This document shows positions 1 through 64,000 of a stretch of 64,000 bases of DNA, piece by piece. Source of the DNA: an uncultured Gammaproteobacteria bacterium (GTDB lineage Bacteria; Patescibacteriota; Patescibacteriia; UBA11705; DATKZF01). The stretch spans positions 50,147-114,146 of the forward strand of contig CAYPKD010000004.1 in the NCBI GenBank assembly GCA_964411255.1. Reading direction: 5' to 3'. Below the pieces are notes generated by a model, which did not search any database, was not told the DNA's origin, and worked only from the letters and a program-made list of their open reading frames with translations. Position numbers and translations under genes: made by a program. How positions within the stretch are numbered: position 1 is the stretch's first letter; the number at the start of each line of letters is the position of its first letter.

Positions 1-834
1 ACTCAGCCAGATAAACCAAAAGGAAGAAAAAAAGAGCCAATTGCTCCGCCAATAAAAAAATACGCCTCAACGCGTGATTTTTTAATCCTTCAACCACAAA
101 AATTAGATAAAAAATTTATTGGTCAGCTTGAAAAACTAAAACCAGATTTAGGTGTTGTAGTTGCATATGGAAAAATTTTACCTAAGCAAATTCTTGATTT
201 ACCAAAACATGGCTGTCTAAATATTCATGCTTCTCTACTTCCAAAATATAGAGGCGCAGCTCCAATTCAGGCTGCTTTGCTCAATGGTGATAAAAAGACC
301 GGTATTACCATTATGAAAATTGATAAAGGTTTAGATACTGGAGATATTATATCCTCGCAAAGTATTGAAATTCAAAAACAAGATAATTTACAAACTTTAC
401 ATGATAAACTAGCAGAGCTTGGGGCGCAGCTTTTGATAAAAACAATCCCAGATTATATTGCTGGTAAAATTAAACCTCAAAAGCAAGATGAATCAAAAGC
501 CTCAGTCTTCCCTACTATTTCCAAAGGACAAGGTAGAATTTTATGGAAAAATTCAGCTGAGCATATTTTTAATCAAATACGAGCTTTTACTCCATGGCCA
601 GGCGCATTTACTTTTTATAATAATAAAAAGCTGGACATTATTGAAGCAGAGCCGGTTGAATGTGGCGAAAATAGACTTATCGGCCAAATCTTTGGGTTTA
701 ATAACAAAGTTTTAGTACAGTGCAAGGAAAATTGTTTAGAAATAAAAAAAGTAAAACTTGAAGGAAAAAAAGAAATTGATATACAAAGCTTTATAAATGG
801 CCATTCAGATTTTATAGGTTTTGAATTAGAATAA
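1..834 (+). CDS. fmt: Methionyl-tRNA formyltransferase, 5'-truncated at window edge
   Basis: Frame 1 translation from nt 1 gives GCLNIHASLLPKYRGAAPIQAALLNGDKKTGITIMKIDKGLDTGDII and a C-terminal Fmt domain. Stop at 834. Confidence 0.85.
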   Translation, partial: TQPDKPKGRKKEPIAPPIKKYASTRDFLILQPQKLDKKFIGQLEKLKPDLGVVVAYGKILPKQILDLPKHGCLNIHASLLPKYRGAAPIQAALLNGDKKTGITIMKIDKGLDTGDIISSQSIEIQKQDNLQTLHDKLAELGAQLLIKTIPDYIAGKIKPQKQDESKASVFPTISKGQGRILWKNSAEHIFNQIRAFTPWPGAFTFYNNKKLDIIEAEPVECGENRLIGQIFGFNNKVLVQCKENCLEIKKVKLEGKKEIDIQSFINGHSDFIGFELE

Positions 835-840
835 TTACTC

Positions 841-940
841 GGGGAATCGCAGATTCCCCTCGGCACACATCTTGCGACGGGAATGGTTGCAGATTTGTTT
901 TATAAATAAAAGAGCAGAAAGTTTGACTTTCTGCTTTTTG
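841..940. terminator. Two hairpins between convergent genes: GGGGAATCgcagGATTCCCC at 841-859 and AGCAGAAAGTttgacTTTCTGCT plus T-run at 908-940, bidirectional
   Basis: Perfect inverted repeats followed by T-runs. Lies between the fmt stop and the stop of the minus-strand pentapeptide gene. Confidence 0.55.
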
Positions 941-942
941 AA

Positions 943-1410
943 TTATTTTGCAGCAGGAGGTTTTAGTCTCTTCTCCATGCGCATTGCCTTATCCAGCTCA
1001 TCAGCATCATCATCATCGCAAAGGACTGCTTTGCAAACAAGACCCTTGCATTCAAGCTTATCATAAGTAGTACCTCTGAGCATGACTTCATCATCAGCGC
1101 ATGCGCCAGTTAAGGAAAGTTCTTTATCAACCTGAGCTCCATTCAAATCAATAGAACCCTTGACTCTTACGCCATTTAGCAAAAGAGCGCCTGAAATTGT
1201 CATTCCATTTAACAAAAGATTGCCAGCCACTCGAAGACCGCTAAGGTCAAGGTCACCATCAATCATTGCACCGCTCAGGTTTAATGCTGAGCTGTATGAT
1301 TTACCACGAAGGTTTAGTGGATCAACCACATGAAAACCTGAAATATCTCGAGTTTTAGCTAACTTTCTAATAGCTTCTTCATCAAGTAATTCATGCCGTT
1401 TTAGTACCAT
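943..1410 (-). CDS. Pentapeptide-repeat protein with a Cys/Asp-rich C-terminus
   Basis: Tandem A(D/N)LxG-type pentapeptides (LNLSGAMIDGDLDLSGLRVAGNLLLNGMTISGALLLNGVRVKGSIDLNGAQV). Strong SD AAGGAGG precedes the ATG. Confidence 0.7.
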   Translation of the reverse strand: MVLKRHELLDEEAIRKLAKTRDISGFHVVDPLNLRGKSYSSALNLSGAMIDGDLDLSGLRVAGNLLLNGMTISGALLLNGVRVKGSIDLNGAQVDKELSLTGACADDEVMLRGTTYDKLECKGLVCKAVLCDDDDADELDKAMRMEKRLKPPAAK

Positions 1411-1442
1411 TTTTGCCTCCTTAGCAATGGGTTTTCAGGGAC

Positions 1443-1477
1443 ATATTATGATACATATTTTTATATACTTTGTCAAG
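1443..1477 (-). promoter_or_regulatory. Sigma70-like promoter for 943..1410
   Basis: On the minus strand: TTGACA (rc of 1471-1476), about 17 nt spacer, then a TATCAT/CATAAT -10 box, then SD and ATG. Confidence 0.45.
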
Positions 1478-1480
1478 TAT

Positions 1481-1509
1481 TAAAAAAGAGGAATTTTTTA
1501 TTCCTCTAG
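1481..1509 (-). terminator. Rho-independent terminator for 1498..1815
   Basis: AGAGGAAT-ttttt-ATTCCTCT hairpin with a T-run on the minus strand. Confidence 0.6.
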
Positions 1510-1815
1510 TATCGTTTTATTAAAGTAATAATAATGACTGATGCTGATTATCATGCCAAAGTTTTTGGCTTTCAAAGCAACCAGGCCAAAAGTTAGCTGA
1601 ACAACAATAAAGCTTGCCCACATTGAAATTGAAACTGCCTCTACATTCTTTGCTTGAAGCACTGCAATTAGCTGCATTGCTACAACCAACGGATTGAGTA
1701 GAGAAATTATTCCTGTTGCTCCATCAAAGTATTTGTGATTCAGAAGCTTTTCAAATTTCCTATATAACCATTTAGTGAAATTAACACCTATTTTTGCAGC
1801 CATTTTATCCTCCAA
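1498..1815 (-). CDS. Small hydrophobic membrane protein (2-3 TM), function unknown
   Basis: ORF of 105 aa with hydrophobic segments. It has its own terminator hairpin. Confidence 0.5.
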   Translation of the reverse strand: MEDKMAAKIGVNFTKWLYRKFEKLLNHKYFDGATGIISLLNPLVVAMQLIAVLQAKNVEAVSISMWASFIVVQLTFGLVALKAKNFGMIISISHYYYFNKTILEE

Positions 1816-1868
1816 TGGTTTGGTTATATCATGTTATTATATACTATTATTTTCATTTTGTCAAGATT

Positions 1869-1892
1869 AAAAAAAGAGGAATTTTATTCCTC
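1869..1892 (-). terminator. Terminator for 1884..2501
   Basis: AGAGGAAT-ttt-ATTCCTCT hairpin, a near copy of the one at 1481, with a T-run on the minus strand. Confidence 0.55.
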
Positions 1893-2501
1893 TGAATGAT
1901 ATACTTCTCCTCTTGTTTCCTGATTCTCAGTTAACTCGGTTTTTTTTAATATAATCACTTCAGTATCAACCTTTCCTTTCAGACGTTTTGCAATTGATGG
2001 CGGGCAAATAATTCTCCTAAAGTCAAGCCCAAGGCAAAAGATATCAGAGTATCGTCCATTAAACCTAATATCATGTGCATTAAGTCCATTTAGGAAAATA
2101 ACTCCCTCAACCAGGATCCCCTGCATATACAGATTACCTCTGATATTTGCACCAGAAAGATTTAGGTTACCGCGGATTTGAGTGCCAGATAAATCCAGAT
2201 GTACAGGAATTTTTGCTCCGCGCAAAGTTAGATCACCGTTCACAGTACAGCCACTAAAATTTAGTGGGCTATCAAATTGTTCTCCATCCAGATCTACAGA
2301 AGATCCCCAATGTTTACCGCAGACATCCCCTAAATTTGTTCTAATAAATTGATTAGCATCTATTTGTTCCTTTTTAGCTTCATCTTTCGCTATTCTTCTA
2401 TCAATTTCTTTTCCTGAAACACCGTGATTTTCTTCACTTCTTGAATGCAGCTCTTTTTCTCTTTTCCGGTCCATAACGCCTCCTTTAGCCTTTTGGGACA
2501 A
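1884..2501 (-). CDS. Pentapeptide-repeat protein
   Basis: FSGCTVNGDLTLRGAKIPVHLDLSGTQIRGNLNLSGANIRGNLYMQG pentapeptide run. SD GGAGG precedes the ATG. Confidence 0.7.
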   Translation of the reverse strand: MSQKAKGGVMDRKREKELHSRSEENHGVSGKEIDRRIAKDEAKKEQIDANQFIRTNLGDVCGKHWGSSVDLDGEQFDSPLNFSGCTVNGDLTLRGAKIPVHLDLSGTQIRGNLNLSGANIRGNLYMQGILVEGVIFLNGLNAHDIRFNGRYSDIFCLGLDFRRIICPPSIAKRLKGKVDTEVIILKKTELTENQETRGEVYHSEE

Positions 2502-2508
2502 GAAATAA

Positions 2509-2536
2509 GTTTAACATGATATTAAATTTTTGTCAA
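2509..2536 (-). promoter_or_regulatory. Sigma70-like promoter for 1884..2501
   Basis: Minus strand: TTGACA, 17 nt spacer, TAAACT, then GGAGG SD and ATG. Confidence 0.55.
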
Positions 2537-2618
2537 GTATAAAAAAAGCTCACATTTAGCATGAATCCCTGCCTTTATAGGAATAATCATACAGTGAGCT
2601 TTTATTGCTTATTATTTG

Positions 2619-4694
2619 TTATCTAAGCCAATCGTCAACCTGATCATCTGTCGGGCTTGGCACAGGTGGCAATGGCGGATGATATTTTATTGAGTCTAAT
2701 TTGTTCAGAATATCCAGCTCTTGATTTAATTCATTATCCCCTATTTTATCCATTTCATTTTGGAAATATTTTGCAAAATCTTCAAAAATGTCTACATAAT
2801 GTTCAGAAACAACAAGCTCCAATGACTGTCGCTCCCATTGGCCAAGCTCATATGGCCATGGCGCAATTAATCCAATTTCCTCAGTTACCCGGAAATCCAT
2901 TACTTCTGGTTCTGGCATTCTGCCTGATGTCATGCCGCTATAATATTCTCTTTCATCAATTATCCAATTTTTTATTAAATCAGCATATCTTGAAAGTAAA
3001 ATACCTTTTTGAATTCCATTGTTTTGATAATAATCAGATTTTTTATTTTCAAAATCAATCTTTTTTTCATCAGAATCTTTTTTTCCAGATCTGTCTTCAT
3101 ACGTTGTCTTTAATACAAGTTTACCATTATCTGATGTTTTTTTAAGTTTTAATAGTACAATTCCACCTTTGGTCTCTCCTTCCTTTGTTTTTGAAGGAAA
3201 CAAAGTATTTACTTTCATAATTTCTCCGGTAGCTTCATCTGCTTCAGGTGATCCATAAACTTTTTCAATATCATAACCGTCAGCTTCTAATATTAAATTT
3301 AGATCAAAGACCAGTGGCGTAACCATAAATTCAAATTCATCATCCATTCTGGTTTTGAATTCATCTTCTGAATGAACAGAATAATAATTTGCTCCTCTGA
3401 TTTTGGTTAAAGATTCAACAAGATCAGTATTAAAATCAACTCCAATTCCAATAAATGTGGTATAAAGGCTATCTTCTGAATTGTTTTCCAGCTGTGAAAA
3501 TAACCCGCCTCTGGTTGTATCTCCCAAGTTTGGCATTGCATCAGTTAAAAATATTATTCTATTCTCATATTCATCAGGATTCAATGCCCCTAGCTCATCA
3601 AAAAGCTCTGTGCCCTCTTTCATCCCAGCTTCCATATTTGTGCCGCCCATTGGTTGAATTTTTAAAATATGATCTTCAATTGCATTCATGTCAGTATTAC
3701 CAACATAATTGAGCGGCTTGGCAAGATATCCATTATCGTCAAAAAGCACCATCCCAAACCTGTCTTCATCATTTAAATGGTCAAGCAAGGCAACAACAGA
3801 TTCATTAGCAATTTCCATTTTAGTTTTGTCTGATTCTTTTAAATTCTCCCTTTCAAGCTGATTGCCAAACTGATCATAATAATATTTATTGAATTGAGAG
3901 CTCATTGATCCTGAAATGTCCAACACAATCACCAGGTTAAGCTTTTTGCGCTCAAAATCGCTTTCCTTTAGGTTTGAATTTAAACCGACTGCTAGATAGT
4001 AATCATCTTTATTTGAAATAGGATCTTTAGAAATTGCATATGAATAGGACGGGCAAAATAATTTTTCGCATTCTTGAGCTTTGCCAGTATCAAAATAATA
4101 GTCATAAAACAGGCCTTCATAAGTTATATCAGTTGGCAATGGCAAAAAATTATTTTTAATATTTTCTCTAAAATTATTAATATCTTTTGCTCCGCCAACA
4201 GCAAAACCAATGCTATCATCACCTGCTCCTCCCATTCCATCAGCAGGAGCCAGACTGGTTTCCAATGCCATATTTTTCATACTTGGTACGCCAGCTTTTT
4301 GAGACAAGCTTCTGAAAAATCCAGCATCTTCTTCTTCCTTAGAATAATCAAATGTCCAGTCATCCACTTTTTCAACCTGAACAAATACTGGTGGTTCGCC
4401 TTGTATATATGTTTTATAAAAATACGGGCCCCCAAAGGCCAGAAGCAAGATAATTGCTGTAGCGCCTGAAAATGCAAATATCCAGCGCCGCAATTTTTTT
4501 AATTGCGCTTTTTTTTCACTGCCCTTTGCTTTTACTTTTAGTTTCTTTTGCAAATCATTTACAAATTGCTTTGATATTACAATGTTTGGCTTGTTTTTGA
4601 GCATTTCTTTTAGCATTTTATTTAATTTTGCCTCATGTTTTTTCATAGTGGGATCGATTTTGTAGATTTCTTTTAGTATTTTGTTGATGTTCAT
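2619..4694 (-). CDS. Membrane-anchored von Willebrand factor A (VWA) domain protein with an anti-sigma-like topology
   Basis: Charged N-terminal region, one TM (WIFAFSGATAIILLLAFGG), then a MIDAS-containing VWA core (LVIVLDISGSMSS). Lies immediately downstream of the ECF sigma gene. Confidence 0.75.
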   Translation of the reverse strand: MNINKILKEIYKIDPTMKKHEAKLNKMLKEMLKNKPNIVISKQFVNDLQKKLKVKAKGSEKKAQLKKLRRWIFAFSGATAIILLLAFGGPYFYKTYIQGEPPVFVQVEKVDDWTFDYSKEEEDAGFFRSLSQKAGVPSMKNMALETSLAPADGMGGAGDDSIGFAVGGAKDINNFRENIKNNFLPLPTDITYEGLFYDYYFDTGKAQECEKLFCPSYSYAISKDPISNKDDYYLAVGLNSNLKESDFERKKLNLVIVLDISGSMSSQFNKYYYDQFGNQLERENLKESDKTKMEIANESVVALLDHLNDEDRFGMVLFDDNGYLAKPLNYVGNTDMNAIEDHILKIQPMGGTNMEAGMKEGTELFDELGALNPDEYENRIIFLTDAMPNLGDTTRGGLFSQLENNSEDSLYTTFIGIGVDFNTDLVESLTKIRGANYYSVHSEDEFKTRMDDEFEFMVTPLVFDLNLILEADGYDIEKVYGSPEADEATGEIMKVNTLFPSKTKEGETKGGIVLLKLKKTSDNGKLVLKTTYEDRSGKKDSDEKKIDFENKKSDYYQNNGIQKGILLSRYADLIKNWIIDEREYYSGMTSGRMPEPEVMDFRVTEEIGLIAPWPYELGQWERQSLELVVSEHYVDIFEDFAKYFQNEMDKIGDNELNQELDILNKLDSIKYHPPLPPVPSPTDDQVDDWLR

Positions 4695-4748
4695 ATAATT
4701 ATTTTTTTTAGAGAAATGCGAAAGGCGATATGCGACGAGTTTATTTTA

Positions 4749-4810
4749 TGCTGCTGCCTGAACTGTCATTCCTGCGTAGGCAGGAATCCAAGTTTAAAAG
4801 TGCAGCAGTA
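4749..4810. repeat. Dyad-symmetric element copy A: TGCTGCTGCC...GTCATTCCTGCgtagGCAGGAAT...GCAGCAGTA
   Basis: Nested inverted repeat, a member of a family also seen at 15344, 22522, 23975 and 41243. It is in inverted orientation relative to the others. Confidence 0.5.
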
Positions 4811-4834
4811 TTTTCGCTTCTTGCATTTCATTAT

Positions 4835-5395
4835 TCACTTTATTAGATTAATAATTTGGCCAAATATTATTATTAATAAAATATTATCTTTTAATTTTTG
4901 TGCAGACCTTGAAAAACTAACTTTACATGCATTTTCTGATTTGCCAATTATTGACGCAATTTCTTTATATGACAGCCCTTCCCATACTCGTAGAATTACA
5001 ATTTCCCTTTGCTCTGGGGTTAATGTTTTTAAATACTTTTTCACTTCTTCTATTTTTAAATTATTACCAATTGTAGTCTCTAAATGATTTGAATCAGCAA
5101 TTGACCAGAAATCTTCAATGTTTGAATTTGTTTTTTGAGTCCGATAATGATCGATAACTGTGTTTCTGGCAATATTAAATAGCCATGTCTGAAATTTTGA
5201 TTTTGAATCATCAAATTTTTCTAAATTATCCAAAGCTTTAAAAAACACTGTACTGGTCAAATCTTCAGCACTTTCTTTGTGCATTGTTTTGTAAAATACA
5301 AATTTGTATATTTTTTCAATGTATTTTTTGTACAATTTATCAAAAGCTTTTGAATTCCCGTCTAAATACTTTTGAATATAGAATGAATCATTCAT
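4835..5395 (-). CDS. ECF-type RNA polymerase sigma factor (sigma-70 family, regions 2 and 4)
   Basis: FQTWLFNIARNTVIDHYR (region 2) and LTPEQREIVILRVWEGLSYKEIASIIGKSENACKVSFSRSAQKL (region 4 HTH). Confidence 0.85.
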   Translation of the reverse strand: MNDSFYIQKYLDGNSKAFDKLYKKYIEKIYKFVFYKTMHKESAEDLTSTVFFKALDNLEKFDDSKSKFQTWLFNIARNTVIDHYRTQKTNSNIEDFWSIADSNHLETTIGNNLKIEEVKKYLKTLTPEQREIVILRVWEGLSYKEIASIIGKSENACKVSFSRSAQKLKDNILLIIIFGQIINLIK

Positions 5396-5540
5396 ATTTT
5401 TGGAGCTGGTTATTGGTCATTGGTCATAGCTGCCAGTTTTGTTTTAGGTTGTTGGGCATTGGTTTACCAATAATTAAAGCCTTTCGTTATTTTATACGAT
5501 ATTAAATTCAAAAAGTAACACTTGTATTGTAGCAGAAAAT

Positions 5541-5563
5541 AAAAAAAGAGGAATTAAATCCTC
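5541..5563 (-). terminator. Terminator for 5633..6154
   Basis: GAGGAATT-aa-ATCCTC hairpin preceded on the plus strand by an A-run, which is a T-run on the minus strand. Confidence 0.5.
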
Positions 5564-5632
5564 AGTACACGGTCATTTCTCTATTTAGCTACGCTCCATC
5601 GGTTACTTAAAACCTCAAACCACACCCCAATC

Positions 5633-6154
5633 TTACATAAATGGATATTCCAAATCAGTTGGGATTATTCCTACATACCCGTTCGTAAAAACAACCTTCT
5701 TTTCAATATCATAATATCGTGCAAATGCTGTTGCCCGATGATTGCCTTCAATAATAGTCCATGGGCCGGCTATATCTTTACAAATGCATATTAATTCTTT
5801 TTTTTCTTCAGGCAATTTTTGAATGTCATTATAAATTTCCTCAAGTTTGTAATATACAGGTTTTTCTTTTTCAAATCTATATTTTGCTACATCCTTGATA
5901 TATAAGGAAGGTATGTGATTCCAACCCTCGCAATTGATAGCTTTCATTTTATGCAAATCATTTTCCTCAAATTTGACATAATGCCATTTGGCCTTATTAT
6001 AAACTGGAGAAATTAATGTTTGTCTATATTTTTTTATTGCATCAATTTTATCAGGATATTTTTGATACCACTTTTTAAAATCATCAGTTTCTTTTTCAAA
6101 ATCAGTCCATTTATCTAAAACTTCATGTATATTTGATTCCCTAAGGATCTTCAT
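5633..6154 (-). CDS. Hypothetical protein, possibly ParB/sulfiredoxin-like (GNHRATAFA motif)
   Basis: ORF of 173 aa. IIEGNHRATAFA resembles the ParB-fold GxHRxxA motif. Functional call is weak. Confidence 0.45.
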   Translation of the reverse strand: MKILRESNIHEVLDKWTDFEKETDDFKKWYQKYPDKIDAIKKYRQTLISPVYNKAKWHYVKFEENDLHKMKAINCEGWNHIPSLYIKDVAKYRFEKEKPVYYKLEEIYNDIQKLPEEKKELICICKDIAGPWTIIEGNHRATAFARYYDIEKKVVFTNGYVGIIPTDLEYPFM

Positions 6155-6155
6155 A

Positions 6156-7670
6156 TTATTTAATTTGCGGTTTTAATGAATATATCTCAAAAAATATCCC
6201 AATTAAAATTACATACCCTATGCCCAGCGGGTGATTTAAATACGGACTAAACATGTGAGTTCCTAAAAGGGCTAAAAAGCCCATAATTAAGCCAAAAATT
6301 AAAACTCGATCAAATGGTTTTTCTGAAGATTTTATTTCCTGCCAGCCTAATTTCCAGATTTTATATAAAAGAAGTATAAAAATTACCATGCCAGCTAAAC
6401 CAAATTTTAATATTTGATCTAAATAACCCCATTCAAATGCATAAGTTGTGTATTTACCATCTGGATTTACTTCTAAAACACGTGGATCTTGAGAAATATA
6501 TGTAACAGTTTGGCCAAAACCAGAACCAATTATTGGATGTTTGGCAATGGACTTGCTAAGCTCTGGCAATTGAGCCCATCTTGAAGAAACAGCCGCTTCA
6601 CCTGTGATCTGAAATCTGGAGCTCAAAGCTAGCAGTTCAACATCAGCTTTTGGCCATGGGAATTTGACTATTGCGATAATTAATCCAATTGAAATGATAA
6701 ATAAACCAATTGATGCTCCAATAATTTTGGACATCTTTTTTAGTTTGTATTGATATTTAAAAATAAATATTGCCAATAAAATTATAAAAGCTGCAACTCC
6801 AGCCACCCAGAAACTTCTGGAAAGGCTTAGGGTTAAAGTACTACAAGTTAATATTAATAAAATCAATAAACCAATCAGGTTTTTACTGCGTTTTTCATAT
6901 TTAATCAAGAATAATAAAGCATAAATTACAAAAAATCCGATTAAAGTATAAATTTGTGCCTGAGAAAATACACGATAAAAATTTCCCTGCAGCAATGTTA
7001 CTTCACCAAAGCCGCTGTCTCTCACCCATTTGTATAAAGGTCTGGTATAGCTGACAATATGAGAAAAAGTGAAAAGCAAAAGCATTGACTTTAGGCTAAT
7101 ATATGTAATTGAAGCTAAAAATATTTTTAATAATGCATAAAGTTGACTTTTTTTTCTGATTAGTTGATATAAAATTGGCGTTAATCCAAAATATAAATAT
7201 GCATTGGTATCAAAAAATATATCAGTCAGATTGATTTTTCTAATTATTGCCCAAATTATTCCCCAGATTAATACAATGCCAAATAATAAATAATAATTTC
7301 TCAATTTAGAATGCCAGAATACAAACTTTTCTTTTTTTATTAGATCCTGAATGATTTTAATTATACCGATCATAAATATAATTAAGAATAATCCTAATCT
7401 GATTGAAATCGCATTTTCATCACTGATTGGGATTGAAAACAAGTGACCTTTTGAGCCAATAATCAATTCTGAAAGTAATATAAAAAGGCTGAACTCATAT
7501 TTTATCCAGCCAATTATTGCGGTTAAAATTAGTATTAAAATAAAGGTTATAATGTTGAATAATTCAAAATAAAAAGCAAAGAATGATAAAAATTCTACTA
7601 TGATAAATAGTAGCAATGCTGTATAAAAGACTTTGTCGAATAGTTTTGGCATAAATTTATAAATCAACAC
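6156..7670 (-). CDS. Polytopic membrane protein of the O-antigen ligase / Wzy_C-like family
   Basis: Ten or more TM helices and a large external loop with HPIIGSGFGQ, as in the Wzy_C NPxxGxGxG motif. Lies next to glycosyltransferases. Confidence 0.55.
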   Translation of the reverse strand: MLIYKFMPKLFDKVFYTALLLFIIVEFLSFFAFYFELFNIITFILILILTAIIGWIKYEFSLFILLSELIIGSKGHLFSIPISDENAISIRLGLFLIIFMIGIIKIIQDLIKKEKFVFWHSKLRNYYLLFGIVLIWGIIWAIIRKINLTDIFFDTNAYLYFGLTPILYQLIRKKSQLYALLKIFLASITYISLKSMLLLFTFSHIVSYTRPLYKWVRDSGFGEVTLLQGNFYRVFSQAQIYTLIGFFVIYALLFLIKYEKRSKNLIGLLILLILTCSTLTLSLSRSFWVAGVAAFIILLAIFIFKYQYKLKKMSKIIGASIGLFIISIGLIIAIVKFPWPKADVELLALSSRFQITGEAAVSSRWAQLPELSKSIAKHPIIGSGFGQTVTYISQDPRVLEVNPDGKYTTYAFEWGYLDQILKFGLAGMVIFILLLYKIWKLGWQEIKSSEKPFDRVLIFGLIMGFLALLGTHMFSPYLNHPLGIGYVILIGIFFEIYSLKPQIK

Positions 7671-7712
7671 TACTCCCTAGTCCCCTCCTCATTTTTTATG
7701 CAATAAATAGGT

Positions 7713-8603
7713 TTATATTCTCGACTGCGGTTTAGGCTTAACTTTAAATAATTGTGAAAGCCAGGCCAGAAATAAACTAACCGGTGATAAAACACTCAAA
7801 ATAATGTAAGATACCAGTCCATGATGCTTTTTGAAATATATTCGCATTCCTTTATTAAATCTCTTTTGCTTGTCTAAACTTGGGACTTGTTCAAAAGATT
7901 TGCCTTCATAATGAATAATTTGACTTATTGGCGAATACACGATTTTATAACCTTGTTTTTTTATTCTTTTGCAAATATCAACATCCTCCCACCAAAGCCA
8001 GTAATCCTCATCCCAGCCATTGATTTTTTCTAAAATATTCTTTCTGGTTAAGATGCATGCACCCATCAGCTGGTCAACTTCCTGAGTTTGAGTATAATCA
8101 AAGTTTTTAGCTAAGTATTTTTTTAGACTTTTGGTTTTTATAAAATGATGTAGTTTTAATAAAATAAGTATTTGGTCTGAGATTTTTGGAAAATTTTTAA
8201 CAGTAGGCTGGATCGATTTATCAGGATATAATAAGGTACTGCCCAAGGCGCCAATATTTTGATCTTGCTTAATATAATTTATCATCTTCCCAATAGAATC
8301 ATCGATAAATTTCATATCTGGGTTTAAAAACCAAATATATTTTCCTTTGGCAGCTTTCCAGCCCAGGTTATTTGCTTTGGCAAACCCCAGGTTTTCTTGC
8401 TGAGCTAGGATTTTAAGATTGCCATTTTTAATTTCTCTGGCAAATTCCCATTTTATTTTATCAACAGTCCAGTCTTTTGAAGCATTATCAACTACAATTA
8501 TTTCAAAATCAATGTCTTTTGTATTATTAAAAATCGACTTAATAAAATTAAGCAATAATTCCTCCACATTCCATGAAACAATAACTATTGAAATGTCTTT
8601 CAT
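7713..8603 (-). CDS. Family 2 glycosyltransferase
   Basis: ISIVIVSWNVEELLLNFIKSI...IIVVDNASKD is the GT2 N-terminal signature, with a DxD region. Confidence 0.8.
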   Translation of the reverse strand: MKDISIVIVSWNVEELLLNFIKSIFNNTKDIDFEIIVVDNASKDWTVDKIKWEFAREIKNGNLKILAQQENLGFAKANNLGWKAAKGKYIWFLNPDMKFIDDSIGKMINYIKQDQNIGALGSTLLYPDKSIQPTVKNFPKISDQILILLKLHHFIKTKSLKKYLAKNFDYTQTQEVDQLMGACILTRKNILEKINGWDEDYWLWWEDVDICKRIKKQGYKIVYSPISQIIHYEGKSFEQVPSLDKQKRFNKGMRIYFKKHHGLVSYIILSVLSPVSLFLAWLSQLFKVKPKPQSRI

Positions 8604-8613
8604 ATCAGGTGAT

Positions 8614-9864
8614 TTAGTATGGTTTGGTGGTCAGGCCATAAGAAGATAATTGAATATTTGCCTGATTATTTTTAATTTTATCTAAAAATTGTATTTTTGA
8701 ACCCTGATTTTTAATATAAAATGTTTTATTATTAATTTTTATGTCTGAATCTATTATTACTGGCTTGATATCATATTCAAACTGGCCAAAACTTTCACTG
8801 GCCAAAGCCAATTCTGCAATATTGGCAAAGGAATAATCATCATGATATATTTTTTCATCATGTTCAAAAGTTGAATACCAGGCTAAACGGCAAGGATTTT
8901 TAGAATCATTAAAGAAACGGTCATTATTTAAATATTGAAGATAAACGTTAAAATCATTATATTTAAATCGTTTTGACAGAAGACCGGCCATTAAGTATGT
9001 TTGCATATTACTTCCCTGCGGTCTGGCACCAAAAGCTGATTCTAAAAGTCCGTTTTTAAATGTTAAATACTGAAAATTCTTTGTCATTTCCCTGCCAGTG
9101 ATAACATGATTTATATTTTTAGTCCAGTCGCCATATATTGATAAAAGGTAGGCTTCCAAAATATGATAATGCATTGAAAAATCTTTTTGCTTATTTTCTC
9201 TGTATAAAAAGTCAATTGAAACTGATTCAATAATACTTTGCTCAACTTTTTTATTTATTAAATCATAAATTTCCTGATTTACTTCTAAATCATTTCTTTC
9301 TAAATATTTAGCTACATAATACCAATAAACGCCGGAGAGCGCAGCTCTGTTTTCAGTATCTTGCGCCTGAAGAGCAATAGGCATGTGATATAGCAATTCC
9401 ATTTGGTACATCCTTTTTTCTGCAGGCAGCAATAAATCAGGCATTTGTTCTAATAATCTAACAATTAAAAAATTGGTTATTGCGCCGTCAAATGAATGAG
9501 CTTTTTGGGCTTTAATTTTTTGTTTGAATACAGCTGATCTGACAGCATTACTAATTTTTATTTTTGCTTCCTGGTCTTCGCCTAAAGCCCTGTATTTATA
9601 AAAAGTGGCAAAACTAACTAAATATCTGGGGTCAGATGCAAAAGTCCATTCTGGGAAATCATAGGTTGGCGCTGCAAAAAACCAGGTCTGAAATTCTTCA
9701 TTGTATTTTGTATCTAAATAATAGCTATATTTATTAAAAATCTGCTCAATGTTTTGTTCAAAACTAATTGTTTCAAATGTTTGAGCTGCACTGGTTTTGC
9801 AGACTGGCAAAATTAACATTGAACATAAGGTAATTACGATTCCAAAAGTTTTTAACATTTTCAT
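8614..9864 (-). CDS. Secreted hypothetical protein
   Basis: N-terminal signal peptide MKMLKTFGIVITLCSMLILPVCKTSAA. No recognisable domain. Confidence 0.55.
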   Translation of the reverse strand: MKMLKTFGIVITLCSMLILPVCKTSAAQTFETISFEQNIEQIFNKYSYYLDTKYNEEFQTWFFAAPTYDFPEWTFASDPRYLVSFATFYKYRALGEDQEAKIKISNAVRSAVFKQKIKAQKAHSFDGAITNFLIVRLLEQMPDLLLPAEKRMYQMELLYHMPIALQAQDTENRAALSGVYWYYVAKYLERNDLEVNQEIYDLINKKVEQSIIESVSIDFLYRENKQKDFSMHYHILEAYLLSIYGDWTKNINHVITGREMTKNFQYLTFKNGLLESAFGARPQGSNMQTYLMAGLLSKRFKYNDFNVYLQYLNNDRFFNDSKNPCRLAWYSTFEHDEKIYHDDYSFANIAELALASESFGQFEYDIKPVIIDSDIKINNKTFYIKNQGSKIQFLDKIKNNQANIQLSSYGLTTKPY

Positions 9865-9866
9865 AT

Positions 9867-18944: not shown

Positions 18945-19613
18945 TTATTTTACTTGAGTAACTTTACCTATTTGTCCTTTTTTTTCCAATTTTTTAGCTT
19001 GATCTAGCAGATCTGTATCAGTTTTTTTAATAAATATATTCATTGCTACTTTTAGATCATCTGGTAACTCTTTGATATTCGCATTTACAAGATGAAGATC
19101 TTTATTAACTACTAGGTTTCTAGGCAAATACTTAAAATCATTCCGTTCAATAATTAAAGTCCCATCAACAATTAAATGATTTGGTAATCTTTTAATATCA
19201 TAAACAGCAGGATTGATTCGAAGATCACCTTTTATTTTAAGATGTGGAAGAGGGGCTGATCTGTCAAACTTCTTCTCTATCCAATTTACAGCAGCTTGTC
19301 CTGAAAATCCGACTTCATTATGTACCCAGTCTAATACCTCTTCAGGAAGATTTAAATCAAAACCCTCATCTGACTTTTTTTTCTTTTCTTGTTCTTTTTT
19401 ATCTTTTATCCTTAATAATTCATTTTTATAATCAGTATACAAATTCAAAGCTTCTTGCAATTTCCCAGTTTTTTCCGCAGCTACAGCTTGATCCATTATC
19501 TTTCCGAGAAAATCCTTTTCTTCAGGAGTTAAAGGCACACGCTTAACTTCAGCGCGCTTTGGGCGGGCCATTTTGAGTTGATTTTCTAATGATTGGGGTT
19601 GTTCTTTTGGCAT
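18945..19613 (-). CDS. Paralog family member P7
   Basis: Same N-module. C-terminus has LPNHLIVDGTLIIERNDFKYLPRNLVVNKDLHLVNANIKELPDDLKVAMNIFI repeats. Confidence 0.8.
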   Translation of the reverse strand: MPKEQPQSLENQLKMARPKRAEVKRVPLTPEEKDFLGKIMDQAVAAEKTGKLQEALNLYTDYKNELLRIKDKKEQEKKKKSDEGFDLNLPEEVLDWVHNEVGFSGQAAVNWIEKKFDRSAPLPHLKIKGDLRINPAVYDIKRLPNHLIVDGTLIIERNDFKYLPRNLVVNKDLHLVNANIKELPDDLKVAMNIFIKKTDTDLLDQAKKLEKKGQIGKVTQVK

Positions 19614-19621
19614 AATTAGAG

Positions 19622-21103
19622 CTAAATTTCTATTACTCTTTTTACATATGTATTTTCATCTTTAGCAATGATATACGCCTTATTATCATTAATTGGTACA
19701 ACATGGTAAATTTTATCATAATCCTCACTAACTTTTTCTCTTTTTTCATTTACCATAAACCATTTATCACCTTTTTTTGCTTTAAAAACTAGCGTTCCTT
19801 CAATATCCTCAACAGAACTAATTTTATCATATTCATCACTAATTTTTTCACCTTTTTCATTAATTAAAAATTGTTTTCCATCGTTTTCTGCATAAAAAAT
19901 GATCCTACCTCCAATATCTAATGGATGCCTGACAAAATCATAGTCTTTTCCAATAATTTCACCCTTTTCATTTACAATGTATTTTTTTTTCTTGATTTTA
20001 ACTTGATAAAACATAATTCCTGCAACATTGAAAATGAACTCGATTCCATCATAATCTTCACTAAGTTTTTTGCCTTTTTCATCCACGATAAACCATTTAT
20101 CATCTTTTTTTGCTCCAAACACAAGTTTGCCCCCGATGTTTTTTGGAGTACCAATTTCCTCATAATCTTGTTCAAGTTCTTCCCCTTTTTCATTGACGAT
20201 AAACCATTTATTATCTCTGGTTGCCGAGAAAACAATATTCCCCCCAATATTATCCAGATATGAAATCCATTCATATCCTTTACTGATTTTTTCTCCTTTT
20301 TCATTAAATACAAACCATTCGCTACCCTGTCTGGCATGGAAAAACATTTTATCTTCAAAAAATTGAGGAGGATCAATAGCATTATATTCTTGCCCATATT
20401 TACCTTCTTTTTCATTCACCAGAAACCATTTACTACTATTTTTTTTTGTTTCACAGGCATGAAATACACATTCTCCTTTTACATTCATTAGATTTGAAAC
20501 AGATGAATAATTGCTGCCAATCTTTTCTCCTTTCTCATTTACTACAAAGTATTCATCGTTTTTCATTCCACTAATAAATAACTGCCCGGCTATATCAGTA
20601 ATATGATGTATTTCATCAAACGCTGCTCCTATTCTTTCTCCCTGTTCATTAACTACAAAACTCTTCTTATCCTGTTCAACAGGAAAAAATAACCTGCCTA
20701 GGCTATGCATAGGATTATGAGCAAAGTCATAGCCTTTTCCGATCTTTCTGTCTTGCCCATAAATAACATAAAATTTGCCATCTTTTTTTGCACTAAAAGC
20801 AATTTTACCTTCTATATCTGAAGGCTCATAATATTCTTCGTACTCATCTAAATTTATTGTATATTCCTGTTCCTTTTCTGAAATAGATTCCTTTATCTTT
20901 AACAATTCATTCTTATAGTCTGTATAAAATCCCAAAGCCTTTTCTAATTCTCCAGCCTTTTCCGCAACTACAGCTTTTTCCATAATCTCACCTAAGAATT
21001 CTTTTTCCTCAGGTGTCAACGGTACACGTTTAACCTCAGCGCGCTTTGGACGTGCCATCTTCAATTGACTTTCAAGTGATTGTTCAGTTTGTTCTGCTTT
21101 CAT
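19622..21103 (-). CDS. Paralog family member P8: N-module plus about nine WG-like beta repeats
   Basis: Same N-module, then repeats KWFIVNEKGEELEQDYEEIGTPKNIGGKLVFGAKKDDKWFIVDEKGKKL, reminiscent of KWG/WG repeats. Confidence 0.8.
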   Translation of the reverse strand: MKAEQTEQSLESQLKMARPKRAEVKRVPLTPEEKEFLGEIMEKAVVAEKAGELEKALGFYTDYKNELLKIKESISEKEQEYTINLDEYEEYYEPSDIEGKIAFSAKKDGKFYVIYGQDRKIGKGYDFAHNPMHSLGRLFFPVEQDKKSFVVNEQGERIGAAFDEIHHITDIAGQLFISGMKNDEYFVVNEKGEKIGSNYSSVSNLMNVKGECVFHACETKKNSSKWFLVNEKEGKYGQEYNAIDPPQFFEDKMFFHARQGSEWFVFNEKGEKISKGYEWISYLDNIGGNIVFSATRDNKWFIVNEKGEELEQDYEEIGTPKNIGGKLVFGAKKDDKWFIVDEKGKKLSEDYDGIEFIFNVAGIMFYQVKIKKKKYIVNEKGEIIGKDYDFVRHPLDIGGRIIFYAENDGKQFLINEKGEKISDEYDKISSVEDIEGTLVFKAKKGDKWFMVNEKREKVSEDYDKIYHVVPINDNKAYIIAKDENTYVKRVIEI

Positions 21104-21129
21104 ATTGTTATATGATATATGTTACATGA

Positions 21130-21852
21130 TTAAAGTTTTTCAGGCATAAATGATGCCTTTTCCGTTTTCATTAATTCTTTAATATACTTTTGTGCTTTTT
21201 TATCTTTTTTTATTGACTCTTCAAGATCCTTTTCAATCTCTGGCTTAATGTCCATCTCAAATCGTTCAAATGATTTTTCTGATAAATTTTCATCATTTAA
21301 AATTTCAATAATTTTCAAACTCTCTTCAGGTAAATTAAAAAAATCAAGCGAATTATCCTTTTCAACATTATATTTGTCAATCAATATTCTTCTAAATTTT
21401 CTCAGACCACCTATTTCAGCCATTGAATCTAAAACGAGCTCTTTTTGATTAACTACAAAATTTATTTCTTCCTGCCAATGCTGCGGGTCATCAGCCTTAG
21501 CCTTAGCCTTTGCCATTGTATATCTGCGAATTAAATAATCTAAAATCATTTCTCTTTTATATAATGTTTTAATATTATCAATTATCTCTTCATGTTTTTT
21601 CTCCTTTATACGATTTATTTCTTTTTTCCTCTCTTCCTGCAATTTATCGTTTATTTTCATTAATTCGTTTTTATAATCAGTATACAAATCTAGGGCTTCT
21701 TTTAGTTTCCCCGCTTTCTCTGCCGCCACTGCCTTATCCATTATCTTTCCGATAAATTCCTTTTCTTCTGGCGTTAAGGGCACACGCTTAACCTCACTCC
21801 GCCGCGAGCGGGCCATCTTCAATTGACTTTCAAGTGATTGTTCTGCTTTCAT
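21130..21852 (-). CDS. Paralog family member P9: N-module plus a helical, charged C-terminal domain
   Basis: Same N-module. The C-terminus has no LRR or WG repeats. Confidence 0.75.
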   Translation of the reverse strand: MKAEQSLESQLKMARSRRSEVKRVPLTPEEKEFIGKIMDKAVAAEKAGKLKEALDLYTDYKNELMKINDKLQEERKKEINRIKEKKHEEIIDNIKTLYKREMILDYLIRRYTMAKAKAKADDPQHWQEEINFVVNQKELVLDSMAEIGGLRKFRRILIDKYNVEKDNSLDFFNLPEESLKIIEILNDENLSEKSFERFEMDIKPEIEKDLEESIKKDKKAQKYIKELMKTEKASFMPEKL

Positions 21853-21867
21853 ATTGGTTTGAGCAAG

Positions 21868-22503
21868 TTACTGTTCTTCCAATCCCTTTACTCTCCCTTC
21901 GTTTATGGCTTTTAGTACAGATTCTCTTAATTTAGTTTTTGATGCATTACTAATAACTTTGCAATCAACTCTAATATCATCAGGCAATACTACAATATCA
22001 GTATCCAACAAATTTAAATTTCCTCTAACATGTAAATTATTGGGTAAATCGCCTAATGATGTGCCTTTTAATGAGAATTCTCCATCAATCTCTAAATTTT
22101 CAGGCATTTCAGTACAATTTTTTTTATGTTCAATTTTAATAGGACTATCAACTATAATTTTTGGATATTTACTAAAATCAACATTAGCATCTGTCCATGA
22201 TTCAATATTTGTATCTTCTATAAAAATTGATGAAAGCCATTCAATAAATTTTTGCCTGGTATTTTTTATTTTTTCAATTTGTTCCTTTTCTTCCTTTATT
22301 TTATTTAATTCATTTTTATAATCTGTATAATACCCCAAAGCCTCAGCCAATTTTCCTGCCTTTTCCGCAGCTACAGCTTTATCCATAATCTCACCTAAAA
22401 AAGCCTTTTCTTCTGGAGTTAATGGCACACGCTTAACCTCACTCCGCCGCGGGCGGGCCATTTGGAGTTGATTTTCTAATGATTGTTTTGGCTTTTCTTT
22501 CAT
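21868..22503 (-). CDS. Paralog family member P10; likely start at MKEKPKQSLEN
   Basis: Same N-module. C-terminus has MPENLEIDGEFSLKGTSLGDLPNNLHVRGNLNLLDTDIVVLPDDIRV repeats. Confidence 0.75.
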   Translation of the reverse strand: MKEKPKQSLENQLQMARPRRSEVKRVPLTPEEKAFLGEIMDKAVAAEKAGKLAEALGYYTDYKNELNKIKEEKEQIEKIKNTRQKFIEWLSSIFIEDTNIESWTDANVDFSKYPKIIVDSPIKIEHKKNCTEMPENLEIDGEFSLKGTSLGDLPNNLHVRGNLNLLDTDIVVLPDDIRVDCKVISNASKTKLRESVLKAINEGRVKGLEEQ

Positions 22504-22521
22504 AATAAAGGTAATATATTT

Positions 22522-22616
22522 CCGCTGATTTGGGATATTCAATTCTGTTAAATAGATCTCTCGACTGCGCCCTTCACAAGCTCAGGGCTTCGCTAGAGAT
22601 GACAGCTGGACAGCGG
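22522..22616. repeat. Dyad-symmetric element copy D, followed by a conserved TTGAAT...TATATT promoter-like box at 22489-22520 for P10
   Basis: CCGCTGATTTGGG...ATCTCTCGActgcgccc...gcTAGAGATGACAGCTGGACAGCGG. Confidence 0.5.
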
Positions 22617-22624
22617 TATTAAAC

Positions 22625-23104
22625 CTACTTGAGTTTATTAACCTGCTTTACAATTTCATTAATATCTAAATAATCCTCAAAGTTCTTTCCCTTATATGCC
22701 CAGACGATTTCATGATCTGGGTTTATTAAAAATAAAGCTGGTAGGCTCATTTTTTTATTATTTTTTATCTCAGTTTTCACACCAAGCAGCTCTGTTATAT
22801 TAAATTCTGGATCAGGCAAAATTGGAAATTTTAATAATAAAAATGATTTTAGCACAGCAGTGCCCATTTTATTATCATTTGAAATTGCCAAAGGCTTGGC
22901 TTTTAATTTATCTAAATTTTCGTTAAGTTTCATTAAATGTTTTCTGCACAGACCGCACCATTTGCCTCTGATAAAGGTAATCAAAACCCAGTCATCTTTT
23001 TGCCAATTATAAAAATTAAAGATACCCCCTTTAGTATCTTCAAGTTGCCAATTATTAATTTGTATATTCATATACGATTTATTCGTAACTTTAACAACAA
23101 TCAT
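22625..23104 (-). CDS. Thioredoxin-fold redoxin (CxxC: WCGLC)
   Basis: GKWCGLCRKHLMKL redox-active motif in a thioredoxin-like/AhpC-TSA-like context. Confidence 0.6.
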   Translation of the reverse strand: MIVVKVTNKSYMNIQINNWQLEDTKGGIFNFYNWQKDDWVLITFIRGKWCGLCRKHLMKLNENLDKLKAKPLAISNDNKMGTAVLKSFLLLKFPILPDPEFNITELLGVKTEIKNNKKMSLPALFLINPDHEIVWAYKGKNFEDYLDINEIVKQVNKLK

Positions 23105-23249
23105 CTAAGCTTAATTCATCCAGCTCTTTCATTTGCTTTTCGAACTTTTGCAAACATTCTTCACTACAAAAATTTTGGTCATGTTTTTCAATGCAATCTT
23201 TTTCAATCTTTTTTTCACAAACAATACATTTTTTTTTGAATATTCCCAT
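23091..23249 (-). CDS. Small Cys-rich protein (52 aa, CxxC...CxxxC), not in the ORF track
   Basis: Minus-strand ORF MGIFKKKCIVCEKKIEKDCIEKHDQNFCSEECLQKFEKQMKELDELSLDDCC. Overlaps the start of the redoxin gene by 14 nt. Confidence 0.35.
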   Translation of the reverse strand: MGIFKKKCIVCEKKIEKDCIEKHDQNFCSEECLQKFEKQMKELDELSLDDCC

Positions 23250-23250
23250 A

Positions 23251-23946
23251 TTAAAAGTGACCGTTTTTATGGTTTTTTTCTATTTCAACTTCTTCTTCAA
23301 TCTTTTTCTCTGCCACTTTTTTTACTTTATAAAAACCAAGCAAAGAAAACACCAATACAGCTGACACAATAATTCCAATCAAATTTGCTACAGCTGATTG
23401 AAGGGCACCAATTATAATTGCCGGATTTAGCATGCCAATACCAATTGAAATAGTGGCAAACGGCGGCAACAAAGTGACGGCAATGGCTATTCCAGGCAAA
23501 ATTACAGATAATTCCTTTCTGGCCCAGGCAAAAGCAGCAGCCACGCCTGATGCAATAGCAACATAAAAAAATGTTAAATTTACAAAGCTTTTTGAACTAA
23601 TCTCTTCTGTAATAACTTTTTCCGGAGCAATAATGGTCATTATCAAAGATACTATTAAAATTATGCCAATTGACTTCACAATAATTTTAATTGACCACCA
23701 CATTACTTTTTTATCAACTACCACAACACCCAGAGCTAATGTTAATAATGGCGATAAAAGCGGTGCAATCAGCATTCCACCTATTATAACCGGAACATTG
23801 TCTAAAAGCAGTCCTAAAGATACAATAACAGATGATAAAATTAACATCAAATAAAAAGAATAAGTCAATTTACTTGATTCTATAAGTTCAGTTGCACGCT
23901 TTTTTTTCTCACGTGTTTTTGGTATTAATGTATCGTTTTTAGTCAT
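23251..23946 (-). CDS. DUF389-like integral membrane protein
   Basis: Polytopic, with GGMLIAPLLSPLLTLALG matching the DUF389 LIAPLMxP motif. Confidence 0.5.
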   Translation of the reverse strand: MTKNDTLIPKTREKKKRATELIESSKLTYSFYLMLILSSVIVSLGLLLDNVPVIIGGMLIAPLLSPLLTLALGVVVVDKKVMWWSIKIIVKSIGIILIVSLIMTIIAPEKVITEEISSKSFVNLTFFYVAIASGVAAAFAWARKELSVILPGIAIAVTLLPPFATISIGIGMLNPAIIIGALQSAVANLIGIIVSAVLVFSLLGFYKVKKVAEKKIEEEVEIEKNHKNGHF

Positions 23947-23974
23947 GTGATTTATATCCTGGAATTATAATTAC

Positions 23975-24038
23975 TGCGTTAGGTAATACAAAACTATTAG
24001 CAAATTCCCACCTTTGCGGGAATGACGGACAGGACAGC
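23975..24038. repeat. Dyad-symmetric element copy B, with an adjacent TTGTAT...TAATTC promoter-like box for 23251..23946
   Basis: ATTCCCACctttGCGGGAATGACGGACAGGACAGC. The hairpin covaries with copy A (ATTCCTGC/GCAGGAAT). Confidence 0.45.
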
Positions 24039-24039
24039 T

Positions 24040-25080
24040 TTATTTATTAATAAATTCTTTTGCTAAATCAATATAATCAGAATATCCATGCTTTTTCATA
24101 TAATACCACCATTCTACTCCCCAAATATAATATTTTTCAAAACCAGCTTCTTTTGCATATTCAGTATTTTCTATAAATAATTCCGGACTGAATTTTTCAT
24201 ATTGCTCGATTATTGGCACACTGGTAAATGGTACATTAAACCATGGTTCCATTTGAAATTCAGCAACTATTACTTTATCTACCCTTTTTTCTGCCAAATA
24301 AGCTCTTTTTGAATACCAGGCTGGGGGGCTGGCCCAGTGAAAGTCTCCAAGTAAAGGATTAGAAACATCGCGATACATTGTAATACCTAAAATATCAGCA
24401 TATTTTGTAACATTCAGCCAGGTGCTTAATTCTCCAGAATCAGTAAGCATTATTTGTCTATCTGGATCAAGAGAATGAACCAAATCAATTTCATTTACAA
24501 AAATTTCTTTGTTTGGCTTTGGACATCTGCCAAATGGAAATAGCGCCTCATTTTCAACCTGCCACATATTAATAACCTTTTTATCTTTATATCTATTTAC
24601 AACTGTCTCAATCATTTCTAAAAGCTCTTTTTCCTTTGTGTCATACATTAAATCCTGCACCCAGTCTGGTTCATAGCATTCTGGCCAGCGAAGCAATTTT
24701 CTGCCAACAGCTAATACAACCTTGCCATCTCTTTTTTCTACTTCATTGATCATCCAATCTAATTGTTCAAAATTATATTGATTATTTTCAGGCTCAATTT
24801 CATCCCAATAAGCGGAAATCCTGACATCTGTTAATTTCAGTTCATCAAGCATGTTTATAAAAGTATTTTGCCAGTCTAAATGCAATTCCTGGGCAAATCG
24901 TGGGCTAAAAGTAACGCCCCACTCTGGATTATTATTTCTCGGCTTTTCTGGTAGTAATGAATATAAAAAAAAGAAAATTGCCAAAGCAAGTAATATGATC
25001 ATTACTATTATAAATACTATAAATCTAATTTTAATTTTTTGTGGTTTTGGTTTTCTTTTTAGTTTTTTCTTTTTCACCAT
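24040..25080 (-). CDS. Membrane-anchored glycoside hydrolase, clan GH-A (GH5/GH113-like)
   Basis: Basic N-terminus and one TM. INMWQVENEALFPFG contains the conserved NEP-type acid/base motif of clan GH-A. Confidence 0.55.
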   Translation of the reverse strand: MVKKKKLKRKPKPQKIKIRFIVFIIVMIILLALAIFFFLYSLLPEKPRNNNPEWGVTFSPRFAQELHLDWQNTFINMLDELKLTDVRISAYWDEIEPENNQYNFEQLDWMINEVEKRDGKVVLAVGRKLLRWPECYEPDWVQDLMYDTKEKELLEMIETVVNRYKDKKVINMWQVENEALFPFGRCPKPNKEIFVNEIDLVHSLDPDRQIMLTDSGELSTWLNVTKYADILGITMYRDVSNPLLGDFHWASPPAWYSKRAYLAEKRVDKVIVAEFQMEPWFNVPFTSVPIIEQYEKFSPELFIENTEYAKEAGFEKYYIWGVEWWYYMKKHGYSDYIDLAKEFINK

Positions 25081-25082
25081 AT

Positions 25083-25973
25083 TTAAAATAATAAATATAA
25101 TCCAAACGCAATTAATAATATTGCAATTGATTTTTGAATGATTACTTTTTTAGTAATATTTTCTTTTAACTGAGGAAATCTCTTTGCAAATATGAGGGTC
25201 AAAATTAATAAAAATGCAAATTGAGTGCCAGCCATAGCATTAACCAGGCTTACTTTACCAATTGAAATTGCGTAATTTACTAAAACAAAGGCAATGGCTG
25301 CGCTTACTTGTGAAATTAAAATCAAGCTTGCTTTTGCCTGAGTTGATTTTTTATTTCTGCCTTTAATTTCTTTTAACACCAATTTAAGTGTTTGTGGGTA
25401 AATAAATAATATTAAACTGCCCAAAAAACCTCCAACTCTCATAATGACAAAACCTGATACAAAATCAGATTCTAAAAATATATATTTGCTTAAAAAGTAA
25501 AAACCACCTAAAAGCAAAGCCCCCAATGCTGCCCAGACAAATGTTAATTTTGGCTTACCTCTTTTTTTCTTTTTATAGCTAATAACAATTCCGCCAATAA
25601 TAATTACAAAAAAAGCGATCAATTGCTTGCTTGATAAGCTTTCAATTCCTGATATTGAAGCTAAAATTAATACAAATACTGGAATAAAGCCGCCAACAAA
25701 CGATACTACTCTGCTGGTTTGACCCATTTTTATTGCTTTGTAAAAAGGAACTAAGCCTAAAGTATAGAGCATGCCAGCAAATAAGCTAACAAAGATTATC
25801 CAAATGCTCGGCCAGGAAAATCCAAAAAACACAAACACCAAACCTAACAAACCTAAGGTGCCTACAGTTGCAGCATACACTCTTGGTTTATTAACTTTTG
25901 ATAAAACTAATTTATCGACAAGACCATTTATTGAAAAAAATAAATAGCCTGAAATGGCAATTAAAATCCACAT
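25083..25973 (-). CDS. EamA/DMT-superfamily transporter (10 TM)
   Basis: Two five-TM halves, hydrophobic throughout. Confidence 0.55.
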   Translation of the reverse strand: MWILIAISGYLFFSINGLVDKLVLSKVNKPRVYAATVGTLGLLGLVFVFFGFSWPSIWIIFVSLFAGMLYTLGLVPFYKAIKMGQTSRVVSFVGGFIPVFVLILASISGIESLSSKQLIAFFVIIIGGIVISYKKKKRGKPKLTFVWAALGALLLGGFYFLSKYIFLESDFVSGFVIMRVGGFLGSLILFIYPQTLKLVLKEIKGRNKKSTQAKASLILISQVSAAIAFVLVNYAISIGKVSLVNAMAGTQFAFLLILTLIFAKRFPQLKENITKKVIIQKSIAILLIAFGLYLLF

Positions 25974-26011
25974 ATATAATCACATATCACATATTATGTG
26001 GCATGTAACAA

Positions 26012-26938
26012 TTATAAATATAATGAAATTAAGTATCCAAGGATTGAAAAGAAAGCAATTGGCGGCAAAGCAGGCATAGGAGAACGTTTCTTTTGTATAG
26101 CAAATAAAATATGAATGGTCATCACGCCAATTAATGAGCCTAGAATTATTAATGCTGCGCTTATTACATTTGTTGAAATAACAGAAGCGGCAAAAATCAT
26201 TGGCAAGGCAATATCACCTGTTCCCAAAAACATAAATCCTTCCTTTGGCTTTACCTTTTTCAAATCAACAAACCAATTATGTGCATGTTCTGGAATGACA
26301 ATAGAAAAAATAATACCCCTAGACAGCAATCCTTTAAACATTTTTACCATTGTCTTTGTTCTATAAACAGCTATATAATCGTAAATTGATAATATTACTA
26401 AAATAATAACCACCCCTAAAGGTTTCAGGTCAAGACCGATTGATGCAGACAATCCTGCTAAACCAAATATTAAAGCAACATTATGAGACCAAATTTGCGG
26501 TACAGTCAATCTTAATATTAATATTATTAAAGCAACAGCCAAAGCTAATTCAAAAGGCATCACAGTCTGAAAAACAGTAAAGGCACCTAATACGATAACA
26601 AAGTAAAATATAAGAATAAAAAATCTTCCACCACGTAAAAATCGTATTGCCAGAACTATAAATAAAGTTGCAATAATAAATGAAGTTAAAAAATAATACC
26701 AAGGAACTGGTTCAGGCGCTACTTCAAATCCCCTTTTAGCAAATAAAAAGACAGCAGTTATGCCTGCAATTATCTGAGCAACTAAAAAAGTTAAGGAATT
26801 TTGCCATAATATTGACCAGCTCATTCTAAAATGAGATTTTTCTTTTTTCTTTTTTACTATTTTTCTAGGTTTTGTCTTTCGGGTTGTCCTTTTTGTTTTT
26901 GTTGCTTTTTTCTTTTTTTGAGTTTTAGTTTTTGGCAT
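26012..26938 (-). CDS. Presenilin / signal-peptide-peptidase-like intramembrane aspartyl protease (A22 family homolog)
   Basis: Lys-rich N-tail, then TMs carrying the three hallmark motifs in order and with canonical spacing: SIYDYIAVY (YD), FLGTGDIALPM (GxGD), SPMPALPPI (PAL). Confidence 0.65.
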   Translation of the reverse strand: MPKTKTQKKKKATKTKRTTRKTKPRKIVKKKKEKSHFRMSWSILWQNSLTFLVAQIIAGITAVFLFAKRGFEVAPEPVPWYYFLTSFIIATLFIVLAIRFLRGGRFFILIFYFVIVLGAFTVFQTVMPFELALAVALIILILRLTVPQIWSHNVALIFGLAGLSASIGLDLKPLGVVIILVILSIYDYIAVYRTKTMVKMFKGLLSRGIIFSIVIPEHAHNWFVDLKKVKPKEGFMFLGTGDIALPMIFAASVISTNVISAALIILGSLIGVMTIHILFAIQKKRSPMPALPPIAFFSILGYLISLYL

Positions 26939-27006
26939 ATTTTTTAGAATAGTAGATCGGTAGTATAATAGATTGGTAGAAATCCCAGTAATTTATTCCT
27001 ACGAAT

Positions 27007-27135
27007 CTAGTTGTGAGGCATTGGTATTTGAAAACGCGCAGAATTTATTCCATCGGCTTTAAAATAATAAATAAATAATAAAAATGATATTACAAGGATA
27101 ATTGCAATAATAATTATGAATATTCGCTCTTTCAT
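27007..27135 (-). CDS. Possible 42-aa hydrophobic micro-protein
   Basis: Minus-strand ORF MKERIFIIIIAIILVISFLLFIYYFKADGINSARFQIPMPHN with no SD. Speculative. Confidence 0.2.
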   Translation of the reverse strand: MKERIFIIIIAIILVISFLLFIYYFKADGINSARFQIPMPHN

Positions 27136-27221
27136 ATTAGTTTAATTATAACACATTTTTGCTATATAAGGCACAAAAACTGTGTATTAAATTAAAAAAG
27201 ACAGCAAATGATTACTGTCTA

Positions 27222-28280
27222 TTATTTTCTCACTTCTGGGAGATAAAGATTTCTTAAAAAGCCTTTAGGCCCATGAATTGATTTTCTTTCATGGATACAT
27301 CTTATCACCCCAGCAACTATATGGGCAACTGAATGCACTTTTAACTTTGACGTGACTCTTCTTTTGGCAGCAGGAACAGGGATAGTATTAGTCACATGAA
27401 GAGCTGTAATTTCAGAAATAGAATCAATTTTTTCGAGTGCATTCAAATTAGTAATCACTCCATGCGTCATCATGCCCATCACTGATCTGGCACCATTTTC
27501 AAGCAGGAAAAGAGCCACTTCAATAAATGTTCCGCCACCGCAAAATTCATCATCTGGAACAATACAATCCTTTCCTCTTACATTGCCTATTATAGCGACG
27601 GGTCTTACTTTTTCTTCATTGCCTATTCTTCTTTTATCAACAAACACTAAATCGATTTCCGGACCCAGCCTAGTAGCAAAGCTACCTGCTAATTTTGCTG
27701 CGCCTAAATCCGGGGATACAATTGCTAAATTGTTCAGTAAATGGGCGTATTCTGTGACAATCAAATTCAAAAAAATTGATTTTGCTGTAACAATTTCTAC
27801 CCTGGTTCTATTCGAATCGAAAAACCCAACGATTTGCGGGAAGTGAGGATCAAAAATAACAACACCGTGCGCTCCTGCATCAACTATTTGATCTGCCATA
27901 TCTTTTGCGCCGAGGGATATCCGTAATTGATCAACTTTATCGCTTCTACTACCTGGCATATACAACCAAATAACTCGAACTTTACCTTCACTCCGTTTTC
28001 TCAAATTTCGTGAGACAGAAAGTGTCATTTGAACATTTTCTTGAACTGGAGGATGCTGCGTTGAAATTAAAAATGGATCGCAATCCCTGACATCATCAAT
28101 AATTTTATTTGCAATATTTCCGTTTGAAAACCTTAATAATTCTAGACGACCCGGTTCAATTTTTTTCGGTCCAGCTTCTTCTTCGGTCTCCTTAGGTTTT
28201 ATTTCTTCTGTCAGAATTGTACATGCATCCTGAACAATTTCAGGATGAGCCCCCGCATCAAACACCATGAAATTATTCAC
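27222..28280 (-). CDS. prs: Ribose-phosphate pyrophosphokinase (PRPP synthetase), GTG start
   Basis: PRPP-binding loop IVPDDEFCGGGTFIE and the DLVFVDKRR region. SD AGGAGG. GC about 40%, above the local background. Confidence 0.8.
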   Translation of the reverse strand: MNNFMVFDAGAHPEIVQDACTILTEEIKPKETEEEAGPKKIEPGRLELLRFSNGNIANKIIDDVRDCDPFLISTQHPPVQENVQMTLSVSRNLRKRSEGKVRVIWLYMPGSRSDKVDQLRISLGAKDMADQIVDAGAHGVVIFDPHFPQIVGFFDSNRTRVEIVTAKSIFLNLIVTEYAHLLNNLAIVSPDLGAAKLAGSFATRLGPEIDLVFVDKRRIGNEEKVRPVAIIGNVRGKDCIVPDDEFCGGGTFIEVALFLLENGARSVMGMMTHGVITNLNALEKIDSISEITALHVTNTIPVPAAKRRVTSKLKVHSVAHIVAGVIRCIHERKSIHGPKGFLRNLYLPEVRK

Positions 28281-28354
28281 GGCGCTTCCTCCTTTTGTTA
28301 GGGTTCCAGTTAGAATGAGCCAAAATCCACTTCTATTGTAAATTTAAAAATAAA

Positions 28355-28383
28355 AAAATGCAACATTTCTGTGCATTTTTAAA
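28355..28383 (-). terminator. Terminator for 28398..28745
   Basis: ATGCAcagaaatgtTGCAT hairpin plus T7 on the minus strand. Confidence 0.5.
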
Positions 28384-28397
28384 ATATATATATTGTT

Positions 28398-28745
28398 TTA
28401 TTCAACTTGATAAGCATCCTCAAGTATTTTCATAACTGCAGCTTCTACGTATTCTTTTCTGCTCTGATCATCACTATCTAATTCTCGAATTAAAAACTTT
28501 GCGGCTTTTCGAGAAATTAATTTTTCATCTCGTAATCGCTGAATCATTTGAAATATCGATACAGGTGGTTGTTCTTTTTTTAGTCCCTCAAAAGACTCCT
28601 TAATAATAGCAACAATAAAATCAATATTTTCTTCTGCTGCTTTTTTCAAAGCTGCTCGCAGCTCTTCAGCTGCCTTTTCCATTTGCTCTTCTAGCTTTTT
28701 AAAAGGAGACTTTTCCTGCTGAAATGATTCAAATCCAAATTTCAT
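28398..28745 (-). CDS. Hypothetical helical protein
   Basis: ORF of 115 aa. Confidence 0.45.
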   Translation of the reverse strand: MKFGFESFQQEKSPFKKLEEQMEKAAEELRAALKKAAEENIDFIVAIIKESFEGLKKEQPPVSIFQMIQRLRDEKLISRKAAKFLIRELDSDDQSRKEYVEAAVMKILEDAYQVE

Positions 28746-28756
28746 ATAATTTATAT

Positions 28757-28951
28757 TTATTCTTCAATTGAAAAAATATTTTCCCAATTAAATACTTTTA
28801 ATTTTTCTGTTTTGCTTCGTTTAATTGACAATACTAAAACTTCCTTTTCAAAAGAAACAGATTTCAAAACTCCACTGCGCATTAAACCTTCAATTGAATA
28901 AACTTTAACTCGTTTACCAATTAGATTTTTAATATTTTTTGATTTTGCCAT
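28757..28951 (-). CDS. Small hypothetical protein (64 aa)
   Basis: ORF in an operon context. Confidence 0.35.
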   Translation of the reverse strand: MAKSKNIKNLIGKRVKVYSIEGLMRSGVLKSVSFEKEVLVLSIKRSKTEKLKVFNWENIFSIEE

Positions 28952-28954
28952 ATT

Positions 28955-29506
28955 TTATTCAAAATTAAAATTTAGGTCTTTAAGTGCTGGCCAATTAGCA
29001 TCTTTTTCTGATAATGTGGGGTTTTCAATACCCCAATCAATGTTTAAATCAGGATCATTCCAAATTATACCACCTTCATCTTCTTGATAATATAAATCAG
29101 TACATTTATACAAAAATTCAACATCCTCAGTTAAGGTTAAAAATCCATGAGCAAATCCTTTTGGCACCCATAACATCTTTTTATTTTCTTCAGAAAGCTC
29201 AAACTTGGCCCATTTCTGATAAGTTGGTGAACTTTTTCTTAAATCTACAGCCACATCTAGTACTTTGCCAGAAACCACTCTGATTAATTTACCTTGCGGA
29301 TGCTTTTTCTGAAAATGCAGGCCTCGCAAAACATTTTTACCAGACTTTGAATGATTATCCTGTACAAAATCTAAATCCAAACCAGATTCTTCAAAAGACT
29401 TTTCATTATATGTTTCCATAAAAAAGCCCCGGTCATCTCCAAAAACCTTTGGTTCAATTAAATAAACATCTTCTAAATCTGTTTTTATAAAATTAAAATT
29501 GCTCAT
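28955..29506 (-). CDS. rfbC: dTDP-4-dehydrorhamnose 3,5-epimerase
   Basis: DVYLIEPKVFGDDRGFFMETYN...LRGLHFQ...WVPKGFAHGF cupin signature of RmlC. Confidence 0.85.
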   Translation of the reverse strand: MSNFNFIKTDLEDVYLIEPKVFGDDRGFFMETYNEKSFEESGLDLDFVQDNHSKSGKNVLRGLHFQKKHPQGKLIRVVSGKVLDVAVDLRKSSPTYQKWAKFELSEENKKMLWVPKGFAHGFLTLTEDVEFLYKCTDLYYQEDEGGIIWNDPDLNIDWGIENPTLSEKDANWPALKDLNFNFE

Positions 29507-29507
29507 A

Positions 29508-29849
29508 TTATTCAGTTATTAATCCTGTGCATCGCCAATTAATTGATGCATTTTTATTAACTACATTAATAACGCAGGAAGGATCGCAGCCTTCTTTTTT
29601 AATATCTAAATCCAGCCACCAGGTTCCTGTGTTTTCATTACACATATACGTATCTTTTAATGGCCCGTCTTTTGTGCATTCGCTGTTATTAGCAACTTCT
29701 CTGGCCTCAGTTAAACTCATTTTTTCACCAGTTTCTTTTTTTGTACAAAATTCTTCAGCTACTTGTTCAACTGGCTTTTTTATACAACCAGTAATAATTA
29801 ATAAAGTGAAACATAATAAAACGACAAATAAAATTTTTGTTTTTTTCAT
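29508..29849 (-). CDS. Lipoprotein, Cys-rich
   Basis: Signal plus lipobox LIITGC. Six further Cys residues. Confidence 0.5.
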   Translation of the reverse strand: MKKTKILFVVLLCFTLLIITGCIKKPVEQVAEEFCTKKETGEKMSLTEAREVANNSECTKDGPLKDTYMCNENTGTWWLDLDIKKEGCDPSCVINVVNKNASINWRCTGLITE

Positions 29850-29853
29850 AAAA

Positions 29854-30075
29854 TTATTTTTTTAGAATTTTTTCAAAATTTTTATCAGTGAGGAAAAACA
29901 TAATATGCTTGCATTCAGAGCAAACATAAACATCAGGCCATACTCCCCTTCTGTTCCAGTGTTTACTGAGTGGTTCTAAAGAAAAGCCATGAGTGTAAGA
30001 AAACCCTCTTTGCAGCTTTGTTTCAACCAGTTGTTCACTTCCACAATGAGTGCATTTTTTATTATTATATATCAT
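29854..30075 (-). CDS. Zinc-ribbon small protein
   Basis: CTHCGS...CSECKH pair of CxxC motifs. Confidence 0.45.
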   Translation of the reverse strand: MIYNNKKCTHCGSEQLVETKLQRGFSYTHGFSLEPLSKHWNRRGVWPDVYVCSECKHIMFFLTDKNFEKILKK

Positions 30076-30216
30076 ATATTTTTTCTTTACTTTTCACTAA
30101 TATTTTACGATTTATTTGTATTTTTGTCCACTTTGTATATCAAAACCAGATATTGACATATTTAAATATACATGTTATAATGCATTATACCTCAAAGTCA
30201 ATCAATGGAGGAAAAA

Positions 30217-30426
30217 ATGAAGGAAATCGTTGTACGTGCCAGAAGTACTGATATTCATGCCTGTTTTGCCAATGACCATAAATGTTGGGAATCAGGAAGT
30301 AATATTAGTGAAGCAGTAGGAAAACTACTTAGAAGTCATGCAAAAAAGCTGGGTATTAAAGTCACTGTCAGTGACGATGCCCATACTCAGCATTATTTGG
30401 AAAATCCTGATATCATCAAACGCTAA
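30217..30426 (+). CDS. Small hypothetical protein (start MKEIVV)
   Basis: Perfect promoter TTGACA-17-TATAAT at 30150-30178, then GGAGG SD. Terminator ACCGCCATAtaaaTATGGTGG plus T6 at 30440-30472. Confidence 0.5.
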   Translation: MKEIVVRARSTDIHACFANDHKCWESGSNISEAVGKLLRSHAKKLGIKVTVSDDAHTQHYLENPDIIKR

Positions 30427-30477
30427 ACAAAGAGCTTAATAATACCGCCATATAAATATGGTGGTTTTTTGTAAATT

Positions 30478-30518
30478 AAAAAAAAGAGATGAAATTGTTC
30501 ACCTCTTTATTTTTCTCT
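30478..30518 (-). terminator. Terminator for the MVP-like gene
   Basis: GAGGTGAAcaatTTCATCTC hairpin plus a T-run on the minus strand. Confidence 0.45.
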
Positions 30519-30524
30519 CAAATA

Positions 30525-33476
30525 TTAAACTCTATCAGCTTCTCGCTTGCCGTCTTCAACTTCTCTGGCAGCTTCAGCTTCTAAGCTACCGTTTGGAGAA
30601 TTGATAGCTTCAAGAGCTTTGCCAAATCGAGTACCCTTGAGTAGATGCGTTAAGGCTTTCATACCACCTGCTTCAGTGATAAACCCAAATGCACCAGTAG
30701 CCTGTGGCAGATGCTTTGCCAGCTCTGCCAAAGCAGCCTTGTTACCATGGCCTTCAAGCGCCTCGACCAGTTTTTCAGTAATTGCACGAATTTTGGTCGC
30801 TTCTGCATCAGCAAGAGCCTTGACCAAATCTGCTTCAATTTTAGAAACCTTATCTTTAAATTCAGCGGCTTGATTGCGCCATTCACTTTTAAGAGTAAGG
30901 TCCAGCTTCTCGCTGGCTTCACGATCAACTCTTTCAAGCTCTTTGACTGCATTGGCCATCGCTTGAAGAATCTTAGCATCTTCGTGCTGCTTTGCGCTTC
31001 GCTCATGTGAAAGCTCATGCGCCTGAACCTTGCGTTCATGGTCGAGCTTCTCACTGGCAAGGGCAATCGCATGATTCAGCCCATCTTCATGGCGTTTAAT
31101 ATCATGACTGCTCTGCGCTTTTACAAGCTGAACTTCTTGATCTCTTTTGACCTTGGCAAGTTCAAGCTCAGCTTTTTCAGCTTCCATTTCTTCAACTCGC
31201 TTCTGATGATCCAGAATTACTCTCTGAGCTGTTTCTTCAAGCTGAGTAGTAACAATCTTGCTGTTGGTACTGGCAAGAGTAGTTGCAATCTCTTTATCTG
31301 TATATTGGATATCTAAAACTTCAACCTCATCAACCCTCATATTGTTTTCATTAAACAGTAATCCTGGGCGATGCTTTTGATCTTCAGTTTTTACGCCGAG
31401 AATAGCATCTCTCAAGAATTCTGCCATATTCATATCAACAAGCAGGTCATTCAGAGTTTTTTCTTTTGCCTGAAGGCGTAGACGACTGCGCAGATTATCG
31501 CACATAAATCTTACATAATCTTTTACATTAAACCATTTGGCTCTTTCAGTATCTTTTTCGCCGACAAACTGAACGCCATATTTCAGATCAACCACAATTT
31601 CTACAAATTCTCTTGTCTCCAGCGTTACCTGATCAGTAACAAAGTTACCTGTTGTACGCAAGAAACACGTAGGCAACTGATTTACATCAGTCTTTGGACG
31701 TCCCCTTGAAAGCCTGAGAACCTCAAGAGTTTCATCAAATGCCAGCAGCTCAGTGCATGGGCCTACTACAGGCCGGCGGCTATCGCGGCTGTTAATCAAA
31801 ATTGCCTCATTATTTGGTACTACAACAGAAATAGCCCACGGCGTGTCTACCATTGCATCATCACGCACTTTCTTATGCGGAGCATGCTCTGCAATCCACA
31901 TATTCCATTCACGTCCAGGAACCTTTCGATGAACATGTTTTTGCTTTCGCGGATCCAAAATAAGCTTGACCTTGCCCTTTTCAGTATCAACACTTCCAGT
32001 ATCCACGTCTGCAACGTAAACACCGCTTTTTTGATCCACACCGATTGCCTGGACAAAGACCTGAGAATGGTCATTGCCAATATGAGGCTCTCTGGTCTCA
32101 GGATCAATAACTTCAAAATCATTTGAGGGCATCAGATATGCATCTACATCACTGATGAAGATTTCATCGCCCTTGAAATATTTTTTCTTTTCCAGCACTA
32201 CTGCCTGAGGCAGCTGCTTTTGCAAATCAGAAGCATCAATTTCATCAGCCACCACCCGGCACAGAATGCCACGGTCGCTTCGCAGATGATACATATTATA
32301 AACACGATGCTCAGAACCTTGACGCCTAAATCTGTCATACGGACCAGGAAAAACACGTCCAGGACCCTGCTTGTGTTTTTCATTCCCATCTTCATCTACA
32401 ACCACGCAGAACTGAGTCGGTCCCAGAACCACAGCTTCCCTGACAACTTCCTGGGAAGACTCAGGTACTGACCTCTGCTGGAACACGCTTGCAAGCTTAA
32501 TTACTTCACGCGGCCGCAAAATTTTATCAAGTGCATGTCTTAGCGCTTCATATGGTCTATAATCAGGTAATAATCGCTCATACTGTTTCTGAACATCTTG
32601 GAATACATCGTTAATACCAGCTTTGTTAAAAAACTGAGCAATATTTTCGATCTTAATATCACCCTTTCGAACCCTTCGATAAATAATATCCTTTGCTACG
32701 CCCTGCGATAACTCGTCATCCTGACTGACCGTAATCGATCTTTCAGCCACCACTGTAATGCCAGTTGGAGGAATATAGGTTTCTCGAGTACTCCCAGGAA
32801 TTACAATTCGCTGGCCAACCCTGAAAACAACGGCTGGCGGAAGTTCTTTTGTACTTCCCTTTTTATCAGTCTTTTTCGTTTCCTTCTTTTCTTCAGCTGG
32901 TTCATCTTCGTCTCTTGTAGCAAGTTCAGAAACCTTAAGACTGTCGTCAGCATCTTTGTCAAAAACAGTTTCGTCAACTACAGCCTTTTTGATTTTAGCG
33001 CACTCAACAGTAACATCATAATATGGAGCGTCAGCATCAACCTGTTCAGATTCAACTTCAACCATCAGATATTGGCTGGCAGAAAGATGATGTACTTTTA
33101 CAACCTCAACCTTTTGGCCAGGCCAAACAGGGAAATGCCCAGAAATGACATTTCGCTTTTTGCCATATGCCAAATCTTTCATCTGGCCGCGGCCAGACTT
33201 ATACGAGCCGTTGGGATAGCCATCTTCAAATGATTCTGCTGGATTATGAATTACAGCATATTCATCAGGATTTAGAGTAATAAAACGCTGAATTGCATCT
33301 GTTGCATTATCAACTTCAATAACCTCACACGGCTTTTCCGGATCAGGAATAACGAAAATATCATCATCAGTAGCTTCTAAAGGATCTGGGCCGAAAATCG
33401 GCCTAAATGTACCTTCTTTTTTACTAATCGTCCATACAAATTCACCTTTAATTAAAGGTCTTTTTGTAGATGCCAT
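30525..33476 (-). CDS. Major vault protein (MVP) homolog; start MASTKRPLIKG with SD AGGAGGTG
   Basis: The shoulder region aligns to MVP: VVGPCTELLAFDETLEVLRLSRGRPK...TDQVTLETREFVEIVVDLKYGVQFV...AKWFNVKDYVRFMCDNLRSRLR versus human [27 protein letters not shown]...[26 protein letters not shown]...[22 protein letters not shown]. There is also a long C-terminal coiled coil, as in the cap-helix. GC about 45-50% against about 30% around it. Confidence 0.75.
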   Translation of the reverse strand: MASTKRPLIKGEFVWTISKKEGTFRPIFGPDPLEATDDDIFVIPDPEKPCEVIEVDNATDAIQRFITLNPDEYAVIHNPAESFEDGYPNGSYKSGRGQMKDLAYGKKRNVISGHFPVWPGQKVEVVKVHHLSASQYLMVEVESEQVDADAPYYDVTVECAKIKKAVVDETVFDKDADDSLKVSELATRDEDEPAEEKKETKKTDKKGSTKELPPAVVFRVGQRIVIPGSTRETYIPPTGITVVAERSITVSQDDELSQGVAKDIIYRRVRKGDIKIENIAQFFNKAGINDVFQDVQKQYERLLPDYRPYEALRHALDKILRPREVIKLASVFQQRSVPESSQEVVREAVVLGPTQFCVVVDEDGNEKHKQGPGRVFPGPYDRFRRQGSEHRVYNMYHLRSDRGILCRVVADEIDASDLQKQLPQAVVLEKKKYFKGDEIFISDVDAYLMPSNDFEVIDPETREPHIGNDHSQVFVQAIGVDQKSGVYVADVDTGSVDTEKGKVKLILDPRKQKHVHRKVPGREWNMWIAEHAPHKKVRDDAMVDTPWAISVVVPNNEAILINSRDSRRPVVGPCTELLAFDETLEVLRLSRGRPKTDVNQLPTCFLRTTGNFVTDQVTLETREFVEIVVDLKYGVQFVGEKDTERAKWFNVKDYVRFMCDNLRSRLRLQAKEKTLNDLLVDMNMAEFLRDAILGVKTEDQKHRPGLLFNENNMRVDEVEVLDIQYTDKEIATTLASTNSKIVTTQLEETAQRVILDHQKRVEEMEAEKAELELAKVKRDQEVQLVKAQSSHDIKRHEDGLNHAIALASEKLDHERKVQAHELSHERSAKQHEDAKILQAMANAVKELERVDREASEKLDLTLKSEWRNQAAEFKDKVSKIEADLVKALADAEATKIRAITEKLVEALEGHGNKAALAELAKHLPQATGAFGFITEAGGMKALTHLLKGTRFGKALEAINSPNGSLEAEAAREVEDGKREADRV

Positions 33477-33667
33477 TCCCCACCTCCTTGCATAGGGGGT
33501 CAGACGGGATTGCAAACCAGCTATTTGCTGATTTTCAACGAGCTTTTGGCGTTTTTGCCATAGTAAAAATTACTCCTTTTTATTCTTTTTGTCAAGCTTT
33601 TCTCAAATTATTATATTTGACAATTTTCAGTGCTCATGATATTATTTATTATCCAAAGGAGGCATGA

Positions 33668-34201
33668 ATGAGTAAGAAAAAAAAGATAAGTGGAAAGAAA
33701 GCAGAAAATCTATTTCCTTTTATACTTGAAAAAGCTGGATATCAGTTTGTTGAAGCTCCTGTTCCTGGGATTGGGGCAAAAGCTATTGCCAGAGCTAATT
33801 CATTTGAAGATCATTCGCTTAAAATTGATTTTTGGATAAATTATGATTTAGGTGAAGGTTATATTTGGATCCCAGTACAATTTAAAACATATGGGAAAAC
33901 ACCCACATCTCCCAGAAATTCAGTGATCAGATCAATACTCAAAAGCAAACACCAGGGAATCCTTTGTATTGCTATAAAATATGATGTAATTACTCAATCC
34001 TTCAAAGGTGATAAAAAAACAATTGAACTAGTGGGAAAGAAAGTAAAACATGCAATTAAACGGCATTTTCCAAAGATTGAAAATCCTTTTACTGTAGAAC
34101 GAGCTATATATATTAAAAAGTGTGTTAGGGATAGTGGAAATAAAAACAATGCAAATGTTGACTGGAAAAAATATTTACTAAATGATTCAAAGAACGCCTA
34201 A
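33668..34201 (+). CDS. Hypothetical protein
   Basis: Promoter TTGACA-17-TATTAT and SD AAGGAGG. 177 aa. Confidence 0.55.
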   Translation: MSKKKKISGKKAENLFPFILEKAGYQFVEAPVPGIGAKAIARANSFEDHSLKIDFWINYDLGEGYIWIPVQFKTYGKTPTSPRNSVIRSILKSKHQGILCIAIKYDVITQSFKGDKKTIELVGKKVKHAIKRHFPKIENPFTVERAIYIKKCVRDSGNKNNANVDWKKYLLNDSKNA

Positions 34202-34315
34202 TATGGCGTTCTTTTTAAACTGAAAAAAATCTTAGCAACAATTTTAAATTTTTCCTTGATGCTTTTGACATTTTTTTCTAAATATGCTAAAATATTCTAT
34301 ATAAATTTGACATTT

Positions 34316-34389
34316 GGGAGCTTAGTTAAGTGGTATAACATTGGTCTCCAAAACCAAGGTCGGGGGTTCGATTCCCTCAGCTCCTGCCA
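34316..34389 (+). tRNA. tRNA-Trp (anticodon CCA), with an encoded CCA end
   Basis: Cloverleaf: acceptor GGGAGCT/AGCTCCT, anticodon loop CTCCAAA, T-loop GGTTCGATTCC. Own promoter TTGACA-17-TAAAAT. Downstream terminator at 34392-34423. Confidence 0.85.
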
Positions 34390-34477
34390 AAAGAGCCTGA
34401 GTATTTTACTCAGACTTTTTTGATTATCAAAATTCAATATGCTAAAATATTAATACTAAAACATAAATAACAAAATT

Positions 34478-34801
34478 ATGAAAAAAATAAATCCATCTTT
34501 GTTTGGTCTTTACCAAGCACTGGGTGTCACTTTTTACTGCGCATTAATAGGAGGTTTTTTTATTTTAATGCAAAGATTTAATTTTACTCCGCCAGAATAT
34601 GTGGCCATTACTTTAATGCTTGTGCTACTTGTCTTCTCGGCAGCAATATGCGGCTTGCTGGTATTTGGTTATCCAGTTTTTTTGGTATTGAATAAGAAAA
34701 AAAATGATGCTTTAGCTCTGCTTGGCTATACATTTCTTTATTTAATAATTATTTTTGTGATCTTTTTGATTACTGCATTAATATTTGGATATTATGGCTA
34801 A
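34478..34801 (+). CDS. Small membrane protein (3 TM)
   Basis: Hydrophobic ORF of 107 aa. Confidence 0.45.
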   Translation: MKKINPSLFGLYQALGVTFYCALIGGFFILMQRFNFTPPEYVAITLMLVLLVFSAAICGLLVFGYPVFLVLNKKKNDALALLGYTFLYLIIIFVIFLITALIFGYYG

Positions 34802-35045
34802 TAAAACTCAAAAGAAAAAAGAAACTTTTAAAGTCAAAGGCGAAGATTTGCTTCAAAAAATCAAAGAGCTTATCAAGGAAGGAAACATCAGGCAAATCAC
34901 TATTAAAAATAAACAAGGAAAAGTTCTGGTGGTTATTCCTTTAACTGCAGGTGTGGTAGCAGCAGCCTTAGCTCCAATACTGGCTGCAGTAGGTGCAATT
35001 GCCGCTTTGGTTACTGAATGTACAATTACAGTTGAACGAAGATAA
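34785..35045 (+). CDS. Small protein with a C-terminal hydrophobic helix
   Basis: ORF of 86 aa that overlaps the previous stop. Confidence 0.4.
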   Translation: MDIMANKTQKKKETFKVKGEDLLQKIKELIKEGNIRQITIKNKQGKVLVVIPLTAGVVAAALAPILAAVGAIAALVTECTITVERR

Positions 35046-35095
35046 TTTTAAATAAAAAAGACGAGAATAAATTCTCGTTTTTATAATACGTTTAT

Positions 35096-35446
35096 TTATT
35101 GAGCTGCTTGTATATCTTTGACCTGTTGTTCAAGCTTGGCAATTCTTTCTTTCATAGCCATAATATCCTTTCCATATACTTGTCTATCTTCATAGGATGC
35201 TTCTTCTAATCGTTTAAGCCTTTCTTCTAATTCATCTAATTTCAATTTTATACTTAAAATCTCACTCTTTATCTCAGAGATGTCTTTTTTAATTGGTTCA
35301 AGCTTTTCATCAAGTTTTTTATCCAAGGCCTCATTTACTTCTTCCTTGACAATACTGCGAACAGCCTCTGGCAGAGGTTTTAATTCCTCAACAACAACAT
35401 CCTGAACTGTTTCTTTAATTTGTTTGATGTCTGTTTCTTCTAGCAT
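35096..35446 (-). CDS. Coiled-coil protein
   Basis: Heptad-rich ORF of 116 aa. Confidence 0.45.
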   Translation of the reverse strand: MLEETDIKQIKETVQDVVVEELKPLPEAVRSIVKEEVNEALDKKLDEKLEPIKKDISEIKSEILSIKLKLDELEERLKRLEEASYEDRQVYGKDIMAMKERIAKLEQQVKDIQAAQ

Positions 35447-35531
35447 ATTTGTATTAATATTTTATCACAATTTATTTTCAAGTCAATTACTTACAATAAA
35501 ACTACTCAAAATTATCGAGTAGTTTTTTTAT

Positions 35532-35759
35532 TCAATCAAGCTGTAGCCAGGTATAAACCGGACGCTGATCAATATGAGGATCAGCATCAGGTTTTCTAAA
35601 AATACAATGCATTCGGTTTTTCCATCGGCGTCGAAATTTTCTGCGAGCTTCTTGTTTTTCATGCCGAAGCGAAGGCTTGCTGCTCCAGGCATATCGATGC
35701 AGCTGAATGCGCGCGCTTCGGACAACCGCATATTTTTCACGGTTCTCACTTTGTTGCAT
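35532..35759 (-). CDS. Small Arg-rich basic protein (start MQQSEN) in a GC-rich island
   Basis: Strong SD GAGGAGGG 5 nt upstream. About 50% GC. Confidence 0.4.
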   Translation of the reverse strand: MQQSENREKYAVVRSARIQLHRYAWSSKPSLRHEKQEARRKFRRRWKNRMHCIFRKPDADPHIDQRPVYTWLQLD

Positions 35760-35808
35760 GTTCCCTCCTCGTTTTATCAAAATATAATAGCAAAAATAAT
35801 TAAATTTG

Positions 35809-36969
35809 TCAACCCAGCAGATTTTTCAAATAATTCTCTGGAGTGTATTCTTTTATTAAATCTATACAATTTTGAGAAATTTGAGCATAATTTTCCACGG
35901 CTTCTGCCCTATTTATAGCTTCAAGCATTTGCTGAGTATTTGCAGAATCAAAGATAAATCCAGTCTGCCCTTGTTTTACCAATTCTGCAACTCCGCCAAT
36001 GTCTGCTGCAATCACTGGCACGCCCTGGCTAAAAGCTTCATAAATCACAGTTGGAGAATTTTCATAGCAAAGAGATGGAACGATTAAATAATCGCAAAAA
36101 TCAAGCAAATTTTTAATTTGATTTGAATCAACTTTACCTAAAAATCTAAACCTATTATCATCATGAATTATTGATTTTAATTCAATTTCTTTTGTGCCAG
36201 CTCCGGCTATTATTAATTTAAATTGTCTGTCAAGCTTTTTCAATGCTTTTGCTAAAAAAATTATGCCTTTATGCTCCTGAATCTGCCCTAAAAATAATAT
36301 TTTTATAGGTTTTTCAAATTCTTGTTTTGGATTTGATTTAATTTCAAAAGATGCTGGATTTGGCAAAACCCGCTTTTCACAATTTTTAAAAAATCCTTTT
36401 TCTTCATGAAAATCTAAAAGCCATTGTGACGGCGAAACCACTTTTTGCAACGATCCAAAAAGGCATTTGTTTATTCTGGCATAACATTTTGTTAAAAAGC
36501 CTGAAACGAAAAAATCTTTTTCATTATCTTTAATTATCAAACCGCTTGGCACTGCCAGCTGCGCATCATGCAAAGTATGAATCCATTTATATTTTTTTAT
36601 GGCTTTTGGGATTAAAAATCCAATACCCATTAAACTATGTGTAATAACCAGGTCTGGTTTTTCTTTTTTTAGAATTTTGCGTGCAACAAAAAAAGAATGC
36701 AAATTAAACTGATCAAAAAAATGCCAAATTAATCGGATAATGGCATTATGCTTGAAATCATTTAAATAGTAATAAATGTTCAATGGAAAAAAACTGTATT
36801 TTTTAATATTTTGCGCTTCTTCTAATTCCAATGCAAGTCCTTTCGGCTTCGTGGTGATCAAAACCACTTGATTATCTTTTTTCAGTTCATTTACTAAATG
36901 CTTTACAACTTTTTCAGCTCCGCCTCTTTCATATGGATGAAACACATTTGTTATAATTGCTATTTTCAT
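35809..36969 (-). CDS. Family 4 glycosyltransferase (GT-B)
   Basis: MKIAIITNVFHPYERGGAEKVV N-terminal GT4 motif and a C-terminal EX7E-like region. Confidence 0.8.
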   Translation of the reverse strand: MKIAIITNVFHPYERGGAEKVVKHLVNELKKDNQVVLITTKPKGLALELEEAQNIKKYSFFPLNIYYYLNDFKHNAIIRLIWHFFDQFNLHSFFVARKILKKEKPDLVITHSLMGIGFLIPKAIKKYKWIHTLHDAQLAVPSGLIIKDNEKDFFVSGFLTKCYARINKCLFGSLQKVVSPSQWLLDFHEEKGFFKNCEKRVLPNPASFEIKSNPKQEFEKPIKILFLGQIQEHKGIIFLAKALKKLDRQFKLIIAGAGTKEIELKSIIHDDNRFRFLGKVDSNQIKNLLDFCDYLIVPSLCYENSPTVIYEAFSQGVPVIAADIGGVAELVKQGQTGFIFDSANTQQMLEAINRAEAVENYAQISQNCIDLIKEYTPENYLKNLLG

Positions 36970-38153
36970 ACAACATTTTTATAAACGTCATTTAGCTTTT
37001 TAGCAATTTTTGGCCAACGATACTTTTGATTAGCCACTCTGGCAGCATTTTGAGAAAACTGCTCATACAATTTAGGATTATTTAGAATCATTTTTGCCTT
37101 GTCTGCAATATCTCTTGCGTTCTTCGGTTCAAAAAGCATGCCGGTCCGTCCAGAGTCTACAACCGTTCTGACTCCTTTTAAATTTGAGGCTATAACAGGC
37201 GTACCAGCAGCCAAAGATTCAATTAAAACTAAACCAAATGCCTCTGACTTATCCACTGACGGCAAAACAAACAGATCGGCTAAATTGTAATGCTCTGGTA
37301 AAATATCCCTTTCGACATAGCCGGCAAAATGAATTCGTTTTTCCAAGCCAAGTTCTTTTACTTTTTTTATATAATCTTTTTTTAAATCTCCCTCACCGGC
37401 AACAATTAATTTTACATTATCATCCAGATATTTCATCGCATTAATAAGATAATTTACTCCTTTAAAATAATGAGCGGCATCAAGACCTCCGACAAACAGC
37501 AGTACTTTATCTTTTTCTTTTATGTTAAATTTTTTCAAAAAATACGGATCTTTTTTTCTCGGTCGGTATATTCTTCTAACGCCAAACGGCAGTTCAACAA
37601 ATTTATTTTTATTCTTCAAATAAAAATCCCGGATATAACTGTCCATTACATAATCAAATGAGGAGACAATTATTTTATCAGCCACCTCAAGCATTCTCTT
37701 GGTATGAAATTTTGCATAAATATTTAATACTTTTCCTTTTAACCCAGTACCGACAAAATCCATGTGATAACTTATTACAAGTTTTTTAATTTTATTTTTT
37801 TTCTTCAAAGAATAAACTGATTCTGCACCGCCTAAAAATGGATAATGCAAATGCACTACATCATAATTACCTTTTTTTAAATGCCTGCGAATGCTTGGCA
37901 CATATGCAGCATTTCCTATTTTTAGCAAAGGTATTAGTTTTTTTATATTATAACTGGTTTTATATGAAGGAGGTTTTATAAATTTTGGTACATAAACATC
38001 TACTTCATGCTTAAATAACCTTGCCAATTCTGTAGCATAAAAATGGGCCACAACACCAATGCCGCCGCCATATGGGGGTAATACGCATACTACTTGTGCT
38101 ATTTTCATATCATTATAATTTACCAAAATATAATCCGTTTGACAACCTGCCAA
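36966..38153 (-). CDS. Family 4 glycosyltransferase (GT-B)
   Basis: PPYGGGIGVVAHFYATELA...PSVDKSEAFGLVLIESLAAGTPVIAS. Confidence 0.8.
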   Translation of the reverse strand: MAGCQTDYILVNYNDMKIAQVVCVLPPYGGGIGVVAHFYATELARLFKHEVDVYVPKFIKPPSYKTSYNIKKLIPLLKIGNAAYVPSIRRHLKKGNYDVVHLHYPFLGGAESVYSLKKKNKIKKLVISYHMDFVGTGLKGKVLNIYAKFHTKRMLEVADKIIVSSFDYVMDSYIRDFYLKNKNKFVELPFGVRRIYRPRKKDPYFLKKFNIKEKDKVLLFVGGLDAAHYFKGVNYLINAMKYLDDNVKLIVAGEGDLKKDYIKKVKELGLEKRIHFAGYVERDILPEHYNLADLFVLPSVDKSEAFGLVLIESLAAGTPVIASNLKGVRTVVDSGRTGMLFEPKNARDIADKAKMILNNPKLYEQFSQNAARVANQKYRWPKIAKKLNDVYKNVV

Positions 38154-39238
38154 TAAAAATTAAATACTGGATTTGCTATATATTTTAAAATTGGATTTTC
38201 AAAATCACCCTGATATAAAACTTTTCCCGTAAAATTCCAGACTACTTTTCTTTCTTTGACAATTCGCTTTTTCTGAACTTTCTTTCTCCAATTCCAAACT
38301 AATTTTAAATTCTTAGCGCTAAAAAACCATTTATATACTTTTAATCTTTGCTTAAACCAGCCGTTACATAATGAAAAGCCGAATAAACCCAATTCATATG
38401 AAACAAATGCTGGGAAAAGTAATATTAATGTTGCCCAATGATAACAAACTAAGGTGGTAATCATGCGGTTTCGTTCCATCCAAAAAAACTGCTTTATGCT
38501 TTTTATAAATTCAAATTTATGATAAACCACTGATTTGTAAGCAATCACATTTTTTAAACCATAAAGCTTTGTTTTCCAACCCCATTCCAAATCATCATGG
38601 TACATAAAATACTCTTCAGTAAACTCACCAATCTTTTCAAAAACTTGTTTTGAAACCAGCATTGCTGCGCCGCTGGGATATACAATTTGATCTGATTCTT
38701 TTTCAATATTCAATTCTGAAAATTTTTCCTTATATTTATCAGAAAATCCAAAACCTAAAAAATGCAATGAATTTCCCAGGCTATTTATTAATTCTGGCTG
38801 CTGATGCAGCATTAACCTTGACTGAATTAAACCAATCTTTGGATCTGATTTATATATTTTCAGCGCTTCAATTAAAAAATTCGGATCAACTGTAGTATCC
38901 ATATTTAACATAAAAAAATAATCATAACCCTGCTGTATTGCCCTTTCAATTCCAGCATTATTTGCTGCTCCAAAACCAACATTTTCAGCATTGACCACAA
39001 TGCCAGCCTGGATTCTATCAGTTTCCCCCATTCCAAAATCAAACTGCGGGCACAAATCCATAATATCCTTCCTTGTCTGCTCGCTTGATTCATTATCTAC
39101 AATAAAAATTTTCAAAAGTTCCTTTGGATAATTAACTTTGCTCAAACTGTCAGCGCATTCTTTTAGAAACCGCCTGGCATAATCCTTGTAATTGATTAAT
39201 ATTATTGCAATTTTAAAATTACTATTCATATATAACAT
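38120..39238 (-). CDS. Family 2 glycosyltransferase
   Basis: IAIILINYKDY...FIVDNES GT2 signature. Confidence 0.75.
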   Translation of the reverse strand: MLYMNSNFKIAIILINYKDYARRFLKECADSLSKVNYPKELLKIFIVDNESSEQTRKDIMDLCPQFDFGMGETDRIQAGIVVNAENVGFGAANNAGIERAIQQGYDYFFMLNMDTTVDPNFLIEALKIYKSDPKIGLIQSRLMLHQQPELINSLGNSLHFLGFGFSDKYKEKFSELNIEKESDQIVYPSGAAMLVSKQVFEKIGEFTEEYFMYHDDLEWGWKTKLYGLKNVIAYKSVVYHKFEFIKSIKQFFWMERNRMITTLVCYHWATLILLFPAFVSYELGLFGFSLCNGWFKQRLKVYKWFFSAKNLKLVWNWRKKVQKKRIVKERKVVWNFTGKVLYQGDFENPILKYIANPVFNFYWQVVKRIIFW

Positions 39239-39803
39239 CTAAACAGATCTTGTTAGATTTAGCTAACTCCGCTGCCTCTACTAACTCCTTGTTTTCTCGA
39301 TCAACTATAATATTAAGTGTAACAAATAAATGTGCAGGCAATTTTTTTAATAATTTACACCCTTTAAGATTTAAGTTGCCAATAACTTTTAAATGAGCAG
39401 GTAGTTGTGTAATACTTGAATCATGCACTGTAAGATTCTCTCCTGCTACTCGTATATCTGGCGGCTCACTTAAATTAAAATTATGCGCAGTCCAATGCCA
39501 AGCAGCATCATCTTCATCTGTAATGCCAATTTCATCTCTCACCCATTCATGCAGCATATCAAAATCCCATTGCTCTTTATCCTTTTCTTTTTTTTCTTTA
39601 ATCTTTAACAATTCATTTTTATAATCAGTATACAAATTCAAAGCCTCTTGCAATTTCCCAGTTTTTTCCGCAGCCACAGCTTTGTCCATAATTTCACCCA
39701 GAAATTCCTTTTCTTCTGGAGTCAAAGGCACACGTTTAACCTCATGGCGCCGCGGCCGGGCCATTTTTAATTGGCTTTCTAAAGATTGCGGTTGTTCTGG
39801 CAT
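39222..39803 (-). CDS. Paralog family member P11; likely start at MPEQPQSLES
   Basis: Same N-module. C-terminus has LPAHLKVIGNLNLKGCKLLKKLPAHLFVTLNIIV repeats. Confidence 0.75.
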   Translation of the reverse strand: MPEQPQSLESQLKMARPRRHEVKRVPLTPEEKEFLGEIMDKAVAAEKTGKLQEALNLYTDYKNELLKIKEKKEKDKEQWDFDMLHEWVRDEIGITDEDDAAWHWTAHNFNLSEPPDIRVAGENLTVHDSSITQLPAHLKVIGNLNLKGCKLLKKLPAHLFVTLNIIVDRENKELVEAAELAKSNKICLDVIYE

Positions 39804-39844
39804 ATAGTAATAAGTAACGGGTAATTGGTAATTAGGAATTGATA

Positions 39845-41227
39845 TCAAATCTCAATTATTTTTTTCACAATTTTATCTCCTTCTTCGTCTGTAATTCGAG
39901 CAATAATATATGCTTTATTGTCAGTCAAAGGCTCAAGGCAATAAATTTCATCATACTTTTCACTCACTGCTTTACCTTGTTCATTTGCCACAAACCATGA
40001 TCCATCTCCCTCGTCACTAGCAATAATGGCTATTTCCCCTCCTATATCCTCTATTTGCCCAATAAGATAGTAATCTGCAATTTGTTCTCCTTTTTCATTT
40101 ACCACATACCACTTATCTTTTAAAGCTGTGAAAACAATAGTTCCGTTAATATCTTTGATATTATCAGTACGCTTATATCCCTGATCCCTTCCAATCTCTG
40201 TTCCATCTTCAGTGACTATAAATGAATTCCCCTCTCTGTCAATTGAAGAATAAATAATTTTACCAGCAACCTCTAGTGGTTTTCCAATCCCTCCATATTT
40301 TTCCCCAAACTCTCTTCCGTTTTCATCTACAATTATCCATCTTCTACCCTTTTTTGCCTGATAAACTAATTTTCCTCCTATTTCCATCGGACTTTCAACA
40401 TAAAGATAAGCCTCTCCAAATTCTTCACCATCTTCATTGGCAATAATCCATTTTTTTCCTTTTTTACCGCGAAAAGTAATTTTATTATTAATAAATCTTA
40501 AGTCTTTTACATCATCATATTCTTTTCCTAATTCCTTTCCATCCTCATTAGCAATAATCCATCTTTCACCCTGCTTGGCTAAAAAAAATATTTTACCCTT
40601 AATAAACTCAGGTAAATCAACTGAATCATATTGTTCACCAATTTTTTTGCCTTTTTCGGTATATATAAAAGCCTTACCGTCTTTTTTTGCTATAAAAACT
40701 ATTTGGCCCCCTAAATCTTCAGGACATACAACATTATCAAATTCTCCACCAACCTTTTTCCCTTTTTCATTAATTATAAATTCTTTATTGCCTTTTCTAG
40801 CATTAAATGCTGCCCGTCCATTAATATTTTTTAGGTTCCACGTTAAATCATATTCTTCTCCGATTTGTTCTCCTTTTTCATTAATTACTAAATGTTTTTC
40901 ATTCTTATCCGTTACTTCTATTACTGGCTTTCCATTAATATCTACTGGATCTGCATGATCAATATAATCTTTTAAGTCAATAGTGAATTCTGATCCTTTT
41001 TCAGCTAAAGATTCTTTAATTCGCAGCAATTCATTTTTATATTCTGTATACAAATTCAAGGCTTCCTGCAACTTTCCGGCCTTTTCCGCAGCCACAGCCT
41101 TATCCATAATCTCACCCAGAAAATCCTTTTCTTCTGGCGTCAGCGGAACACGCTTAACCTCATGGCGCCGCGGCCGGGCCATTTTGAGTTGGGATTCGAG
41201 GGATTGTTTTGGTTTTTCTTTTGGCAT
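39845..41227 (-). CDS. Paralog family member P12: N-module plus WG-like beta repeats
   Basis: Same N-module. Repeats KWIIANEDGKELGKEYDDVKDLRFINNKITFRGKKGKKWIIANEDGEEFG. Confidence 0.8.
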   Translation of the reverse strand: MPKEKPKQSLESQLKMARPRRHEVKRVPLTPEEKDFLGEIMDKAVAAEKAGKLQEALNLYTEYKNELLRIKESLAEKGSEFTIDLKDYIDHADPVDINGKPVIEVTDKNEKHLVINEKGEQIGEEYDLTWNLKNINGRAAFNARKGNKEFIINEKGKKVGGEFDNVVCPEDLGGQIVFIAKKDGKAFIYTEKGKKIGEQYDSVDLPEFIKGKIFFLAKQGERWIIANEDGKELGKEYDDVKDLRFINNKITFRGKKGKKWIIANEDGEEFGEAYLYVESPMEIGGKLVYQAKKGRRWIIVDENGREFGEKYGGIGKPLEVAGKIIYSSIDREGNSFIVTEDGTEIGRDQGYKRTDNIKDINGTIVFTALKDKWYVVNEKGEQIADYYLIGQIEDIGGEIAIIASDEGDGSWFVANEQGKAVSEKYDEIYCLEPLTDNKAYIIARITDEEGDKIVKKIIEI

Positions 41228-41242
41228 AAGGTTTTAAATTTA

Positions 41243-41316
41243 CCGCTGCCTTTGGTTATTCAATACTATCAGAAAGATCTCTCGACTTCGCTCGAGATGA
41301 CAAGCTAGGCAGCGGG
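41243..41316. repeat. Dyad-symmetric element copy C, followed by a conserved TTGAAT promoter-like box for P12; overlaps the 3' end of 41256..41657
   Basis: CCGCTGCCTTTGG...ATCTCTCGActtcgcTCGAGATGACAAGCTAGGCAGCGGG. Confidence 0.5.
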
Positions 41317-41657
41317 TCAGCGTCTTTCCCCTTCTCCGCCTTATCAATTGATATGTCTTTTACCAAATATGTAATATCTCTCTCAATCTTTTCAATTCTG
41401 GCAAAAATTCTAAACACTATATAAAATAAAACTAAAATTGAAATATAAATCACCACATCAACTCCTCGGCCAACTCCCAGCCAATCAGCGACTAGCTGCG
41501 TTGTTTGCGGCAAGACAACAATAACTCCGACTGCAATCCAAAAAATTAGCCATAATAAAAAGACCTGAATGCTAAATTCTCTTTTTTTAAGCTTTATTGC
41601 CAAACGATAAATTACATAAGCGATAAAAATTAAAATCAGAATTTGGATTAAATTCAT
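41256..41657 (-). CDS. DUF2304-like small membrane protein
   Basis: 4-TM protein directly downstream of a DPM1-like GT2, the usual pairing. Its last 20 codons are encoded by element C. Confidence 0.55.
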   Translation of the reverse strand: MNLIQILILIFIAYVIYRLAIKLKKREFSIQVFLLWLIFWIAVGVIVVLPQTTQLVADWLGVGRGVDVVIYISILVLFYIVFRIFARIEKIERDITYLVKDISIDKAEKGKDADPLPSLSSRAKSRDLSDSIE

Positions 41658-41664
41658 ATTTTTT

Positions 41665-42330
41665 TTAATTAAGAATTTTTTGCTTTAATAAATCTAAAAT
41701 AATTTTAATGCCGCCGCCAAAGCCCTGTCCATATTCAGTATAGATAACTTCAACCGGTACTTCAGTGAAATTTAATTTGCGTTTTACAATTTCAGCTGGA
41801 ATTTCTGTGTTGTGAGCCATTCTGTTTTGAGTAATTTTAATTTTTTTAGCTGCATGCCTGTTTAAGGCCCGAAAACCATTGTGCGCATCAGTTAATTTTA
41901 ATCCGCTAAAAAACCAATTGACTAAAATGGCTGGCTTGTGAATTAAATACTTTTTTGTAAAAGGAATATTTTTTGCTCCACTTAAAAATCGCGATCCAAT
42001 CGCGATATCAAAACCCTGATTTATTTTTTCTACAAAATCATCTATTTCTTTCACCTGATGCTGTCCGTCTCCATCAAAATGAATTACAATATCTGCTCCC
42101 TGTTTGACTGCAAATTCTGTACCAGTTCTCAATGCTGCTCCCTGACCGCGGTTAATGTTATGGGTTAAAAGATAAACTGGATAATTCAATACGATCTTCG
42201 AAGTGCAGTCTGCTGAACCATCATTTACTATCACAATATTATTATAATTTTCTTGCAGCAAGCCTTCAATCACTTTGGCGATTGTCTTTTCCTCATTATA
42301 CGCTGGAATTACAATAAATATTTTTGACAT
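41665..42330 (-). CDS. GT2 polyprenyl-phosphate glycosyltransferase (DPM1-like)
   Basis: IFIVIPAYNEEKTIAKVI...NDGSADCT...HFDGDGQH. Confidence 0.8.
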   Translation of the reverse strand: MSKIFIVIPAYNEEKTIAKVIEGLLQENYNNIVIVNDGSADCTSKIVLNYPVYLLTHNINRGQGAALRTGTEFAVKQGADIVIHFDGDGQHQVKEIDDFVEKINQGFDIAIGSRFLSGAKNIPFTKKYLIHKPAILVNWFFSGLKLTDAHNGFRALNRHAAKKIKITQNRMAHNTEIPAEIVKRKLNFTEVPVEVIYTEYGQGFGGGIKIILDLLKQKILN

Positions 42331-42368
42331 AGCTCAAATTTCTAGCTGAGTCATTGCTTATAAACATT

Positions 42369-43394
42369 TTACTCTTTTTTAAATCGCACCAAGCTCTTGC
42401 TTGCCTTGGTAAATTCAATCGTTCTCTTTAATCCGTCTTCCAAGCTAACGATTGGAAACCAGCCAATAGCTTTTTTAATTTTACTAATGTCTGGATAACC
42501 CAGTTCTCTCATAAATAGCAGCCTCTCCTTAAATTTTACACTTGAAGATGATTCAGTTAATTTAACAATCTCATTAGAAACATCCATCAGCTTGTGCACC
42601 TGAGTACCGCCCATATTCACCGGCTCATTCATCGGGCTGTCCATTAATTTTATAACACCTTCAACAATATCTGATACGTAGCAAAGTGAGGTGATAAATT
42701 TTTCATCTCCAAAAATCTCTAAATTTTTATTTTCCAAAGCATTGACAATAAAATCCGGAATCATTTGTCCGTCCTGTAGTAGCATTCGCGGACCATATGT
42801 TCTGAAAATCCTGACAACCTTGGTATCGATATTAAATTGGTCATGATACACATCTACAATTGTTTCTGCATATTTTTTCCCCTGATCATAACATGACCGC
42901 GGCTCCAAATGATCCATTGCTCCACGATATTTTTCCTCAACGTATATTGGTTTGTTTAAAGTACTCTTTGGCACATCGCCATAAACAACTGATGACGAAA
43001 ACTGCATGAACTTTGCCTTATATTTAACTGCCAAATCCAATGAGTTTTTCATAACCACTGAATTTGCTTCAATTGTCTGAATTTTATGCTTTTCAAAATT
43101 TTTAACTGATGTTGGACAGGCTAAATTATAAATTTCCTGAATGCCATAGACGTTAATCTGAAATTTCGATACATCTTCCAATTCCTCTAAATTGTCCAAA
43201 GGCTCTGCCAAATCATGCTTGATTAATTCAAAATTAAATTCCTGAAGCAAATGATTTATATTTTCTTGGTTAGAAGAAACAAAATTATCAACGCAAATTA
43301 CATTTTGTCCTGAGTTAACCAGACGGTCGCACAAATGTGATCCAATAAATCCAGCTCCTCCCAAAACTAGAATATTTTTATTTTGTTTTACCAT
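42369..43394 (-). CDS. NAD-dependent sugar-nucleotide epimerase/dehydratase, UDP-glucuronate decarboxylase (UXS)-like
   Basis: VLGGAGFIGSHLCDRL...ICVDNFVSS...YDQGKKYAE (YxxxK)...RIFRTYGPRM. Confidence 0.8.
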   Translation of the reverse strand: MVKQNKNILVLGGAGFIGSHLCDRLVNSGQNVICVDNFVSSNQENINHLLQEFNFELIKHDLAEPLDNLEELEDVSKFQINVYGIQEIYNLACPTSVKNFEKHKIQTIEANSVVMKNSLDLAVKYKAKFMQFSSSVVYGDVPKSTLNKPIYVEEKYRGAMDHLEPRSCYDQGKKYAETIVDVYHDQFNIDTKVVRIFRTYGPRMLLQDGQMIPDFIVNALENKNLEIFGDEKFITSLCYVSDIVEGVIKLMDSPMNEPVNMGGTQVHKLMDVSNEIVKLTESSSSVKFKERLLFMRELGYPDISKIKKAIGWFPIVSLEDGLKRTIEFTKASKSLVRFKKE

Positions 43395-43480
43395 AAATTT
43401 GAATTTAAGAGTTATTTATTGATATTTTAGACGAAAATTAGGATTTTGGCAAACCAATTATCCTCAAAATTGGGCTATAT

Positions 43481-43828
43481 TTACTTTTTTTTAAGCAGCA
43501 GGAAAACAACGGGTAAAAATAATAAAATCATCCAAAGCCAGGGCCCTAAAATTACTCTATAAAACAGTAAAATAAGTAATATTAAAACAATTCCAGCCAG
43601 AACTTTTATCCAGTCTTTTTTCCTCATTTCAGTCAGGGCGTCAAGGTATAAAGCTATAATCCAAAAAATCATTAACAAAGCAGGGTGAATATAAAAACAA
43701 ATTAATCCCGGCCAAATTTTTTCAAATACAAAAAATGAAGCCACTGCTAATAAGCTAATCAGATGCAAATCACTGAAAATTATGCCTAATTGTCTGTTCT
43801 GCTTAATTTTCTGCCTAATTTCTCCCAT
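43481..43828 (-). CDS. Small membrane protein
   Basis: ORF of 115 aa with 3 TM. Confidence 0.4.
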   Translation of the reverse strand: MGEIRQKIKQNRQLGIIFSDLHLISLLAVASFFVFEKIWPGLICFYIHPALLMIFWIIALYLDALTEMRKKDWIKVLAGIVLILLILLFYRVILGPWLWMILLFLPVVFLLLKKK

Positions 43829-44346
43829 ATATTTTGTCCAAATAAATCAAATTCTATTTCTGTAATTTTTAATGAATTATTTGGAATCACAATTACAAAA
43901 CTATATCCTTCTGTAGGATGAAAAAAAATATCTTTTAGATCAAACTCAATCTCTTTTGTCTGCCACTGGTCTTGTTTTTCAATTTCAATATTTTCATTTA
44001 GAAAAATCTTTTTGCCTTCATCTTCAATAATGCCAAATTCAAAATTCTGCAAATTCTCAGACGAATATGTTAATTTTACCTTTGCATTTTCAAATTTAAC
44101 AGGCATACGCAAATTGAAGGCAATTGGACTGTTTATAATTTTCATGTATGAGTCATTTTCTTCTACAATCATTTCATAATCTTCTGGCATAAAAAATCTA
44201 GAGACAAATCCGCTTTGCTTGCCAAAATCATATTTTAAATGAAAATGACCGCTAAATGAAAAATAATTATAAGCAAAACCAAAAAGTATGGCCATTGGGA
44301 TCAACCAAATAAAAATTCTAATTATAACAATATGGTTTTTCTTCAT
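43786..44346 (-). CDS. Membrane-anchored hypothetical protein
   Basis: N-terminal TM. 186 aa. Confidence 0.45.
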   Translation of the reverse strand: MKKNHIVIIRIFIWLIPMAILFGFAYNYFSFSGHFHLKYDFGKQSGFVSRFFMPEDYEMIVEENDSYMKIINSPIAFNLRMPVKFENAKVKLTYSSENLQNFEFGIIEDEGKKIFLNENIEIEKQDQWQTKEIEFDLKDIFFHPTEGYSFVIVIPNNSLKITEIEFDLFGQNIWEKLGRKLSRTDN

Positions 44347-46010
44347 AAATTCAAATCCAAAGATATTTTATATAAATAAAAATTATCAATTTGTGTGTTC
44401 AACTCAAATTTTAAATTCTGATTTATTTTTGTTCTGTTTATAAATTCCATATCATCTGGCGCTAGCATTGAATAATAATAGACTGGTCGTGAATCAATCA
44501 AATTTGCCACAAATGGAAAAATTGCATAATTTTCTAAAAACACAATTACTTTTCTTTTTGGAAAAAATATTTTATCAGACCGGTCTGTAATAATAATGGC
44601 ATGGTCTTCTGTCTTTTCTAAAACAATATTTCGAGTTTGATTATATTTTTCCAAATTCTGTTTTACTGCAAATAAACTTTCATCTGTTTTTACAAAAACC
44701 AAATTAAATGTAAACAAGCTTAAAACTAATAAAAATAAAATTGTTGAACTTGCTTTTATATTAATTCTTACTTTTTCAAAAACCTTCCAGACTGCGAACA
44801 AGCTGTAAGACATAAATGGCAATAGCAAAACAAATATTGGCAGCCAGTATCGCAGATATGAAGTACCAATGGTCAGTTTTGAAGCATCAAAATGATCATA
44901 AAAAACATATCCGCCATAATATATTATTAAATAAGCACTGACAGCTAAAGTAATTAAAAGATAAACAAACTTTTTTGTATAATGTTTTTTATCTTTGTAA
45001 AAATAAATAAAAAAGGTAGCAATTCCTGGAATTAAAAAAATATTAAACCATGCTAAAAATCTCCAAAAATAATTAATAAACACAGTAATGCTCTGAACCA
45101 GCTTTATGCCAAATGGAAAAATTGCTGAAACTGAAAAGAATGAACTTAAAATTGTAAAAATATTTCCATTTGCAACCTGATCATTTAAATCTACACTTAA
45201 AAGCCTGGTATTATAACCAAGCTGAAAATAGCCCCCATATAATTCTTTGTTTAAATGCAGAGTCGGTAAAAATGCAACTACTACAAAAATTATACCAATT
45301 GTGATGCCAGCCCAATTCGCTTTTTTTATGTTGAACAAAAGCAAGGCGAAATATAGCAATGCTACCCAATAAATCTCTGATGGTCTAATGCTCAAAGCTA
45401 AACCTAAAAGCAATCCTGCTATAGCATATGTTTTCAAAACTCTTGGTTTAAAATAATTTTTTATTCCTTTTTTATATTTTATGTTTAACAAAATAGCCAA
45501 AGAAATAATTAACAAATCAACAAATATAACATTGGGCATCAAGCTTTTTGCAGTATAATAAATAAAAATTGGATGAAAAAATAAAAGCAATGCGCTAAGC
45601 ATTGCCACTTCTTTTTCAAAAATTTTGCGTAATCCTAAATACAAAAAAATTGGAGTAATAGCGCTGACTATTGGAATTATAAAAGGAATTATATAACAGC
45701 CAAATAAATCAGCTATCACTCCTAAAATAATTGGCATGCCTAAAAAATATCCAGGTACAATGTCTCCGTTGGCATTTGAAGTGGCAGATCTTGGAATGAT
45801 AACTCCATTTACTTTTAAATTATCAGGTTCAGCAATACCCATTGATCCATTTGAATAATTGCAGGAAAAAACATAATTGGCCGTTTCATCTGGAGAATTA
45901 AAAATTTCCTTTGGCGCGCTAAAAGCTAAAAAGCTGTACACAAAAAAGCATGCAATTCCCACTATTGCCAACACAAATATAGGCTGATTGTTCTTCACCC
46001 ACTTTTTCAT
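44343..46010 (-). CDS. GT-C fold glycosyltransferase (ArnT/PMT-like), putative
   Basis: More than 12 TM, with a DE motif (SPDETANY) in the first extracytoplasmic loop. Lies in a glycosylation cluster. Confidence 0.5.
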   Translation of the reverse strand: MKKWVKNNQPIFVLAIVGIACFFVYSFLAFSAPKEIFNSPDETANYVFSCNYSNGSMGIAEPDNLKVNGVIIPRSATSNANGDIVPGYFLGMPIILGVIADLFGCYIIPFIIPIVSAITPIFLYLGLRKIFEKEVAMLSALLLFFHPIFIYYTAKSLMPNVIFVDLLIISLAILLNIKYKKGIKNYFKPRVLKTYAIAGLLLGLALSIRPSEIYWVALLYFALLLFNIKKANWAGITIGIIFVVVAFLPTLHLNKELYGGYFQLGYNTRLLSVDLNDQVANGNIFTILSSFFSVSAIFPFGIKLVQSITVFINYFWRFLAWFNIFLIPGIATFFIYFYKDKKHYTKKFVYLLITLAVSAYLIIYYGGYVFYDHFDASKLTIGTSYLRYWLPIFVLLLPFMSYSLFAVWKVFEKVRINIKASSTILFLLVLSLFTFNLVFVKTDESLFAVKQNLEKYNQTRNIVLEKTEDHAIIITDRSDKIFFPKRKVIVFLENYAIFPFVANLIDSRPVYYYSMLAPDDMEFINRTKINQNLKFELNTQIDNFYLYKISLDLNL

Positions 46011-46059
46011 ATTGCTTGTATTTTAGCGTAAAATAACAAAAATTTCAATTCATTCTTAT

Positions 46060-46318
46060 TAATATTTATTGCGTTAAACAAGAACAGAATTGGGGGTCTG
46101 GGGGGCTGATTGCCCCTTGCAAAACCTCATAATCTTCATCGTCCCTTCGCATTTGAAGCCCCCCAGCGGTTTTTGGTTACTTTTTGGCGCCAAAAAGTAA
46201 CTTGGCGCAAGCCAACATTGCAAAGCCCAAAGCAGGCATATGCCTGTATAGTAAAAATGTAAAATGGGTTCTTCTTTATTTTTATTTATAATCAAAAAAG
46301 ACAAAGCATTGCTTTGCC
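46060..46318. other. Structured non-coding region, 5' of the GT-C gene
   Basis: Contains CTGGGGGGCT...AGCCCCCCAG (10 bp) plus TTTTT, the 26-nt perfect palindrome GTTACTTTTTGGCGCCAAAAAGTAAC overlapping a GCGCCAA/TTGGCGC stem, and CAGGCATATGCCTG. Confidence 0.3.
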
Positions 46319-47134
46319 TTAAATTATTCCAGTAGGCGCAATCCGCGCCAAAAATAGATTTCTTTTTTTATCTCCTGCCACTCTAGACCAAAATTCTCCC
46401 TCATGGCAAGTACAGCTACTATCCCAGCCAAACTGAAATTCCTGTTCGAGAACATCTGAGTCATCAATGCCCAGCCTATCTGCTTCGCAATAAATCATTT
46501 GCTGCAAATGATAAGAAACCTTGCCTTTGCGAGGGCCATGCTCTACTTCTTTAAGACACAAACGAGTTCCCCACTTACCAAACCTTGATCTAATTTCCTG
46601 CTCCTGCTTTTCATCTTTATCATGTCCATAACAGCACGGGCCAATACCACAGCCAACCCAAAACCTTAATTTCTCAGGCGGAGTCTTTAAAACCATTACC
46701 ACTTCTTCTAATATTGAATAATTCCATCCTCGTCTAAAAATATTTTTTAATCCTAAACGCACAACGCACATTGCTTTTTGAATTGGATCCCAGACAACTC
46801 CGATCGGGCAATCATAGGTTAAAATTCCGATTCCCACTCGGGTGTCGCGAAAAACAAGACCTGCATCTGAATCATTTTGCGTCCGCCAAAGACCTGGTCC
46901 TAATTGAATCGTATTTGAATCATGAAAATTCGCAACCCCAGTCTTAAATTCTACTCTTGGAAAAAACATTTGTTCAATATTAAGAGCAGACATAATTTCT
47001 TTTCTTTTCGCCGCTCCTGCTTCAGTTTGCAGCAAACTGCTACTATCTCCATGGCCTTTACCTAAAAAAATATATTCAACTGCTCCGTCAAAAAGTTTTT
47101 TCCGCTCAAAGGCCATTTTTTCTCCTTTCCTCAT
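46319..47134 (-). CDS. YfiH/PgeF (DUF152) family protein, copy 1
   Basis: TYDCPIGVV and WVGCGIGPCCYGHD motifs. Confidence 0.7.
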   Translation of the reverse strand: MRKGEKMAFERKKLFDGAVEYIFLGKGHGDSSSLLQTEAGAAKRKEIMSALNIEQMFFPRVEFKTGVANFHDSNTIQLGPGLWRTQNDSDAGLVFRDTRVGIGILTYDCPIGVVWDPIQKAMCVVRLGLKNIFRRGWNYSILEEVVMVLKTPPEKLRFWVGCGIGPCCYGHDKDEKQEQEIRSRFGKWGTRLCLKEVEHGPRKGKVSYHLQQMIYCEADRLGIDDSDVLEQEFQFGWDSSCTCHEGEFWSRVAGDKKRNLFLARIAPTGII

Positions 47135-47934
47135 CTGGGAAGCAATCTGGCCACAAAAGCATTTCTTGGATATTCTCTGTCAGCATCTCTGACATTGGAC
47201 CAAAAATCTCCATAACCATCAGCATTTGGATCTTTCATGCCAAAACATGAAGTACATCTCTTGTCACAGATAATTTTTCCAAAACCTAGATTTAATGCTT
47301 GTCGATAAATTATTTTCAAATTGTCATGGGCAACATGCAAGCCGCCTTTTCTTGGCCCATATGAAACATTGCCTTCAACCACATCTGGTCCGTATTCTTT
47401 TCTTAAAAATGACATTCTTTCCCTATTCTTATCTCCGTATTTTGGATGCTCGATTGGATAGCCATTGCAGCAAGGGCCAATTCCTCCGCCAATCCAAAGA
47501 TTCAACTTTTCTGGAGGCCTACGTAGCTCTTTCACAGCTTGTTCTAAAATTGTATATTCTTTATAATCCTCTCTATAAATATTGCATATGCCCATATGAA
47601 TCATGCAAAGCGTATGAAATTCTGGATCATAAATAAGTCCAATATGACAGTCAGCTGTAAAAATTACAATTGCCACTTCTGTATTGTTTCTGATAATACC
47701 ACCATCAGCTGAAATCGTTGATATTAAGAGCCCAGTATCAGTAAATACTACGAGAGGTTCATCAATATCAAGCACTGTAGTTGAACATTCTACAGAAGGA
47801 ACAAACAAATACTCGACCTGTAATTCCTGCATTAATCTTTGTCTTAATTCTGCAGAACTTGGATCTTTTGGATGAAAATTTCCCCATTTTCTACCAATTA
47901 AATCATATTTAACATATTTGAAAACGGTCTTCAT
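47131..47934 (-). CDS. YfiH/PgeF (DUF152) family protein, copy 2
   Basis: FTADCHIGLIYD and WIGGGIGPCCNGY motifs. A tandem paralog of the previous gene. Confidence 0.7.
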   Translation of the reverse strand: MKTVFKYVKYDLIGRKWGNFHPKDPSSAELRQRLMQELQVEYLFVPSVECSTTVLDIDEPLVVFTDTGLLISTISADGGIIRNNTEVAIVIFTADCHIGLIYDPEFHTLCMIHMGICNIYREDYKEYTILEQAVKELRRPPEKLNLWIGGGIGPCCNGYPIEHPKYGDKNRERMSFLRKEYGPDVVEGNVSYGPRKGGLHVAHDNLKIIYRQALNLGFGKIICDKRCTSCFGMKDPNADGYGDFWSNVRDADREYPRNAFVARLLPR

Positions 47935-48147
47935 CCCCTCCCCCTTTTTGAAAAGGACAATTAAGCTAACTTATACTATTATTGTATAAAAGTCAAGCTA
48001 ATTTTACAAAAAATATTGACAAAATTATAAATACATGCTAGAATACAATATTGTTCTTTTTCATTTTCCGCCTCTGCGTACGCCTGAAATCCAGGTTAAA
48101 GTACAAGGAAGGCATGCTCGCCACAGTGCGAAGCAAGGAGAAATGAC

Positions 48148-48591
48148 ATGGTTTCTAAAACCTCACCTCCAACTGCATATCAATTGATCCAGCTGACAAG
48201 AAAATTCACTGAATTTCTTGCCAGCTATCGTAATCCTGGCACAGCCATTACTCTTTTCCTGATTAAAATATATGCAAATTGGGTGCAGGGACTAAACAGT
48301 AGATCCTGTCAAACAGCAATAGAAACAAACGCAGATGCTTTTCAAGGTATTATTTTAGAAAAAGCCTTGCAAGACGATCTATCAGAATCTTTATTTATTA
48401 TTGAAAAAAACATTACGATAAAGGGAAAACAAGATAAGATCGATCTTTTCGCATCAGGCTCTGGAGAAGGAACTGATCTGAAAGGTATGCGCCATGAACT
48501 GCCTAGTCAGCGCAGGGCAGATCTAATCTTTAAGAAAAACCCATTTAAGAAGATTACTGAAAATAATCCCTACTGGAAACCCAAACCATAA
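48148..48591 (+). CDS. Hypothetical protein
   Basis: Promoter TTGACA-17-TAGAAT at 48017-48045, then a roughly 100-nt GC-rich leader and SD AAGGAG. Confidence 0.5.
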   Translation: MVSKTSPPTAYQLIQLTRKFTEFLASYRNPGTAITLFLIKIYANWVQGLNSRSCQTAIETNADAFQGIILEKALQDDLSESLFIIEKNITIKGKQDKIDLFASGSGEGTDLKGMRHELPSQRRADLIFKKNPFKKITENNPYWKPKP

Positions 48592-48647
48592 TAAAATAAA
48601 TCCCAGCTTTATAAGCTAGGGATTTTTTATTATATAGAATTTATAAT

Positions 48648-49103
48648 TTAGAGTAGTTCTTCTAATTTCTGACTTTCATCATCAGTAACCAATGAATTGC
48701 GTTTAAATATTTCAATTATTTTCCGCTTAAATTTCATTTCCTTTTCTTTATTTCTTTCAATCCTTCTTCCAATCTCAGCAGCTAAATCAGCCAATTTGTT
48801 ATCCAAATACATCTTATCTGGATACTGATTTTTTACTGTCATTTTAAAATCAGATAATTCAGTTTTAACTTGACTTAGACCACCTTCAACTTTATCAAGC
48901 CTGCCTTCAACTTTATCAAGCCTGCCTTCAACTTTATCAAGCCTGCCTTCAACTTTATCAAATCTTTTTCCCACCTCTAAAAATCCAGTTTGCACAGCAC
49001 CAGCTAAATTATCAATTTTTTCATTGGTTTTCTTAAATTCTTGTTTTATTTCCTCATCCATATATATAATTTTAGCACACAAAATCAATTTAGTAAATTT
49101 CAT
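48648..49103 (-). CDS. Coiled-coil protein with (RLDKVEG)n heptad repeats
   Basis: VEGRLDKVEGRLDKVEGRLDKVEGGL, encoded by tandem 21-bp repeats at 48883-48962. Confidence 0.5.
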   Translation of the reverse strand: MKFTKLILCAKIIYMDEEIKQEFKKTNEKIDNLAGAVQTGFLEVGKRFDKVEGRLDKVEGRLDKVEGRLDKVEGGLSQVKTELSDFKMTVKNQYPDKMYLDNKLADLAAEIGRRIERNKEKEMKFKRKIIEIFKRNSLVTDDESQKLEELL

Positions 49104-50682
49104 CCTTTTTTTCCTTCAAAAATGCAAACCAATCATCAATTACATCAATAATTATATTAAACGGCGCAGCAATAATAAAATCTAAAATAAATATAAAAAT
49201 GTTTATTCTGGAAAATTTAGTGGAAATCCACTGGCCAACTTTAATAATTGGCATAAAGAAAAATTCTATTAAACTTGAAATGAATCCGCCTCTTTCTTTA
49301 ACCACATACATTTCCTTAGCTGACTGGCGCAGCCGATAACCGAAAAAGCTGACAATGCTTAAAAATATTAAAAAGATAGCTCCGCTAATTATATTAAATT
49401 CAAGCTGCATCAAACCCCAAATCAATGCACCAAAAGTTATAACATATGTGCAAAGATAGAATAGGCCAAAAATTACCTGCTTGATTGCTCCCCAATCCCG
49501 CGGCGGCTTGATTATTGTCTTTTTCATATCATCAACCCAGCCAAAAATTATTTTCATAGTTTCGCTTTGAATCTTTTTAGCATTCCTTGATGAAGAAACA
49601 ATTATTGTTTTGCCCAGAAAAAATAAAAGCAGGATCGGTACAAATAAATTAATCAGAAGCGGAATATAACTTATTTCCTTAATTATAAAATATTCAAAAG
49701 GAACTTCGATCGCTAATGCCAATAGCATCTTTGTTAAAAATATATAAATCATTGCCCGAAATATACTTTTATTCAAACGCGATTTTACAAACTTCTTCTT
49801 CTTGGTCACTGCTACATTCAAATAGGCCTTTGTCGTTTCCGGATCCAGAAGGATCGATTCAACCTTATCTGGATTTTGCTCAATAATATCTTTTACCATG
49901 TATAGATAAACGCTAAATGATTTTGAGTGACGCTGAATCTTTCTTGCCAGCCGGTGATGTAGATGATGATCAATTATTTTTTTTATTTCAGAAATATTTA
50001 CTCTAATATCATCAAACACTTCATCAGGATCTGAGTACCAGGCAGGATAAAACAAACGAAACAATGAATAAGCCACCATATCATTATCAGATTTTACCAA
50101 AGCCCTTTGCACGCCAACAAATATTTGCAAATCTTTTTCATCTTCAGATATTGAATCATCTAAAATTTCTGTCTGATACTTGGCAATTGCATAAGTTGCG
50201 TTTATCAAAGCTCTTTTAAAATTTGAAGGCACTAAAATTTCTTCAATCTCAACTGATACCAAACCTAAAAGCCAGTTCCTCATTTTATTTTGTTGGGAAT
50301 AGGTAAAGGAATCCTTTATTGCCAAATACAAATTTGCAGTTTTATTTAATGCAATATTAACCTCGTTTACTTTGGTTTCTGGCAGGCTGTTATTTTCAAC
50401 ATATCCAGCCCGAATCAATTCTTTAATAACTGATTCTCCGATTTGAGCCCCTCTGAGGCATTCATAAAATCTGCGCTTGCAAATCCGGTTAACAGCACTT
50501 TTTCGAAGTAAATGCTCGTCCCGATAATCAACAATATTTCTGATTTTTTCATATGCTAAAACAGCCTTGGCTACCACTTCATTTACGCCAATAGTGCTGT
50601 CCTGCGCATATTCTGACGGAGCCTGTTCGTTATAATATGCAGCTATTAAATTTTCGATTGGTTTAGTTGGCATATTTACCAT
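49090..50682 (-). CDS. Hypothetical protein with C-terminal TM helices
   Basis: 530 aa. Soluble N-terminal half and about 6 TM in the C-terminal half. Confidence 0.55.
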   Translation of the reverse strand: MVNMPTKPIENLIAAYYNEQAPSEYAQDSTIGVNEVVAKAVLAYEKIRNIVDYRDEHLLRKSAVNRICKRRFYECLRGAQIGESVIKELIRAGYVENNSLPETKVNEVNIALNKTANLYLAIKDSFTYSQQNKMRNWLLGLVSVEIEEILVPSNFKRALINATYAIAKYQTEILDDSISEDEKDLQIFVGVQRALVKSDNDMVAYSLFRLFYPAWYSDPDEVFDDIRVNISEIKKIIDHHLHHRLARKIQRHSKSFSVYLYMVKDIIEQNPDKVESILLDPETTKAYLNVAVTKKKKFVKSRLNKSIFRAMIYIFLTKMLLALAIEVPFEYFIIKEISYIPLLINLFVPILLLFFLGKTIIVSSSRNAKKIQSETMKIIFGWVDDMKKTIIKPPRDWGAIKQVIFGLFYLCTYVITFGALIWGLMQLEFNIISGAIFLIFLSIVSFFGYRLRQSAKEMYVVKERGGFISSLIEFFFMPIIKVGQWISTKFSRINIFIFILDFIIAAPFNIIIDVIDDWFAFLKEKKDEIY

Positions 50683-50738
50683 GTTATTCTAGCATAAATT
50701 TAAAAAAATAAAACCTGAGAAATTTTCTCAGGCTTCTA

Positions 50739-51038
50739 TCACATTCTGGTTAGAGTTAGACCTTTGGGATCGTAACTCAATTTGAATAATTGATTTTCCC
50801 TATTTTTCCGAAAAATACTCACAATTCCTTCACGGCAATATCGAAAAAACTTTGCCAATATGAGCCAGACAGAATCCTGGCCTCTGTAAAAATGCCGAGT
50901 TGTGCCTTGTCTCGTATTGACAATGGCTATTACAGACTTTTTACCTTTTTCAAACCTTACTTCATATGCTTTGTCTTCATATGCTGATCGCAAAATATTT
51001 GCCATAAAGGCATTAATCGATTCTTCATTTATTCGCAT
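50739..51038 (-). CDS. Hypothetical protein (start MRINEES after SD GGAGGG)
   Basis: ORF with a good SD. Confidence 0.4.
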   Translation of the reverse strand: MRINEESINAFMANILRSAYEDKAYEVRFEKGKKSVIAIVNTRQGTTRHFYRGQDSVWLILAKFFRYCREGIVSIFRKNRENQLFKLSYDPKGLTLTRM

Positions 51039-51138
51039 TTTCCCTCCATTTCCAGAACATTTTACTATAGCATATATTATAAAAAAAGTCAAACGTTGAC
51101 TAGGAAATTAGATTAATTGCTGATAAGATATTCATAGT

Positions 51139-53229
51139 ATGATAAAAAATCTGACATTTCTTTTTATAAATCTTGCACTTACAATATTTGTTTGTATAAA
51201 TTTTTTTGTCGAACAAAACTTTTATATACACATAATTGCATCAGGCATTTTTTTAATTTTAAATACTTATTTATTTGCCTCAATTTTTTCAAAATATAAT
51301 TTTAAATCATGGATTTTATCTATTTTACTTATAATAGGCATCATAATTATCCCAGGATCAATAATCTATTATTTTTATCAGATTAATTCATATGTGATAA
51401 GTATTCTGGTCGTATTAATCTTTGGATTATCAACATTTTTTTGGTATAAAAGCGATACACCATTATTAAAGCCACATATTCCAAAATTAAAACTGACTTT
51501 TCTTGAATTCTTAACCATGGTCAGCTATTTAATTTCTATTGGCTTTATTCTTTTTATTTTAATTAAATCCAGATCAGATATTGCTGTCAGAACGCCCTGG
51601 GCTTTAATTGACAAAAGAATATTTGTCCTTTATTTTACTTCAACCTTTATTCTGATTGTTTTATTTTGGCAGACAAAATTAAATTCATTTTGGCAAAAAA
51701 CATTTTTATCAATGCATTTTTTTGTTTCTTTTTGTGTTGCATTTATTGTTTACAAATTAGGATTTGGCTATGATCCTTTTATTCATCAAAAAACAGTAGA
51801 AATAATCAGCCAAGATGGTTTTATCTCCCCAAAACCACTATATTATCTTGGGCAATATACACTCGAAGTATTGGTGCACAAATTATTTTTAATTCCAATT
51901 GACTGGATTGATAGATTATTTGTCCCTGTTTTAGCAGCAATCTCTCTGCCAAGCATAATTATTTTTTCCATAAAAAAAATAAATCCAATTGCTGTGTTAA
52001 TCTTTTTAGCTATCCCTTATTCATTTTTAGCATTTACCACCCCTCAGAATCTAACTTTTTTCTTTAGTCTTTTATTAATATTTCTGGCTTATCGATTTTT
52101 AATTTATAAAGACATTTCCTGGATTTGGCTTGGTCTATTATCCTTAATTATACTGACCATTCACCCATTAACCGGCCTTCCAATGCTTTTATTTTCCCTG
52201 GCCTTGCTTATTTTTAGATATAAAGCCAGTAACCTAATAAGCAAAATATCAAAAACCCTTTATTTAATATTGTCTGCAATAATTATTCCTTTTGCATTTG
52301 TCTTATTAAATTTAACACGCGGCTATCAAATCAATTTCCGATTTGATTGGAATGTAATCACTTCAGATTTATCAAGTTTTTTTCAAAACATGTTTTATTT
52401 AAAAAATAATTTTAGACAGATTTATGATCTGATATACTTTTATGGATTAAATTTAAAATTCTTTATAATTATTTCGATTATTGTATTTTTAATTTTATTT
52501 TGGAAAAAAGGCAGCCAGATGTTTGGTCATAAAATAAAAACTCAGCCCAAACATCTGGCTGCCATCTTTCTTGGGTCTTTTATTATCACTGGAATAAATT
52601 ATTTAATCTTAAAAAACTTCTTTGTCTTTGAAGAATTAATTTATTATGAAAGATCTGATTATGCATTACGACTAATAACTTTAATGTTTTTATTTTTAAT
52701 CCCTCTGATTCTAATATTTATTTCAAAACTTATTGATTTTAAAAATAAAAGAAAAATAATTGTAATTTCAATTTTTATCCTCTTGAGTTTAATAATTTCA
52801 GCCAGCTTTTACCTCAGCTATCCCCGCTATGACAATATTCAGGCCAGCCGGGCATTAAATGTAAGTAAATATGATTTTAATGCTGTGCGATATATTGCAG
52901 ATAATGAAAATCTACCATACATAGTGCTCGCCAATCAAAATACTTCTGTGGCTGCAATAAAGCTATACGGATTTGAACCTGTTTATAATAATTATTTTTA
53001 CTATCCAATTCCAACAGGTGATGAATTATATCAAATTTATCTAAAAATGGTTAATGATCAACCAAGAATTGAATACATTAATGAAGCTAAACAATTGACC
53101 AGAATCAGCACGGTTTATTTTGTTCTGCCAAAATACTGGGATAATTTCAATCAAATTAAGTCAGCAGCCGAGCAGATTGCAATTGAACATCATTCTATTG
53201 ATGAGCAAATTGAAATATTTAAATTTTAG
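51139..53229 (+). CDS. Large polytopic membrane protein (14 or more TM), possibly a GT-C/YfhO-like surface-polymer enzyme
   Basis: 696 aa, almost entirely TM helices, with one large C-terminal soluble domain. Confidence 0.5.
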   Translation: MIKNLTFLFINLALTIFVCINFFVEQNFYIHIIASGIFLILNTYLFASIFSKYNFKSWILSILLIIGIIIIPGSIIYYFYQINSYVISILVVLIFGLSTFFWYKSDTPLLKPHIPKLKLTFLEFLTMVSYLISIGFILFILIKSRSDIAVRTPWALIDKRIFVLYFTSTFILIVLFWQTKLNSFWQKTFLSMHFFVSFCVAFIVYKLGFGYDPFIHQKTVEIISQDGFISPKPLYYLGQYTLEVLVHKLFLIPIDWIDRLFVPVLAAISLPSIIIFSIKKINPIAVLIFLAIPYSFLAFTTPQNLTFFFSLLLIFLAYRFLIYKDISWIWLGLLSLIILTIHPLTGLPMLLFSLALLIFRYKASNLISKISKTLYLILSAIIIPFAFVLLNLTRGYQINFRFDWNVITSDLSSFFQNMFYLKNNFRQIYDLIYFYGLNLKFFIIISIIVFLILFWKKGSQMFGHKIKTQPKHLAAIFLGSFIITGINYLILKNFFVFEELIYYERSDYALRLITLMFLFLIPLILIFISKLIDFKNKRKIIVISIFILLSLIISASFYLSYPRYDNIQASRALNVSKYDFNAVRYIADNENLPYIVLANQNTSVAAIKLYGFEPVYNNYFYYPIPTGDELYQIYLKMVNDQPRIEYINEAKQLTRISTVYFVLPKYWDNFNQIKSAAEQIAIEHHSIDEQIEIFKF

Positions 53230-53288
53230 TATTTGTAAAACATTCACTATTGTGATATTTTATTATTAGCCATTCAGGAGGGCATACA

Positions 53289-53708
53289 ATGAAAAACGCA
53301 AAACTGCTCTTTTTTATTTTGTTAATGCATGCCTGTTCGACAGGCCCAAATTTTGCGAATCAAAAATTGAGAGGCCATGACTTTGCAGGCAAGCAATTAC
53401 AAAATGCGAATTTTTCAAATGCATTTTTAGAAAAAGTAAATTTCAAAGGCGCAAATTTAAGAGGTGTGGTTTTTTCAAATGCTAGTCTAAGCGCTGCTGA
53501 GTTTGACAAAGCAATCCTGATTGATGCAGATTTTGACAATGCTGATCTGAGCTATGCCAGTTTTAATGGTGCTGACTTAACTGGTGCAAATGTAAAAGAC
53601 GCAAAAAACGTCATTGGGGTTTTTTATACAAAAGCTACCAAATGGCCTGGCAGTTATAAACCAAACGGGGGTATTTGCACAGATTGTAATAATACACAGA
53701 ACCACTAA
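53289..53708 (+). CDS. Pentapeptide-repeat lipoprotein
   Basis: Signal/lipobox LLMHAC, then ANFSNAFLEKVNFKGANLRGVVFSNASLSAAEFDKAILIDADFDNADLSYASFNGADLTGANV. Terminator at 53699-53725. Confidence 0.7.
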   Translation: MKNAKLLFFILLMHACSTGPNFANQKLRGHDFAGKQLQNANFSNAFLEKVNFKGANLRGVVFSNASLSAAEFDKAILIDADFDNADLSYASFNGADLTGANVKDAKNVIGVFYTKATKWPGSYKPNGGICTDCNNTQNH

Positions 53709-53795
53709 ACTTAGTGGTTTTTTAAAAAACAAAAAATCCCATATCAGGGACTTTTTTAGAATACAACTAACCGACTCGCCTACCGACCTTCCAAT

Positions 53796-53951
53796 CTATT
53801 TTACTTCCTTATGAATGGTATGTTTTTTACAATGTTTACAAAACTTTTTCAATTCTAAACGCTGTTTAATTATTTTTTTATTCTTTTTTGAATAATAATT
53901 AATTCTTTTGCAGTCCTTGCATTCAAATTTTATTAGATTATCTTGTGACAT
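53796..53951 (-). CDS. rpmG: 50S ribosomal protein L33 (below the ORF-track length cutoff)
   Basis: Minus-strand [54 protein letters not shown] matches the L33 Cys4 consensus. Lies downstream of tRNA-Thr. Confidence 0.85.
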
Positions 53952-54084
53952 AAAGACAGTTTATTGAATTAATGAATCAGCCGAAATTTGATTTATCTTA
54001 TACTATTTTAATTTATTATGCAAATTATCATTGGCTTGCCATTCGAATCTCGAGCTCGAACAAAATGAAAGCAAGAGTGAAGAA

Positions 54085-54160
54085 TGGAGCCACCCGCCGG
54101 ACTCGAACCGGCGACCGACGGTTTACAAAACCGTTGCTCTACCAACTGAGCTAGGGTGGC
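54085..54160 (-). tRNA. tRNA-Thr (anticodon UGU), with an encoded CCA
   Basis: rc gives GCCACCCTAGCTCAGTTGGTAGAGCAACGGTTTTGTAAACCGTCGGTCGCCGGTTCGAGTCCGGCGGGTGGCTCCA with a perfect acceptor stem. Loop TTTGTAA. Confidence 0.85.
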
Positions 54161-54347
54161 ATAACGCTAAGAGTTAAAGATTGAAAGTTCTTGCCAAAGG
54201 CGGGCCCGCCCCTGGCGGGAAAAAGTAAAAGACAAAAGTTAAAATATTAACCAAATCACAAAATACATTATATACAATTTTTCGATAATTGTCAAGAGAA
54301 ATTTGGATAAAAAAGCAGATAATCTCTGAATTATCTGCTACATTCTA

Positions 54348-54731
54348 TTATTGCACTTTAGGTGCAAATGGCACATCATGCTCATGTTTACAAACTGTAC
54401 ATTTCACTCTAGCTTTGGCAAAACCAGCTGAATAACCAATTAGCTGATGGCTTGTTTGAGTAAGGTCATTTTTTCCATTATTACAGTTAGGACAATAAGC
54501 TGGAATACCAGTAACTGTTCCTGTCTTACCTCTTAACGGAGGAACTTTTCTGCCATCAGGCAAAGATGAATCAACCGTTTGAGCTTTGTTAACTTCACGT
54601 AGCATTTTATCATCATCAAAAATTACAGCATCATCATCTAAGGTTCTGGGAGCAGGTGGCAAGGAAACGTCTGTATTTGAACGATTTCTAATTCTTATCA
54701 AAATGTTTTTTAGCCAATCACTCGGTGCCAT
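54348..54731 (-). CDS. Zinc-ribbon hypothetical protein
   Basis: CPNC...CTVCKHEH. Confidence 0.45.
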   Translation of the reverse strand: MAPSDWLKNILIRIRNRSNTDVSLPPAPRTLDDDAVIFDDDKMLREVNKAQTVDSSLPDGRKVPPLRGKTGTVTGIPAYCPNCNNGKNDLTQTSHQLIGYSAGFAKARVKCTVCKHEHDVPFAPKVQ

Positions 54732-54828
54732 TTGTCTTCCCCTTACTTTTGATGTTACTAATGATTTATAGCATATTATTTCAGTAATGTCAAGTGAAAT
54801 AAAAAACGGATAATATTTGAATTACCCG

Positions 54829-55116
54829 CTATTTTTTCACTTCATATGTTTCTTTACATTTACTACACTGAACAGAAATTGTTCCTTTTCTATTCTGTTC
54901 CACACCATGAATATTATCTGCAAAACAATGAGGACATTCTGATCTCATTTTAGTCAAAGTCTTTTTTAAAACAGCCTCAACCTTTTTATCTCGAGGATCA
55001 GTGGTTCCGACACCTACTGGCAAGGGTGAATCTGACCATCTTGCTTTTCTTTCCTGATCTTCTTTTTCAAGCAGACTCATTCCTCTTTTTTTTCTTTTTT
55101 TGAATGATCCGAACAT
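54829..55116 (-). CDS. Zinc-ribbon hypothetical protein
   Basis: CPHC...CSKCKE. Promoter TTGACA-17-TTAAAT and SD GGAGGG. Confidence 0.5.
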   Translation of the reverse strand: MFGSFKKRKKRGMSLLEKEDQERKARWSDSPLPVGVGTTDPRDKKVEAVLKKTLTKMRSECPHCFADNIHGVEQNRKGTISVQCSKCKETYEVKK

Positions 55117-55238
55117 TTTGCCCCTCCTTGCTTCTTTCTTTTCTATTAAATATATTTAACATATTTATTTTATTTTGTCAAGTTTACTTTTTACAATAAA
55201 TTGCTAAAATACATTAATGAATTAATAATAACAAAAAT

Positions 55239-55799
55239 ATGCTAAAAATTGGTCAAAAAATCCCAGATTTCAGCGTAGAAGCATTTCATAACAATGAAAT
55301 AAAAAAGATAAATTTAATTGATGAAAAATGGTTAGTTCTCCTTTTTTATCCTGCTGACTTTACTTTTGTCTGCCCTACTGAATTAGAAGAAGCTGCTTTA
55401 TATTACGAGGAATTCAAGAAGCAGGGCGCAGAAATAATGAGTGTCAGTACTGACACAGCTTTTGTTCATAAAGCATGGCATGATAATTCAGAGGCTATAA
55501 AAAAGATAAGGTATCCAATGATTGCTGATCCTACAGGAACTATTTGCAAAGCATTTGGCACTTATATTGAAGAAGAAGGTGTGTCTGTCAGGGCAACATT
55601 TATTATTGATCCTGACGGCGTATTAAAAGCAATGGATATCCATGACAATAGCATTGGCCGAAGTGCTGATGAGATTCTACGAAAGCTTCAAGCAGCTAAG
55701 TTTGTCAGAGATAATAATGGCGCTCTTGTTTGTCCAGCCAACTGGAAGCCTGGTAAAGACACGTTAAAACCAGGACTTGATCTCGTTGGAAAAATTTAA
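55239..55799 (+). CDS. ahpC: Typical 2-Cys peroxiredoxin (AhpC/Prx1 family)
   Basis: Peroxidatic FTFVCPTELEE and resolving VCPANWKPG motifs. Bidirectional terminator at 55823-55858. Confidence 0.9.
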   Translation: MLKIGQKIPDFSVEAFHNNEIKKINLIDEKWLVLLFYPADFTFVCPTELEEAALYYEEFKKQGAEIMSVSTDTAFVHKAWHDNSEAIKKIRYPMIADPTGTICKAFGTYIEEEGVSVRATFIIDPDGVLKAMDIHDNSIGRSADEILRKLQAAKFVRDNNGALVCPANWKPGKDTLKPGLDLVGKI

Positions 55800-55855
55800 A
55801 CTAACTTTATTTCTTTAATAAAAAAACCTGCGTTAATTCAACGCAAGTTTTTGTT

Positions 55856-56461
55856 TTAAAAGGCACAGCTTGTTTTCACCCGAAACGTATGACCTTTGTT
55901 TTCCTTCTGAACTCCAAAATAATACTGAACATCAAAGGACCATGGCGTATCTGGCTTGTTCAGTCCAAAGTGTGGACCAAACATAACACCTTTTTCAATC
56001 TGTTCACCATGAACGCCAAGCTTCAGCCATTTTATAGGATGATAGTCTAAGGCGTAAAAGCCATAGTAATCATAAACATCTTTAAAATGGTTGGCCAAAA
56101 AATCTCCTTCGAAAAACATCGTGAACTGGCCCTCAAAAAATGAAAATCCAATCCACAGACTGGCATCAAATGCAGTCGTATCTGCCCAATTGATTCCAGT
56201 ACCAATCAACGGAGATACCCAAAACCAATCAGTAATCACCCACATTGGGCCAATATAGGCAAAATACATGTGAATACCATTTTCTGGTGATACAAATGCA
56301 ATTGAATTGCCAAATAGCGACAATGTCTGACCTGCAGCCAAATTATCACCTAATTCGACTGAGCTCTCGACAGAAAACATCAATTCAGCGCCCCTCCAGC
56401 TATACTCAGCAAGAGCAGTTTGCGAAACGCACAGCAATACAATAAAAATCAGCTTTTTCAT
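55856..56461 (-). CDS. Outer-membrane beta-barrel-like protein (OmpW/OmpA-like size)
   Basis: Signal peptide MKKLIFIVLLCVSQTALA, alternating aromatic/hydrophobic beta-strand pattern, and a C-terminal Phe. Confidence 0.5.
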   Translation of the reverse strand: MKKLIFIVLLCVSQTALAEYSWRGAELMFSVESSVELGDNLAAGQTLSLFGNSIAFVSPENGIHMYFAYIGPMWVITDWFWVSPLIGTGINWADTTAFDASLWIGFSFFEGQFTMFFEGDFLANHFKDVYDYYGFYALDYHPIKWLKLGVHGEQIEKGVMFGPHFGLNKPDTPWSFDVQYYFGVQKENKGHTFRVKTSCAF

Positions 56462-56687
56462 GTTTTTTCCTCCAGGAAATTGTAAGAACAGTCAACATCA
56501 TATTATAACAAACATAAATAAATATGTCAACAGCATTATTCGTAATTATTTGTAATAATAACAAAAAAAATTTGTAATATACTAAAAAACAGCATGTTAT
56601 GACATACTGTTAATTTGTAATATTGTCTAAAAGCTCATTCATTAATATATGAATCTCAAAGTTTGAAGCAACATGACTGGCCCCAAA

Positions 56688-56996
56688 CTATAGCATTTTT
56701 TCTGCATACACTTCAGAAGCTGACTTTGCAATTATTGGATTGGTAAAACCTGTTCTTCTTATTTTTTGTACAAACGGATAGGTATTTGGCACTCTTCCAG
56801 GCACACAGCAATCCATTACCATAAAATCAAAATTTTGATCTTGGTCAAAAATTTTCTCAGCATCTACTAAATTATTAGCCCAAATTACATCTGCCCTGTC
56901 TGCAACTGTAGTCTGCCAAAAATCAACCAGCGTATCTTCATCCTCAACCACAAAAATTCGAGCCTTTTTCAAATCTGGCGCCCTCCTTTTCACCAA
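56688..56996 (-). CDS. Stand-alone response-regulator receiver (REC) domain protein
   Basis: RIFVVEDEDTL...FDFMVMDCCVPG (phospho-acceptor Asp region)...IIAKSA. Confidence 0.65.
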   Translation of the reverse strand: MVKRRAPDLKKARIFVVEDEDTLVDFWQTTVADRADVIWANNLVDAEKIFDQDQNFDFMVMDCCVPGRVPNTYPFVQKIRRTGFTNPIIAKSASEVYAEKML

Positions 56997-57132
56997 TCAA
57001 AACGTGCCAATATATATGGCACAGACAATAAAAATAGAATAACATATTTTTTCACTCGTTGTCAAGACTAAAAGCAACTACTTGAATTTTTTCGACAAAT
57101 ATACTAGAATAAATAATCAAAAAGGAGGGAAC

Positions 57133-57501
57133 ATGCAGTCCTTTACAAAACGCCTAAAAGCAATATTTTCACAGCGCGATCCGCCAAAAGAAAAATTAGC
57201 TGATAAAAGAGTGGCTAAATGGATTGAAAAAAGAAAAAAGCATTTTGATACGACTAAAAAAGAGGTAGAAAAATTAATTGAAAAATATCAATTGCAGCCA
57301 GATGGCAAACCAATTGAATATGCCTTAATGGATCTACCACCGCTGATTAATGGTGTAATACCAAATACAATTTGTATTTTAATTGTTAATGCTGAGAACT
57401 TTGAAACAATTGTAAAAGGTGAAAATGTAAAAGATATAGATATGCTATTTCCTGATAAAAAAATTTTTGCCCAAGATCAAATCAAGAATTTTTTCATTTA
57501 A
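57133..57501 (+). CDS. Hypothetical protein (start MQSFTKR after SD AAGGAGGG)
   Basis: ORF with a good SD. Confidence 0.45.
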   Translation: MQSFTKRLKAIFSQRDPPKEKLADKRVAKWIEKRKKHFDTTKKEVEKLIEKYQLQPDGKPIEYALMDLPPLINGVIPNTICILIVNAENFETIVKGENVKDIDMLFPDKKIFAQDQIKNFFI

Positions 57502-57772
57502 AGTTGGATGGCTTCGGATCTATACAGATACCAATTTCAATGCCAGTGACTTTTATACAAGCTTATGGAATAACCTAAATCATACTTTCAAGGAATATCA
57601 GGGTAAAGTAGTGAAAATGGATGACTTTATTAAATATATCAAAAACAATATTGGACTGTATTATGATGTGATTTTTGACAAAAAGCTTATTCTTATATCA
57701 ATTAACTACAGAGCTCTTGAACCGGAAAAACAAGTTACTTTAATTTATCCAAAAAAACAAGCAGATTCATAA
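57467..57772 (+). CDS. Hypothetical protein
   Basis: ORF of 101 aa overlapping the previous 3' end. Weak. Confidence 0.3.
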   Translation: MPKIKSRIFSFKVGWLRIYTDTNFNASDFYTSLWNNLNHTFKEYQGKVVKMDDFIKYIKNNIGLYYDVIFDKKLILISINYRALEPEKQVTLIYPKKQADS

Positions 57773-57781
57773 TCTGCTTTT

Positions 57782-58156
57782 TTATATTCTGCCTTTTAAA
57801 AAAACATTCAATCGCATAAAGGAATTTTTCTCTCCTGCGATATATTGTATCAAGGCAATTAAATCCTGAAATCTTCTATCAATTTGAATCCGGCGCACTT
57901 TATTTGACGAACGTCGAAAACTTCTTCCTCGTTGAGCCTCAATATCTTCAATTAATATTTTTAAATCTTTTTCTCCGTTAAATCTAAGACCGGGAATGGT
58001 ATTAAATACTGGCTGTTCTCCAAGTAAATATCTAAGTAATGAAATGCAATCATTTATTCTAACCTGGAACTGATCTATTTTACTACCTGATATTGGTTTT
58101 CTCAAAGCCAACTTAAACTTATTATATAGTTCTAAAAGTTCTGGTCTTGTCTTCAT
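57782..58156 (-). CDS. Hypothetical protein
   Basis: ORF of 124 aa with SD AAGGAGGAG. Confidence 0.45.
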   Translation of the reverse strand: MKTRPELLELYNKFKLALRKPISGSKIDQFQVRINDCISLLRYLLGEQPVFNTIPGLRFNGEKDLKILIEDIEAQRGRSFRRSSNKVRRIQIDRRFQDLIALIQYIAGEKNSFMRLNVFLKGRI

Positions 58157-58274
58157 TTCACTCCTCCTTTGTGATATTATTTTTTATCAAATATTTTCAA
58201 ATCAGTCAACTTGACAAAATGTAAGAAATATTTTAAAATACTATCATTCAATATTCCAAACCCACTACTAAGGA

Positions 58275-58544
58275 GTGAAAATGAACAGTCACCTTTCTGA
58301 AGCACAGCATCATGTTGATCTAGGAGAAACCGATACTTATATAAAATGTGAATATTGTCATAATTCATTGCCCAGTCATCATGCTGACTGTCCTCAGGTT
58401 ACTAAAAAATTTCAAGAATGGAAAAAAGGGTTGAATATTGGCAGAAATGGCATAACTATGCCAAAAAATCTTAATCCTACTGCACAGGTCGGCTGGCATA
58501 TAGGAAACATAATGCTTGATCCGAAAAATATTGCAAGAAACTAA
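58275..58544 (+). CDS. Small Cys/His-rich protein
   Basis: SD AAGGAG. CEYCHNSLPSHHADCPQ. Terminator CTCTTCTGACATTCAGAAGAG plus T6 at 58548-58577. Confidence 0.45.
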   Translation: MKMNSHLSEAQHHVDLGETDTYIKCEYCHNSLPSHHADCPQVTKKFQEWKKGLNIGRNGITMPKNLNPTAQVGWHIGNIMLDPKNIARN

Positions 58545-58861
58545 ACTCTTCTGACATTCAGAAGAGTTTTTTATTGACTTATTAAAATGTATATGCAAAA
58601 ATTTAAATAGGCCTGTTATTGCAGAGTATTTCAGGTCTTCATACTCTAACACTCTTGCGGAAAGGAAAACGACCATGCTGAAAGTAGCAAGAGACAATCC
58701 TTATGACGGTTAAATAATCGTCAAGGAACATCAGATGGATTTGATTCAATCCTTGGGCTGCGCCTAGCCGATCAAGGAATTTTAAAAATTTTTAACTCTC
58801 AAGTGGCGCATTGAGAGTTTTATATTTGACAAATTTTTAATTTTATGAAAAAATTTAAATG

Positions 58862-59110
58862 GAGGGGGGTAGTCCAAGGTGGGACGTCAATCAACCGTAC
58901 AACAGTAGCGTCCACGAAAACCTTAAACAGTAAAGGAGTGAATGATGGATCACTTCAACATCGTCGGACGACCTGCGCCTGGAGACGACCCTTACGAGAC
59001 CCCTAGCCTCAGGCTTTGAAAATTGACTTTTGGCTGCTTTTAAGCCGACCCTTGTCTTTTCAAAGCGACGTTGAACTCCTACTGACATTCAGTAGGAGTT
59101 CAAATTTTTT
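58862..59110 (+). ncRNA. Candidate structured small RNA (about 250 nt, about 48% GC) with its own promoter and terminator
   Basis: TTGACA at 58826, transcript start near GGGGGG. Internal stems GTGGGACG/CGTCCAC and GCTTTGAAAAttGAC/GTCttTTCAAAGC. Terminator CTCCTACTGACATTCAGTAGGAG plus T6. No convincing ORF. Confidence 0.35.
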
Positions 59111-59113
59111 AAA

Positions 59114-59560
59114 TTATTTTTTCATTTTAAAAAACAACCAATTCTTATCCCTGAACTTTATCAATGCATACTTCCCCTTTAATTTTCTGCCTTTTATTTC
59201 AATAATATATTTTTTTTCTTTTTTCTCATCTAACATTTTGTATCTTCCTCTGTCCCAAACTTTTACCTCACCTGCGCCATACTCTCCTTTTGGAATCGTT
59301 CCCTTCCAATATGCATAATCAAGCGGATGATCTTCAGTTTGGACTGCTAATCTTTTTAATCCCACCTTTTTCGGTGGTTTTTTTGGAATGGCAAAAGATT
59401 TTAAAACACCGTCTTTTTCCAATCTTAAATCCCAATGCAAATTTCTGGCATGATGCTCCTGAATTGAATAAATATCTCCAGTTTTTGACTTTTTTACCAC
59501 TGGTTTTGGTTCAGGAGTTTTAGTAAATTTTCTTTTCTTTTTATATTGTGTTAAAGACAT
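59114..59560 (-). CDS. Stand-alone LigD-type 3'-phosphoesterase (PE) domain protein
   Basis: YSIQEHHARNLHWDLRLEKDGVLKSFAIPKKPP...RLAVQTEDHPLDYAYWKGTIPKGEYGAGEVKVWDRGRY matches the LigD PE domain. Confidence 0.8.
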   Translation of the reverse strand: MSLTQYKKKRKFTKTPEPKPVVKKSKTGDIYSIQEHHARNLHWDLRLEKDGVLKSFAIPKKPPKKVGLKRLAVQTEDHPLDYAYWKGTIPKGEYGAGEVKVWDRGRYKMLDEKKEKKYIIEIKGRKLKGKYALIKFRDKNWLFFKMKK

Positions 59561-59563
59561 AGA

Positions 59564-60262
59564 TTATTTTAACAAGCCAATTATATTTCCTATCAATAGT
59601 CCTATTAAATACGCAAAGGCAGAAACTGCGGCCCCAATAACAAGCATTTCAAGTCCGCTCTTTGACTTGTCTATTTCTGTTAATTGGCCCTTATAATATC
59701 CTAGAATAAATAAACTTAAACAAGCTAAAATGATTGAAAGAATTATTCCATAACCAACTGGCAGAAAAAAGTATGGCAGAACAGGAACAATTCCACCAAT
59801 TATATATGAAAAAAACATATATACAGAATTTTTAAATGGCTTTTCATACTTACCCATTACAATTCCCAATTCCTTATGGGCTATTTCCTCTAAAAGCAAT
59901 TTTTCATCTTTCATCACATGATTAACCATTTTCTTTATCTCATCATCATGATATCCTCTTTTTTTATAAAATTTAATTAAATCTTCCCTTTTTGCTTCAG
60001 GATCCTTTTGGATCTCATCTAATTCTTCTTTTAATAATTTTTCTTGGGCTTGTCTTTCAGATTTTGAAGATAAATATGTACCAGCTCCCATTGATAAAGC
60101 TTCAACTAAAACAACAATGATTCCAGACAGAATTATAACTGCCCTATTATTTGTACCGCCGGCAATCCCAGTTAAAACTCCCAAAGTTGAGATTAATCCA
60201 TCCTCAACTCCAAAAACCACCTGTCGTATTTGTCCAAAAACTTTTTGTGAAAACTTTTTCAT
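59564..60262 (-). CDS. VIT1/CCC1-family Fe/Mn transporter
   Basis: VFGVEDGLISTLGVLTGIAGG...LVEALSMGAGTYLSSKSE signature. Confidence 0.8.
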   Translation of the reverse strand: MKKFSQKVFGQIRQVVFGVEDGLISTLGVLTGIAGGTNNRAVIILSGIIVVLVEALSMGAGTYLSSKSERQAQEKLLKEELDEIQKDPEAKREDLIKFYKKRGYHDDEIKKMVNHVMKDEKLLLEEIAHKELGIVMGKYEKPFKNSVYMFFSYIIGGIVPVLPYFFLPVGYGIILSIILACLSLFILGYYKGQLTEIDKSKSGLEMLVIGAAVSAFAYLIGLLIGNIIGLLK

Positions 60263-60316
60263 ATTTTTATTTTTTATTTTATTAAAAAACTCCCACTATC
60301 TTTATAGTAAGAGTTT

Positions 60317-61633
60317 TTACTGCTTCACGCAAGTAGTGATGCGTATAAGCAACTCATCCAAAAAGCGCTCAGCCTCAGCAAAAGAATCTGCTACCATTAC
60401 ACATTGTATTTTGCCGCCTTTATAATCAGCTTCTTCGTTCTTGTTCAGCAGCCCAGGATTATAAAAGGCAACTCCTTTTTTATTTTGTTGATCAAAAAGA
60501 ATCCCTGTACAAAGTTCGAGTAACCTGGAAAAAGGCATGTCACATAAATTCTTATGATTCATATCAATACCATAAATTACTTTGTCCAAAACTCCCTGAA
60601 CTCTGGCAAATTCCCTGATAAAAGTAACTCCGCCCTTTCGAGCATTAGCTTCAATCCAGGTTAATGTGTGTCTGCCATTCCTAAAAACAATAACTGTATC
60701 AAACCCAATATCGCCCTCATGATCTAACCGATTATATTCCCGTGCAAATTCCATTCCCTCTTCCAGCATCTGGGCTTTATTGTATACTGGGATTCTAGCC
60801 GGGTATATTGCTCCGCCATATGTCCGGATATCACCAATCAAAATCTGTTCCCAGGGTCCAGGTAAGGGCATTACTTTGCCATTAACCATAAAATGAATTG
60901 ATGGCGACACCTCAACTCCAGCCAGCCATTCTTCTACCACTCCAGAATTAAACTGAATTCGGTCATAGAATCTTTTTACTTTGTCCTGCCATCCAGCTGA
61001 GCTGTCAAATCTAAAATTTTCAGTTGAGCTGGCGCCTTTATCTTCTTTCATTACGACTTGTTTTGCTCCTTTTCGAAAAAGCAATTTAGAAGCATCTATT
61101 ACTTCTTTTACATCTTGTAAAAATTCTTCTCCATCAGCGACTTTCACACCAATTTCCTTGGCAATTGTTCTGAAATTACTTTTTCTACCATTTCGTTCAT
61201 TTGATGCTCTGCCAAGTATTTTATATCCTGTTTCCTGGGCAAATCTTTCTTCAAAATCACTAACAATAAATACATCGAACAGAGCCTCAGCTGGATCAGC
61301 CAATGACATCAGGTGATGTAGGGTTGCACTGTCTGCTAATAGCTTTTCACCTAAATGCTTTCCGTCAGCCTTTGGCACAATAAAAATTTCATGCAAATTT
61401 TCATTGCCATATCCCAGATAATTTCTTCTATATTCCAAATAACTATTTGGCGGCATTGAGGATAATAAGAATATTGACTGTCCTTCTAAAGGAGCTACAT
61501 GTAATACTCTTTTTTCATAATTTTGTATTCCAGGAATGTGTTTCCAATTTGGTTCAGACATAAAATGTCCGAATATGTTTGGGTGATGTATGGCACTCAC
61601 GACTACCTCCTGTCGTGTTAGCTTGAACCTCAA
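60317..61633 (-). CDS. Hypothetical protein, possibly an ATP-grasp-like ligase
   Basis: 438 aa. Function uncertain. GC above the local background. Confidence 0.4.
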   Translation of the reverse strand: MRFKLTRQEVVVSAIHHPNIFGHFMSEPNWKHIPGIQNYEKRVLHVAPLEGQSIFLLSSMPPNSYLEYRRNYLGYGNENLHEIFIVPKADGKHLGEKLLADSATLHHLMSLADPAEALFDVFIVSDFEERFAQETGYKILGRASNERNGRKSNFRTIAKEIGVKVADGEEFLQDVKEVIDASKLLFRKGAKQVVMKEDKGASSTENFRFDSSAGWQDKVKRFYDRIQFNSGVVEEWLAGVEVSPSIHFMVNGKVMPLPGPWEQILIGDIRTYGGAIYPARIPVYNKAQMLEEGMEFAREYNRLDHEGDIGFDTVIVFRNGRHTLTWIEANARKGGVTFIREFARVQGVLDKVIYGIDMNHKNLCDMPFSRLLELCTGILFDQQNKKGVAFYNPGLLNKNEEADYKGGKIQCVMVADSFAEAERFLDELLIRITTCVKQ

Positions 61634-61828
61634 GGAACATGTCAGCTATTTAATTAAAAATAGCCATCGCAGCTGATGACTATGAAAGTATAAAAGCAAG
61701 CTTTAGCCATCAACTACCAGGGCTATTAATAAAAATAGCAGATATTGCGGAGTAATTGTTTATATGCAAATTTGTCATAAATTATATCTTATACTTTAAA
61801 AGTAGTCAATATTTTTAGATGTTAAAAA

Positions 61829-62395
61829 TTATTCATTTACTTGCTGCTCAGCCTCAATTATTGCCTGCTTTATCTCTACTGGAAATCTTTTGCTAAATTC
61901 TGTGACAAAATCAGCTGGGAACTCTCTTAATTCAATTAAATCCTTACCTTTCAGCTCAGCAAAAAACCAAATTAATTGTTTACTTTTCGGATCTTCTATT
62001 AATAGAAGCCCCGCATCTTCTGGAATTGGTTTTAAATTCGGATAAAATCTACCAACTGGAACTGATTTAATATCTTTTAATATAATCTCTTTTTTTACAT
62101 TTTCTAATTCAAAATGTGGCTTTCCTTCATATTTTTCTGCTTCTCGAATATGCTGCCATTCCAAAGCGACCTGAGCTCTAGGATCATCGTGCTCAACCAA
62201 ATATGGAAGTTTACCTAGCACAGCATCAGGCTCTTTTTTATATTCCCAGACTCTCCAAAACCATTGAATGTTCTTCTTCTCTTCAGGAGTTAATTTCTTT
62301 TTTTCAGTTTTCTCACCTTTAATAACCTTAAAGTGTCTGGGTTTATCAGGTTGTTCTCCAAAATCTAGTGGAATTTGCTCAACATTTTGAACCAT
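61829..62395 (-). CDS. Hypothetical protein
   Basis: ORF of 188 aa. Confidence 0.45.
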   Translation of the reverse strand: MVQNVEQIPLDFGEQPDKPRHFKVIKGEKTEKKKLTPEEKKNIQWFWRVWEYKKEPDAVLGKLPYLVEHDDPRAQVALEWQHIREAEKYEGKPHFELENVKKEIILKDIKSVPVGRFYPNLKPIPEDAGLLLIEDPKSKQLIWFFAELKGKDLIELREFPADFVTEFSKRFPVEIKQAIIEAEQQVNE

Positions 62396-62398
62396 ATT

Positions 62399-63313
62399 TT
62401 ATAATGAATTGCCAAAAGGAATATTATCCAGGGTTGATTGGTCAACAAAAGTTAAATTTGCCCAGCTATATCCTAATGAAAATAATTTTTCTGCAGATCG
62501 GATGTGATGTTTGGTTCCTTTTTGGATTAAAAATACGCGTGTATCAGTATAACTTCTGAGTACTTTCCCTTCATATGACTTGCTGCCTGAAGCAGGATGC
62601 GAATTTATGTCTTTAAGGCTTGTTCCATGCTGAATTTCTTCATCTTTTGAATATCCATCTTTATCTGCATCACTCCAGCCAGAATGCCTGATGTCTTTAT
62701 GCGTAAATATTGCTATCTGATTACCTCTTTGCTGATCTCCATAATTCAAATCATGGATGGCTTCCATCATTTCATCATAGCCGTAACGCCAGTCATGCCC
62801 ATGAATTGTGCCTGGCTCATTAGTTATAAATTGCCTTCGGTTATCATCATAACCTTTTATTATTACAACATGATAAATTGGACCAGCACCTTGAAAATTT
62901 GGATTGTGTAACCCTCTTCCATACACTGGCACTAAAACCGGCTGATTATTATCAATTTCATTTTTTATAGCAATCAAGCTCGGGTTTTTTTTTGTATCTG
63001 CTTCAAATGGAAAGTAATTATTTATAATATGAGTCATCTGATGAGCATTGGTATCTTTATTATATCCCCAAAGTTTATTTTCAATATTAACAATGTCTAA
63101 AATCTCACTTTTGGGATTATTAATATGTGTATTGCCTTTATAATAATTATCTAGCATAACAGTTGCAGATTCCTCGCAGGCTTCATCAAACGGCGCATAC
63201 CAGCCGTCTGGCGCCTGAACAGTAAAAGGCACGTTTATATTCTTAATATTACCTGCAAATACTGGCAAAGCCATTAAAAAAAATATTATACTAAAAATTG
63301 TAATTTTTTTCAT
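62399..63313 (-). CDS. Secreted papain-fold peptidase C39-like (BtrH/Peptidase_C39_2-like) protein
   Basis: Signal peptide. Candidate catalytic Cys (FDEACEESATVMLD) and His (IYHVVIIKGYDD). Confidence 0.45.
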   Translation of the reverse strand: MKKITIFSIIFFLMALPVFAGNIKNINVPFTVQAPDGWYAPFDEACEESATVMLDNYYKGNTHINNPKSEILDIVNIENKLWGYNKDTNAHQMTHIINNYFPFEADTKKNPSLIAIKNEIDNNQPVLVPVYGRGLHNPNFQGAGPIYHVVIIKGYDDNRRQFITNEPGTIHGHDWRYGYDEMMEAIHDLNYGDQQRGNQIAIFTHKDIRHSGWSDADKDGYSKDEEIQHGTSLKDINSHPASGSKSYEGKVLRSYTDTRVFLIQKGTKHHIRSAEKLFSLGYSWANLTFVDQSTLDNIPFGNSL

Positions 63314-63325
63314 AAAAATTAGACT

Positions 63326-63949
63326 TTAAATACTTGATTCTATATTTTCCTCCACTTGTTTAATTAATACTTCAATTTCCTTATCTTTTACAATATATTG
63401 CAAAAGCCTGGTTACTTCTTCAACTGCATTTGTATTTGCCTTTTCCAATAATTCCTGGGTGTTAGCTGCCTGCTCAGCTTGTTTTGTTAGCTCAGTCAAA
63501 GCCTGATTATAGCCATCATCACTATCAAGTACTCTTTTTAAAATACCCTGTTTATTTTTTACATCAATCGGACCTACCAATCTGGTATTAAATATTTCTG
63601 CAGGAGCCAATGAAACAACCACTTTTGTTGATTTTACTTCAATATCTTCTTCTGCAAGCTTTTGCAAATCCACGCCTAAATTCACTTCCATATTTCCCCT
63701 GGCTTCAATGCTCTGACCAAACAGAAGATCTTTCCAAGTGCCCTCTTTATTTTCTATCAATATCGGTTCATTAAAAACATAAGTCTGCGTTACTAAAAAA
63801 CCGCGCGCATGAAGAGTTGTTAAAATGACATCAGCAGTCACTTTTCGCTCTGACTTTTCTGGCTTTGCAATGGACCAGCCAAGGTACATTGCGCCTCCAA
63901 TGATTGCAATAACAGCGATAATTATTAAAATTACTTTTAATTTTTTCAT
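63326..63949 (-). CDS. Membrane-anchored DUF4230-like protein
   Basis: N-terminal TM plus a soluble domain. 207 aa. Confidence 0.45.
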   Translation of the reverse strand: MKKLKVILIIIAVIAIIGGAMYLGWSIAKPEKSERKVTADVILTTLHARGFLVTQTYVFNEPILIENKEGTWKDLLFGQSIEARGNMEVNLGVDLQKLAEEDIEVKSTKVVVSLAPAEIFNTRLVGPIDVKNKQGILKRVLDSDDGYNQALTELTKQAEQAANTQELLEKANTNAVEEVTRLLQYIVKDKEIEVLIKQVEENIESSI

Positions 63950-64000
63950 ACTTTATCCTTTATTTGATAAATATATATTGGAATTTGATCTTTTGCTGGT

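Follow-up and report, generated by a model that had tools for sequence, protein, structure and literature searches.

Homologues of presenilin, the intramembrane protease known from Alzheimer's research, are, to our knowledge, usually described as eukaryotic and archaeal proteins, and the sole prokaryotic model enzyme is the euryarchaeal PSH. In the eukaryotic enzymes, the presenilin-type membrane orientation is paired with type I (N-out) substrates; for the prokaryotic ones this pairing is an extrapolation. Signal-peptide peptidases (SPPs) have an inverted orientation and type II substrates. Type IV prepilin peptidases, FlaK included (A24), are polytopic aspartyl peptidases that are common in bacteria and archaea and share the GxGD motif; their Asp residues lie near the cytoplasmic face, they have no PAL motif and their number of helices is different. 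The PSH of Methanoculleus marisnigri (MCMJR1; PDB 4HYC, 4HYG, 4Y6K) works without cofactors and without autoproteolysis (PMC2947513). No prokaryotic member of the family has a known physiological substrate (PMC4343526, PMC9263693).

The window (the whole stretch of DNA that was analysed, 64,000 nucleotides) contains a gene that very probably encodes a presenilin-type intramembrane protease. Membership in MEROPS A22/Pfam PF06550, the presenilin fold and catalytic competence are all assigned with high confidence on the strength of the sequence and of a structural model, and the protein would be expected to cleave within the membrane. The family and the fold are known. What is new is a further member, from an unstudied bacterial branch and with an unusually long polybasic tail.

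The gene is a complete ORF of the presenilin/PSH family of GxGD intramembrane aspartyl proteases (26012-26938, minus strand; 308 aa plus stop, ATG start). The JGI gene call on the source contig has the same boundaries, and an identical protein (P0001) is encoded by a 365-kb metagenome contig and by several shorter ones. The initial annotation, made from the sequence alone, had read the product as an A22 protease from three motifs in canonical order, spaced about 50 aa apart. These are found in the order given: SIYDYIAVY (residues 184-192), LGTGDIALPM (238-247) and MPALPPI (288-294). The spacing also holds, with 55 residues from D187 to D242 and 47 from D242 to P289. The YD motif (residues 186-187; 26378-26383, minus strand) includes the putative catalytic Asp187 in transmembrane helix (TM) 6, which is aligned to D162 of PSH, and is invariant in 78 homologues. 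The GTGD (GxGD) motif (residues 239-242; 26213-26224, minus strand) includes the putative catalytic Asp242 at the start of TM7, which is aligned to D220 of PSH. The PAL motif, part of PALPP (residues 289-291; 26066-26074, minus strand), is placed immediately before TM9 by the sequence and by the AlphaFold2 (AF2) model. The 78 homologues, whose identity to the query is 23-69%, have Y186, D187, G239, G241, D242 and P292 without exception, and at least 90% of them have L291; in the 19 closest, A290, L291, P292 and P293 do not vary. The motifs cannot be put down to chance, because they are invariant across homologues and because the whole protein scores far above family thresholds. The invariance of the catalytic residues argues that catalysis is probably retained.

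The family assignment rests on several profiles and searches. PF06550 ("SPP", signal-peptide peptidase/presenilin aspartyl protease) is matched over profile positions 30-278 of 283 with 67.3 bits (gathering cut-off 23.9; E=2e-18). Up to E<=1, the only other Pfam match is a sub-threshold one to TRAP-gamma; PF04258 and the A24 profiles were not found. A phmmer search against all PDB chains retrieved the archaeal PSH 4HYC (E=1.2e-14), with D187 and D242 paired with D162 and D220 and with G239-T-G-D242 aligned to G217-M-G-D220; chain residues 13-289 of PSH were rebuilt from the alignment to fix this numbering. A profile built from the 78 homologues matches PSH over its full length (E=1.5e-54) and both the N-terminal and the C-terminal halves of human presenilin-1 (E=2.8e-10). 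No SPP chain of the PDB was found at E<=0.01, either by the single-sequence phmmer search or with the profile. NF041679 (NCBIfam IMP_arch_presen, the archaeal PSH equivalog) is matched over positions 5-280 of 281 with 79.7 bits (E=2.6e-22); its cut-off of 125 is not reached. Judged by these alignments, the window protease is a full-length homologue of archaeal PSH that is too diverged to be a strict equivalog of the characterised enzyme. NCBI records already give the name "presenilin family intramembrane aspartyl protease" to relatives that are 61-65% identical, from Patescibacteria and from a MAG labelled Bipolaricaulota.

The AF2 model, computed from the 78-sequence alignment, has a mean pLDDT of 90.4, a pTM of 0.86 and nine long helices. 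The nine-helix TM protease core spans residues 41-307 (26018-26818, minus strand) according to the model, Foldseek and the hydropathy profile. Its helices are TM1 (residues 41-68), TM2 (80-100), TM3 (105-124), TM4 (129-145), TM5 (149-170), TM6 (173-194), TM7 (240-253), TM8 (258-281) and TM9 (291-307). The initial annotation expected the three motifs in TM6, TM7 and TM9. The model agrees: D187 is predicted within TM6, D242 falls at the beginning of TM7, and PAL directly precedes TM9. The TM6-TM7 loop (residues 195-239; 26222-26356, minus strand) is short and basic (8 K/R), with a short helix and predicted beta-strands at 212-216 and 235-239. Against the PDB, the Foldseek matches of probability 1.00 are exclusively PSH, PSEN1 and SPPL2a; all further matches have a probability below 0.1. 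The A22 reading is thus borne out by sequence (PF06550, 4HYC and presenilin-1) as well as by fold (PSH, PSEN1 and SPPL2a), and the match to A22 and PSH that had been named as its check was obtained by Pfam, phmmer, profile and Foldseek alike.

PSH is the best fold match and is aligned over its full length (Foldseek E ~5e-7; TM-score 0.72-0.74, normalised to PSH). Both proteins have about 300 aa, nine TM helices, YD in TM6, GxGD in TM7, a PAL-type motif before TM9 and a short TM6-7 loop. They differ in sequence (only ~23-24% identity), in the third motif (AGLPP in PSH, canonical PALPP in the window protease), in the bacterial host and in the 40-aa polybasic N-terminal tail of the window protease, which also belongs to a separate CPR/DPANN clade that a long branch parts from MCMJR1. 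Human presenilin-1, the catalytic subunit of gamma-secretase, has the same fold (Foldseek TM-score ~0.6), the same catalytic motifs and the predicted N-in orientation, and both proteins have a non-conserved hydrophilic cytosolic N-terminal tail. Presenilin-1 is longer (467 versus 308 aa), the identity is ~15-17%, and the window protease is devoid of the long cytosolic TM6-7 loop in which presenilin-1 undergoes endoproteolysis. No partner resembling nicastrin, APH-1 or PEN-2 is evident in the gene neighbourhood. SPP/SPPL2a (A22B; PDB 9K92) likewise has YD, GxGD and PAL in the fold of a GxGD intramembrane aspartyl protease (Foldseek E=5e-5).

The window protease comes from a Patescibacteria (CPR) bacterium. 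Genes for QueA (461 bits, equivalog cut-off 324), Fmt and an ECF sigma-70 factor show that the window is bacterial; its GC content is ~32%, and the closest genome match with shared synteny is a Patescibacteria MAG. A22 proteases had been called uncommon in bacteria, which stands for classical bacteria; it does not stand for Patescibacteria/CPR, where relatives are widespread and already named by NCBI. Confirmed relatives were found in at least 534 species genomes, mostly CPR with some DPANN archaea; this count is a lower bound, since one genome per GTDB species was scanned with a single peptide pattern. By the labels in their record titles, the best 80 of the 534 relatives comprise 61 CPR/Patescibacteria, 7 DPANN-type archaea, 7 unclassified "bacterium" and 5 other bacterial labels. 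The CPR names among these 80 include Parcubacteria, Azam-, Falkow-, Staskawicz-, Yanofsky-, Buchanan- and Uhrbacteria and "Saccharibacteria". An exhaustive single-sequence phmmer search of 1.84 billion cluster representatives (50% identity) gave 937 clusters at E<=1e-3, 414 of which at E<=1e-10. In a neighbour-joining (NJ) tree of the loci proteins, which is unbootstrapped and biased in sampling because it took in the best 80 matches to a CPR profile, the seven archaeal copies group into a single clade that lies within the CPR sequences, and all are far from euryarchaeal PSH. This topology of aligned sequences is compatible with exchange between CPR and DPANN, and is only suggestive of it. Within the collection of papers searched, presenilin was not found together with CPR or Patescibacteria, and was found with DPANN as an incidental mention in one paper only.

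Five loci of the tree come from MAGs labelled Gammaproteobacteria, Bacillota or Binatia and yet cluster inside CPR sequences (L010, L047, L084, L070, L072). Mislabelled or contaminated bins are likely here, rather than true occurrence in those phyla.

The tail is the Lys/Arg/Thr-rich, acid-poor stretch of residues 1-40 (26819-26938, minus strand), predicted to be disordered and cytoplasmic from its composition and from the AF2 model, in which it has a pLDDT of 52-75 and no secondary structure. The initial annotation had reported an unusual K/R-rich N-terminal extension of 35 aa. The extension is present, and its length before TM1 is 38-40 residues. With 20 K/R and 1 acidic residue (binomial P=5.6e-8 against a K+R background of 13.8% in the window proteome), it is unusual as a compositional outlier in the family; it is not a distinct domain but a variable low-complexity trait of one subclade. 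Among the 78 homologues, strongly basic acid-free tails are restricted to the closest subclade (P0002-P0008, 58-72% identical), with 10-26 aa, 4-12 K/R and recurrent KTK-type repeats; the tail of the window protease is the longest (40 aa). In the remaining relatives, TM1 is preceded by 0-24 residues of mixed charge or, in two cases, by a longer tail (38 and 59 residues) without a strongly basic character. The DNA of the tail is 62% A, with 13 AAA and 3 AAG codons interspersed with ACA/ACT and a longest A-run of 7. This sequence fits expansion and contraction of an A-rich simple sequence in one subclade.

A K-rich beginning is also found in other membrane or basic proteins of the window, so that the tail in part reflects a habit of the genome. 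One of them is a GH42/GH10/GH5-like glycoside hydrolase (24040-25080, minus strand), encoded two genes downstream of the protease and anchored as a type II protein; it has a polybasic N-terminus (MVKKKKLKRKPKPQK; 11 K/R in the first 30 residues) ahead of its one TM anchor, which matches the basic-tail-then-TM design of the window protease. The tail is most likely a disordered cytoplasmic polybasic extension that would reinforce N-in insertion or contact anionic lipid head groups, rather than a separate functional domain. A bolder proposal is that the presenilin homologues of Patescibacteria and DPANN archaea make up a separate clade of their own, with transfer between the two domains, and that the subclade of the window gene evolved its polybasic Lys/Thr tail as a functional module. 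As a whole this proposal is considered unlikely. Under it, the tail would be more than compositional drift, for example a tether to anionic lipids or nucleic acid, or a gate on substrate entry.

Translation of the tail itself may be questioned. The protease could be correctly identified while the tail is an annotation artefact, translation beginning at Met39 and the A-rich stretch upstream being a 5' leader that is open by chance. Met39 lies just before TM1, three close homologues also carry a Met beside TM1, and A-rich, T-poor DNA seldom makes stop codons. No Shine-Dalgarno sequence precedes M1, which is in keeping with a start at Met39; none precedes M39 either, and such sequences are too sparse in the window to discriminate, with only ~9 of 75 ORFs having a strong one. 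Against this stands the fact that four of the seven closest homologues (P0002, P0003, P0004 and P0007) have no Met near TM1 and yet have open, basic, acid-free tails, which therefore must be translated. In the window, the annotated frame of the tail is the only one free of stops, which both other frames contain. The 96%-identical sibling P0080 has the same tail length, without any indel in the A-runs, and its substitution rate is alike in the tail (1/40) and in the rest of the protein (10/268). Independent gene calls use M1. A start at Met39 is thus unlikely, and the tail is treated below as part of the protease.

Orientation was predicted from the charge bias of the loops in the AF2 model, where 32 K+R lie on the side of the N-terminus and 2 on the opposite side (12 versus 2 without the tail). 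By the positive-inside rule, this asymmetry predicts that the N-terminus and the TM6-TM7 and TM8-TM9 loops are cytoplasmic. The C-terminus would be outside, as in presenilin and PSH and opposite to SPP; the positive-inside rule is the sole basis of this prediction. A function of the SPP type would demand the reverse: in the opposite orientation, the enzyme would clear signal-peptide remnants (type II, N-in) after cleavage by signal peptidase. The name of the Pfam family (SPP), the presence of SPPL2a among the Foldseek matches, the plausibility of signal-peptide clearance as a housekeeping need and a gene without a specific operon partner all speak in its favour. The charge bias, however, puts the N-terminus and the TM6-7 loop in the cytoplasm with or without the tail, and the sequence and profile matches are to PSH and presenilin-1, with the SPP chains absent at the threshold given above. 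An SPP-type function is decidedly unlikely, and the presenilin/PSH orientation is retained.

Because this orientation is of the presenilin type, the substrates of the window protease should, by analogy with the eukaryotic enzymes, be single-pass type I (N-out) membrane stubs with short ectodomains. As a pure speculation, one candidate class would be the C-terminal anchor remnants left by sortase-type processing. In the proposed mechanism, the protein would be a stand-alone, cofactor-independent intramembrane aspartyl protease with a nine-TM presenilin fold. Asp187 (YD, TM6) and Asp242 (GxGD, TM7) would be opposed within the bilayer and activate a water molecule, which would hydrolyse the TM helix of a substrate entering laterally; the PAL motif before TM9 would shape the active site. 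The 40-residue Lys/Thr/Arg tail would be a cytoplasmic extension that arose by expansion of an A-rich simple sequence in one subclade. Action without cofactors or autoproteolysis may be expected by analogy, because MCMJR1 acts in this way (PMC2947513).

The mechanism presupposes catalysis. A protein with the presenilin fold could instead be a channel, a scaffold or a pseudoprotease, and a likeness between this fold and that of ClC channels has been noted (PMC4918416). No direct evidence for such a role was found, and it is very improbable here: both Asp residues, the glycines of GxGD and the PAL motif are invariant or nearly so in 78 diverged homologues (23-69% identity), which indicates purifying selection on catalysis. 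That a type IV prepilin peptidase (A24) was misread as presenilin-like is hardly conceivable, even though GxGD is common to both families and CPR bacteria carry type IV pili and A24 peptidases; this identity is refuted by the Pfam results (nothing beyond PF06550 and the sub-threshold TRAP-gamma match), by the presence of YD and PAL, by the AF2 model (nine predicted TM helices, both Asp inside helices) and by Foldseek, with no FlaK or PilD structure among the matches. The window protease is accordingly read as a presenilin/PSH-type enzyme throughout.

The local gene order is PRPP-synthetase-like, protease, EamA, GH-like, AhpC, QueA, and is shared only with the closest relative (L005). Downstream of the protease, the EamA-family transporter gene and then the membrane-anchored GH-like gene follow after gaps of 38 bp and 2 bp. 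A terminator-like hairpin (27199-27220, minus strand) lies directly after the upstream PRPP-synthetase-like gene; it comes from a consensus scan whose number of sites is not above the shuffled expectation. The hairpin weakly suggests that a separate transcription unit begins with the protease gene and possibly includes the EamA and GH-like genes that follow it. The promoter scan of the window likewise gave no more sites than shuffled sequence.

For the survey of neighbours, ORFs were called in 80 related loci and in the window and clustered by all-against-all BLASTP. No neighbour is universal across 77 loci; the commonest ones occur in at most 27 of the 77 and are absent from the window. Of the genes around the window protease, the PRPP-synthetase-like one upstream is alone in being found repeatedly (6-8 loci). 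The order shared with L005 looks like recent synteny and not functional linkage. No pointer to a substrate, a pathway or an operon partner was found in the 77 loci and the window, and a neighbourhood without partner genes fits a stand-alone housekeeping protease. The clustering had placed 95 proteins of the protease cluster in 77 loci, as if some loci held second copies; these were rejected, since direct BLASTP gives a maximum of one copy per locus and the extras are due to transitive clustering of multi-TM proteins.

Other loci of the window are reported as observations in their own right. A gene pair on the minus strand (2619-5395) consists of the ECF sigma-70 factor gene (4835-5395) and an adjoining gene (2619-4694), whose 691-aa product has a single TM segment and a weak resemblance to a sortase-target/vWA protein. 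The two may form a sigma/anti-sigma module, which would make them a candidate target of regulated proteolysis within the membrane. At 59114-59560 (minus strand), the window encodes an apparently stand-alone LigD 3'-phosphoesterase domain protein with a K-rich N-terminus (172 bits, domain cut-off 144). A 996-aa ORF (30525-33515, minus strand) lies in a segment with a GC content of 40%, versus ~32% elsewhere, and matches Pfam MVP_shoulder (1.4e-23) and Vault_3; it is aligned to residues ~378-800 of eukaryotic Major Vault Protein (E ~5e-22). It is a vault-protein homologue of a CPR bacterium and may have been acquired horizontally; none of the 80 related loci has a homologue of it.

Twelve paralogous genes, all on the minus strand (12510-16265, 18284-22542 and 39222-41227), share a near-identical N-terminal module of ~75 aa (QSLESQLKMARPKRAEVKRVPLTPEEKEFLGEIMDKAVAAEKAGEL...YTDYKNELLKIKE). 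Their C-termini diverge strongly and contain LRR-like "LP.NL.V.G.L" repeats; among the twelve are two long members of 460 and 493 aa. The members tested have no Pfam, NCBIfam or useful PHROG match, and the PHROGs scans of the proteins described as side observations gave nothing informative. In its syntenic region, L005 lacks the array of paralogues between AhpC and QueA. The set looks like a recently expanded polymorphic family.

For genome annotation the window protease is a routine case, as standard pipelines already name such proteins correctly. Its gene is one example of a well-populated bacterial presenilin branch, found in ultra-small CPR bacteria and intermixed with DPANN archaea. A bacterial presenilin homologue could be another simple model for the mechanism of gamma-secretase, and it could mark gene exchange between two groups of episymbionts, CPR and DPANN.

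Follow-up and report, generated by a model that had tools for sequence, protein, structure and literature searches.

A full-length major vault protein of the prokaryotic branch encoded in a patescibacterial genome

What vaults do has been an unanswered question since 1986, and the minor vault components PARP4, TEP1 and vault RNA are not universal even among eukaryotes. The major vault protein (MVP) makes up the shell of the eukaryotic particle. In human MVP, repeats R4-R5 contribute to the surface on which PARP4 docks, and the shoulder binds NAD+/ADP-ribose (PMC12280208); TEP1, for its part, has TIR-like NADase character and is kin to a defence system of bacteria (PMC12280208; 10.64898/2026.05.01.722283). 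Bacterial MVP homologs have been described in Myxococcales, Cytophagales and Oscillatoriales (10.1101/872010), and MVPs of phages and mobile elements in the gut Caudoviricetes ctOa11/ctRi15 (10.1101/2023.11.10.566534) and in Borg subfamily 0795 (PMC9879509). These bacterial, phage and Borg reports cover few groups, none with experimental study (10.1101/872010; 10.1101/2023.11.10.566534; PMC9879509), and the description of bacterial MVPs as sporadic and functionally unexplored, given in an earlier note on the DNA analysed here, agrees with the literature (10.1101/872010; 10.1101/2023.11.10.566534). Here we describe a complete MVP found in reduced patescibacterial genomes and in huge phages, standing alone without PARP4, TEP1 or vault RNA.

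The gene and its product

We analysed a 64-kb stretch of DNA (the window) whose gene content is cellular (QueA, PRPP synthetase, rmlC, envelope glycosyltransferases and VIT1) and whose QueA is closest to Patescibacteria, with relatives at 70–78% identity. It encodes an MVP-family protein of 983 residues (111 kDa, pI 5.6). The strand was absent from the earlier note; the ORF lies on the minus strand.

30483-30508, minus strand: intrinsic-terminator-like hairpin with an 11-bp stem, followed by the T-run TTTTTTAATTT (terminator scan and sequence)
30525-33476, minus strand: complete coding sequence of the MVP family, stop codon included (ORF list, Pfam, phmmer, hhalign)
33483-33488, minus strand: Shine-Dalgarno sequence AGGAGG, 6 nt 5' of the ATG at 33476 (read from the sequence)
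33567-33595, minus strand: candidate promoter, TTGACA (33595-33590), 17-nt spacer and weak -10 TAATTT (by eye)

Translation from a TTG at 33515 would give 996 residues; we favour the ATG at 33476, and hence 983 residues, because the AGGAGG motif, a strong ribosome-binding site, lies just 5' of it. The 5' gene is divergent and the 3' gene convergent, so the MVP gene forms a separate transcription unit, and the terminator-like hairpin starts 17 nt past its stop codon. Of the gene's own promoter and terminators, as proposed earlier, the hairpin and the single transcription unit stand but the promoter is not confirmed, a promoter scan having called zero minus-strand sites 5' of the gene. Gene order around the MVP gene is repeated in four independent assemblies, on which ground we rejected misassembly or a chimera. 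We also considered and rejected a viral source for the window, because its genes are cellular.

The protein begins with β repeats, followed by a linker and a five-helix insert; four further β repeats then lead to an SPFH-like shoulder, and a predicted helix of 195 residues and a short conserved C-terminus complete the chain.

32970-33476, minus strand: residues 1-169, N-terminal β-strand repeats aligned to MVP R1-R2 (AF2, hhalign)
32835-32969, minus strand: residues 170-214, disordered charged linker (pLDDT 32-45, alignment gaps)
32727-32834, minus strand: residues 215-250, conserved β segment GQRIxIPG..TYIPPTGI aligned to part of MVP R3 (homolog consensus, hhalign)
32469-32726, minus strand: residues 251-336, clade-specific five-helix module at the R4-R5 position of eukaryotic MVP (AF2, hhalign, alignment)
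31647-32468, minus strand: residues 337-610, four β repeats aligned to MVP R6-R9 (BLASTP, phmmer, Pfam, AF2)
31296-31646, minus strand: residues 611-727, SPFH-like shoulder domain (PF11978, Foldseek)
30711-31295, minus strand: residues 728-922, one continuous predicted helix of about 195 residues, cap-helix equivalent (AF2 DSSP, alignments)
30528-30710, minus strand: residues 923-983, short predicted C-terminal helices, candidate cap-ring equivalent (38-homolog consensus, hhalign)

We conclude that the ORF encodes a genuine full-length MVP, whose homology starts at the N-terminus and extends into the putative cap-ring region. The Pfam MVP_shoulder model (PF11978) matched residues 611–727 with 83.7 bits (cut-off 25; E 1.3e-23), covering profile positions 3–118 of 118, and the significant phmmer matches in the PDB were MVP chains only (E about 1e-22). 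Profile comparison by hhalign (38 homologs on the query side, 15 vertebrate MVPs on the other) gave a probability of 100% and an E value of 2.4e-40 over 792 columns, aligning query 3–954 with human 5–861. BLASTP aligned human MVP at 27% identity over 484 residues (100 bits), and the motif quoted in the earlier note is real: the two proteins share V.GP..L...E....VL.LS.GRPK, TD..T.ET and AK.F.V.D.V..C....SR.R. The AF2 monomer model (mean pLDDT 79) retrieved full-length vault shells as its top 12 Foldseek matches in the PDB (E 5e-32 to 1e-25). Single Pfam repeat models stayed below threshold (Vault_3, 22.9 vs 28.8 bits at residues 553–605; Vault_2, 16 vs 23.6 bits at residues 66–124), PF01505 gave no match in a Pfam search of the protein, and NCBIfam, PHROGs and PADLOC scans of it returned zero matches. 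The MVP assignment made in the earlier note is thus strongly supported. It had named similarity confined to a generic SPFH/band-7 domain as evidence to the contrary; the similarity extends beyond the SPFH-like shoulder, so the MVP identity holds, and isolated murine R1-R7 crystal structures were matched as well (E 5e-11).

Residues 1–169 are modelled as strands at pLDDT 81–91, and hhalign pairs query 3–145 with human 5–121. The linker holds 14 acidic (D+E) and 10 basic (K+R) residues and varies in length within the clade. In the β segment that follows, which corresponds to human residues about 137–160 (hhalign), G221, Q222, G228, P236, P237 and G239 are invariant or nearly so. The second set of repeats (pLDDT 87–95) corresponds to residues 260–519 of human and rat MVP (BLASTP, phmmer), and K595 in the GRPK loop, an invariant residue, sits just N-terminal to the shoulder. 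Where a long C-terminal coiled coil had earlier been likened to the cap-helix, a long helix is predicted at residues 728–922 (pLDDT 49–82); in the human and rat proteins its aligned counterpart is the cap-helix (phmmer, BLASTP, hhalign). Beyond it the model is of low confidence (pLDDT 40–59); the motif LVEALEGxGxK...LAxxLP is conserved in the consensus of 38 homologs, and hhalign reaches human residue 861.

Compared with eukaryotic MVP (human/rat; PDB 4V60, 4HL8, 9BW5, 9Z4W), which provides the best structural matches, the protein has the same part order including the GRPK loop, and both are soluble and lack a membrane anchor. Identity is only about 23–27%, however, and where eukaryotic MVP has R4-R5, the patescibacterial protein has the disordered linker and the five-helix module. 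The cap helix is about 155 residues long in rat MVP and is predicted to be about 195 here. Instead of the nine consecutive repeats R1-R9 of solved vaults, we found about seven β repeats N-terminal to the shoulder, query 3–610 aligning with human R1-R3 and R6-R9 (hhalign); the particle geometry may therefore differ from that of the vault.

Relatives and distribution

Sequence comparison places the protein in the prokaryotic MVP branch, within a deep clade common to Patescibacteria and huge phages. The proteins most closely related to it come from Patescibacteria and huge phages; they are 40–49% identical and score 500–940 bits, compared with about 470 for Myxococcota and 100 for human MVP. All 81 clusters (90% identity) with E below 1e-146 that are named belong to Patescibacteria except one, labelled Nanoarchaeia, which yet sits on a 424-kb IMG/VR viral contig. 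The best 120 matches included no UniRef/EukProt eukaryote entry, and none of 126 representative relatives was closer to human MVP than to bacterial MVPs. In a neighbour-joining tree the protein falls within the clade of Patescibacteria and huge phages (bootstrap 100/100), with Myxococcota/Planctomycetota MVPs as sister clade and vertebrate MVPs far outside; distances were 0.8–1.0 inside the clade, 1.3–1.5 to Myxococcota/Planctomycetota and 2.1–2.4 to vertebrates. Vertebrates are the only eukaryotes in this tree, and protist and cyanobacterial MVPs are absent from it, because the 120 matches listed for the human MVP query were vertebrates only.

MVPs from Myxococcota and Planctomycetota, such as those of Nannocystis exedens and Polyangium spp., align over the full length, at about 32–33% identity over 97% of the protein, and have an extra region in the same place, after repeat 3 and before the R6-like repeat. 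In Myxococcota this insert is low-complexity and proline- or alanine-rich, unlike the conserved five-helix module here; these MVPs also form a separate clade (bootstrap 100/100), and their hosts have large genomes whereas patescibacterial genomes are very small. Two IMG/VR viral contigs, 424 kb and 195 kb long, carry close relatives (46% identity). These phage MVPs belong to the same clade and agree in shoulder, helix and C-terminal motif, but represent the short form (874–878 residues) lacking the five-helix insert, which is missing from short forms of 845–880 residues in general; they lie on viral contigs, whereas the MVP gene here sits in a cellular window. More distant MVPs, 27–28% identical over residues 337–958, are found in GenBank huge phages of 735 kb and 462 kb (LR756500/LR756501). 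Distribution is sporadic, with 8 patescibacterial species among 117 confirmed matches in 185,579 species genomes. Across 12 loci we found no conserved neighbours in the 10 cellular genomes; synteny was confined to the two huge-phage loci, where an R2K ATP-grasp gene precedes the MVP gene.

Origin and base composition

One account of the gene's origin, somewhat doubtful in our view and compatible with any vault-like shell that the protein might form, is that of an accessory gene passed between Patescibacteria and huge phages, long ago or repeatedly, either from prokaryote to prokaryote or with phages as vehicles; its raised GC3 would then partly preserve the composition of a richer donor. The sporadic distribution, the lack of a conserved neighbourhood at the 10 cellular loci and the relatives on IMG/VR contigs and in GenBank huge phages all fit such movement. 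Phylogeny inside the clade is star-like and discordant with taxon labels, and the nearest MVP is only 49% identical while the QueA of the window has relatives at 70–78%. Against it, the MVP gene has no integrase, transposase or phage gene beside it (PHROGs scans of the immediate neighbours were empty), a repeat search around it for att-like repeats or island borders gave only short, chance-level matches, and a tRNA-Trp is nearby but has the MVP gene on its 5' side. Phage MVP copies are GC-richer than their own flanks, and phages are therefore not the GC-rich source; moreover, the synonymous shift runs from A-ending to T-ending codons and not overall towards G and C.

Base composition had also been read in the earlier note as that of a GC-rich island and as consistent with horizontal acquisition, possibly from a eukaryotic host. 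The gene, put there at 45–50% GC in a background of roughly 30%, measures 43.1% against 32.7% for the rest of the window, with 300-nt windows along it ranging from 37 to 47%, and the excess ends at the borders of the coding sequence. Amino-acid composition alone predicts a GC fraction of 0.391 (observed 0.431, background 0.331) and so accounts for about 61% of the excess; by codon position, 58% of the excess falls at position 1. GC3 is 0.334 vs 0.258 (z about 2). At 4-fold sites the share of A drops (0.38 to 0.25) and that of T increases (0.35 to 0.44), C and G being unchanged, and none of the 50 isoleucine codons is ATA. Raised GC relative to the flanks recurs in 11 of 12 diverged patescibacterial and huge-phage MVP loci, and the composition and codon shift goes in the same direction at 10–12 of 12 related loci. 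Patescibacterial MVP genes lie 5–18 GC points above their flanks, whereas Myxococcota MVP genes are level with theirs. We conclude that the rise in GC is mostly a matter of amino-acid composition, the rest reflecting avoidance of A-ending codons, and that both traits are common to the relatives in other Patescibacteria.

Recent acquisition from a eukaryote, which would suit a gene some 10 GC points above its surroundings, a somewhat raised GC3 and a protein best known from eukaryotes, is barely credible given that human MVP is 27% identical and scores 100 bits against 500–940, that no UniRef/EukProt eukaryote entry is among the best 120 matches and none of the 126 relatives is nearer human MVP, that vertebrates fall far outside the clade, and that a GC offset concentrated at the first codon position, not raised for C or G at 4-fold sites and ending at the CDS borders, is shared by 11 of 12 diverged relatives. 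Neither of the checks proposed for this claim bore it out. The phylogeny returned a clade of Patescibacteria and huge phages with vertebrates as the most distant group (protist MVPs lying outside the sampling), and codon usage and GC3 revealed a clade-wide shift away from A-ending codons, with no foreign-island signature. With nearest relatives that are prokaryotic or phage, an excess that is 61% compositional and no flanking mobility genes, horizontal acquisition as proposed is unsupported; the GC rise is a clade-wide property of the coding sequence and not a mark of eukaryotic transfer, which removes an attractive story.

Candidate roles of the protein

We think it probable that this full-length MVP of the prokaryotic branch forms a vault-like or half-vault shell in the cytoplasm that sequesters or scaffolds cargo. 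Self-assembly into such a shell is the most likely behaviour to be expected from its sequence: many copies side by side would build a large hollow particle, assembly being driven by the shoulder domains and the long helices, as in eukaryotic MVP, whose vault is a hollow particle of 78 subunits with D39 symmetry, and in SPFH cages. The shell would probably sequester or scaffold something without PARP4, TEP1 or vault RNA. An Rfam scan of the 64-kb window found two tRNAs only and no vault RNA, and no PARP, PARP4-like, TEP1-like, TROVE or NACHT gene occurs among the annotated neighbours or at the related loci examined, which sets the locus apart from eukaryotic vaults. Should any part serve as a lineage-specific module for cargo or interactions, the five-helix insert is the strongest candidate, because it occupies the place of the human PARP4-docking repeats. 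Several observations go against the shell: the helix and C-terminus of the AF2 model are of moderate to low confidence (pLDDT 40–82), the count of about seven β repeats may alter the geometry, the nucleotide pocket of human MVP is mostly lost, and no conserved neighbour at the 10 cellular loci points to a cargo.

Codon usage bears on abundance. Of the flanking genes that scored most MVP-like in codon use (the top two at each related locus), we annotated eight, together with two window ORFs. Only RpoD and IF-2 fit high expression; the others were an ABC transporter, a domain of unknown function and six without a family. The codon bias weakly suggests high expression of the MVP homolog, which is what a stoichiometric shell protein would need. 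A gene of about 3 kb retained in a very small genome, with codon bias suggesting high expression, offers a minimal, tractable system for asking whether an MVP shell alone forms a prokaryotic cage, and what it contains.

A broader version of the vault-like shell, which we advance tentatively, is that this MVP clade supplies Patescibacteria and huge phages with true vault-like cages, the five-helix module serving as a swappable cargo adaptor. Vaults or half-vaults would then be a prokaryotic and viral structure and not a eukaryotic invention. Patescibacterial cells are only a few hundred nanometres across; if the proposal is right, each particle would fill a noticeable share of the cell, implying a major role in storage, sequestration or protection during phage infection.

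Alternatively, the protein could be a membrane-associated SPFH-type scaffold that organizes or shields a membrane patch, like the cages of flotillin, HflK/C, stomatin or prohibitin. These are large homo- or hetero-oligomeric assemblies whose subunits likewise have a long helix after an SPFH-like domain, the helices forming the wall and roof. The shoulder is SPFH-like, Foldseek matched flotillin, erlin, prohibitin, stomatin and HflK/C (E 1e-7 to 1e-4), envelope glycosyltransferase genes abound in the window, and a recent study reports that eukaryotic vaults associate with membranes in situ (PMC13100048). SPFH/band-7 cages are, however, membrane-anchored and devoid of MVP β repeats, whereas here about 610 residues of such repeats precede the shoulder and the protein is free of an anchor: it has a polar N-terminus and no transmembrane segment or hydrophobic hairpin (the 19-residue Kyte-Doolittle average peaks at 1.0). 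PF01145 (Band_7) gave no match in the Pfam search at E up to 1, and no NfeD-like or FtsH-like partner adjoins the gene. We consider a membrane scaffold unlikely.

Less likely still is a component of defence or phage conflict, for example a cage that would sequester nucleotides or NAD-derived signals. The analogy is with NAD+/ADP-ribose binding by the human MVP shoulder and with the NADase TEP1; in its favour, K595 and the R/K at position 593 of the GRPK loop correspond to human K506 and R504, and the gene is carried by phages. Its surroundings speak against such a role: PADLOC matched neither the protein nor its neighbours, no defence gene is found among the annotated neighbours adjoining the MVP gene, and the related loci examined have no TIR, DUF4062 or PARP gene as a neighbour. 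The human NAD+ pocket is mostly not conserved, with 4 of 14 residues kept. K506 (K595 of the GRPK loop here) and L517 are invariant, P505 is mostly kept, and R504 (position 593 here) is R or K in 10 of 12; R437, R507, P508, H509, R511, D521, W545, P565 and K573 are replaced. The protein described here retains F522, a position at which 10 of 12 relatives have R.

Vault-protein identity and domain order

The gene at 30525-33476 on the minus strand encodes a 983-aa protein that the earlier note had taken for a homolog of major vault protein (MVP), and comparisons of domains, sequences, profiles and predicted structure all bore this out. The Pfam MVP_shoulder model matched residues 611-727 with 83.7 bits and an E value of 1.3e-23 (cut-off 25), and the repeat models Vault_3 and Vault_2 gave sub-threshold matches. 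All significant matches in a sequence search of solved structures were major vault proteins (E about 1e-22). BLASTP against human MVP, whose sequence was confirmed end to end against the 893-aa PDB MVP chain 11dr_A (1983.7 bits), gave 27% identity across 484 residues and reproduced the motif quoted in the earlier note. Profile-profile alignment of 38 homologs with 15 vertebrate MVPs had a probability of 100% and an E value of 2.4e-40 over 792 columns, with query positions 3-954 corresponding to 5-861 of human MVP. We also compared an AlphaFold2 model, built from the 38-sequence alignment (mean pLDDT 79), with the PDB using Foldseek. The best 12 matches were full-length vault shells (E values of 5e-32 to 1e-25), followed by murine R1-R7 repeat crystal structures (5e-11) and then by SPFH cages (flotillin, erlin, prohibitin and HflK/C; 1e-7 to 1e-4), so that the likeness is not limited to a generic SPFH/band-7 domain, the outcome that the earlier note had named as grounds for refutation. 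We conclude that the protein is homologous to MVP.

The model and the alignments gave the following order of domains:

aa 1-169: beta repeats corresponding to R1-R2
aa 170-214: charged disordered linker
aa 215-250: conserved beta segment, matching part of R3
aa 251-336: compact five-helix module
aa 337-610: four beta repeats corresponding to R6-R9
aa 611-727: shoulder
aa 728-922: single unbroken helix, about 195 residues long
aa 923-983: short helices that carry a conserved motif

Among the 14 residues lining the human NAD+ pocket, only K506, L517, P505 and partly R504 are retained; human K506 corresponds to K595 here and is invariant in 43 of 43 sequences. Since the pocket is mostly not retained, nucleotide binding cannot be inferred for the 983-aa protein.

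Relatives in Patescibacteria and huge phages

A word-indexed search returned 223 relatives. The identical protein is present in NCBI, JGI, ENA and Logan assemblies, the longest contig measuring 364 kb, and identical gene order across four independent assemblies rules out a chimeric assembly. After these copies, the best relatives reach only 47-49% identity. Matches above 500 bits formed about 81 clusters (90% identity), whose source names were all Patescibacteria (Moraniibacteriota, Buchananbacteria, Parcubacteria and others) except for one "Nanoarchaeia", which sits on a 424-kb contig that is viral according to IMG/VR and has phage-like genes. A second viral contig, of 195 kb, also carries an MVP copy, and remoter copies (27-28% identity) occur on huge phages in GenBank (735 kb and 462 kb). 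When 1.84 billion representatives were searched exhaustively, 835 clusters passed E <=1e-3 and 387 passed E <=1e-30; among the 126 representatives listed, none was closer to human MVP than to bacterial proteins. With one genome per species (185,579 species), 117 MVP loci were confirmed, possibly an undercount since the scan used two peptide patterns and divergent copies may be missed. Eight are patescibacterial, and the other loci listed were mostly from Myxococcota, with some from Planctomycetota and a few from other or unclassified bacteria.

In a neighbour-joining (not maximum-likelihood) tree of 43 proteins and 852 columns, in which vertebrates were the only eukaryotes and cyanobacteria and Bacteroidota were absent, Patescibacteria and huge phages formed one clade (100 of 100 bootstraps) beside a Myxococcota/Planctomycetota clade. 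Corrected distances from the 983-aa protein were 0.8-1.0 within its clade, 1.3-1.5 to Myxococcota and Planctomycetota and 2.1-2.4 to vertebrates. We conclude that the gene belongs to an old branch of the MVP family that is prokaryotic and viral. The housekeeping QueA of the window is closest to patescibacterial proteins, and other genes there are cellular (PRPP synthetase, rmlC, many envelope glycosyltransferases, an O-antigen-ligase-like protein and VIT1); together with the clade placement, this identifies the MVP gene as a resident of a patescibacterial genome. Its sporadic distribution, the lack of synteny and the copies on phages speak for transfer among Patescibacteria and huge phages, which we regard as a tentative possibility; it concerns the origin of the gene and is compatible with a vault-like shell.

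Bacterial MVP homologs are known from Myxococcales, Cytophagales and Oscillatoriales (10.1101/872010), homologs occur in two gut phages (10.1101/2023.11.10.566534), and MVP is among the Borg protein families tabulated in PMC9879509. Several members of the present clade already bear the label "major vault protein" from the JGI pipeline. Our literature search returned no paper linking MVP with Patescibacteria or CPR. The MVPs of Patescibacteria and huge phages are a sizeable unreported clade, not a new kind of system.

MVP lies at 10001-12625 of the 424-kb contig (loci L086/L088), and the 195-kb contig carries locus L087. The GenBank huge-phage homologs lie at 17221-19020 (LR756501/LR756503) and 20958-22751 (LR756500). 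The 424-kb contig has also been deposited under a 'Candidatus Nanoarchaeia archaeon' MAG protein, MDD5651075.1, an entry that appears to be a mis-binned phage. Immediately upstream of MVP, both IMG/VR phages have an R2K ATP-grasp gene; in L086 the next gene after MVP is HPr-like, and its relative lies about 2.9 kb downstream in L087. A third tier of MVP-like proteins (P0263-P0369; more than 100 clusters at 50% identity, 800-950 aa) comes from unnamed metagenome contigs, with about 30% identity to the 983-aa protein across the shoulder and helix, and is nearer to bacterial than to human MVP. The 'prohibitin domain-containing' BFVD entry A0A3G5A4K1 (Harvfovirus sp., 802 aa) aligned to our model over its full length (E 4e-10, 1047 columns) and, on this structural match, could be an MVP-like protein, so far overlooked, from a giant virus of eukaryotes.

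Gene organisation, base composition and predicted assembly

Two features adjoin the 3' end of the MVP gene:

30508-30483, minus strand: terminator-like hairpin and T-run, 17 nt past the MVP stop codon (terminator scan and sequence)
30205-30426, plus strand: convergent 73-aa ORF with a consensus promoter 5' and its own terminator 3'

The gene is a single long ORF in the window's ORF list (30525-33515, minus strand). An AGGAGG box at 33483-33488, 6 nt upstream of ATG 33476, favours this start over an upstream TTG, and the length of 983 aa given earlier holds from there. Of the promoter and terminators previously ascribed to the gene, the terminator-like hairpin stands; the promoter is not confirmed, since the promoter scan made no minus-strand call upstream and a candidate (TTGACA, 17 nt, weak TAATTT) was seen by eye only. 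MVP lies between a divergent gene upstream and the convergent 73-aa ORF downstream and must therefore be transcribed alone. Its neighbours are the 73-aa ORF, a zinc-ribbon ORF, a small lipoprotein-like ORF, rmlC, a 177-aa ORF and tRNA-Trp, none of which is kept beside MVP in other Patescibacteria. Neither att-like repeats nor integrase, transposase or phage genes adjoin MVP, no vault RNA was found in the window, PARP-like, TROVE-like and NACHT-like proteins are absent among the annotated genes around MVP, and PADLOC gave no defence match.

The 73-aa ORF has a perfect consensus promoter at 30153-30181 (TTGACA, 17 nt with TG, TATAAT) and a plus-strand terminator at 30444-30465. In codon usage this ORF ranks among the window's most MVP-like; it matched no family in Pfam, PHROGs or PADLOC and does not adjoin MVP in other lineages. 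Elsewhere, a related gene lies <=10 kb from MVP in three of ten patescibacterial loci (L007 481-2451, L011 16128-17663 and L024 13556-15424), the L007 member, which alone was scanned, being IF-2 by Pfam; an ORF family of about 85 aa also occurs near MVP (L006 389-643, L010 12719-12982 and L085 7764-8024). Both may be chance.

The GC contrast proposed earlier (45-50% against about 30%) is real but smaller than stated, at 43.1% for the MVP gene against 32.7% for the rest of the window; in 300-nt windows, the raised GC (37-47%) starts and stops at the CDS borders. The 10-point excess falls 58% on first, 17% on second and 25% on third codon positions. Encoding the MVP amino acids with the codon usage of the other 70 window ORFs gave an expected GC of 39.1%, so that amino-acid composition accounts for 61% of the excess; A, D, E, V and R are higher than in the other ORFs and I, K, N, F and Y lower. 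The share of A at 4-fold sites is 0.25 instead of 0.38 and that of T 0.44 instead of 0.35, with C and G unchanged, and the synonymous shift is thus not a general drift toward G and C. ATA is used at 0 of 50 isoleucines (29% elsewhere); the gene also avoids TTA, AGA, GGA and TCA and favours CGT, AAG and CAG. Avoidance of ATA and AGA with U-ending 4-fold codons is the classic mark of translational selection in highly expressed bacterial genes, and the codon bias suggests abundant MVP expression.

Comparison with flanking genes settles the GC question. MVP exceeded its flanks by 5-18 GC points in all eight patescibacterial species-genome loci, whereas the two differed by at most about 1 point in ten loci from Myxococcota, Planctomycetota and related bacteria. 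Across 12 loci, TTA was lower in 12, ATA in 10 and 4-fold A in 11, and AAG was higher in 11. As these relatives are just 40-50% identical in protein, the offset is an old trait of the gene and not the residue of a recent arrival; with 61% of the excess in the window's gene compositional, its earlier reading as a sign of horizontal acquisition is not supported. Among the two most MVP-like flank genes per locus by codon use, those with Pfam matches include RpoD and IF-2, which weakly supports a native high-expression bias. The 5-18-point offset recurs throughout patescibacterial loci L005-L011, L024 and L085, GC3 in the Berkelbacteria locus L024 reaching 0.72 against 0.45, and MVP GC matches that of the flanks in L012-L060 (Myxococcota and Planctomycetota). 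The synonymous part of the offset differs widely in size between loci and is not fully explained.

The analysis shows homology to MVP, the order of domains, a soluble protein and a stand-alone gene; assembly and role are inferred. Eukaryotic MVP self-assembles without partners. By analogy, we somewhat favour a vault-like cage: many MVP copies would pack laterally through their shoulder domains and long helices, as in eukaryotic MVP and SPFH cages, and form a large hollow shell in the cytoplasm, either vault-like or a half-vault, for which abundant expression of the kind suggested by the codon bias would be needed. Compared with rat vaults, such a particle would probably have a shorter barrel and a longer cap, given its roughly seven repeats and longer helix, and the five-helix module is the best candidate for a lineage-specific interaction site. 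A membrane-attached SPFH-type scaffold is unlikely, as the protein has no anchor of any kind. We consider a role in defence or nucleotide sequestration quite improbable, the NAD+ pocket not being conserved and defence genes being absent among the neighbours. Recent acquisition from a eukaryote, the donor suggested earlier, has almost nothing to commend it, since relatives, distances and the tree (with vertebrates as its eukaryotes) point to bacteria and phages.

Other features of the window

Two further loci were annotated:

2619-4694, minus strand: VWA (von Willebrand factor A) domain protein, 691 aa
46319-47934, minus strand: two neighbouring paralogs (33% identical) of PF02578 (Cu-oxidase_4 / YfiH-like)

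The vault partner PARP4 also contains a VWA domain; no link of the VWA protein to MVP is evident, as it lies 26 kb away and has no PADLOC match. The minus strand carries most of the larger ORFs, and only a few 1-kb windows lack a negative GC skew, consistent with a single replication arm.

Twelve minus-strand paralogs lie at 12510-16265 (five genes), 18284-22542 (five genes) and 39222-41227 (two genes). Their N-termini share a module (about 70-80 aa, 75-95% identity) that gives a weak MIT-like match in Pfam and has the motif SLESQLKM.RPRR.EVKRVPLTPEEKDFLGEIMDKAVAAEKAG.LQEAL..Y..YKNELL.IKE. Their C-terminal parts are divergent, some being leucine-rich-repeat-like, and the 460- and 493-aa members carry repeated C-terminal 'WIIANEDGKE.G' units. 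The twelve look like a polymorphic surface or effector family.

What the first reader, a model, noticed from the sequence alone, without database searches (positions are those of the whole stretch)
41243..41316. Dispersed dyad-symmetric element of about 70-100 nt with a covarying central hairpin, positioned upstream of minus-strand genes
Five copies were found: 4749-4810, 15344-15440, 22522-22616, 23975-24038 and 41243-41316, with a partial copy near 7720.

Each has outer inverted repeats (CCGCTGCC...GGCAGCGG), a central hairpin whose stem differs between copies yet stays paired (ATTCCTGC/GCAGGAAT, ATTCCCAC/GCGGGAAT, TCTCGA/TCGAGA, GTCCGCC/GGCGGAC), and a conserved ATGACA(A/G)GC flank.

In three copies the side next to the gene carries a conserved TTGNNT...CCAAAGGCAGCGG...A/T-rich box about 45-100 nt before the ATG of P4, P10 and P12; copy B has a weaker version before the DUF389 gene. 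Copy A is inverted and sits in the leader of the VWA gene, downstream of the ECF sigma gene.

Stem covariation with conserved flanks suggests a structured RNA, a protein-recognised operator, or a small mobile promoter cassette (MITE/REP-like).
Basis: seen in the sequence. Interest (0 to 1): 0.7.

Follow-up and report, generated by a model that had tools for sequence, protein, structure and literature searches.

The report
NTS-like hairpin repeat beside variable genes
A 75-105-base repeat scattered between genes of an uncultured, probably Patescibacteria (CPR) bacterium has at its core the same oriented DNA hairpin signal that single-strand DNA nucleases recognise in Neisseria, and it sits mostly at the front of arrays of a fast-changing gene family, so it is a new example of a recently described kind of repeat, not a new kind of RNA.

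Summary
Five copies lie in the window (A 4744-4816 +; B 15340-15445, C 22517-22623, D 23966-24047 and E 41238-41322, all -). The "partial copy near 7720" is not supported. Ten further copies were found in related metagenome contigs.

Architecture: CCGCTGCC, 4-7 nt, invariant GTCAT, a hairpin whose stem covaries and whose tip takes insertions, ATC, a conserved TAGTWTTGWATAA block, then CCAAAGCAGCGG.

Two stems are supported: 93.5% of cells paired against 86.6% in shuffles, and 7 pairs with double changes. All 11 wobble pairs are G·T on the GTCAT strand.

Copies occur in both orientations relative to neighbouring genes, which rules out a leader RNA. They are present or absent at orthologous sites, and 10 of 15 sit just upstream of a lineage-specific paralog family.

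Nine copies match the 28-nt Neisseria Transformation Sequence (CGTCATTCCCGCGMAVGCGGGAATCYRG) at 23-26 positions. That sequence is the single-strand DNA target of the GIY-YIG nuclease SsnA.

Best reading: an NTS/SRM-type hairpin inside a lineage-specific mosaic repeat, probably a recombination-modulating signal that also donates a promoter. No ssn gene was found in the DNA held, so the partner is unproven. New member of a known kind.

The parts
41238..41322 (-). Copy E, the whole element as matched by the covariance model. It lies between the DUF2304 gene, whose ORF tail it overlaps, and the first gene of a two-gene paralog array.
   Evidence: cmsearch 59.5 bits, E = 3e-14; nhmmer E = 1e-20; sequence read.
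41307..41315 (-). E: 5' arm of the outer inverted repeat (CCGCTGCCT on the element strand).
   Evidence: Pairs with 41243-41251 (9 bp).
41297..41301 (-). E: invariant GTCAT immediately 5' of the hairpin. It corresponds to the oriented flank of the NTS/SRM motif.
   Evidence: GTCAT is invariant in 15 of 15 copies. [quoted passage not shown]
41280..41297 (-). E: central hairpin TCTCGA-GCGAAG-TCGAGA, a variant stem type, followed by ATC and a T-rich run.
   Evidence: Folds. Listed as terminator-like. Stem covariation.
41252..41279 (-). E: conserved 3' block ATCTTTCTGATAGTATTGAATAACCAAAG. It contains the -35-like TTGAAT at 41258-41263.
   Evidence: Alignments. The same ATAGTATTGATAACC block is present in the 69%-identity relative L150.
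41243..41251 (-). E: 3' arm of the outer inverted repeat (AGGCAGCGG on the element strand).
41225..41242 (-). E: flank TAAATTTAAAACCTT plus ATG. It contains a -10-like TAAATT (41237-41242) directly after the repeat arm, and the paralog start codon at 41225-41227.
   Evidence: Sequence. The promoter reading is inferred, not shown.
15340..15445 (-). Copy B. Its hairpin has a long tip insertion (GTCCGCC/GGCGGAC). It lies inside a paralog array.
   Evidence: cmsearch 39.1 bits; nhmmer E = 1e-16. It is 98.2% identical over 112 nt to copy H of L132, while the adjacent orthologous genes are 83-89% identical.
15438..15488 (-). 17-codon 5' fragment of a paralog (MNIKEKPQLPKSQLQMA) fused to the 5' arm of copy B at ...CAAATGGCT|CGCTGCC.
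   Evidence: The same junction occurs in L132 copy H.
22517..22623 (-). Copy C, between the AhpC-like gene and the first paralog of the 18284-22503 array. Its hairpin has an inner CCCT/AGGG stem.
   Evidence: Absent from the 92%-identity relative L147, which also lacks the four adjacent paralogs.
23966..24047 (-). Copy D, between a glycoside-hydrolase-like gene and DUF389. Its core matches the Neisseria NTS at 24 of 28 positions.
   Evidence: cmsearch 82.3 bits; NTS match. Present in L147 but absent in L150 and L151, where the two genes are 2-6 nt apart.
4744..4816 (+). Copy A, inverted relative to the flanking minus-strand genes (ECF sigma upstream, VWA downstream). It lacks the 3' block. Its core matches the NTS at 23 of 28 positions.
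   Evidence: cmsearch 58 bits. The same intergenic region is empty in L153 and L154, and holds two different modules in L155.
12510..16202 (-). Paralog array 1: five genes plus the fragment. It is inserted between the AMMECR1 and HD/OB genes.
   Evidence: The backbone without the arrays is seen in L150.
18284..22503 (-). Paralog array 2: five genes, headed by copy C. It is inserted between the AhpC-like and QueA genes.
39222..41227 (-). Paralog array 3: two genes, headed by copy E.

Best explanation
The repeat is a lineage-specific intergenic mosaic element of 75-105 nt. Its functional core is an oriented hairpin signal of the NTS / Ssn-related-motif (SRM) type: (C/T)GTCAT, then a 5-9-bp stem (commonly ATTCCYGC...GCRGGAAT), then C.

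**Inferred mechanism, by analogy with Neisseria.**

- When the GTCAT strand is single-stranded (incoming transforming DNA, or the lagging-strand template), the hairpin forms.
- A small GIY-YIG Ssn-type nuclease, encoded elsewhere in the genome, binds it and cuts a few nucleotides upstream.
- This shortens or redirects recombination at that site.

The copies sit mostly at the 5' edge of arrays of a fast-evolving paralog family with LRR-like or beta-repeat C-termini. There they would act as recombination-modulating or breakpoint signals.

The shell around the core is the outer repeat CCGCTGCC/GGCAGCGG plus the TAGTWTTGWATAA block. It spreads together with the core and probably supplies an outward-reading promoter for the array: -35 TTGWAT inside the element, -10 just past its edge.

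**Shown:** the anatomy, strand-specific pairing, independence of orientation, presence/absence at orthologous sites, association with the arrays, and near-identity of the core to the NTS.

**Inferred:** recognition by an Ssn nuclease, the effect on recombination, and promoter activity.
For: 1. **Core identity.** Nine of 15 copies match the 28-nt NTS consensus at 23-26 positions, including its non-palindromic flanks. In 50 shuffles of the window no site reached more than 18/28 often (mean 0.38 sites at 18/28 or better). Copy D' in L147 matches the published degenerate SRM expression exactly.
2. **The positions that matter for SsnA are the conserved ones.** GTC upstream of the palindrome is needed for cleavage, and GTCAT is 15/15 here. 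The C just after the palindrome is the most critical base for binding, and it is 13/15 here.
3. **Loop tolerance.** SsnA tolerates any loop and extensions at the loop. Here the hairpin tip takes insertions of 20-35 nt in B, C, H, K, M and L150 while the stem base stays paired.
4. **Stems are conserved by compensation.** 93.5% of cells are paired against 86.6 ± 1.0 in shuffles. Seven pairs have double changes against 3.2 ± 1.1 (0 of 500 shuffles reach this). Slid controls give 28-53% paired. RNAalifold finds the same helices on its own.
5. **Strand specificity.** There are 11 G·T pairs on the GTCAT strand and 0 A·C, including in the inverted copies A, K and L. SsnA acts on one strand only, and not on RNA or double-stranded DNA.
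6. **Both orientations.** Copies occur in both orientations relative to the genes they precede.
7. **Turnover at orthologous sites.**
   - D is present in the window and L147 but absent in L150 and L151.
   - The sigma-VWA spacer is empty in L153/L154, holds two different modules in L155 and holds A in the window.
   - Upstream of the orthologous genes P0001/P0002 the element is of a different type: B in the window, G in L132.
8. **Rearrangement joints at the element.**
   - Copy C plus four paralogs form one indel block.
   - B and H are each joined to a paralog stump at CAAATGGC|CCGCTGCC.
   - B and H are 98.2% identical, while flanking genes are 83-89% identical.
9. **Location bias.** Ten of 15 copies lie directly upstream of paralog-family genes. 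This parallels the clustering of NTS/dRS3 next to variable surface genes in Neisseria (PMC11893778; PMC1797815).
10. **Promoter part.** TTGWAT lies 15-18 nt before TANNNT in 10 sense copies. The 25-30 nt from the -10 to the ATG are 100% conserved between D and D', while the element body is 89% identical.
Against: - **No partner gene found.** No GIY-YIG/ssn gene was found in the window by Pfam on about 60 ORFs. None was found in the roughly 250 kb of related DNA held, using a motif regex and phmmer with probes recalled from memory. The rest of the genome could not be searched.
- **Weak fit to the published expression.** None of the five window copies matches the published SRM regular expression exactly. 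With mismatches allowed, the expression is not specific.
- **Variant stems.** Six copies, including the focal copy E, carry different stems (ATCTC/GAGAT, ATTTC/GAAAT). For Neisseria SsnA, changing the palindrome sequence while keeping the structure abolished activity. These copies would therefore need another Ssn specificity, or they are inactive.
- **Unexplained parts.** The SRM model does not explain the outer inverted repeat or the 3' block.
- **Thermodynamics is neutral.** Folding energies with DNA parameters do not distinguish the two strands.
- **Promoter and terminator scans are uninformative** in this AT-rich DNA.
- **Statistical caveats.** The pair counts were made on a model-fitted alignment of related copies. 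The number of independent compensatory events is small: about 3 stem types plus one C-G/T-A switch.
Confidence: 0.55

Rival explanations
1. A conventional non-autonomous transposable element (MITE, or REP/BIME/REPIN-like). It would be moved by a transposase encoded elsewhere, either a DDE enzyme that recognises the CCGCTGCC terminal repeats or a Y1 HUH enzyme (RAYT/IS200-like) that recognises the hairpin. Gene-proximal copies would be retained because they carry a promoter.
For: - Terminal inverted repeats of 7-11 bp, small size and no coding capacity.
- Both orientations occur, and copies are present or absent at orthologous sites.
- Mosaic doublets occur in L150 (tandem) and L155 (tail to tail), like BIMEs.
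- The strand-specific hairpin with a conserved 5' tag resembles GTAG-tagged REPs.
- The authors of PMC11893778 themselves note that the NTS-ssnA-NTS layout looks like an insertion sequence and resembles IS200/IS605-REP systems.
Against: - No consistent target-site duplication at any copy.
- Homology often runs past the 3' repeat arm into the leader, as in the pairs B/I and G/J.
- No transposase, RAYT or IS200-like gene in the window or the held loci.
- Copy C moved as part of a 3.6-kb block together with paralogs, not on its own.
- The near-identity of the core to the NTS points to Ssn rather than to a transposase.
Confidence: 0.2
2. Not mobile and not a single-strand signal. On this reading it is simply the shared 5' regulatory region (upstream terminator or insulator hairpin plus promoter) of the paralog arrays, copied whenever an array is duplicated or seeded. 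A few orphan remnants (A, D, L) would be left behind.
For: - Ten of 15 copies directly precede paralog genes.
- The element, the leader and the N-terminal coding region are homologous as one unit in B/I/F and in G/J.
- The hairpin of E followed by TCTTTCT scores as terminator-like.
- In L150 the outer stem is followed by T7.
- The -10 and leader are perfectly conserved between D and D'.
Against: - K and M precede paralogs in the inverted orientation.
- A, D, L and the L150 and L155 copies have no paralog nearby.
- D is a clean ~93-nt indel between two genes unrelated to the paralogs.
- The sigma-VWA spacer was occupied independently by different subtypes.
- A promoter or terminator explains neither the 23-26/28 identity to a Neisseria motif nor the one-strand G·T bias in inverted copies.
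Confidence: 0.15
3. A structured RNA: either a cis-regulatory leader or intercistronic processing and stability element, or a small RNA gene.
For: - Two helices with compensatory changes, and G·U only on one strand.
- A weak match (24.9 bits, E = 0.02, below the gathering score of 66) to the Francisella sRNA FtrB, which contains the same hairpin.
- Sense copies would be co-transcribed with upstream genes.
Against: - Four of 15 copies are antisense to all neighbouring genes yet keep the same strand-specific pairing.
- There is no conserved promoter 5' of the element.
- No Rfam family reaches its gathering score.
- The putative -35 lies inside the element, so transcripts starting there would exclude the structure.
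- SsnA does not bind the RNA form of the NTS.
Confidence: 0.07
4. An invertible promoter switch. A site-specific recombinase would flip the 55-90-bp segment between the inverted repeats and so switch the paralog arrays on or off.
For: - Inverted repeats flank a segment that holds a -35-like box.
- The element is found in both orientations in front of the same gene family (E, C, G, J against K, M).
- It precedes variable, possibly surface- or host-interaction proteins.
Against: - The same locus was never seen in two orientations: E in 4 assemblies, J in 4, and D in the window plus three other assemblies.
- The repeat arms are short and often imperfect (J, D, C, M).
- The segment is very short for synapsis.
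- No recombinase gene is present in the window.
- A switch does not explain the strand-specific pairing or the NTS identity.
Confidence: 0.03

Closest known systems
Neisseria Transformation Sequence (NTS) and Ssn-related motifs (SRM), the targets of the GIY-YIG single-strand nuclease SsnA (Chenal et al., Nat Commun 2025, PMC11893778)
   Same: - Oriented hairpin repeat with a (C/T)GTCAT flank, an ATTCCCGC/GCGGGAAT stem and a C after the stem. Type-1 copies here match at 23-26 of 28 positions.
- The loop is free and can be extended.
- Intergenic and multi-copy.
- Strand-specific.
- Clustered next to variable genes.
   Different: - The host here is a ~32% G+C, probably Patescibacteria, bacterium. 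The paper surveyed RefSeq representative genomes and found Ssn mainly in Pseudomonadati.
- The motif is embedded in a fixed 75-105-nt unit with an outer inverted repeat and a conserved 3' block.
- Several stem variants coexist.
- The cognate ssn gene has not been found.
- Only one copy matches the published SRM expression exactly.
Neisserial intergenic mosaic elements (NIMEs: dRS3 ATTCCC-N8-GGGAAT repeats separated by RS elements) (Bentley et al. 2007, PMC1797815)
   Same: - The same ATTCC...GGAAT palindrome.
- Mosaic combinations of modules: tandem in L150, tail to tail in L155.
- Sits next to genes with raised variability.
- Syntenic arrays differ between relatives, which suggests recurrent recombination.
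   Different: - Copies here are mostly single units, not long dRS3-RS-dRS3 arrays.
- The shell sequences are unrelated.
- No phage or Piv-type recombinase link was seen.
Correia repeat-enclosed elements (CREE) and REP2 of Neisseria, and 'putative mobile promoters' (PMC2649163, PMC3184786, PMC3488235)
   Same: - Small repeats often found 5' of genes.
- They carry or create promoters, at either or both ends in the case of CREE.
- REP2 has internal stem-loops and sits immediately upstream of a co-regulated gene set.
   Different: - No TA duplication and no 26-51-bp terminal repeats.
- No sequence similarity.
- Promoter activity here is only inferred.
REP / BIME / REPIN elements with RAYT (Y1 HUH) transposases
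   Same: - A short GC-rich hairpin with a conserved, oriented 5' tag.
- Recognised as single-stranded DNA.
- No target duplication.
- Doublets occur.
   Different: - The tag is GTCAT, not GTAG or CGTC.
- No RAYT or IS200-like gene was found in the DNA held.
- Copies are mostly upstream rather than downstream of genes.
Rfam RF02748 FtrB (Francisella small RNA)
   Same: Its consensus contains GUCAUUCCCGCGUAGGCGGGAAUCUCUUUAAU. This is the same core and the first ~10 nt of the 3' block of copies G and J.
   Different: - The score is far below the family threshold (24.9 against 66 bits).
- The rest of the RNA does not align.
- The shared part is probably an NTS-like repeat inside FtrB, not homology of the RNAs.

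Membership tests
NTS / Ssn-related motif (SRM) hairpin repeats | Conserved, oriented flank (C)GTCAT 5' of the palindrome. [quoted passage not shown] | tested here: met
   GTCAT is invariant in 15 of 15 copies, and the base before it is C or T. The feature is taken from PMC11893778.
NTS / Ssn-related motif (SRM) hairpin repeats | Palindromic stem of the ATTCCCGC...GCGGGAAT type, where sequence matters as well as structure. | tested here: inconclusive
   Nine of 15 copies, including window copies D (24/28) and A (23/28), are near-identical to the NTS. Six copies, including E, B and C, have other stems (12-19/28 in fixed register), comparable to the published NTSvar but not the same.
NTS / Ssn-related motif (SRM) hairpin repeats | Cytosine immediately 3' of the palindrome, the most critical base for SsnA binding. 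| tested here: met
   C in 13 of 15 copies. It is T in J and in window copy D.
NTS / Ssn-related motif (SRM) hairpin repeats | Match to the published degenerate expression HGTCWYN(0-2)YYVSBRHN(0-5)WNVSBRGN(0-2)RNCYNB. | tested here: not met
   - There are 0 exact matches in the window.
- Only D' in L147 matches exactly.
- G and I match with one substitution, in the loop.
- With 1-2 mismatches the expression is no more frequent in the window than in shuffles.
NTS / Ssn-related motif (SRM) hairpin repeats | Many copies per genome, almost all intergenic. | tested here: met
   Five copies in 64 kb and 15 distinct copies in about 180 kb of the clade. All lie between genes or at gene ends. The genome-wide count is not available.
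NTS / Ssn-related motif (SRM) hairpin repeats | A cd10448 GIY-YIG ssn gene in the same genome, often flanked by the motif. | tested here: inconclusive
   None was found in the window (Pfam). None was found in the ~250 kb held (using memory-based probes). Most of the genome could not be searched.
NTS / Ssn-related motif (SRM) hairpin repeats | Bound and cut only as single-stranded DNA, and only on the motif strand. | not testable with these tools
   Indirect support only: 11 G·T against 0 A·C pairs on the GTCAT strand.
MITE (miniature inverted-repeat transposable element) | Terminal inverted repeats. | tested here: met
   CCGCTGC(C)/(G)GCAGCGG arms of 6-11 bp, with 89.5% of cells paired. However, homology often continues beyond the 3' arm.
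MITE (miniature inverted-repeat transposable element) | Target-site duplication flanking each copy. | tested here: not met
   No consistent direct repeat at any of the 15 copies. Only an ambiguous ATAAAT at the AT-rich D site.
MITE (miniature inverted-repeat transposable element) | Insertion polymorphism at orthologous sites. | tested here: met
   The D site is filled in the window and L147 but empty in L150 and L151. The sigma-VWA spacer is empty in L153 and L154 but filled in the window and L155.
REP/BIME with RAYT | A GTAG- or CGTC-tagged palindrome, plus a RAYT gene flanked by REPs. | tested here: not met
   The tag is GTCAT. tblastn with an IS200 TnpA probe found nothing (best E = 1.5) in 248 kb. 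The whole genome was not searched.
cis-regulatory leader RNA / riboswitch | Fixed sense orientation and position in the 5' UTR of the regulated gene. | tested here: not met
   A, K, L and M are antisense to the genes they precede. No Rfam family reaches its gathering score.
Invertible promoter (fimS-type switch) | The same locus is found in both orientations, with a recombinase gene present. | tested here: not met
   Loci E, J and D each have the same orientation in all four assemblies seen; for D these are the window plus three others. No recombinase gene is in the window. Read-level data were not available.
Integron attC site | R''/L''-L'/R' boxes with an RYYYAAC/GTTRRRY core, one per cassette, and an integron integrase. 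| tested here: not met
   The core sequences are absent, there is a 33-nt conserved asymmetric internal block, there is one element per array rather than per gene, and there is no integrase.

The most novel reading that the evidence does not exclude
The NTS-like hairpins could be the working joints of a programmed diversification system in a CPR bacterium. Single-strand cuts at GTCAT hairpins placed at the heads of arrays would drive gain, loss and exchange of blocks of a hypervariable LRR/beta-repeat protein family between co-resident strains.

Observations compatible with this:

- the block made of copy C plus four paralogs;
- the B/H joint at codon 17 of a paralog;
- 98% identity of the element across genomes whose genes are only 83-89% identical.

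Each transferred block would arrive already carrying a promoter. That would be a cassette-exchange mechanism distinct from integrons and shufflons.
Probability: 0.12. Interest if true: 0.75.

Novelty: new member of a known kind. Interest (0 to 1): 0.45.

Why it matters
- **Host range.** If the reading holds, the NTS/SRM-Ssn system extends to the Candidate Phyla Radiation. The system was described in 2025 and has been characterised mainly in Pseudomonadati. CPR bacteria have tiny genomes and are thought to depend on DNA uptake.
- **A testable link.** The reading ties a single-strand DNA signal to the turnover of a lineage-specific variable protein family.
- **Annotation.** It gives a concrete label to a class of 'structured' intergenic repeats that would otherwise be mistaken for riboswitch-like RNAs. 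It also explains spurious ORF extensions such as the tail of the DUF2304 gene.
- **Limits.** This is not a new kind of element. The functional steps (nuclease partner, effect on recombination, promoter activity) remain inferred.

Tried and rejected
1. **Genome-contig scan.** The 17-nt pattern TCTTTCTGWTAGTWTTG returned 120 chance hits. None is the element by nhmmer.
2. **Metagenome-contig scan.** A 37-bit gapped pattern gave 11 hits, of which only L132 and L133 are real. The window's own contig was not returned, so absence elsewhere is weak evidence.
3. **Viral-contig scan**: one chance hit.
4. **Promoter and terminator scans**: no enrichment over shuffles. Only C's TTGAAT-18-TATATT and E's hairpin were listed.
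5. **'Solo' GTCAT hairpins in the window**: none convincing. The control gave more hits than the real sequence, so the test is uninformative.
6. **Target-site duplications:** none found.
7. **Transposase, RAYT, recombinase and GIY-YIG genes.** Not found by Pfam on about 60 window ORFs, tblastn, a motif regex or phmmer.
8. **DNA-parameter folding of both strands**: the energies do not discriminate, and the type-3 hairpin of K folds no better than shuffles.
9. **Integron attC, riboswitch or leader RNA, double-strand operator:** rejected on anatomy and orientation.
10. **Partial copy near 7720:** rejected.
11. **L150 elements as orthologues of copy A:** rejected, because the neighbouring genes differ.
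Full report
**Context**

The window has 32% G+C and nearly all genes are on the minus strand. The same DNA occurs on a 364,661-bp JGI metagenome contig and in several other assemblies. The nearest named homologues of two window proteins come from Patescibacteria, such as Magasanikbacteria, at about 50% identity. The organism is therefore probably an uncultured CPR bacterium.

Yes. I read all five stated sites and aligned them.

- A profile built from them recovers exactly those five in the window, with E-values from 1e-20 to 1e-9. The next hit has E = 2.8.
- A covariance model run with filters off gives the same five.
- A gapped pattern through the conserved blocks hits B, C and E, with zero expected.
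- The claimed partial copy near 7720 is an 11-nt coincidence lying around the 3' end of a gene.

**Anatomy**

I define the element strand as the one carrying GTCAT 5' of the hairpin. On that strand the parts are, in order:

1. (C)CGCTGCC.
2. A 4-7-nt spacer.
3. An invariant GTCAT.
4. A hairpin.
5. ATC(T).
6. A conserved block, roughly TAGTWTTGWATAA.
7. CCAAAG(G)CAGCGG.

The window copies are B 15340-15445, C 22517-22623, D 23966-24047 and E 41238-41322 on the minus strand, and A 4744-4816 on the plus strand. A lacks the 3' block.

**More copies**

- The one scan of reference genomes was lost to chance hits.
- The metagenome scan found two small related contigs (L132, L133).
- The copies B, C and E precede members of a 13-copy paralog family, so I fetched other members of that family and their contexts. 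I also fetched orthologous loci of the DUF389 and ECF-sigma genes in relatives at 69-92% protein identity.

In about 180 kb of this clade the model finds 15 distinct copies and nothing else:

| Copy | Locus |
|---|---|
| A-E | window |
| F | L125 |
| G, H | L132 |
| I | L133 |
| J, L | L145 |
| K, M | L146 |
| D' | L147 |
| one scored module, with a second tandem one | L150 |

Two more divergent modules lie in L155.

**Structure**

I counted pairs on the model-derived alignment.

- 93.5% of cells form standard pairs, against 86.6 ± 1.0 in column shuffles and 28-53% when partners are slid.
- Seven of 15 pairs show changes on both sides, against 3.2 ± 1.1. No shuffle out of 500 reaches any of these three values.
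- The hairpin base exists in three compensating versions: ATTCC/GGAAT, ATCTC/GAGAT and ATTTC/GAAAT. One level deeper there is a C-G/T-A switch.
- RNAalifold predicts the same two helices independently.
- The hairpin tip accepts insertions of 20-35 nt in B, C, H, K, M and L150.
- All 11 wobble pairs are G·T on the element strand. None is the A·C that would be a wobble on the other strand. This holds for the inverted copies A, K and L.

Caveats: the alignment is fitted to the model, the copies are related, and the number of independent compensatory events is small.

**Orientation and position**

- Ten of the 15 copies lie directly upstream of a paralog-family gene.
- K and M do so in the inverted orientation. 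A (before the VWA gene) and L (before dciA) are also inverted.
- This excludes a leader RNA or riboswitch. No Rfam family reaches its threshold.

**Turnover at orthologous sites**

- D is present in the window and in the 92% relative L147. In the 69-75% relatives L150 and L151 the two flanking genes are only 2-6 nt apart.
- The sigma-VWA spacer is empty in L153 and L154, holds two different modules in L155, and holds A in the window.
- C is missing in L147 together with four adjacent paralogs, so it moved as part of a 3.6-kb block.
- The orthologous genes P0001/P0002 are preceded by B in the window but by G in L132.
- B and H are 98.2% identical over 112 nt, while neighbouring genes are 83-89% identical.
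- B and H are both joined to a 17-codon paralog stump at CAAATGGC|CCGCTGCC.
- No target-site duplication is visible at any copy.
- The paralog arrays are themselves insertions into a backbone (AhpC-QueA-SpoU-AMMECR1-HD) that is uninterrupted in L150.

**Identification of the core**

A permissive Rfam scan of copy J gave a weak hit to the Francisella sRNA FtrB. Its consensus contains GUCAUUCCCGCGUAGGCGGGAAUCUCUUUAAU. A full-text search for GTCATTCCCGC led to Chenal et al. 2025 (PMC11893778). That paper reports the following:

- The Neisseria Transformation Sequence is CGTCATTCCCGCGMAVGCGGGAATCYRG. It is a hairpin that includes the dRS3 repeat and has an orientation-giving 5' flank.
- The 94-aa GIY-YIG nuclease SsnA binds it and cuts a few nucleotides upstream. 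It does so only on single-stranded DNA and only on that strand. It does not act on RNA or on duplex DNA.
- The C after the palindrome is critical for binding, and the three bases before it are critical for cutting.
- The loop is free and can be extended.
- The repeats cluster beside variable surface genes.
- Related motifs (SRM) accompany ssn homologues in several phyla.

How the copies here compare:

- Nine of the 15 copies match the 28-mer at 23-26 positions. Window copy D matches at 24 and A at 23. Shuffled windows rarely reach even 18.
- GTCAT is 15/15 and the C after the stem is 13/15.
- D' matches the published degenerate SRM expression exactly. G and I miss by one loop base. The window copies do not match it, and the expression loses specificity when mismatches are allowed.
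- The focal copy E has a variant stem (TCTCGA/TCGAGA) but keeps GTCAT and ATC.

**What this explains and what it does not**

A single-strand DNA recognition signal explains:

- the strand-specific pairing;
- independence of gene orientation;
- the invariant flank;
- the free hairpin tip;
- the location beside variable genes;
- the rearrangement joints at the element.

It does not explain the outer inverted repeat or the 3' block. These form a lineage-specific shell, analogous to the RS modules of neisserial mosaic elements (PMC1797815).

The shell places a TTGWAT 15-18 nt before a TANNNT at the element edge, 9-50 nt before the ATG. The stretch from the -10 to the ATG is perfectly conserved between D and D', while the element body is 89% identical. 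I therefore infer that the element also donates a promoter, as Correia and REP2 repeats do. The consensus scan cannot confirm this in AT-rich DNA.

**Missing piece**

- No GIY-YIG, RAYT/IS200, DDE transposase or recombinase gene is present in the window, after Pfam on about 60 ORFs.
- None is present in about 250 kb of related DNA (the probes were recalled from memory).
- The remaining roughly 80% of the genome could not be reached with the capped tools.

**Verdict**

The finding is a real, statistically supported repeat family. Its best-supported identity is an NTS/SRM-type single-strand DNA hairpin embedded in a lineage-specific mosaic element that heads variable gene arrays in a probable CPR bacterium.

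- It is a new member of a known kind.
- The RNA and operator readings are not supported.
- The 'mobile promoter cassette' reading is partly right.

| Claim | Confidence |
|---|---|
| The core is homologous to NTS/SRM | about 0.85 |
| The whole mechanism as stated | about 0.55 |

Noticed in passing
window 12510-16202, 18284-22503 and 39222-41227 (minus strand): Thirteen paralogs share a conserved 75-aa N-terminus (MPKEQPQSLESQLKMARPKRAEVKRVPLTPEEK...) and have variable C-termini, either LRR-like (PDB 8z5u, E = 1e-5) or built of 37-aa repeats. Only 57 relatives exist among 5.8 billion proteins. The arrays are insertions into a gene backbone that is uninterrupted in the relative L150.
   Followed up: partly
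window 19622-21103 and 39845-41227: Two paralogs carry 8-10 tandem 111-nt (37-aa) repeats of the form ...GK..F.VNEKGE.I...YD.I.... They have no Pfam or NCBIfam family. They may be a beta-propeller-like repeat.
   Followed up: no
window 30525-33515 (minus strand): A 996-aa ORF with Major Vault Protein shoulder (E = 1e-23) and Vault_3 domains. It sits in a 40% G+C island within a 32% G+C genome, which is unusual for a bacterium and suggests horizontal acquisition.
   Followed up: no
window 15299-15345 and about 5396-5440; also L125 7807-7860 and L133 690-740: The leaders just upstream of several start codons (the paralog after B, the ECF sigma gene, and the paralogs after F and I) consist of ~7-nt AATGAC(C)-type repeats, for example CTAATGACCAATGACAAATGTCTAATGACC. 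L150 has analogous AATTTCCAAT repeats before its elements.
   Followed up: no
window 15438-15488: A 17-codon stump of a paralog is fused to copy B. The same joint occurs in a relative (L132, copy H), pointing to recombination within the short shared sequence CCCGC between the paralog N-terminal coding region and the element arm.
   Followed up: partly
window 41256-41330: The last ~25 codons of the DUF2304 ORF (the Pfam domain ends at residue 108 of 133) are read through copy E. The annotated C-terminal tail is probably an artefact or by-product of the repeat.
   Followed up: partly
window 48864-48968: Four tandem 21-nt repeats (TTCAACTTTATCAAGCCTGCC) lie inside a 151-aa coiled-coil ORF at 48648-49103.
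   Followed up: no
window 46319-47934: Two adjacent Cu-oxidase_4 (YfiH/laccase-like) genes lie in a 38% G+C stretch.
   Followed up: no
L145 7849-7965 (copy J) against Rfam RF02748: The consensus of the Francisella sRNA FtrB contains an NTS-like hairpin plus CUCUUUAAU, so that Rfam family may be built around an Ssn-related repeat.
   Followed up: partly
L146 19649-20038 and L150 17990-18361: Genes for 23S_rRNA_IVP (four-helix-bundle) proteins lie in intergenic slots that are empty in the window's syntenic region (GT2 to Wzy_C). This is another small insertion-prone gene in this clade.
   Followed up: no
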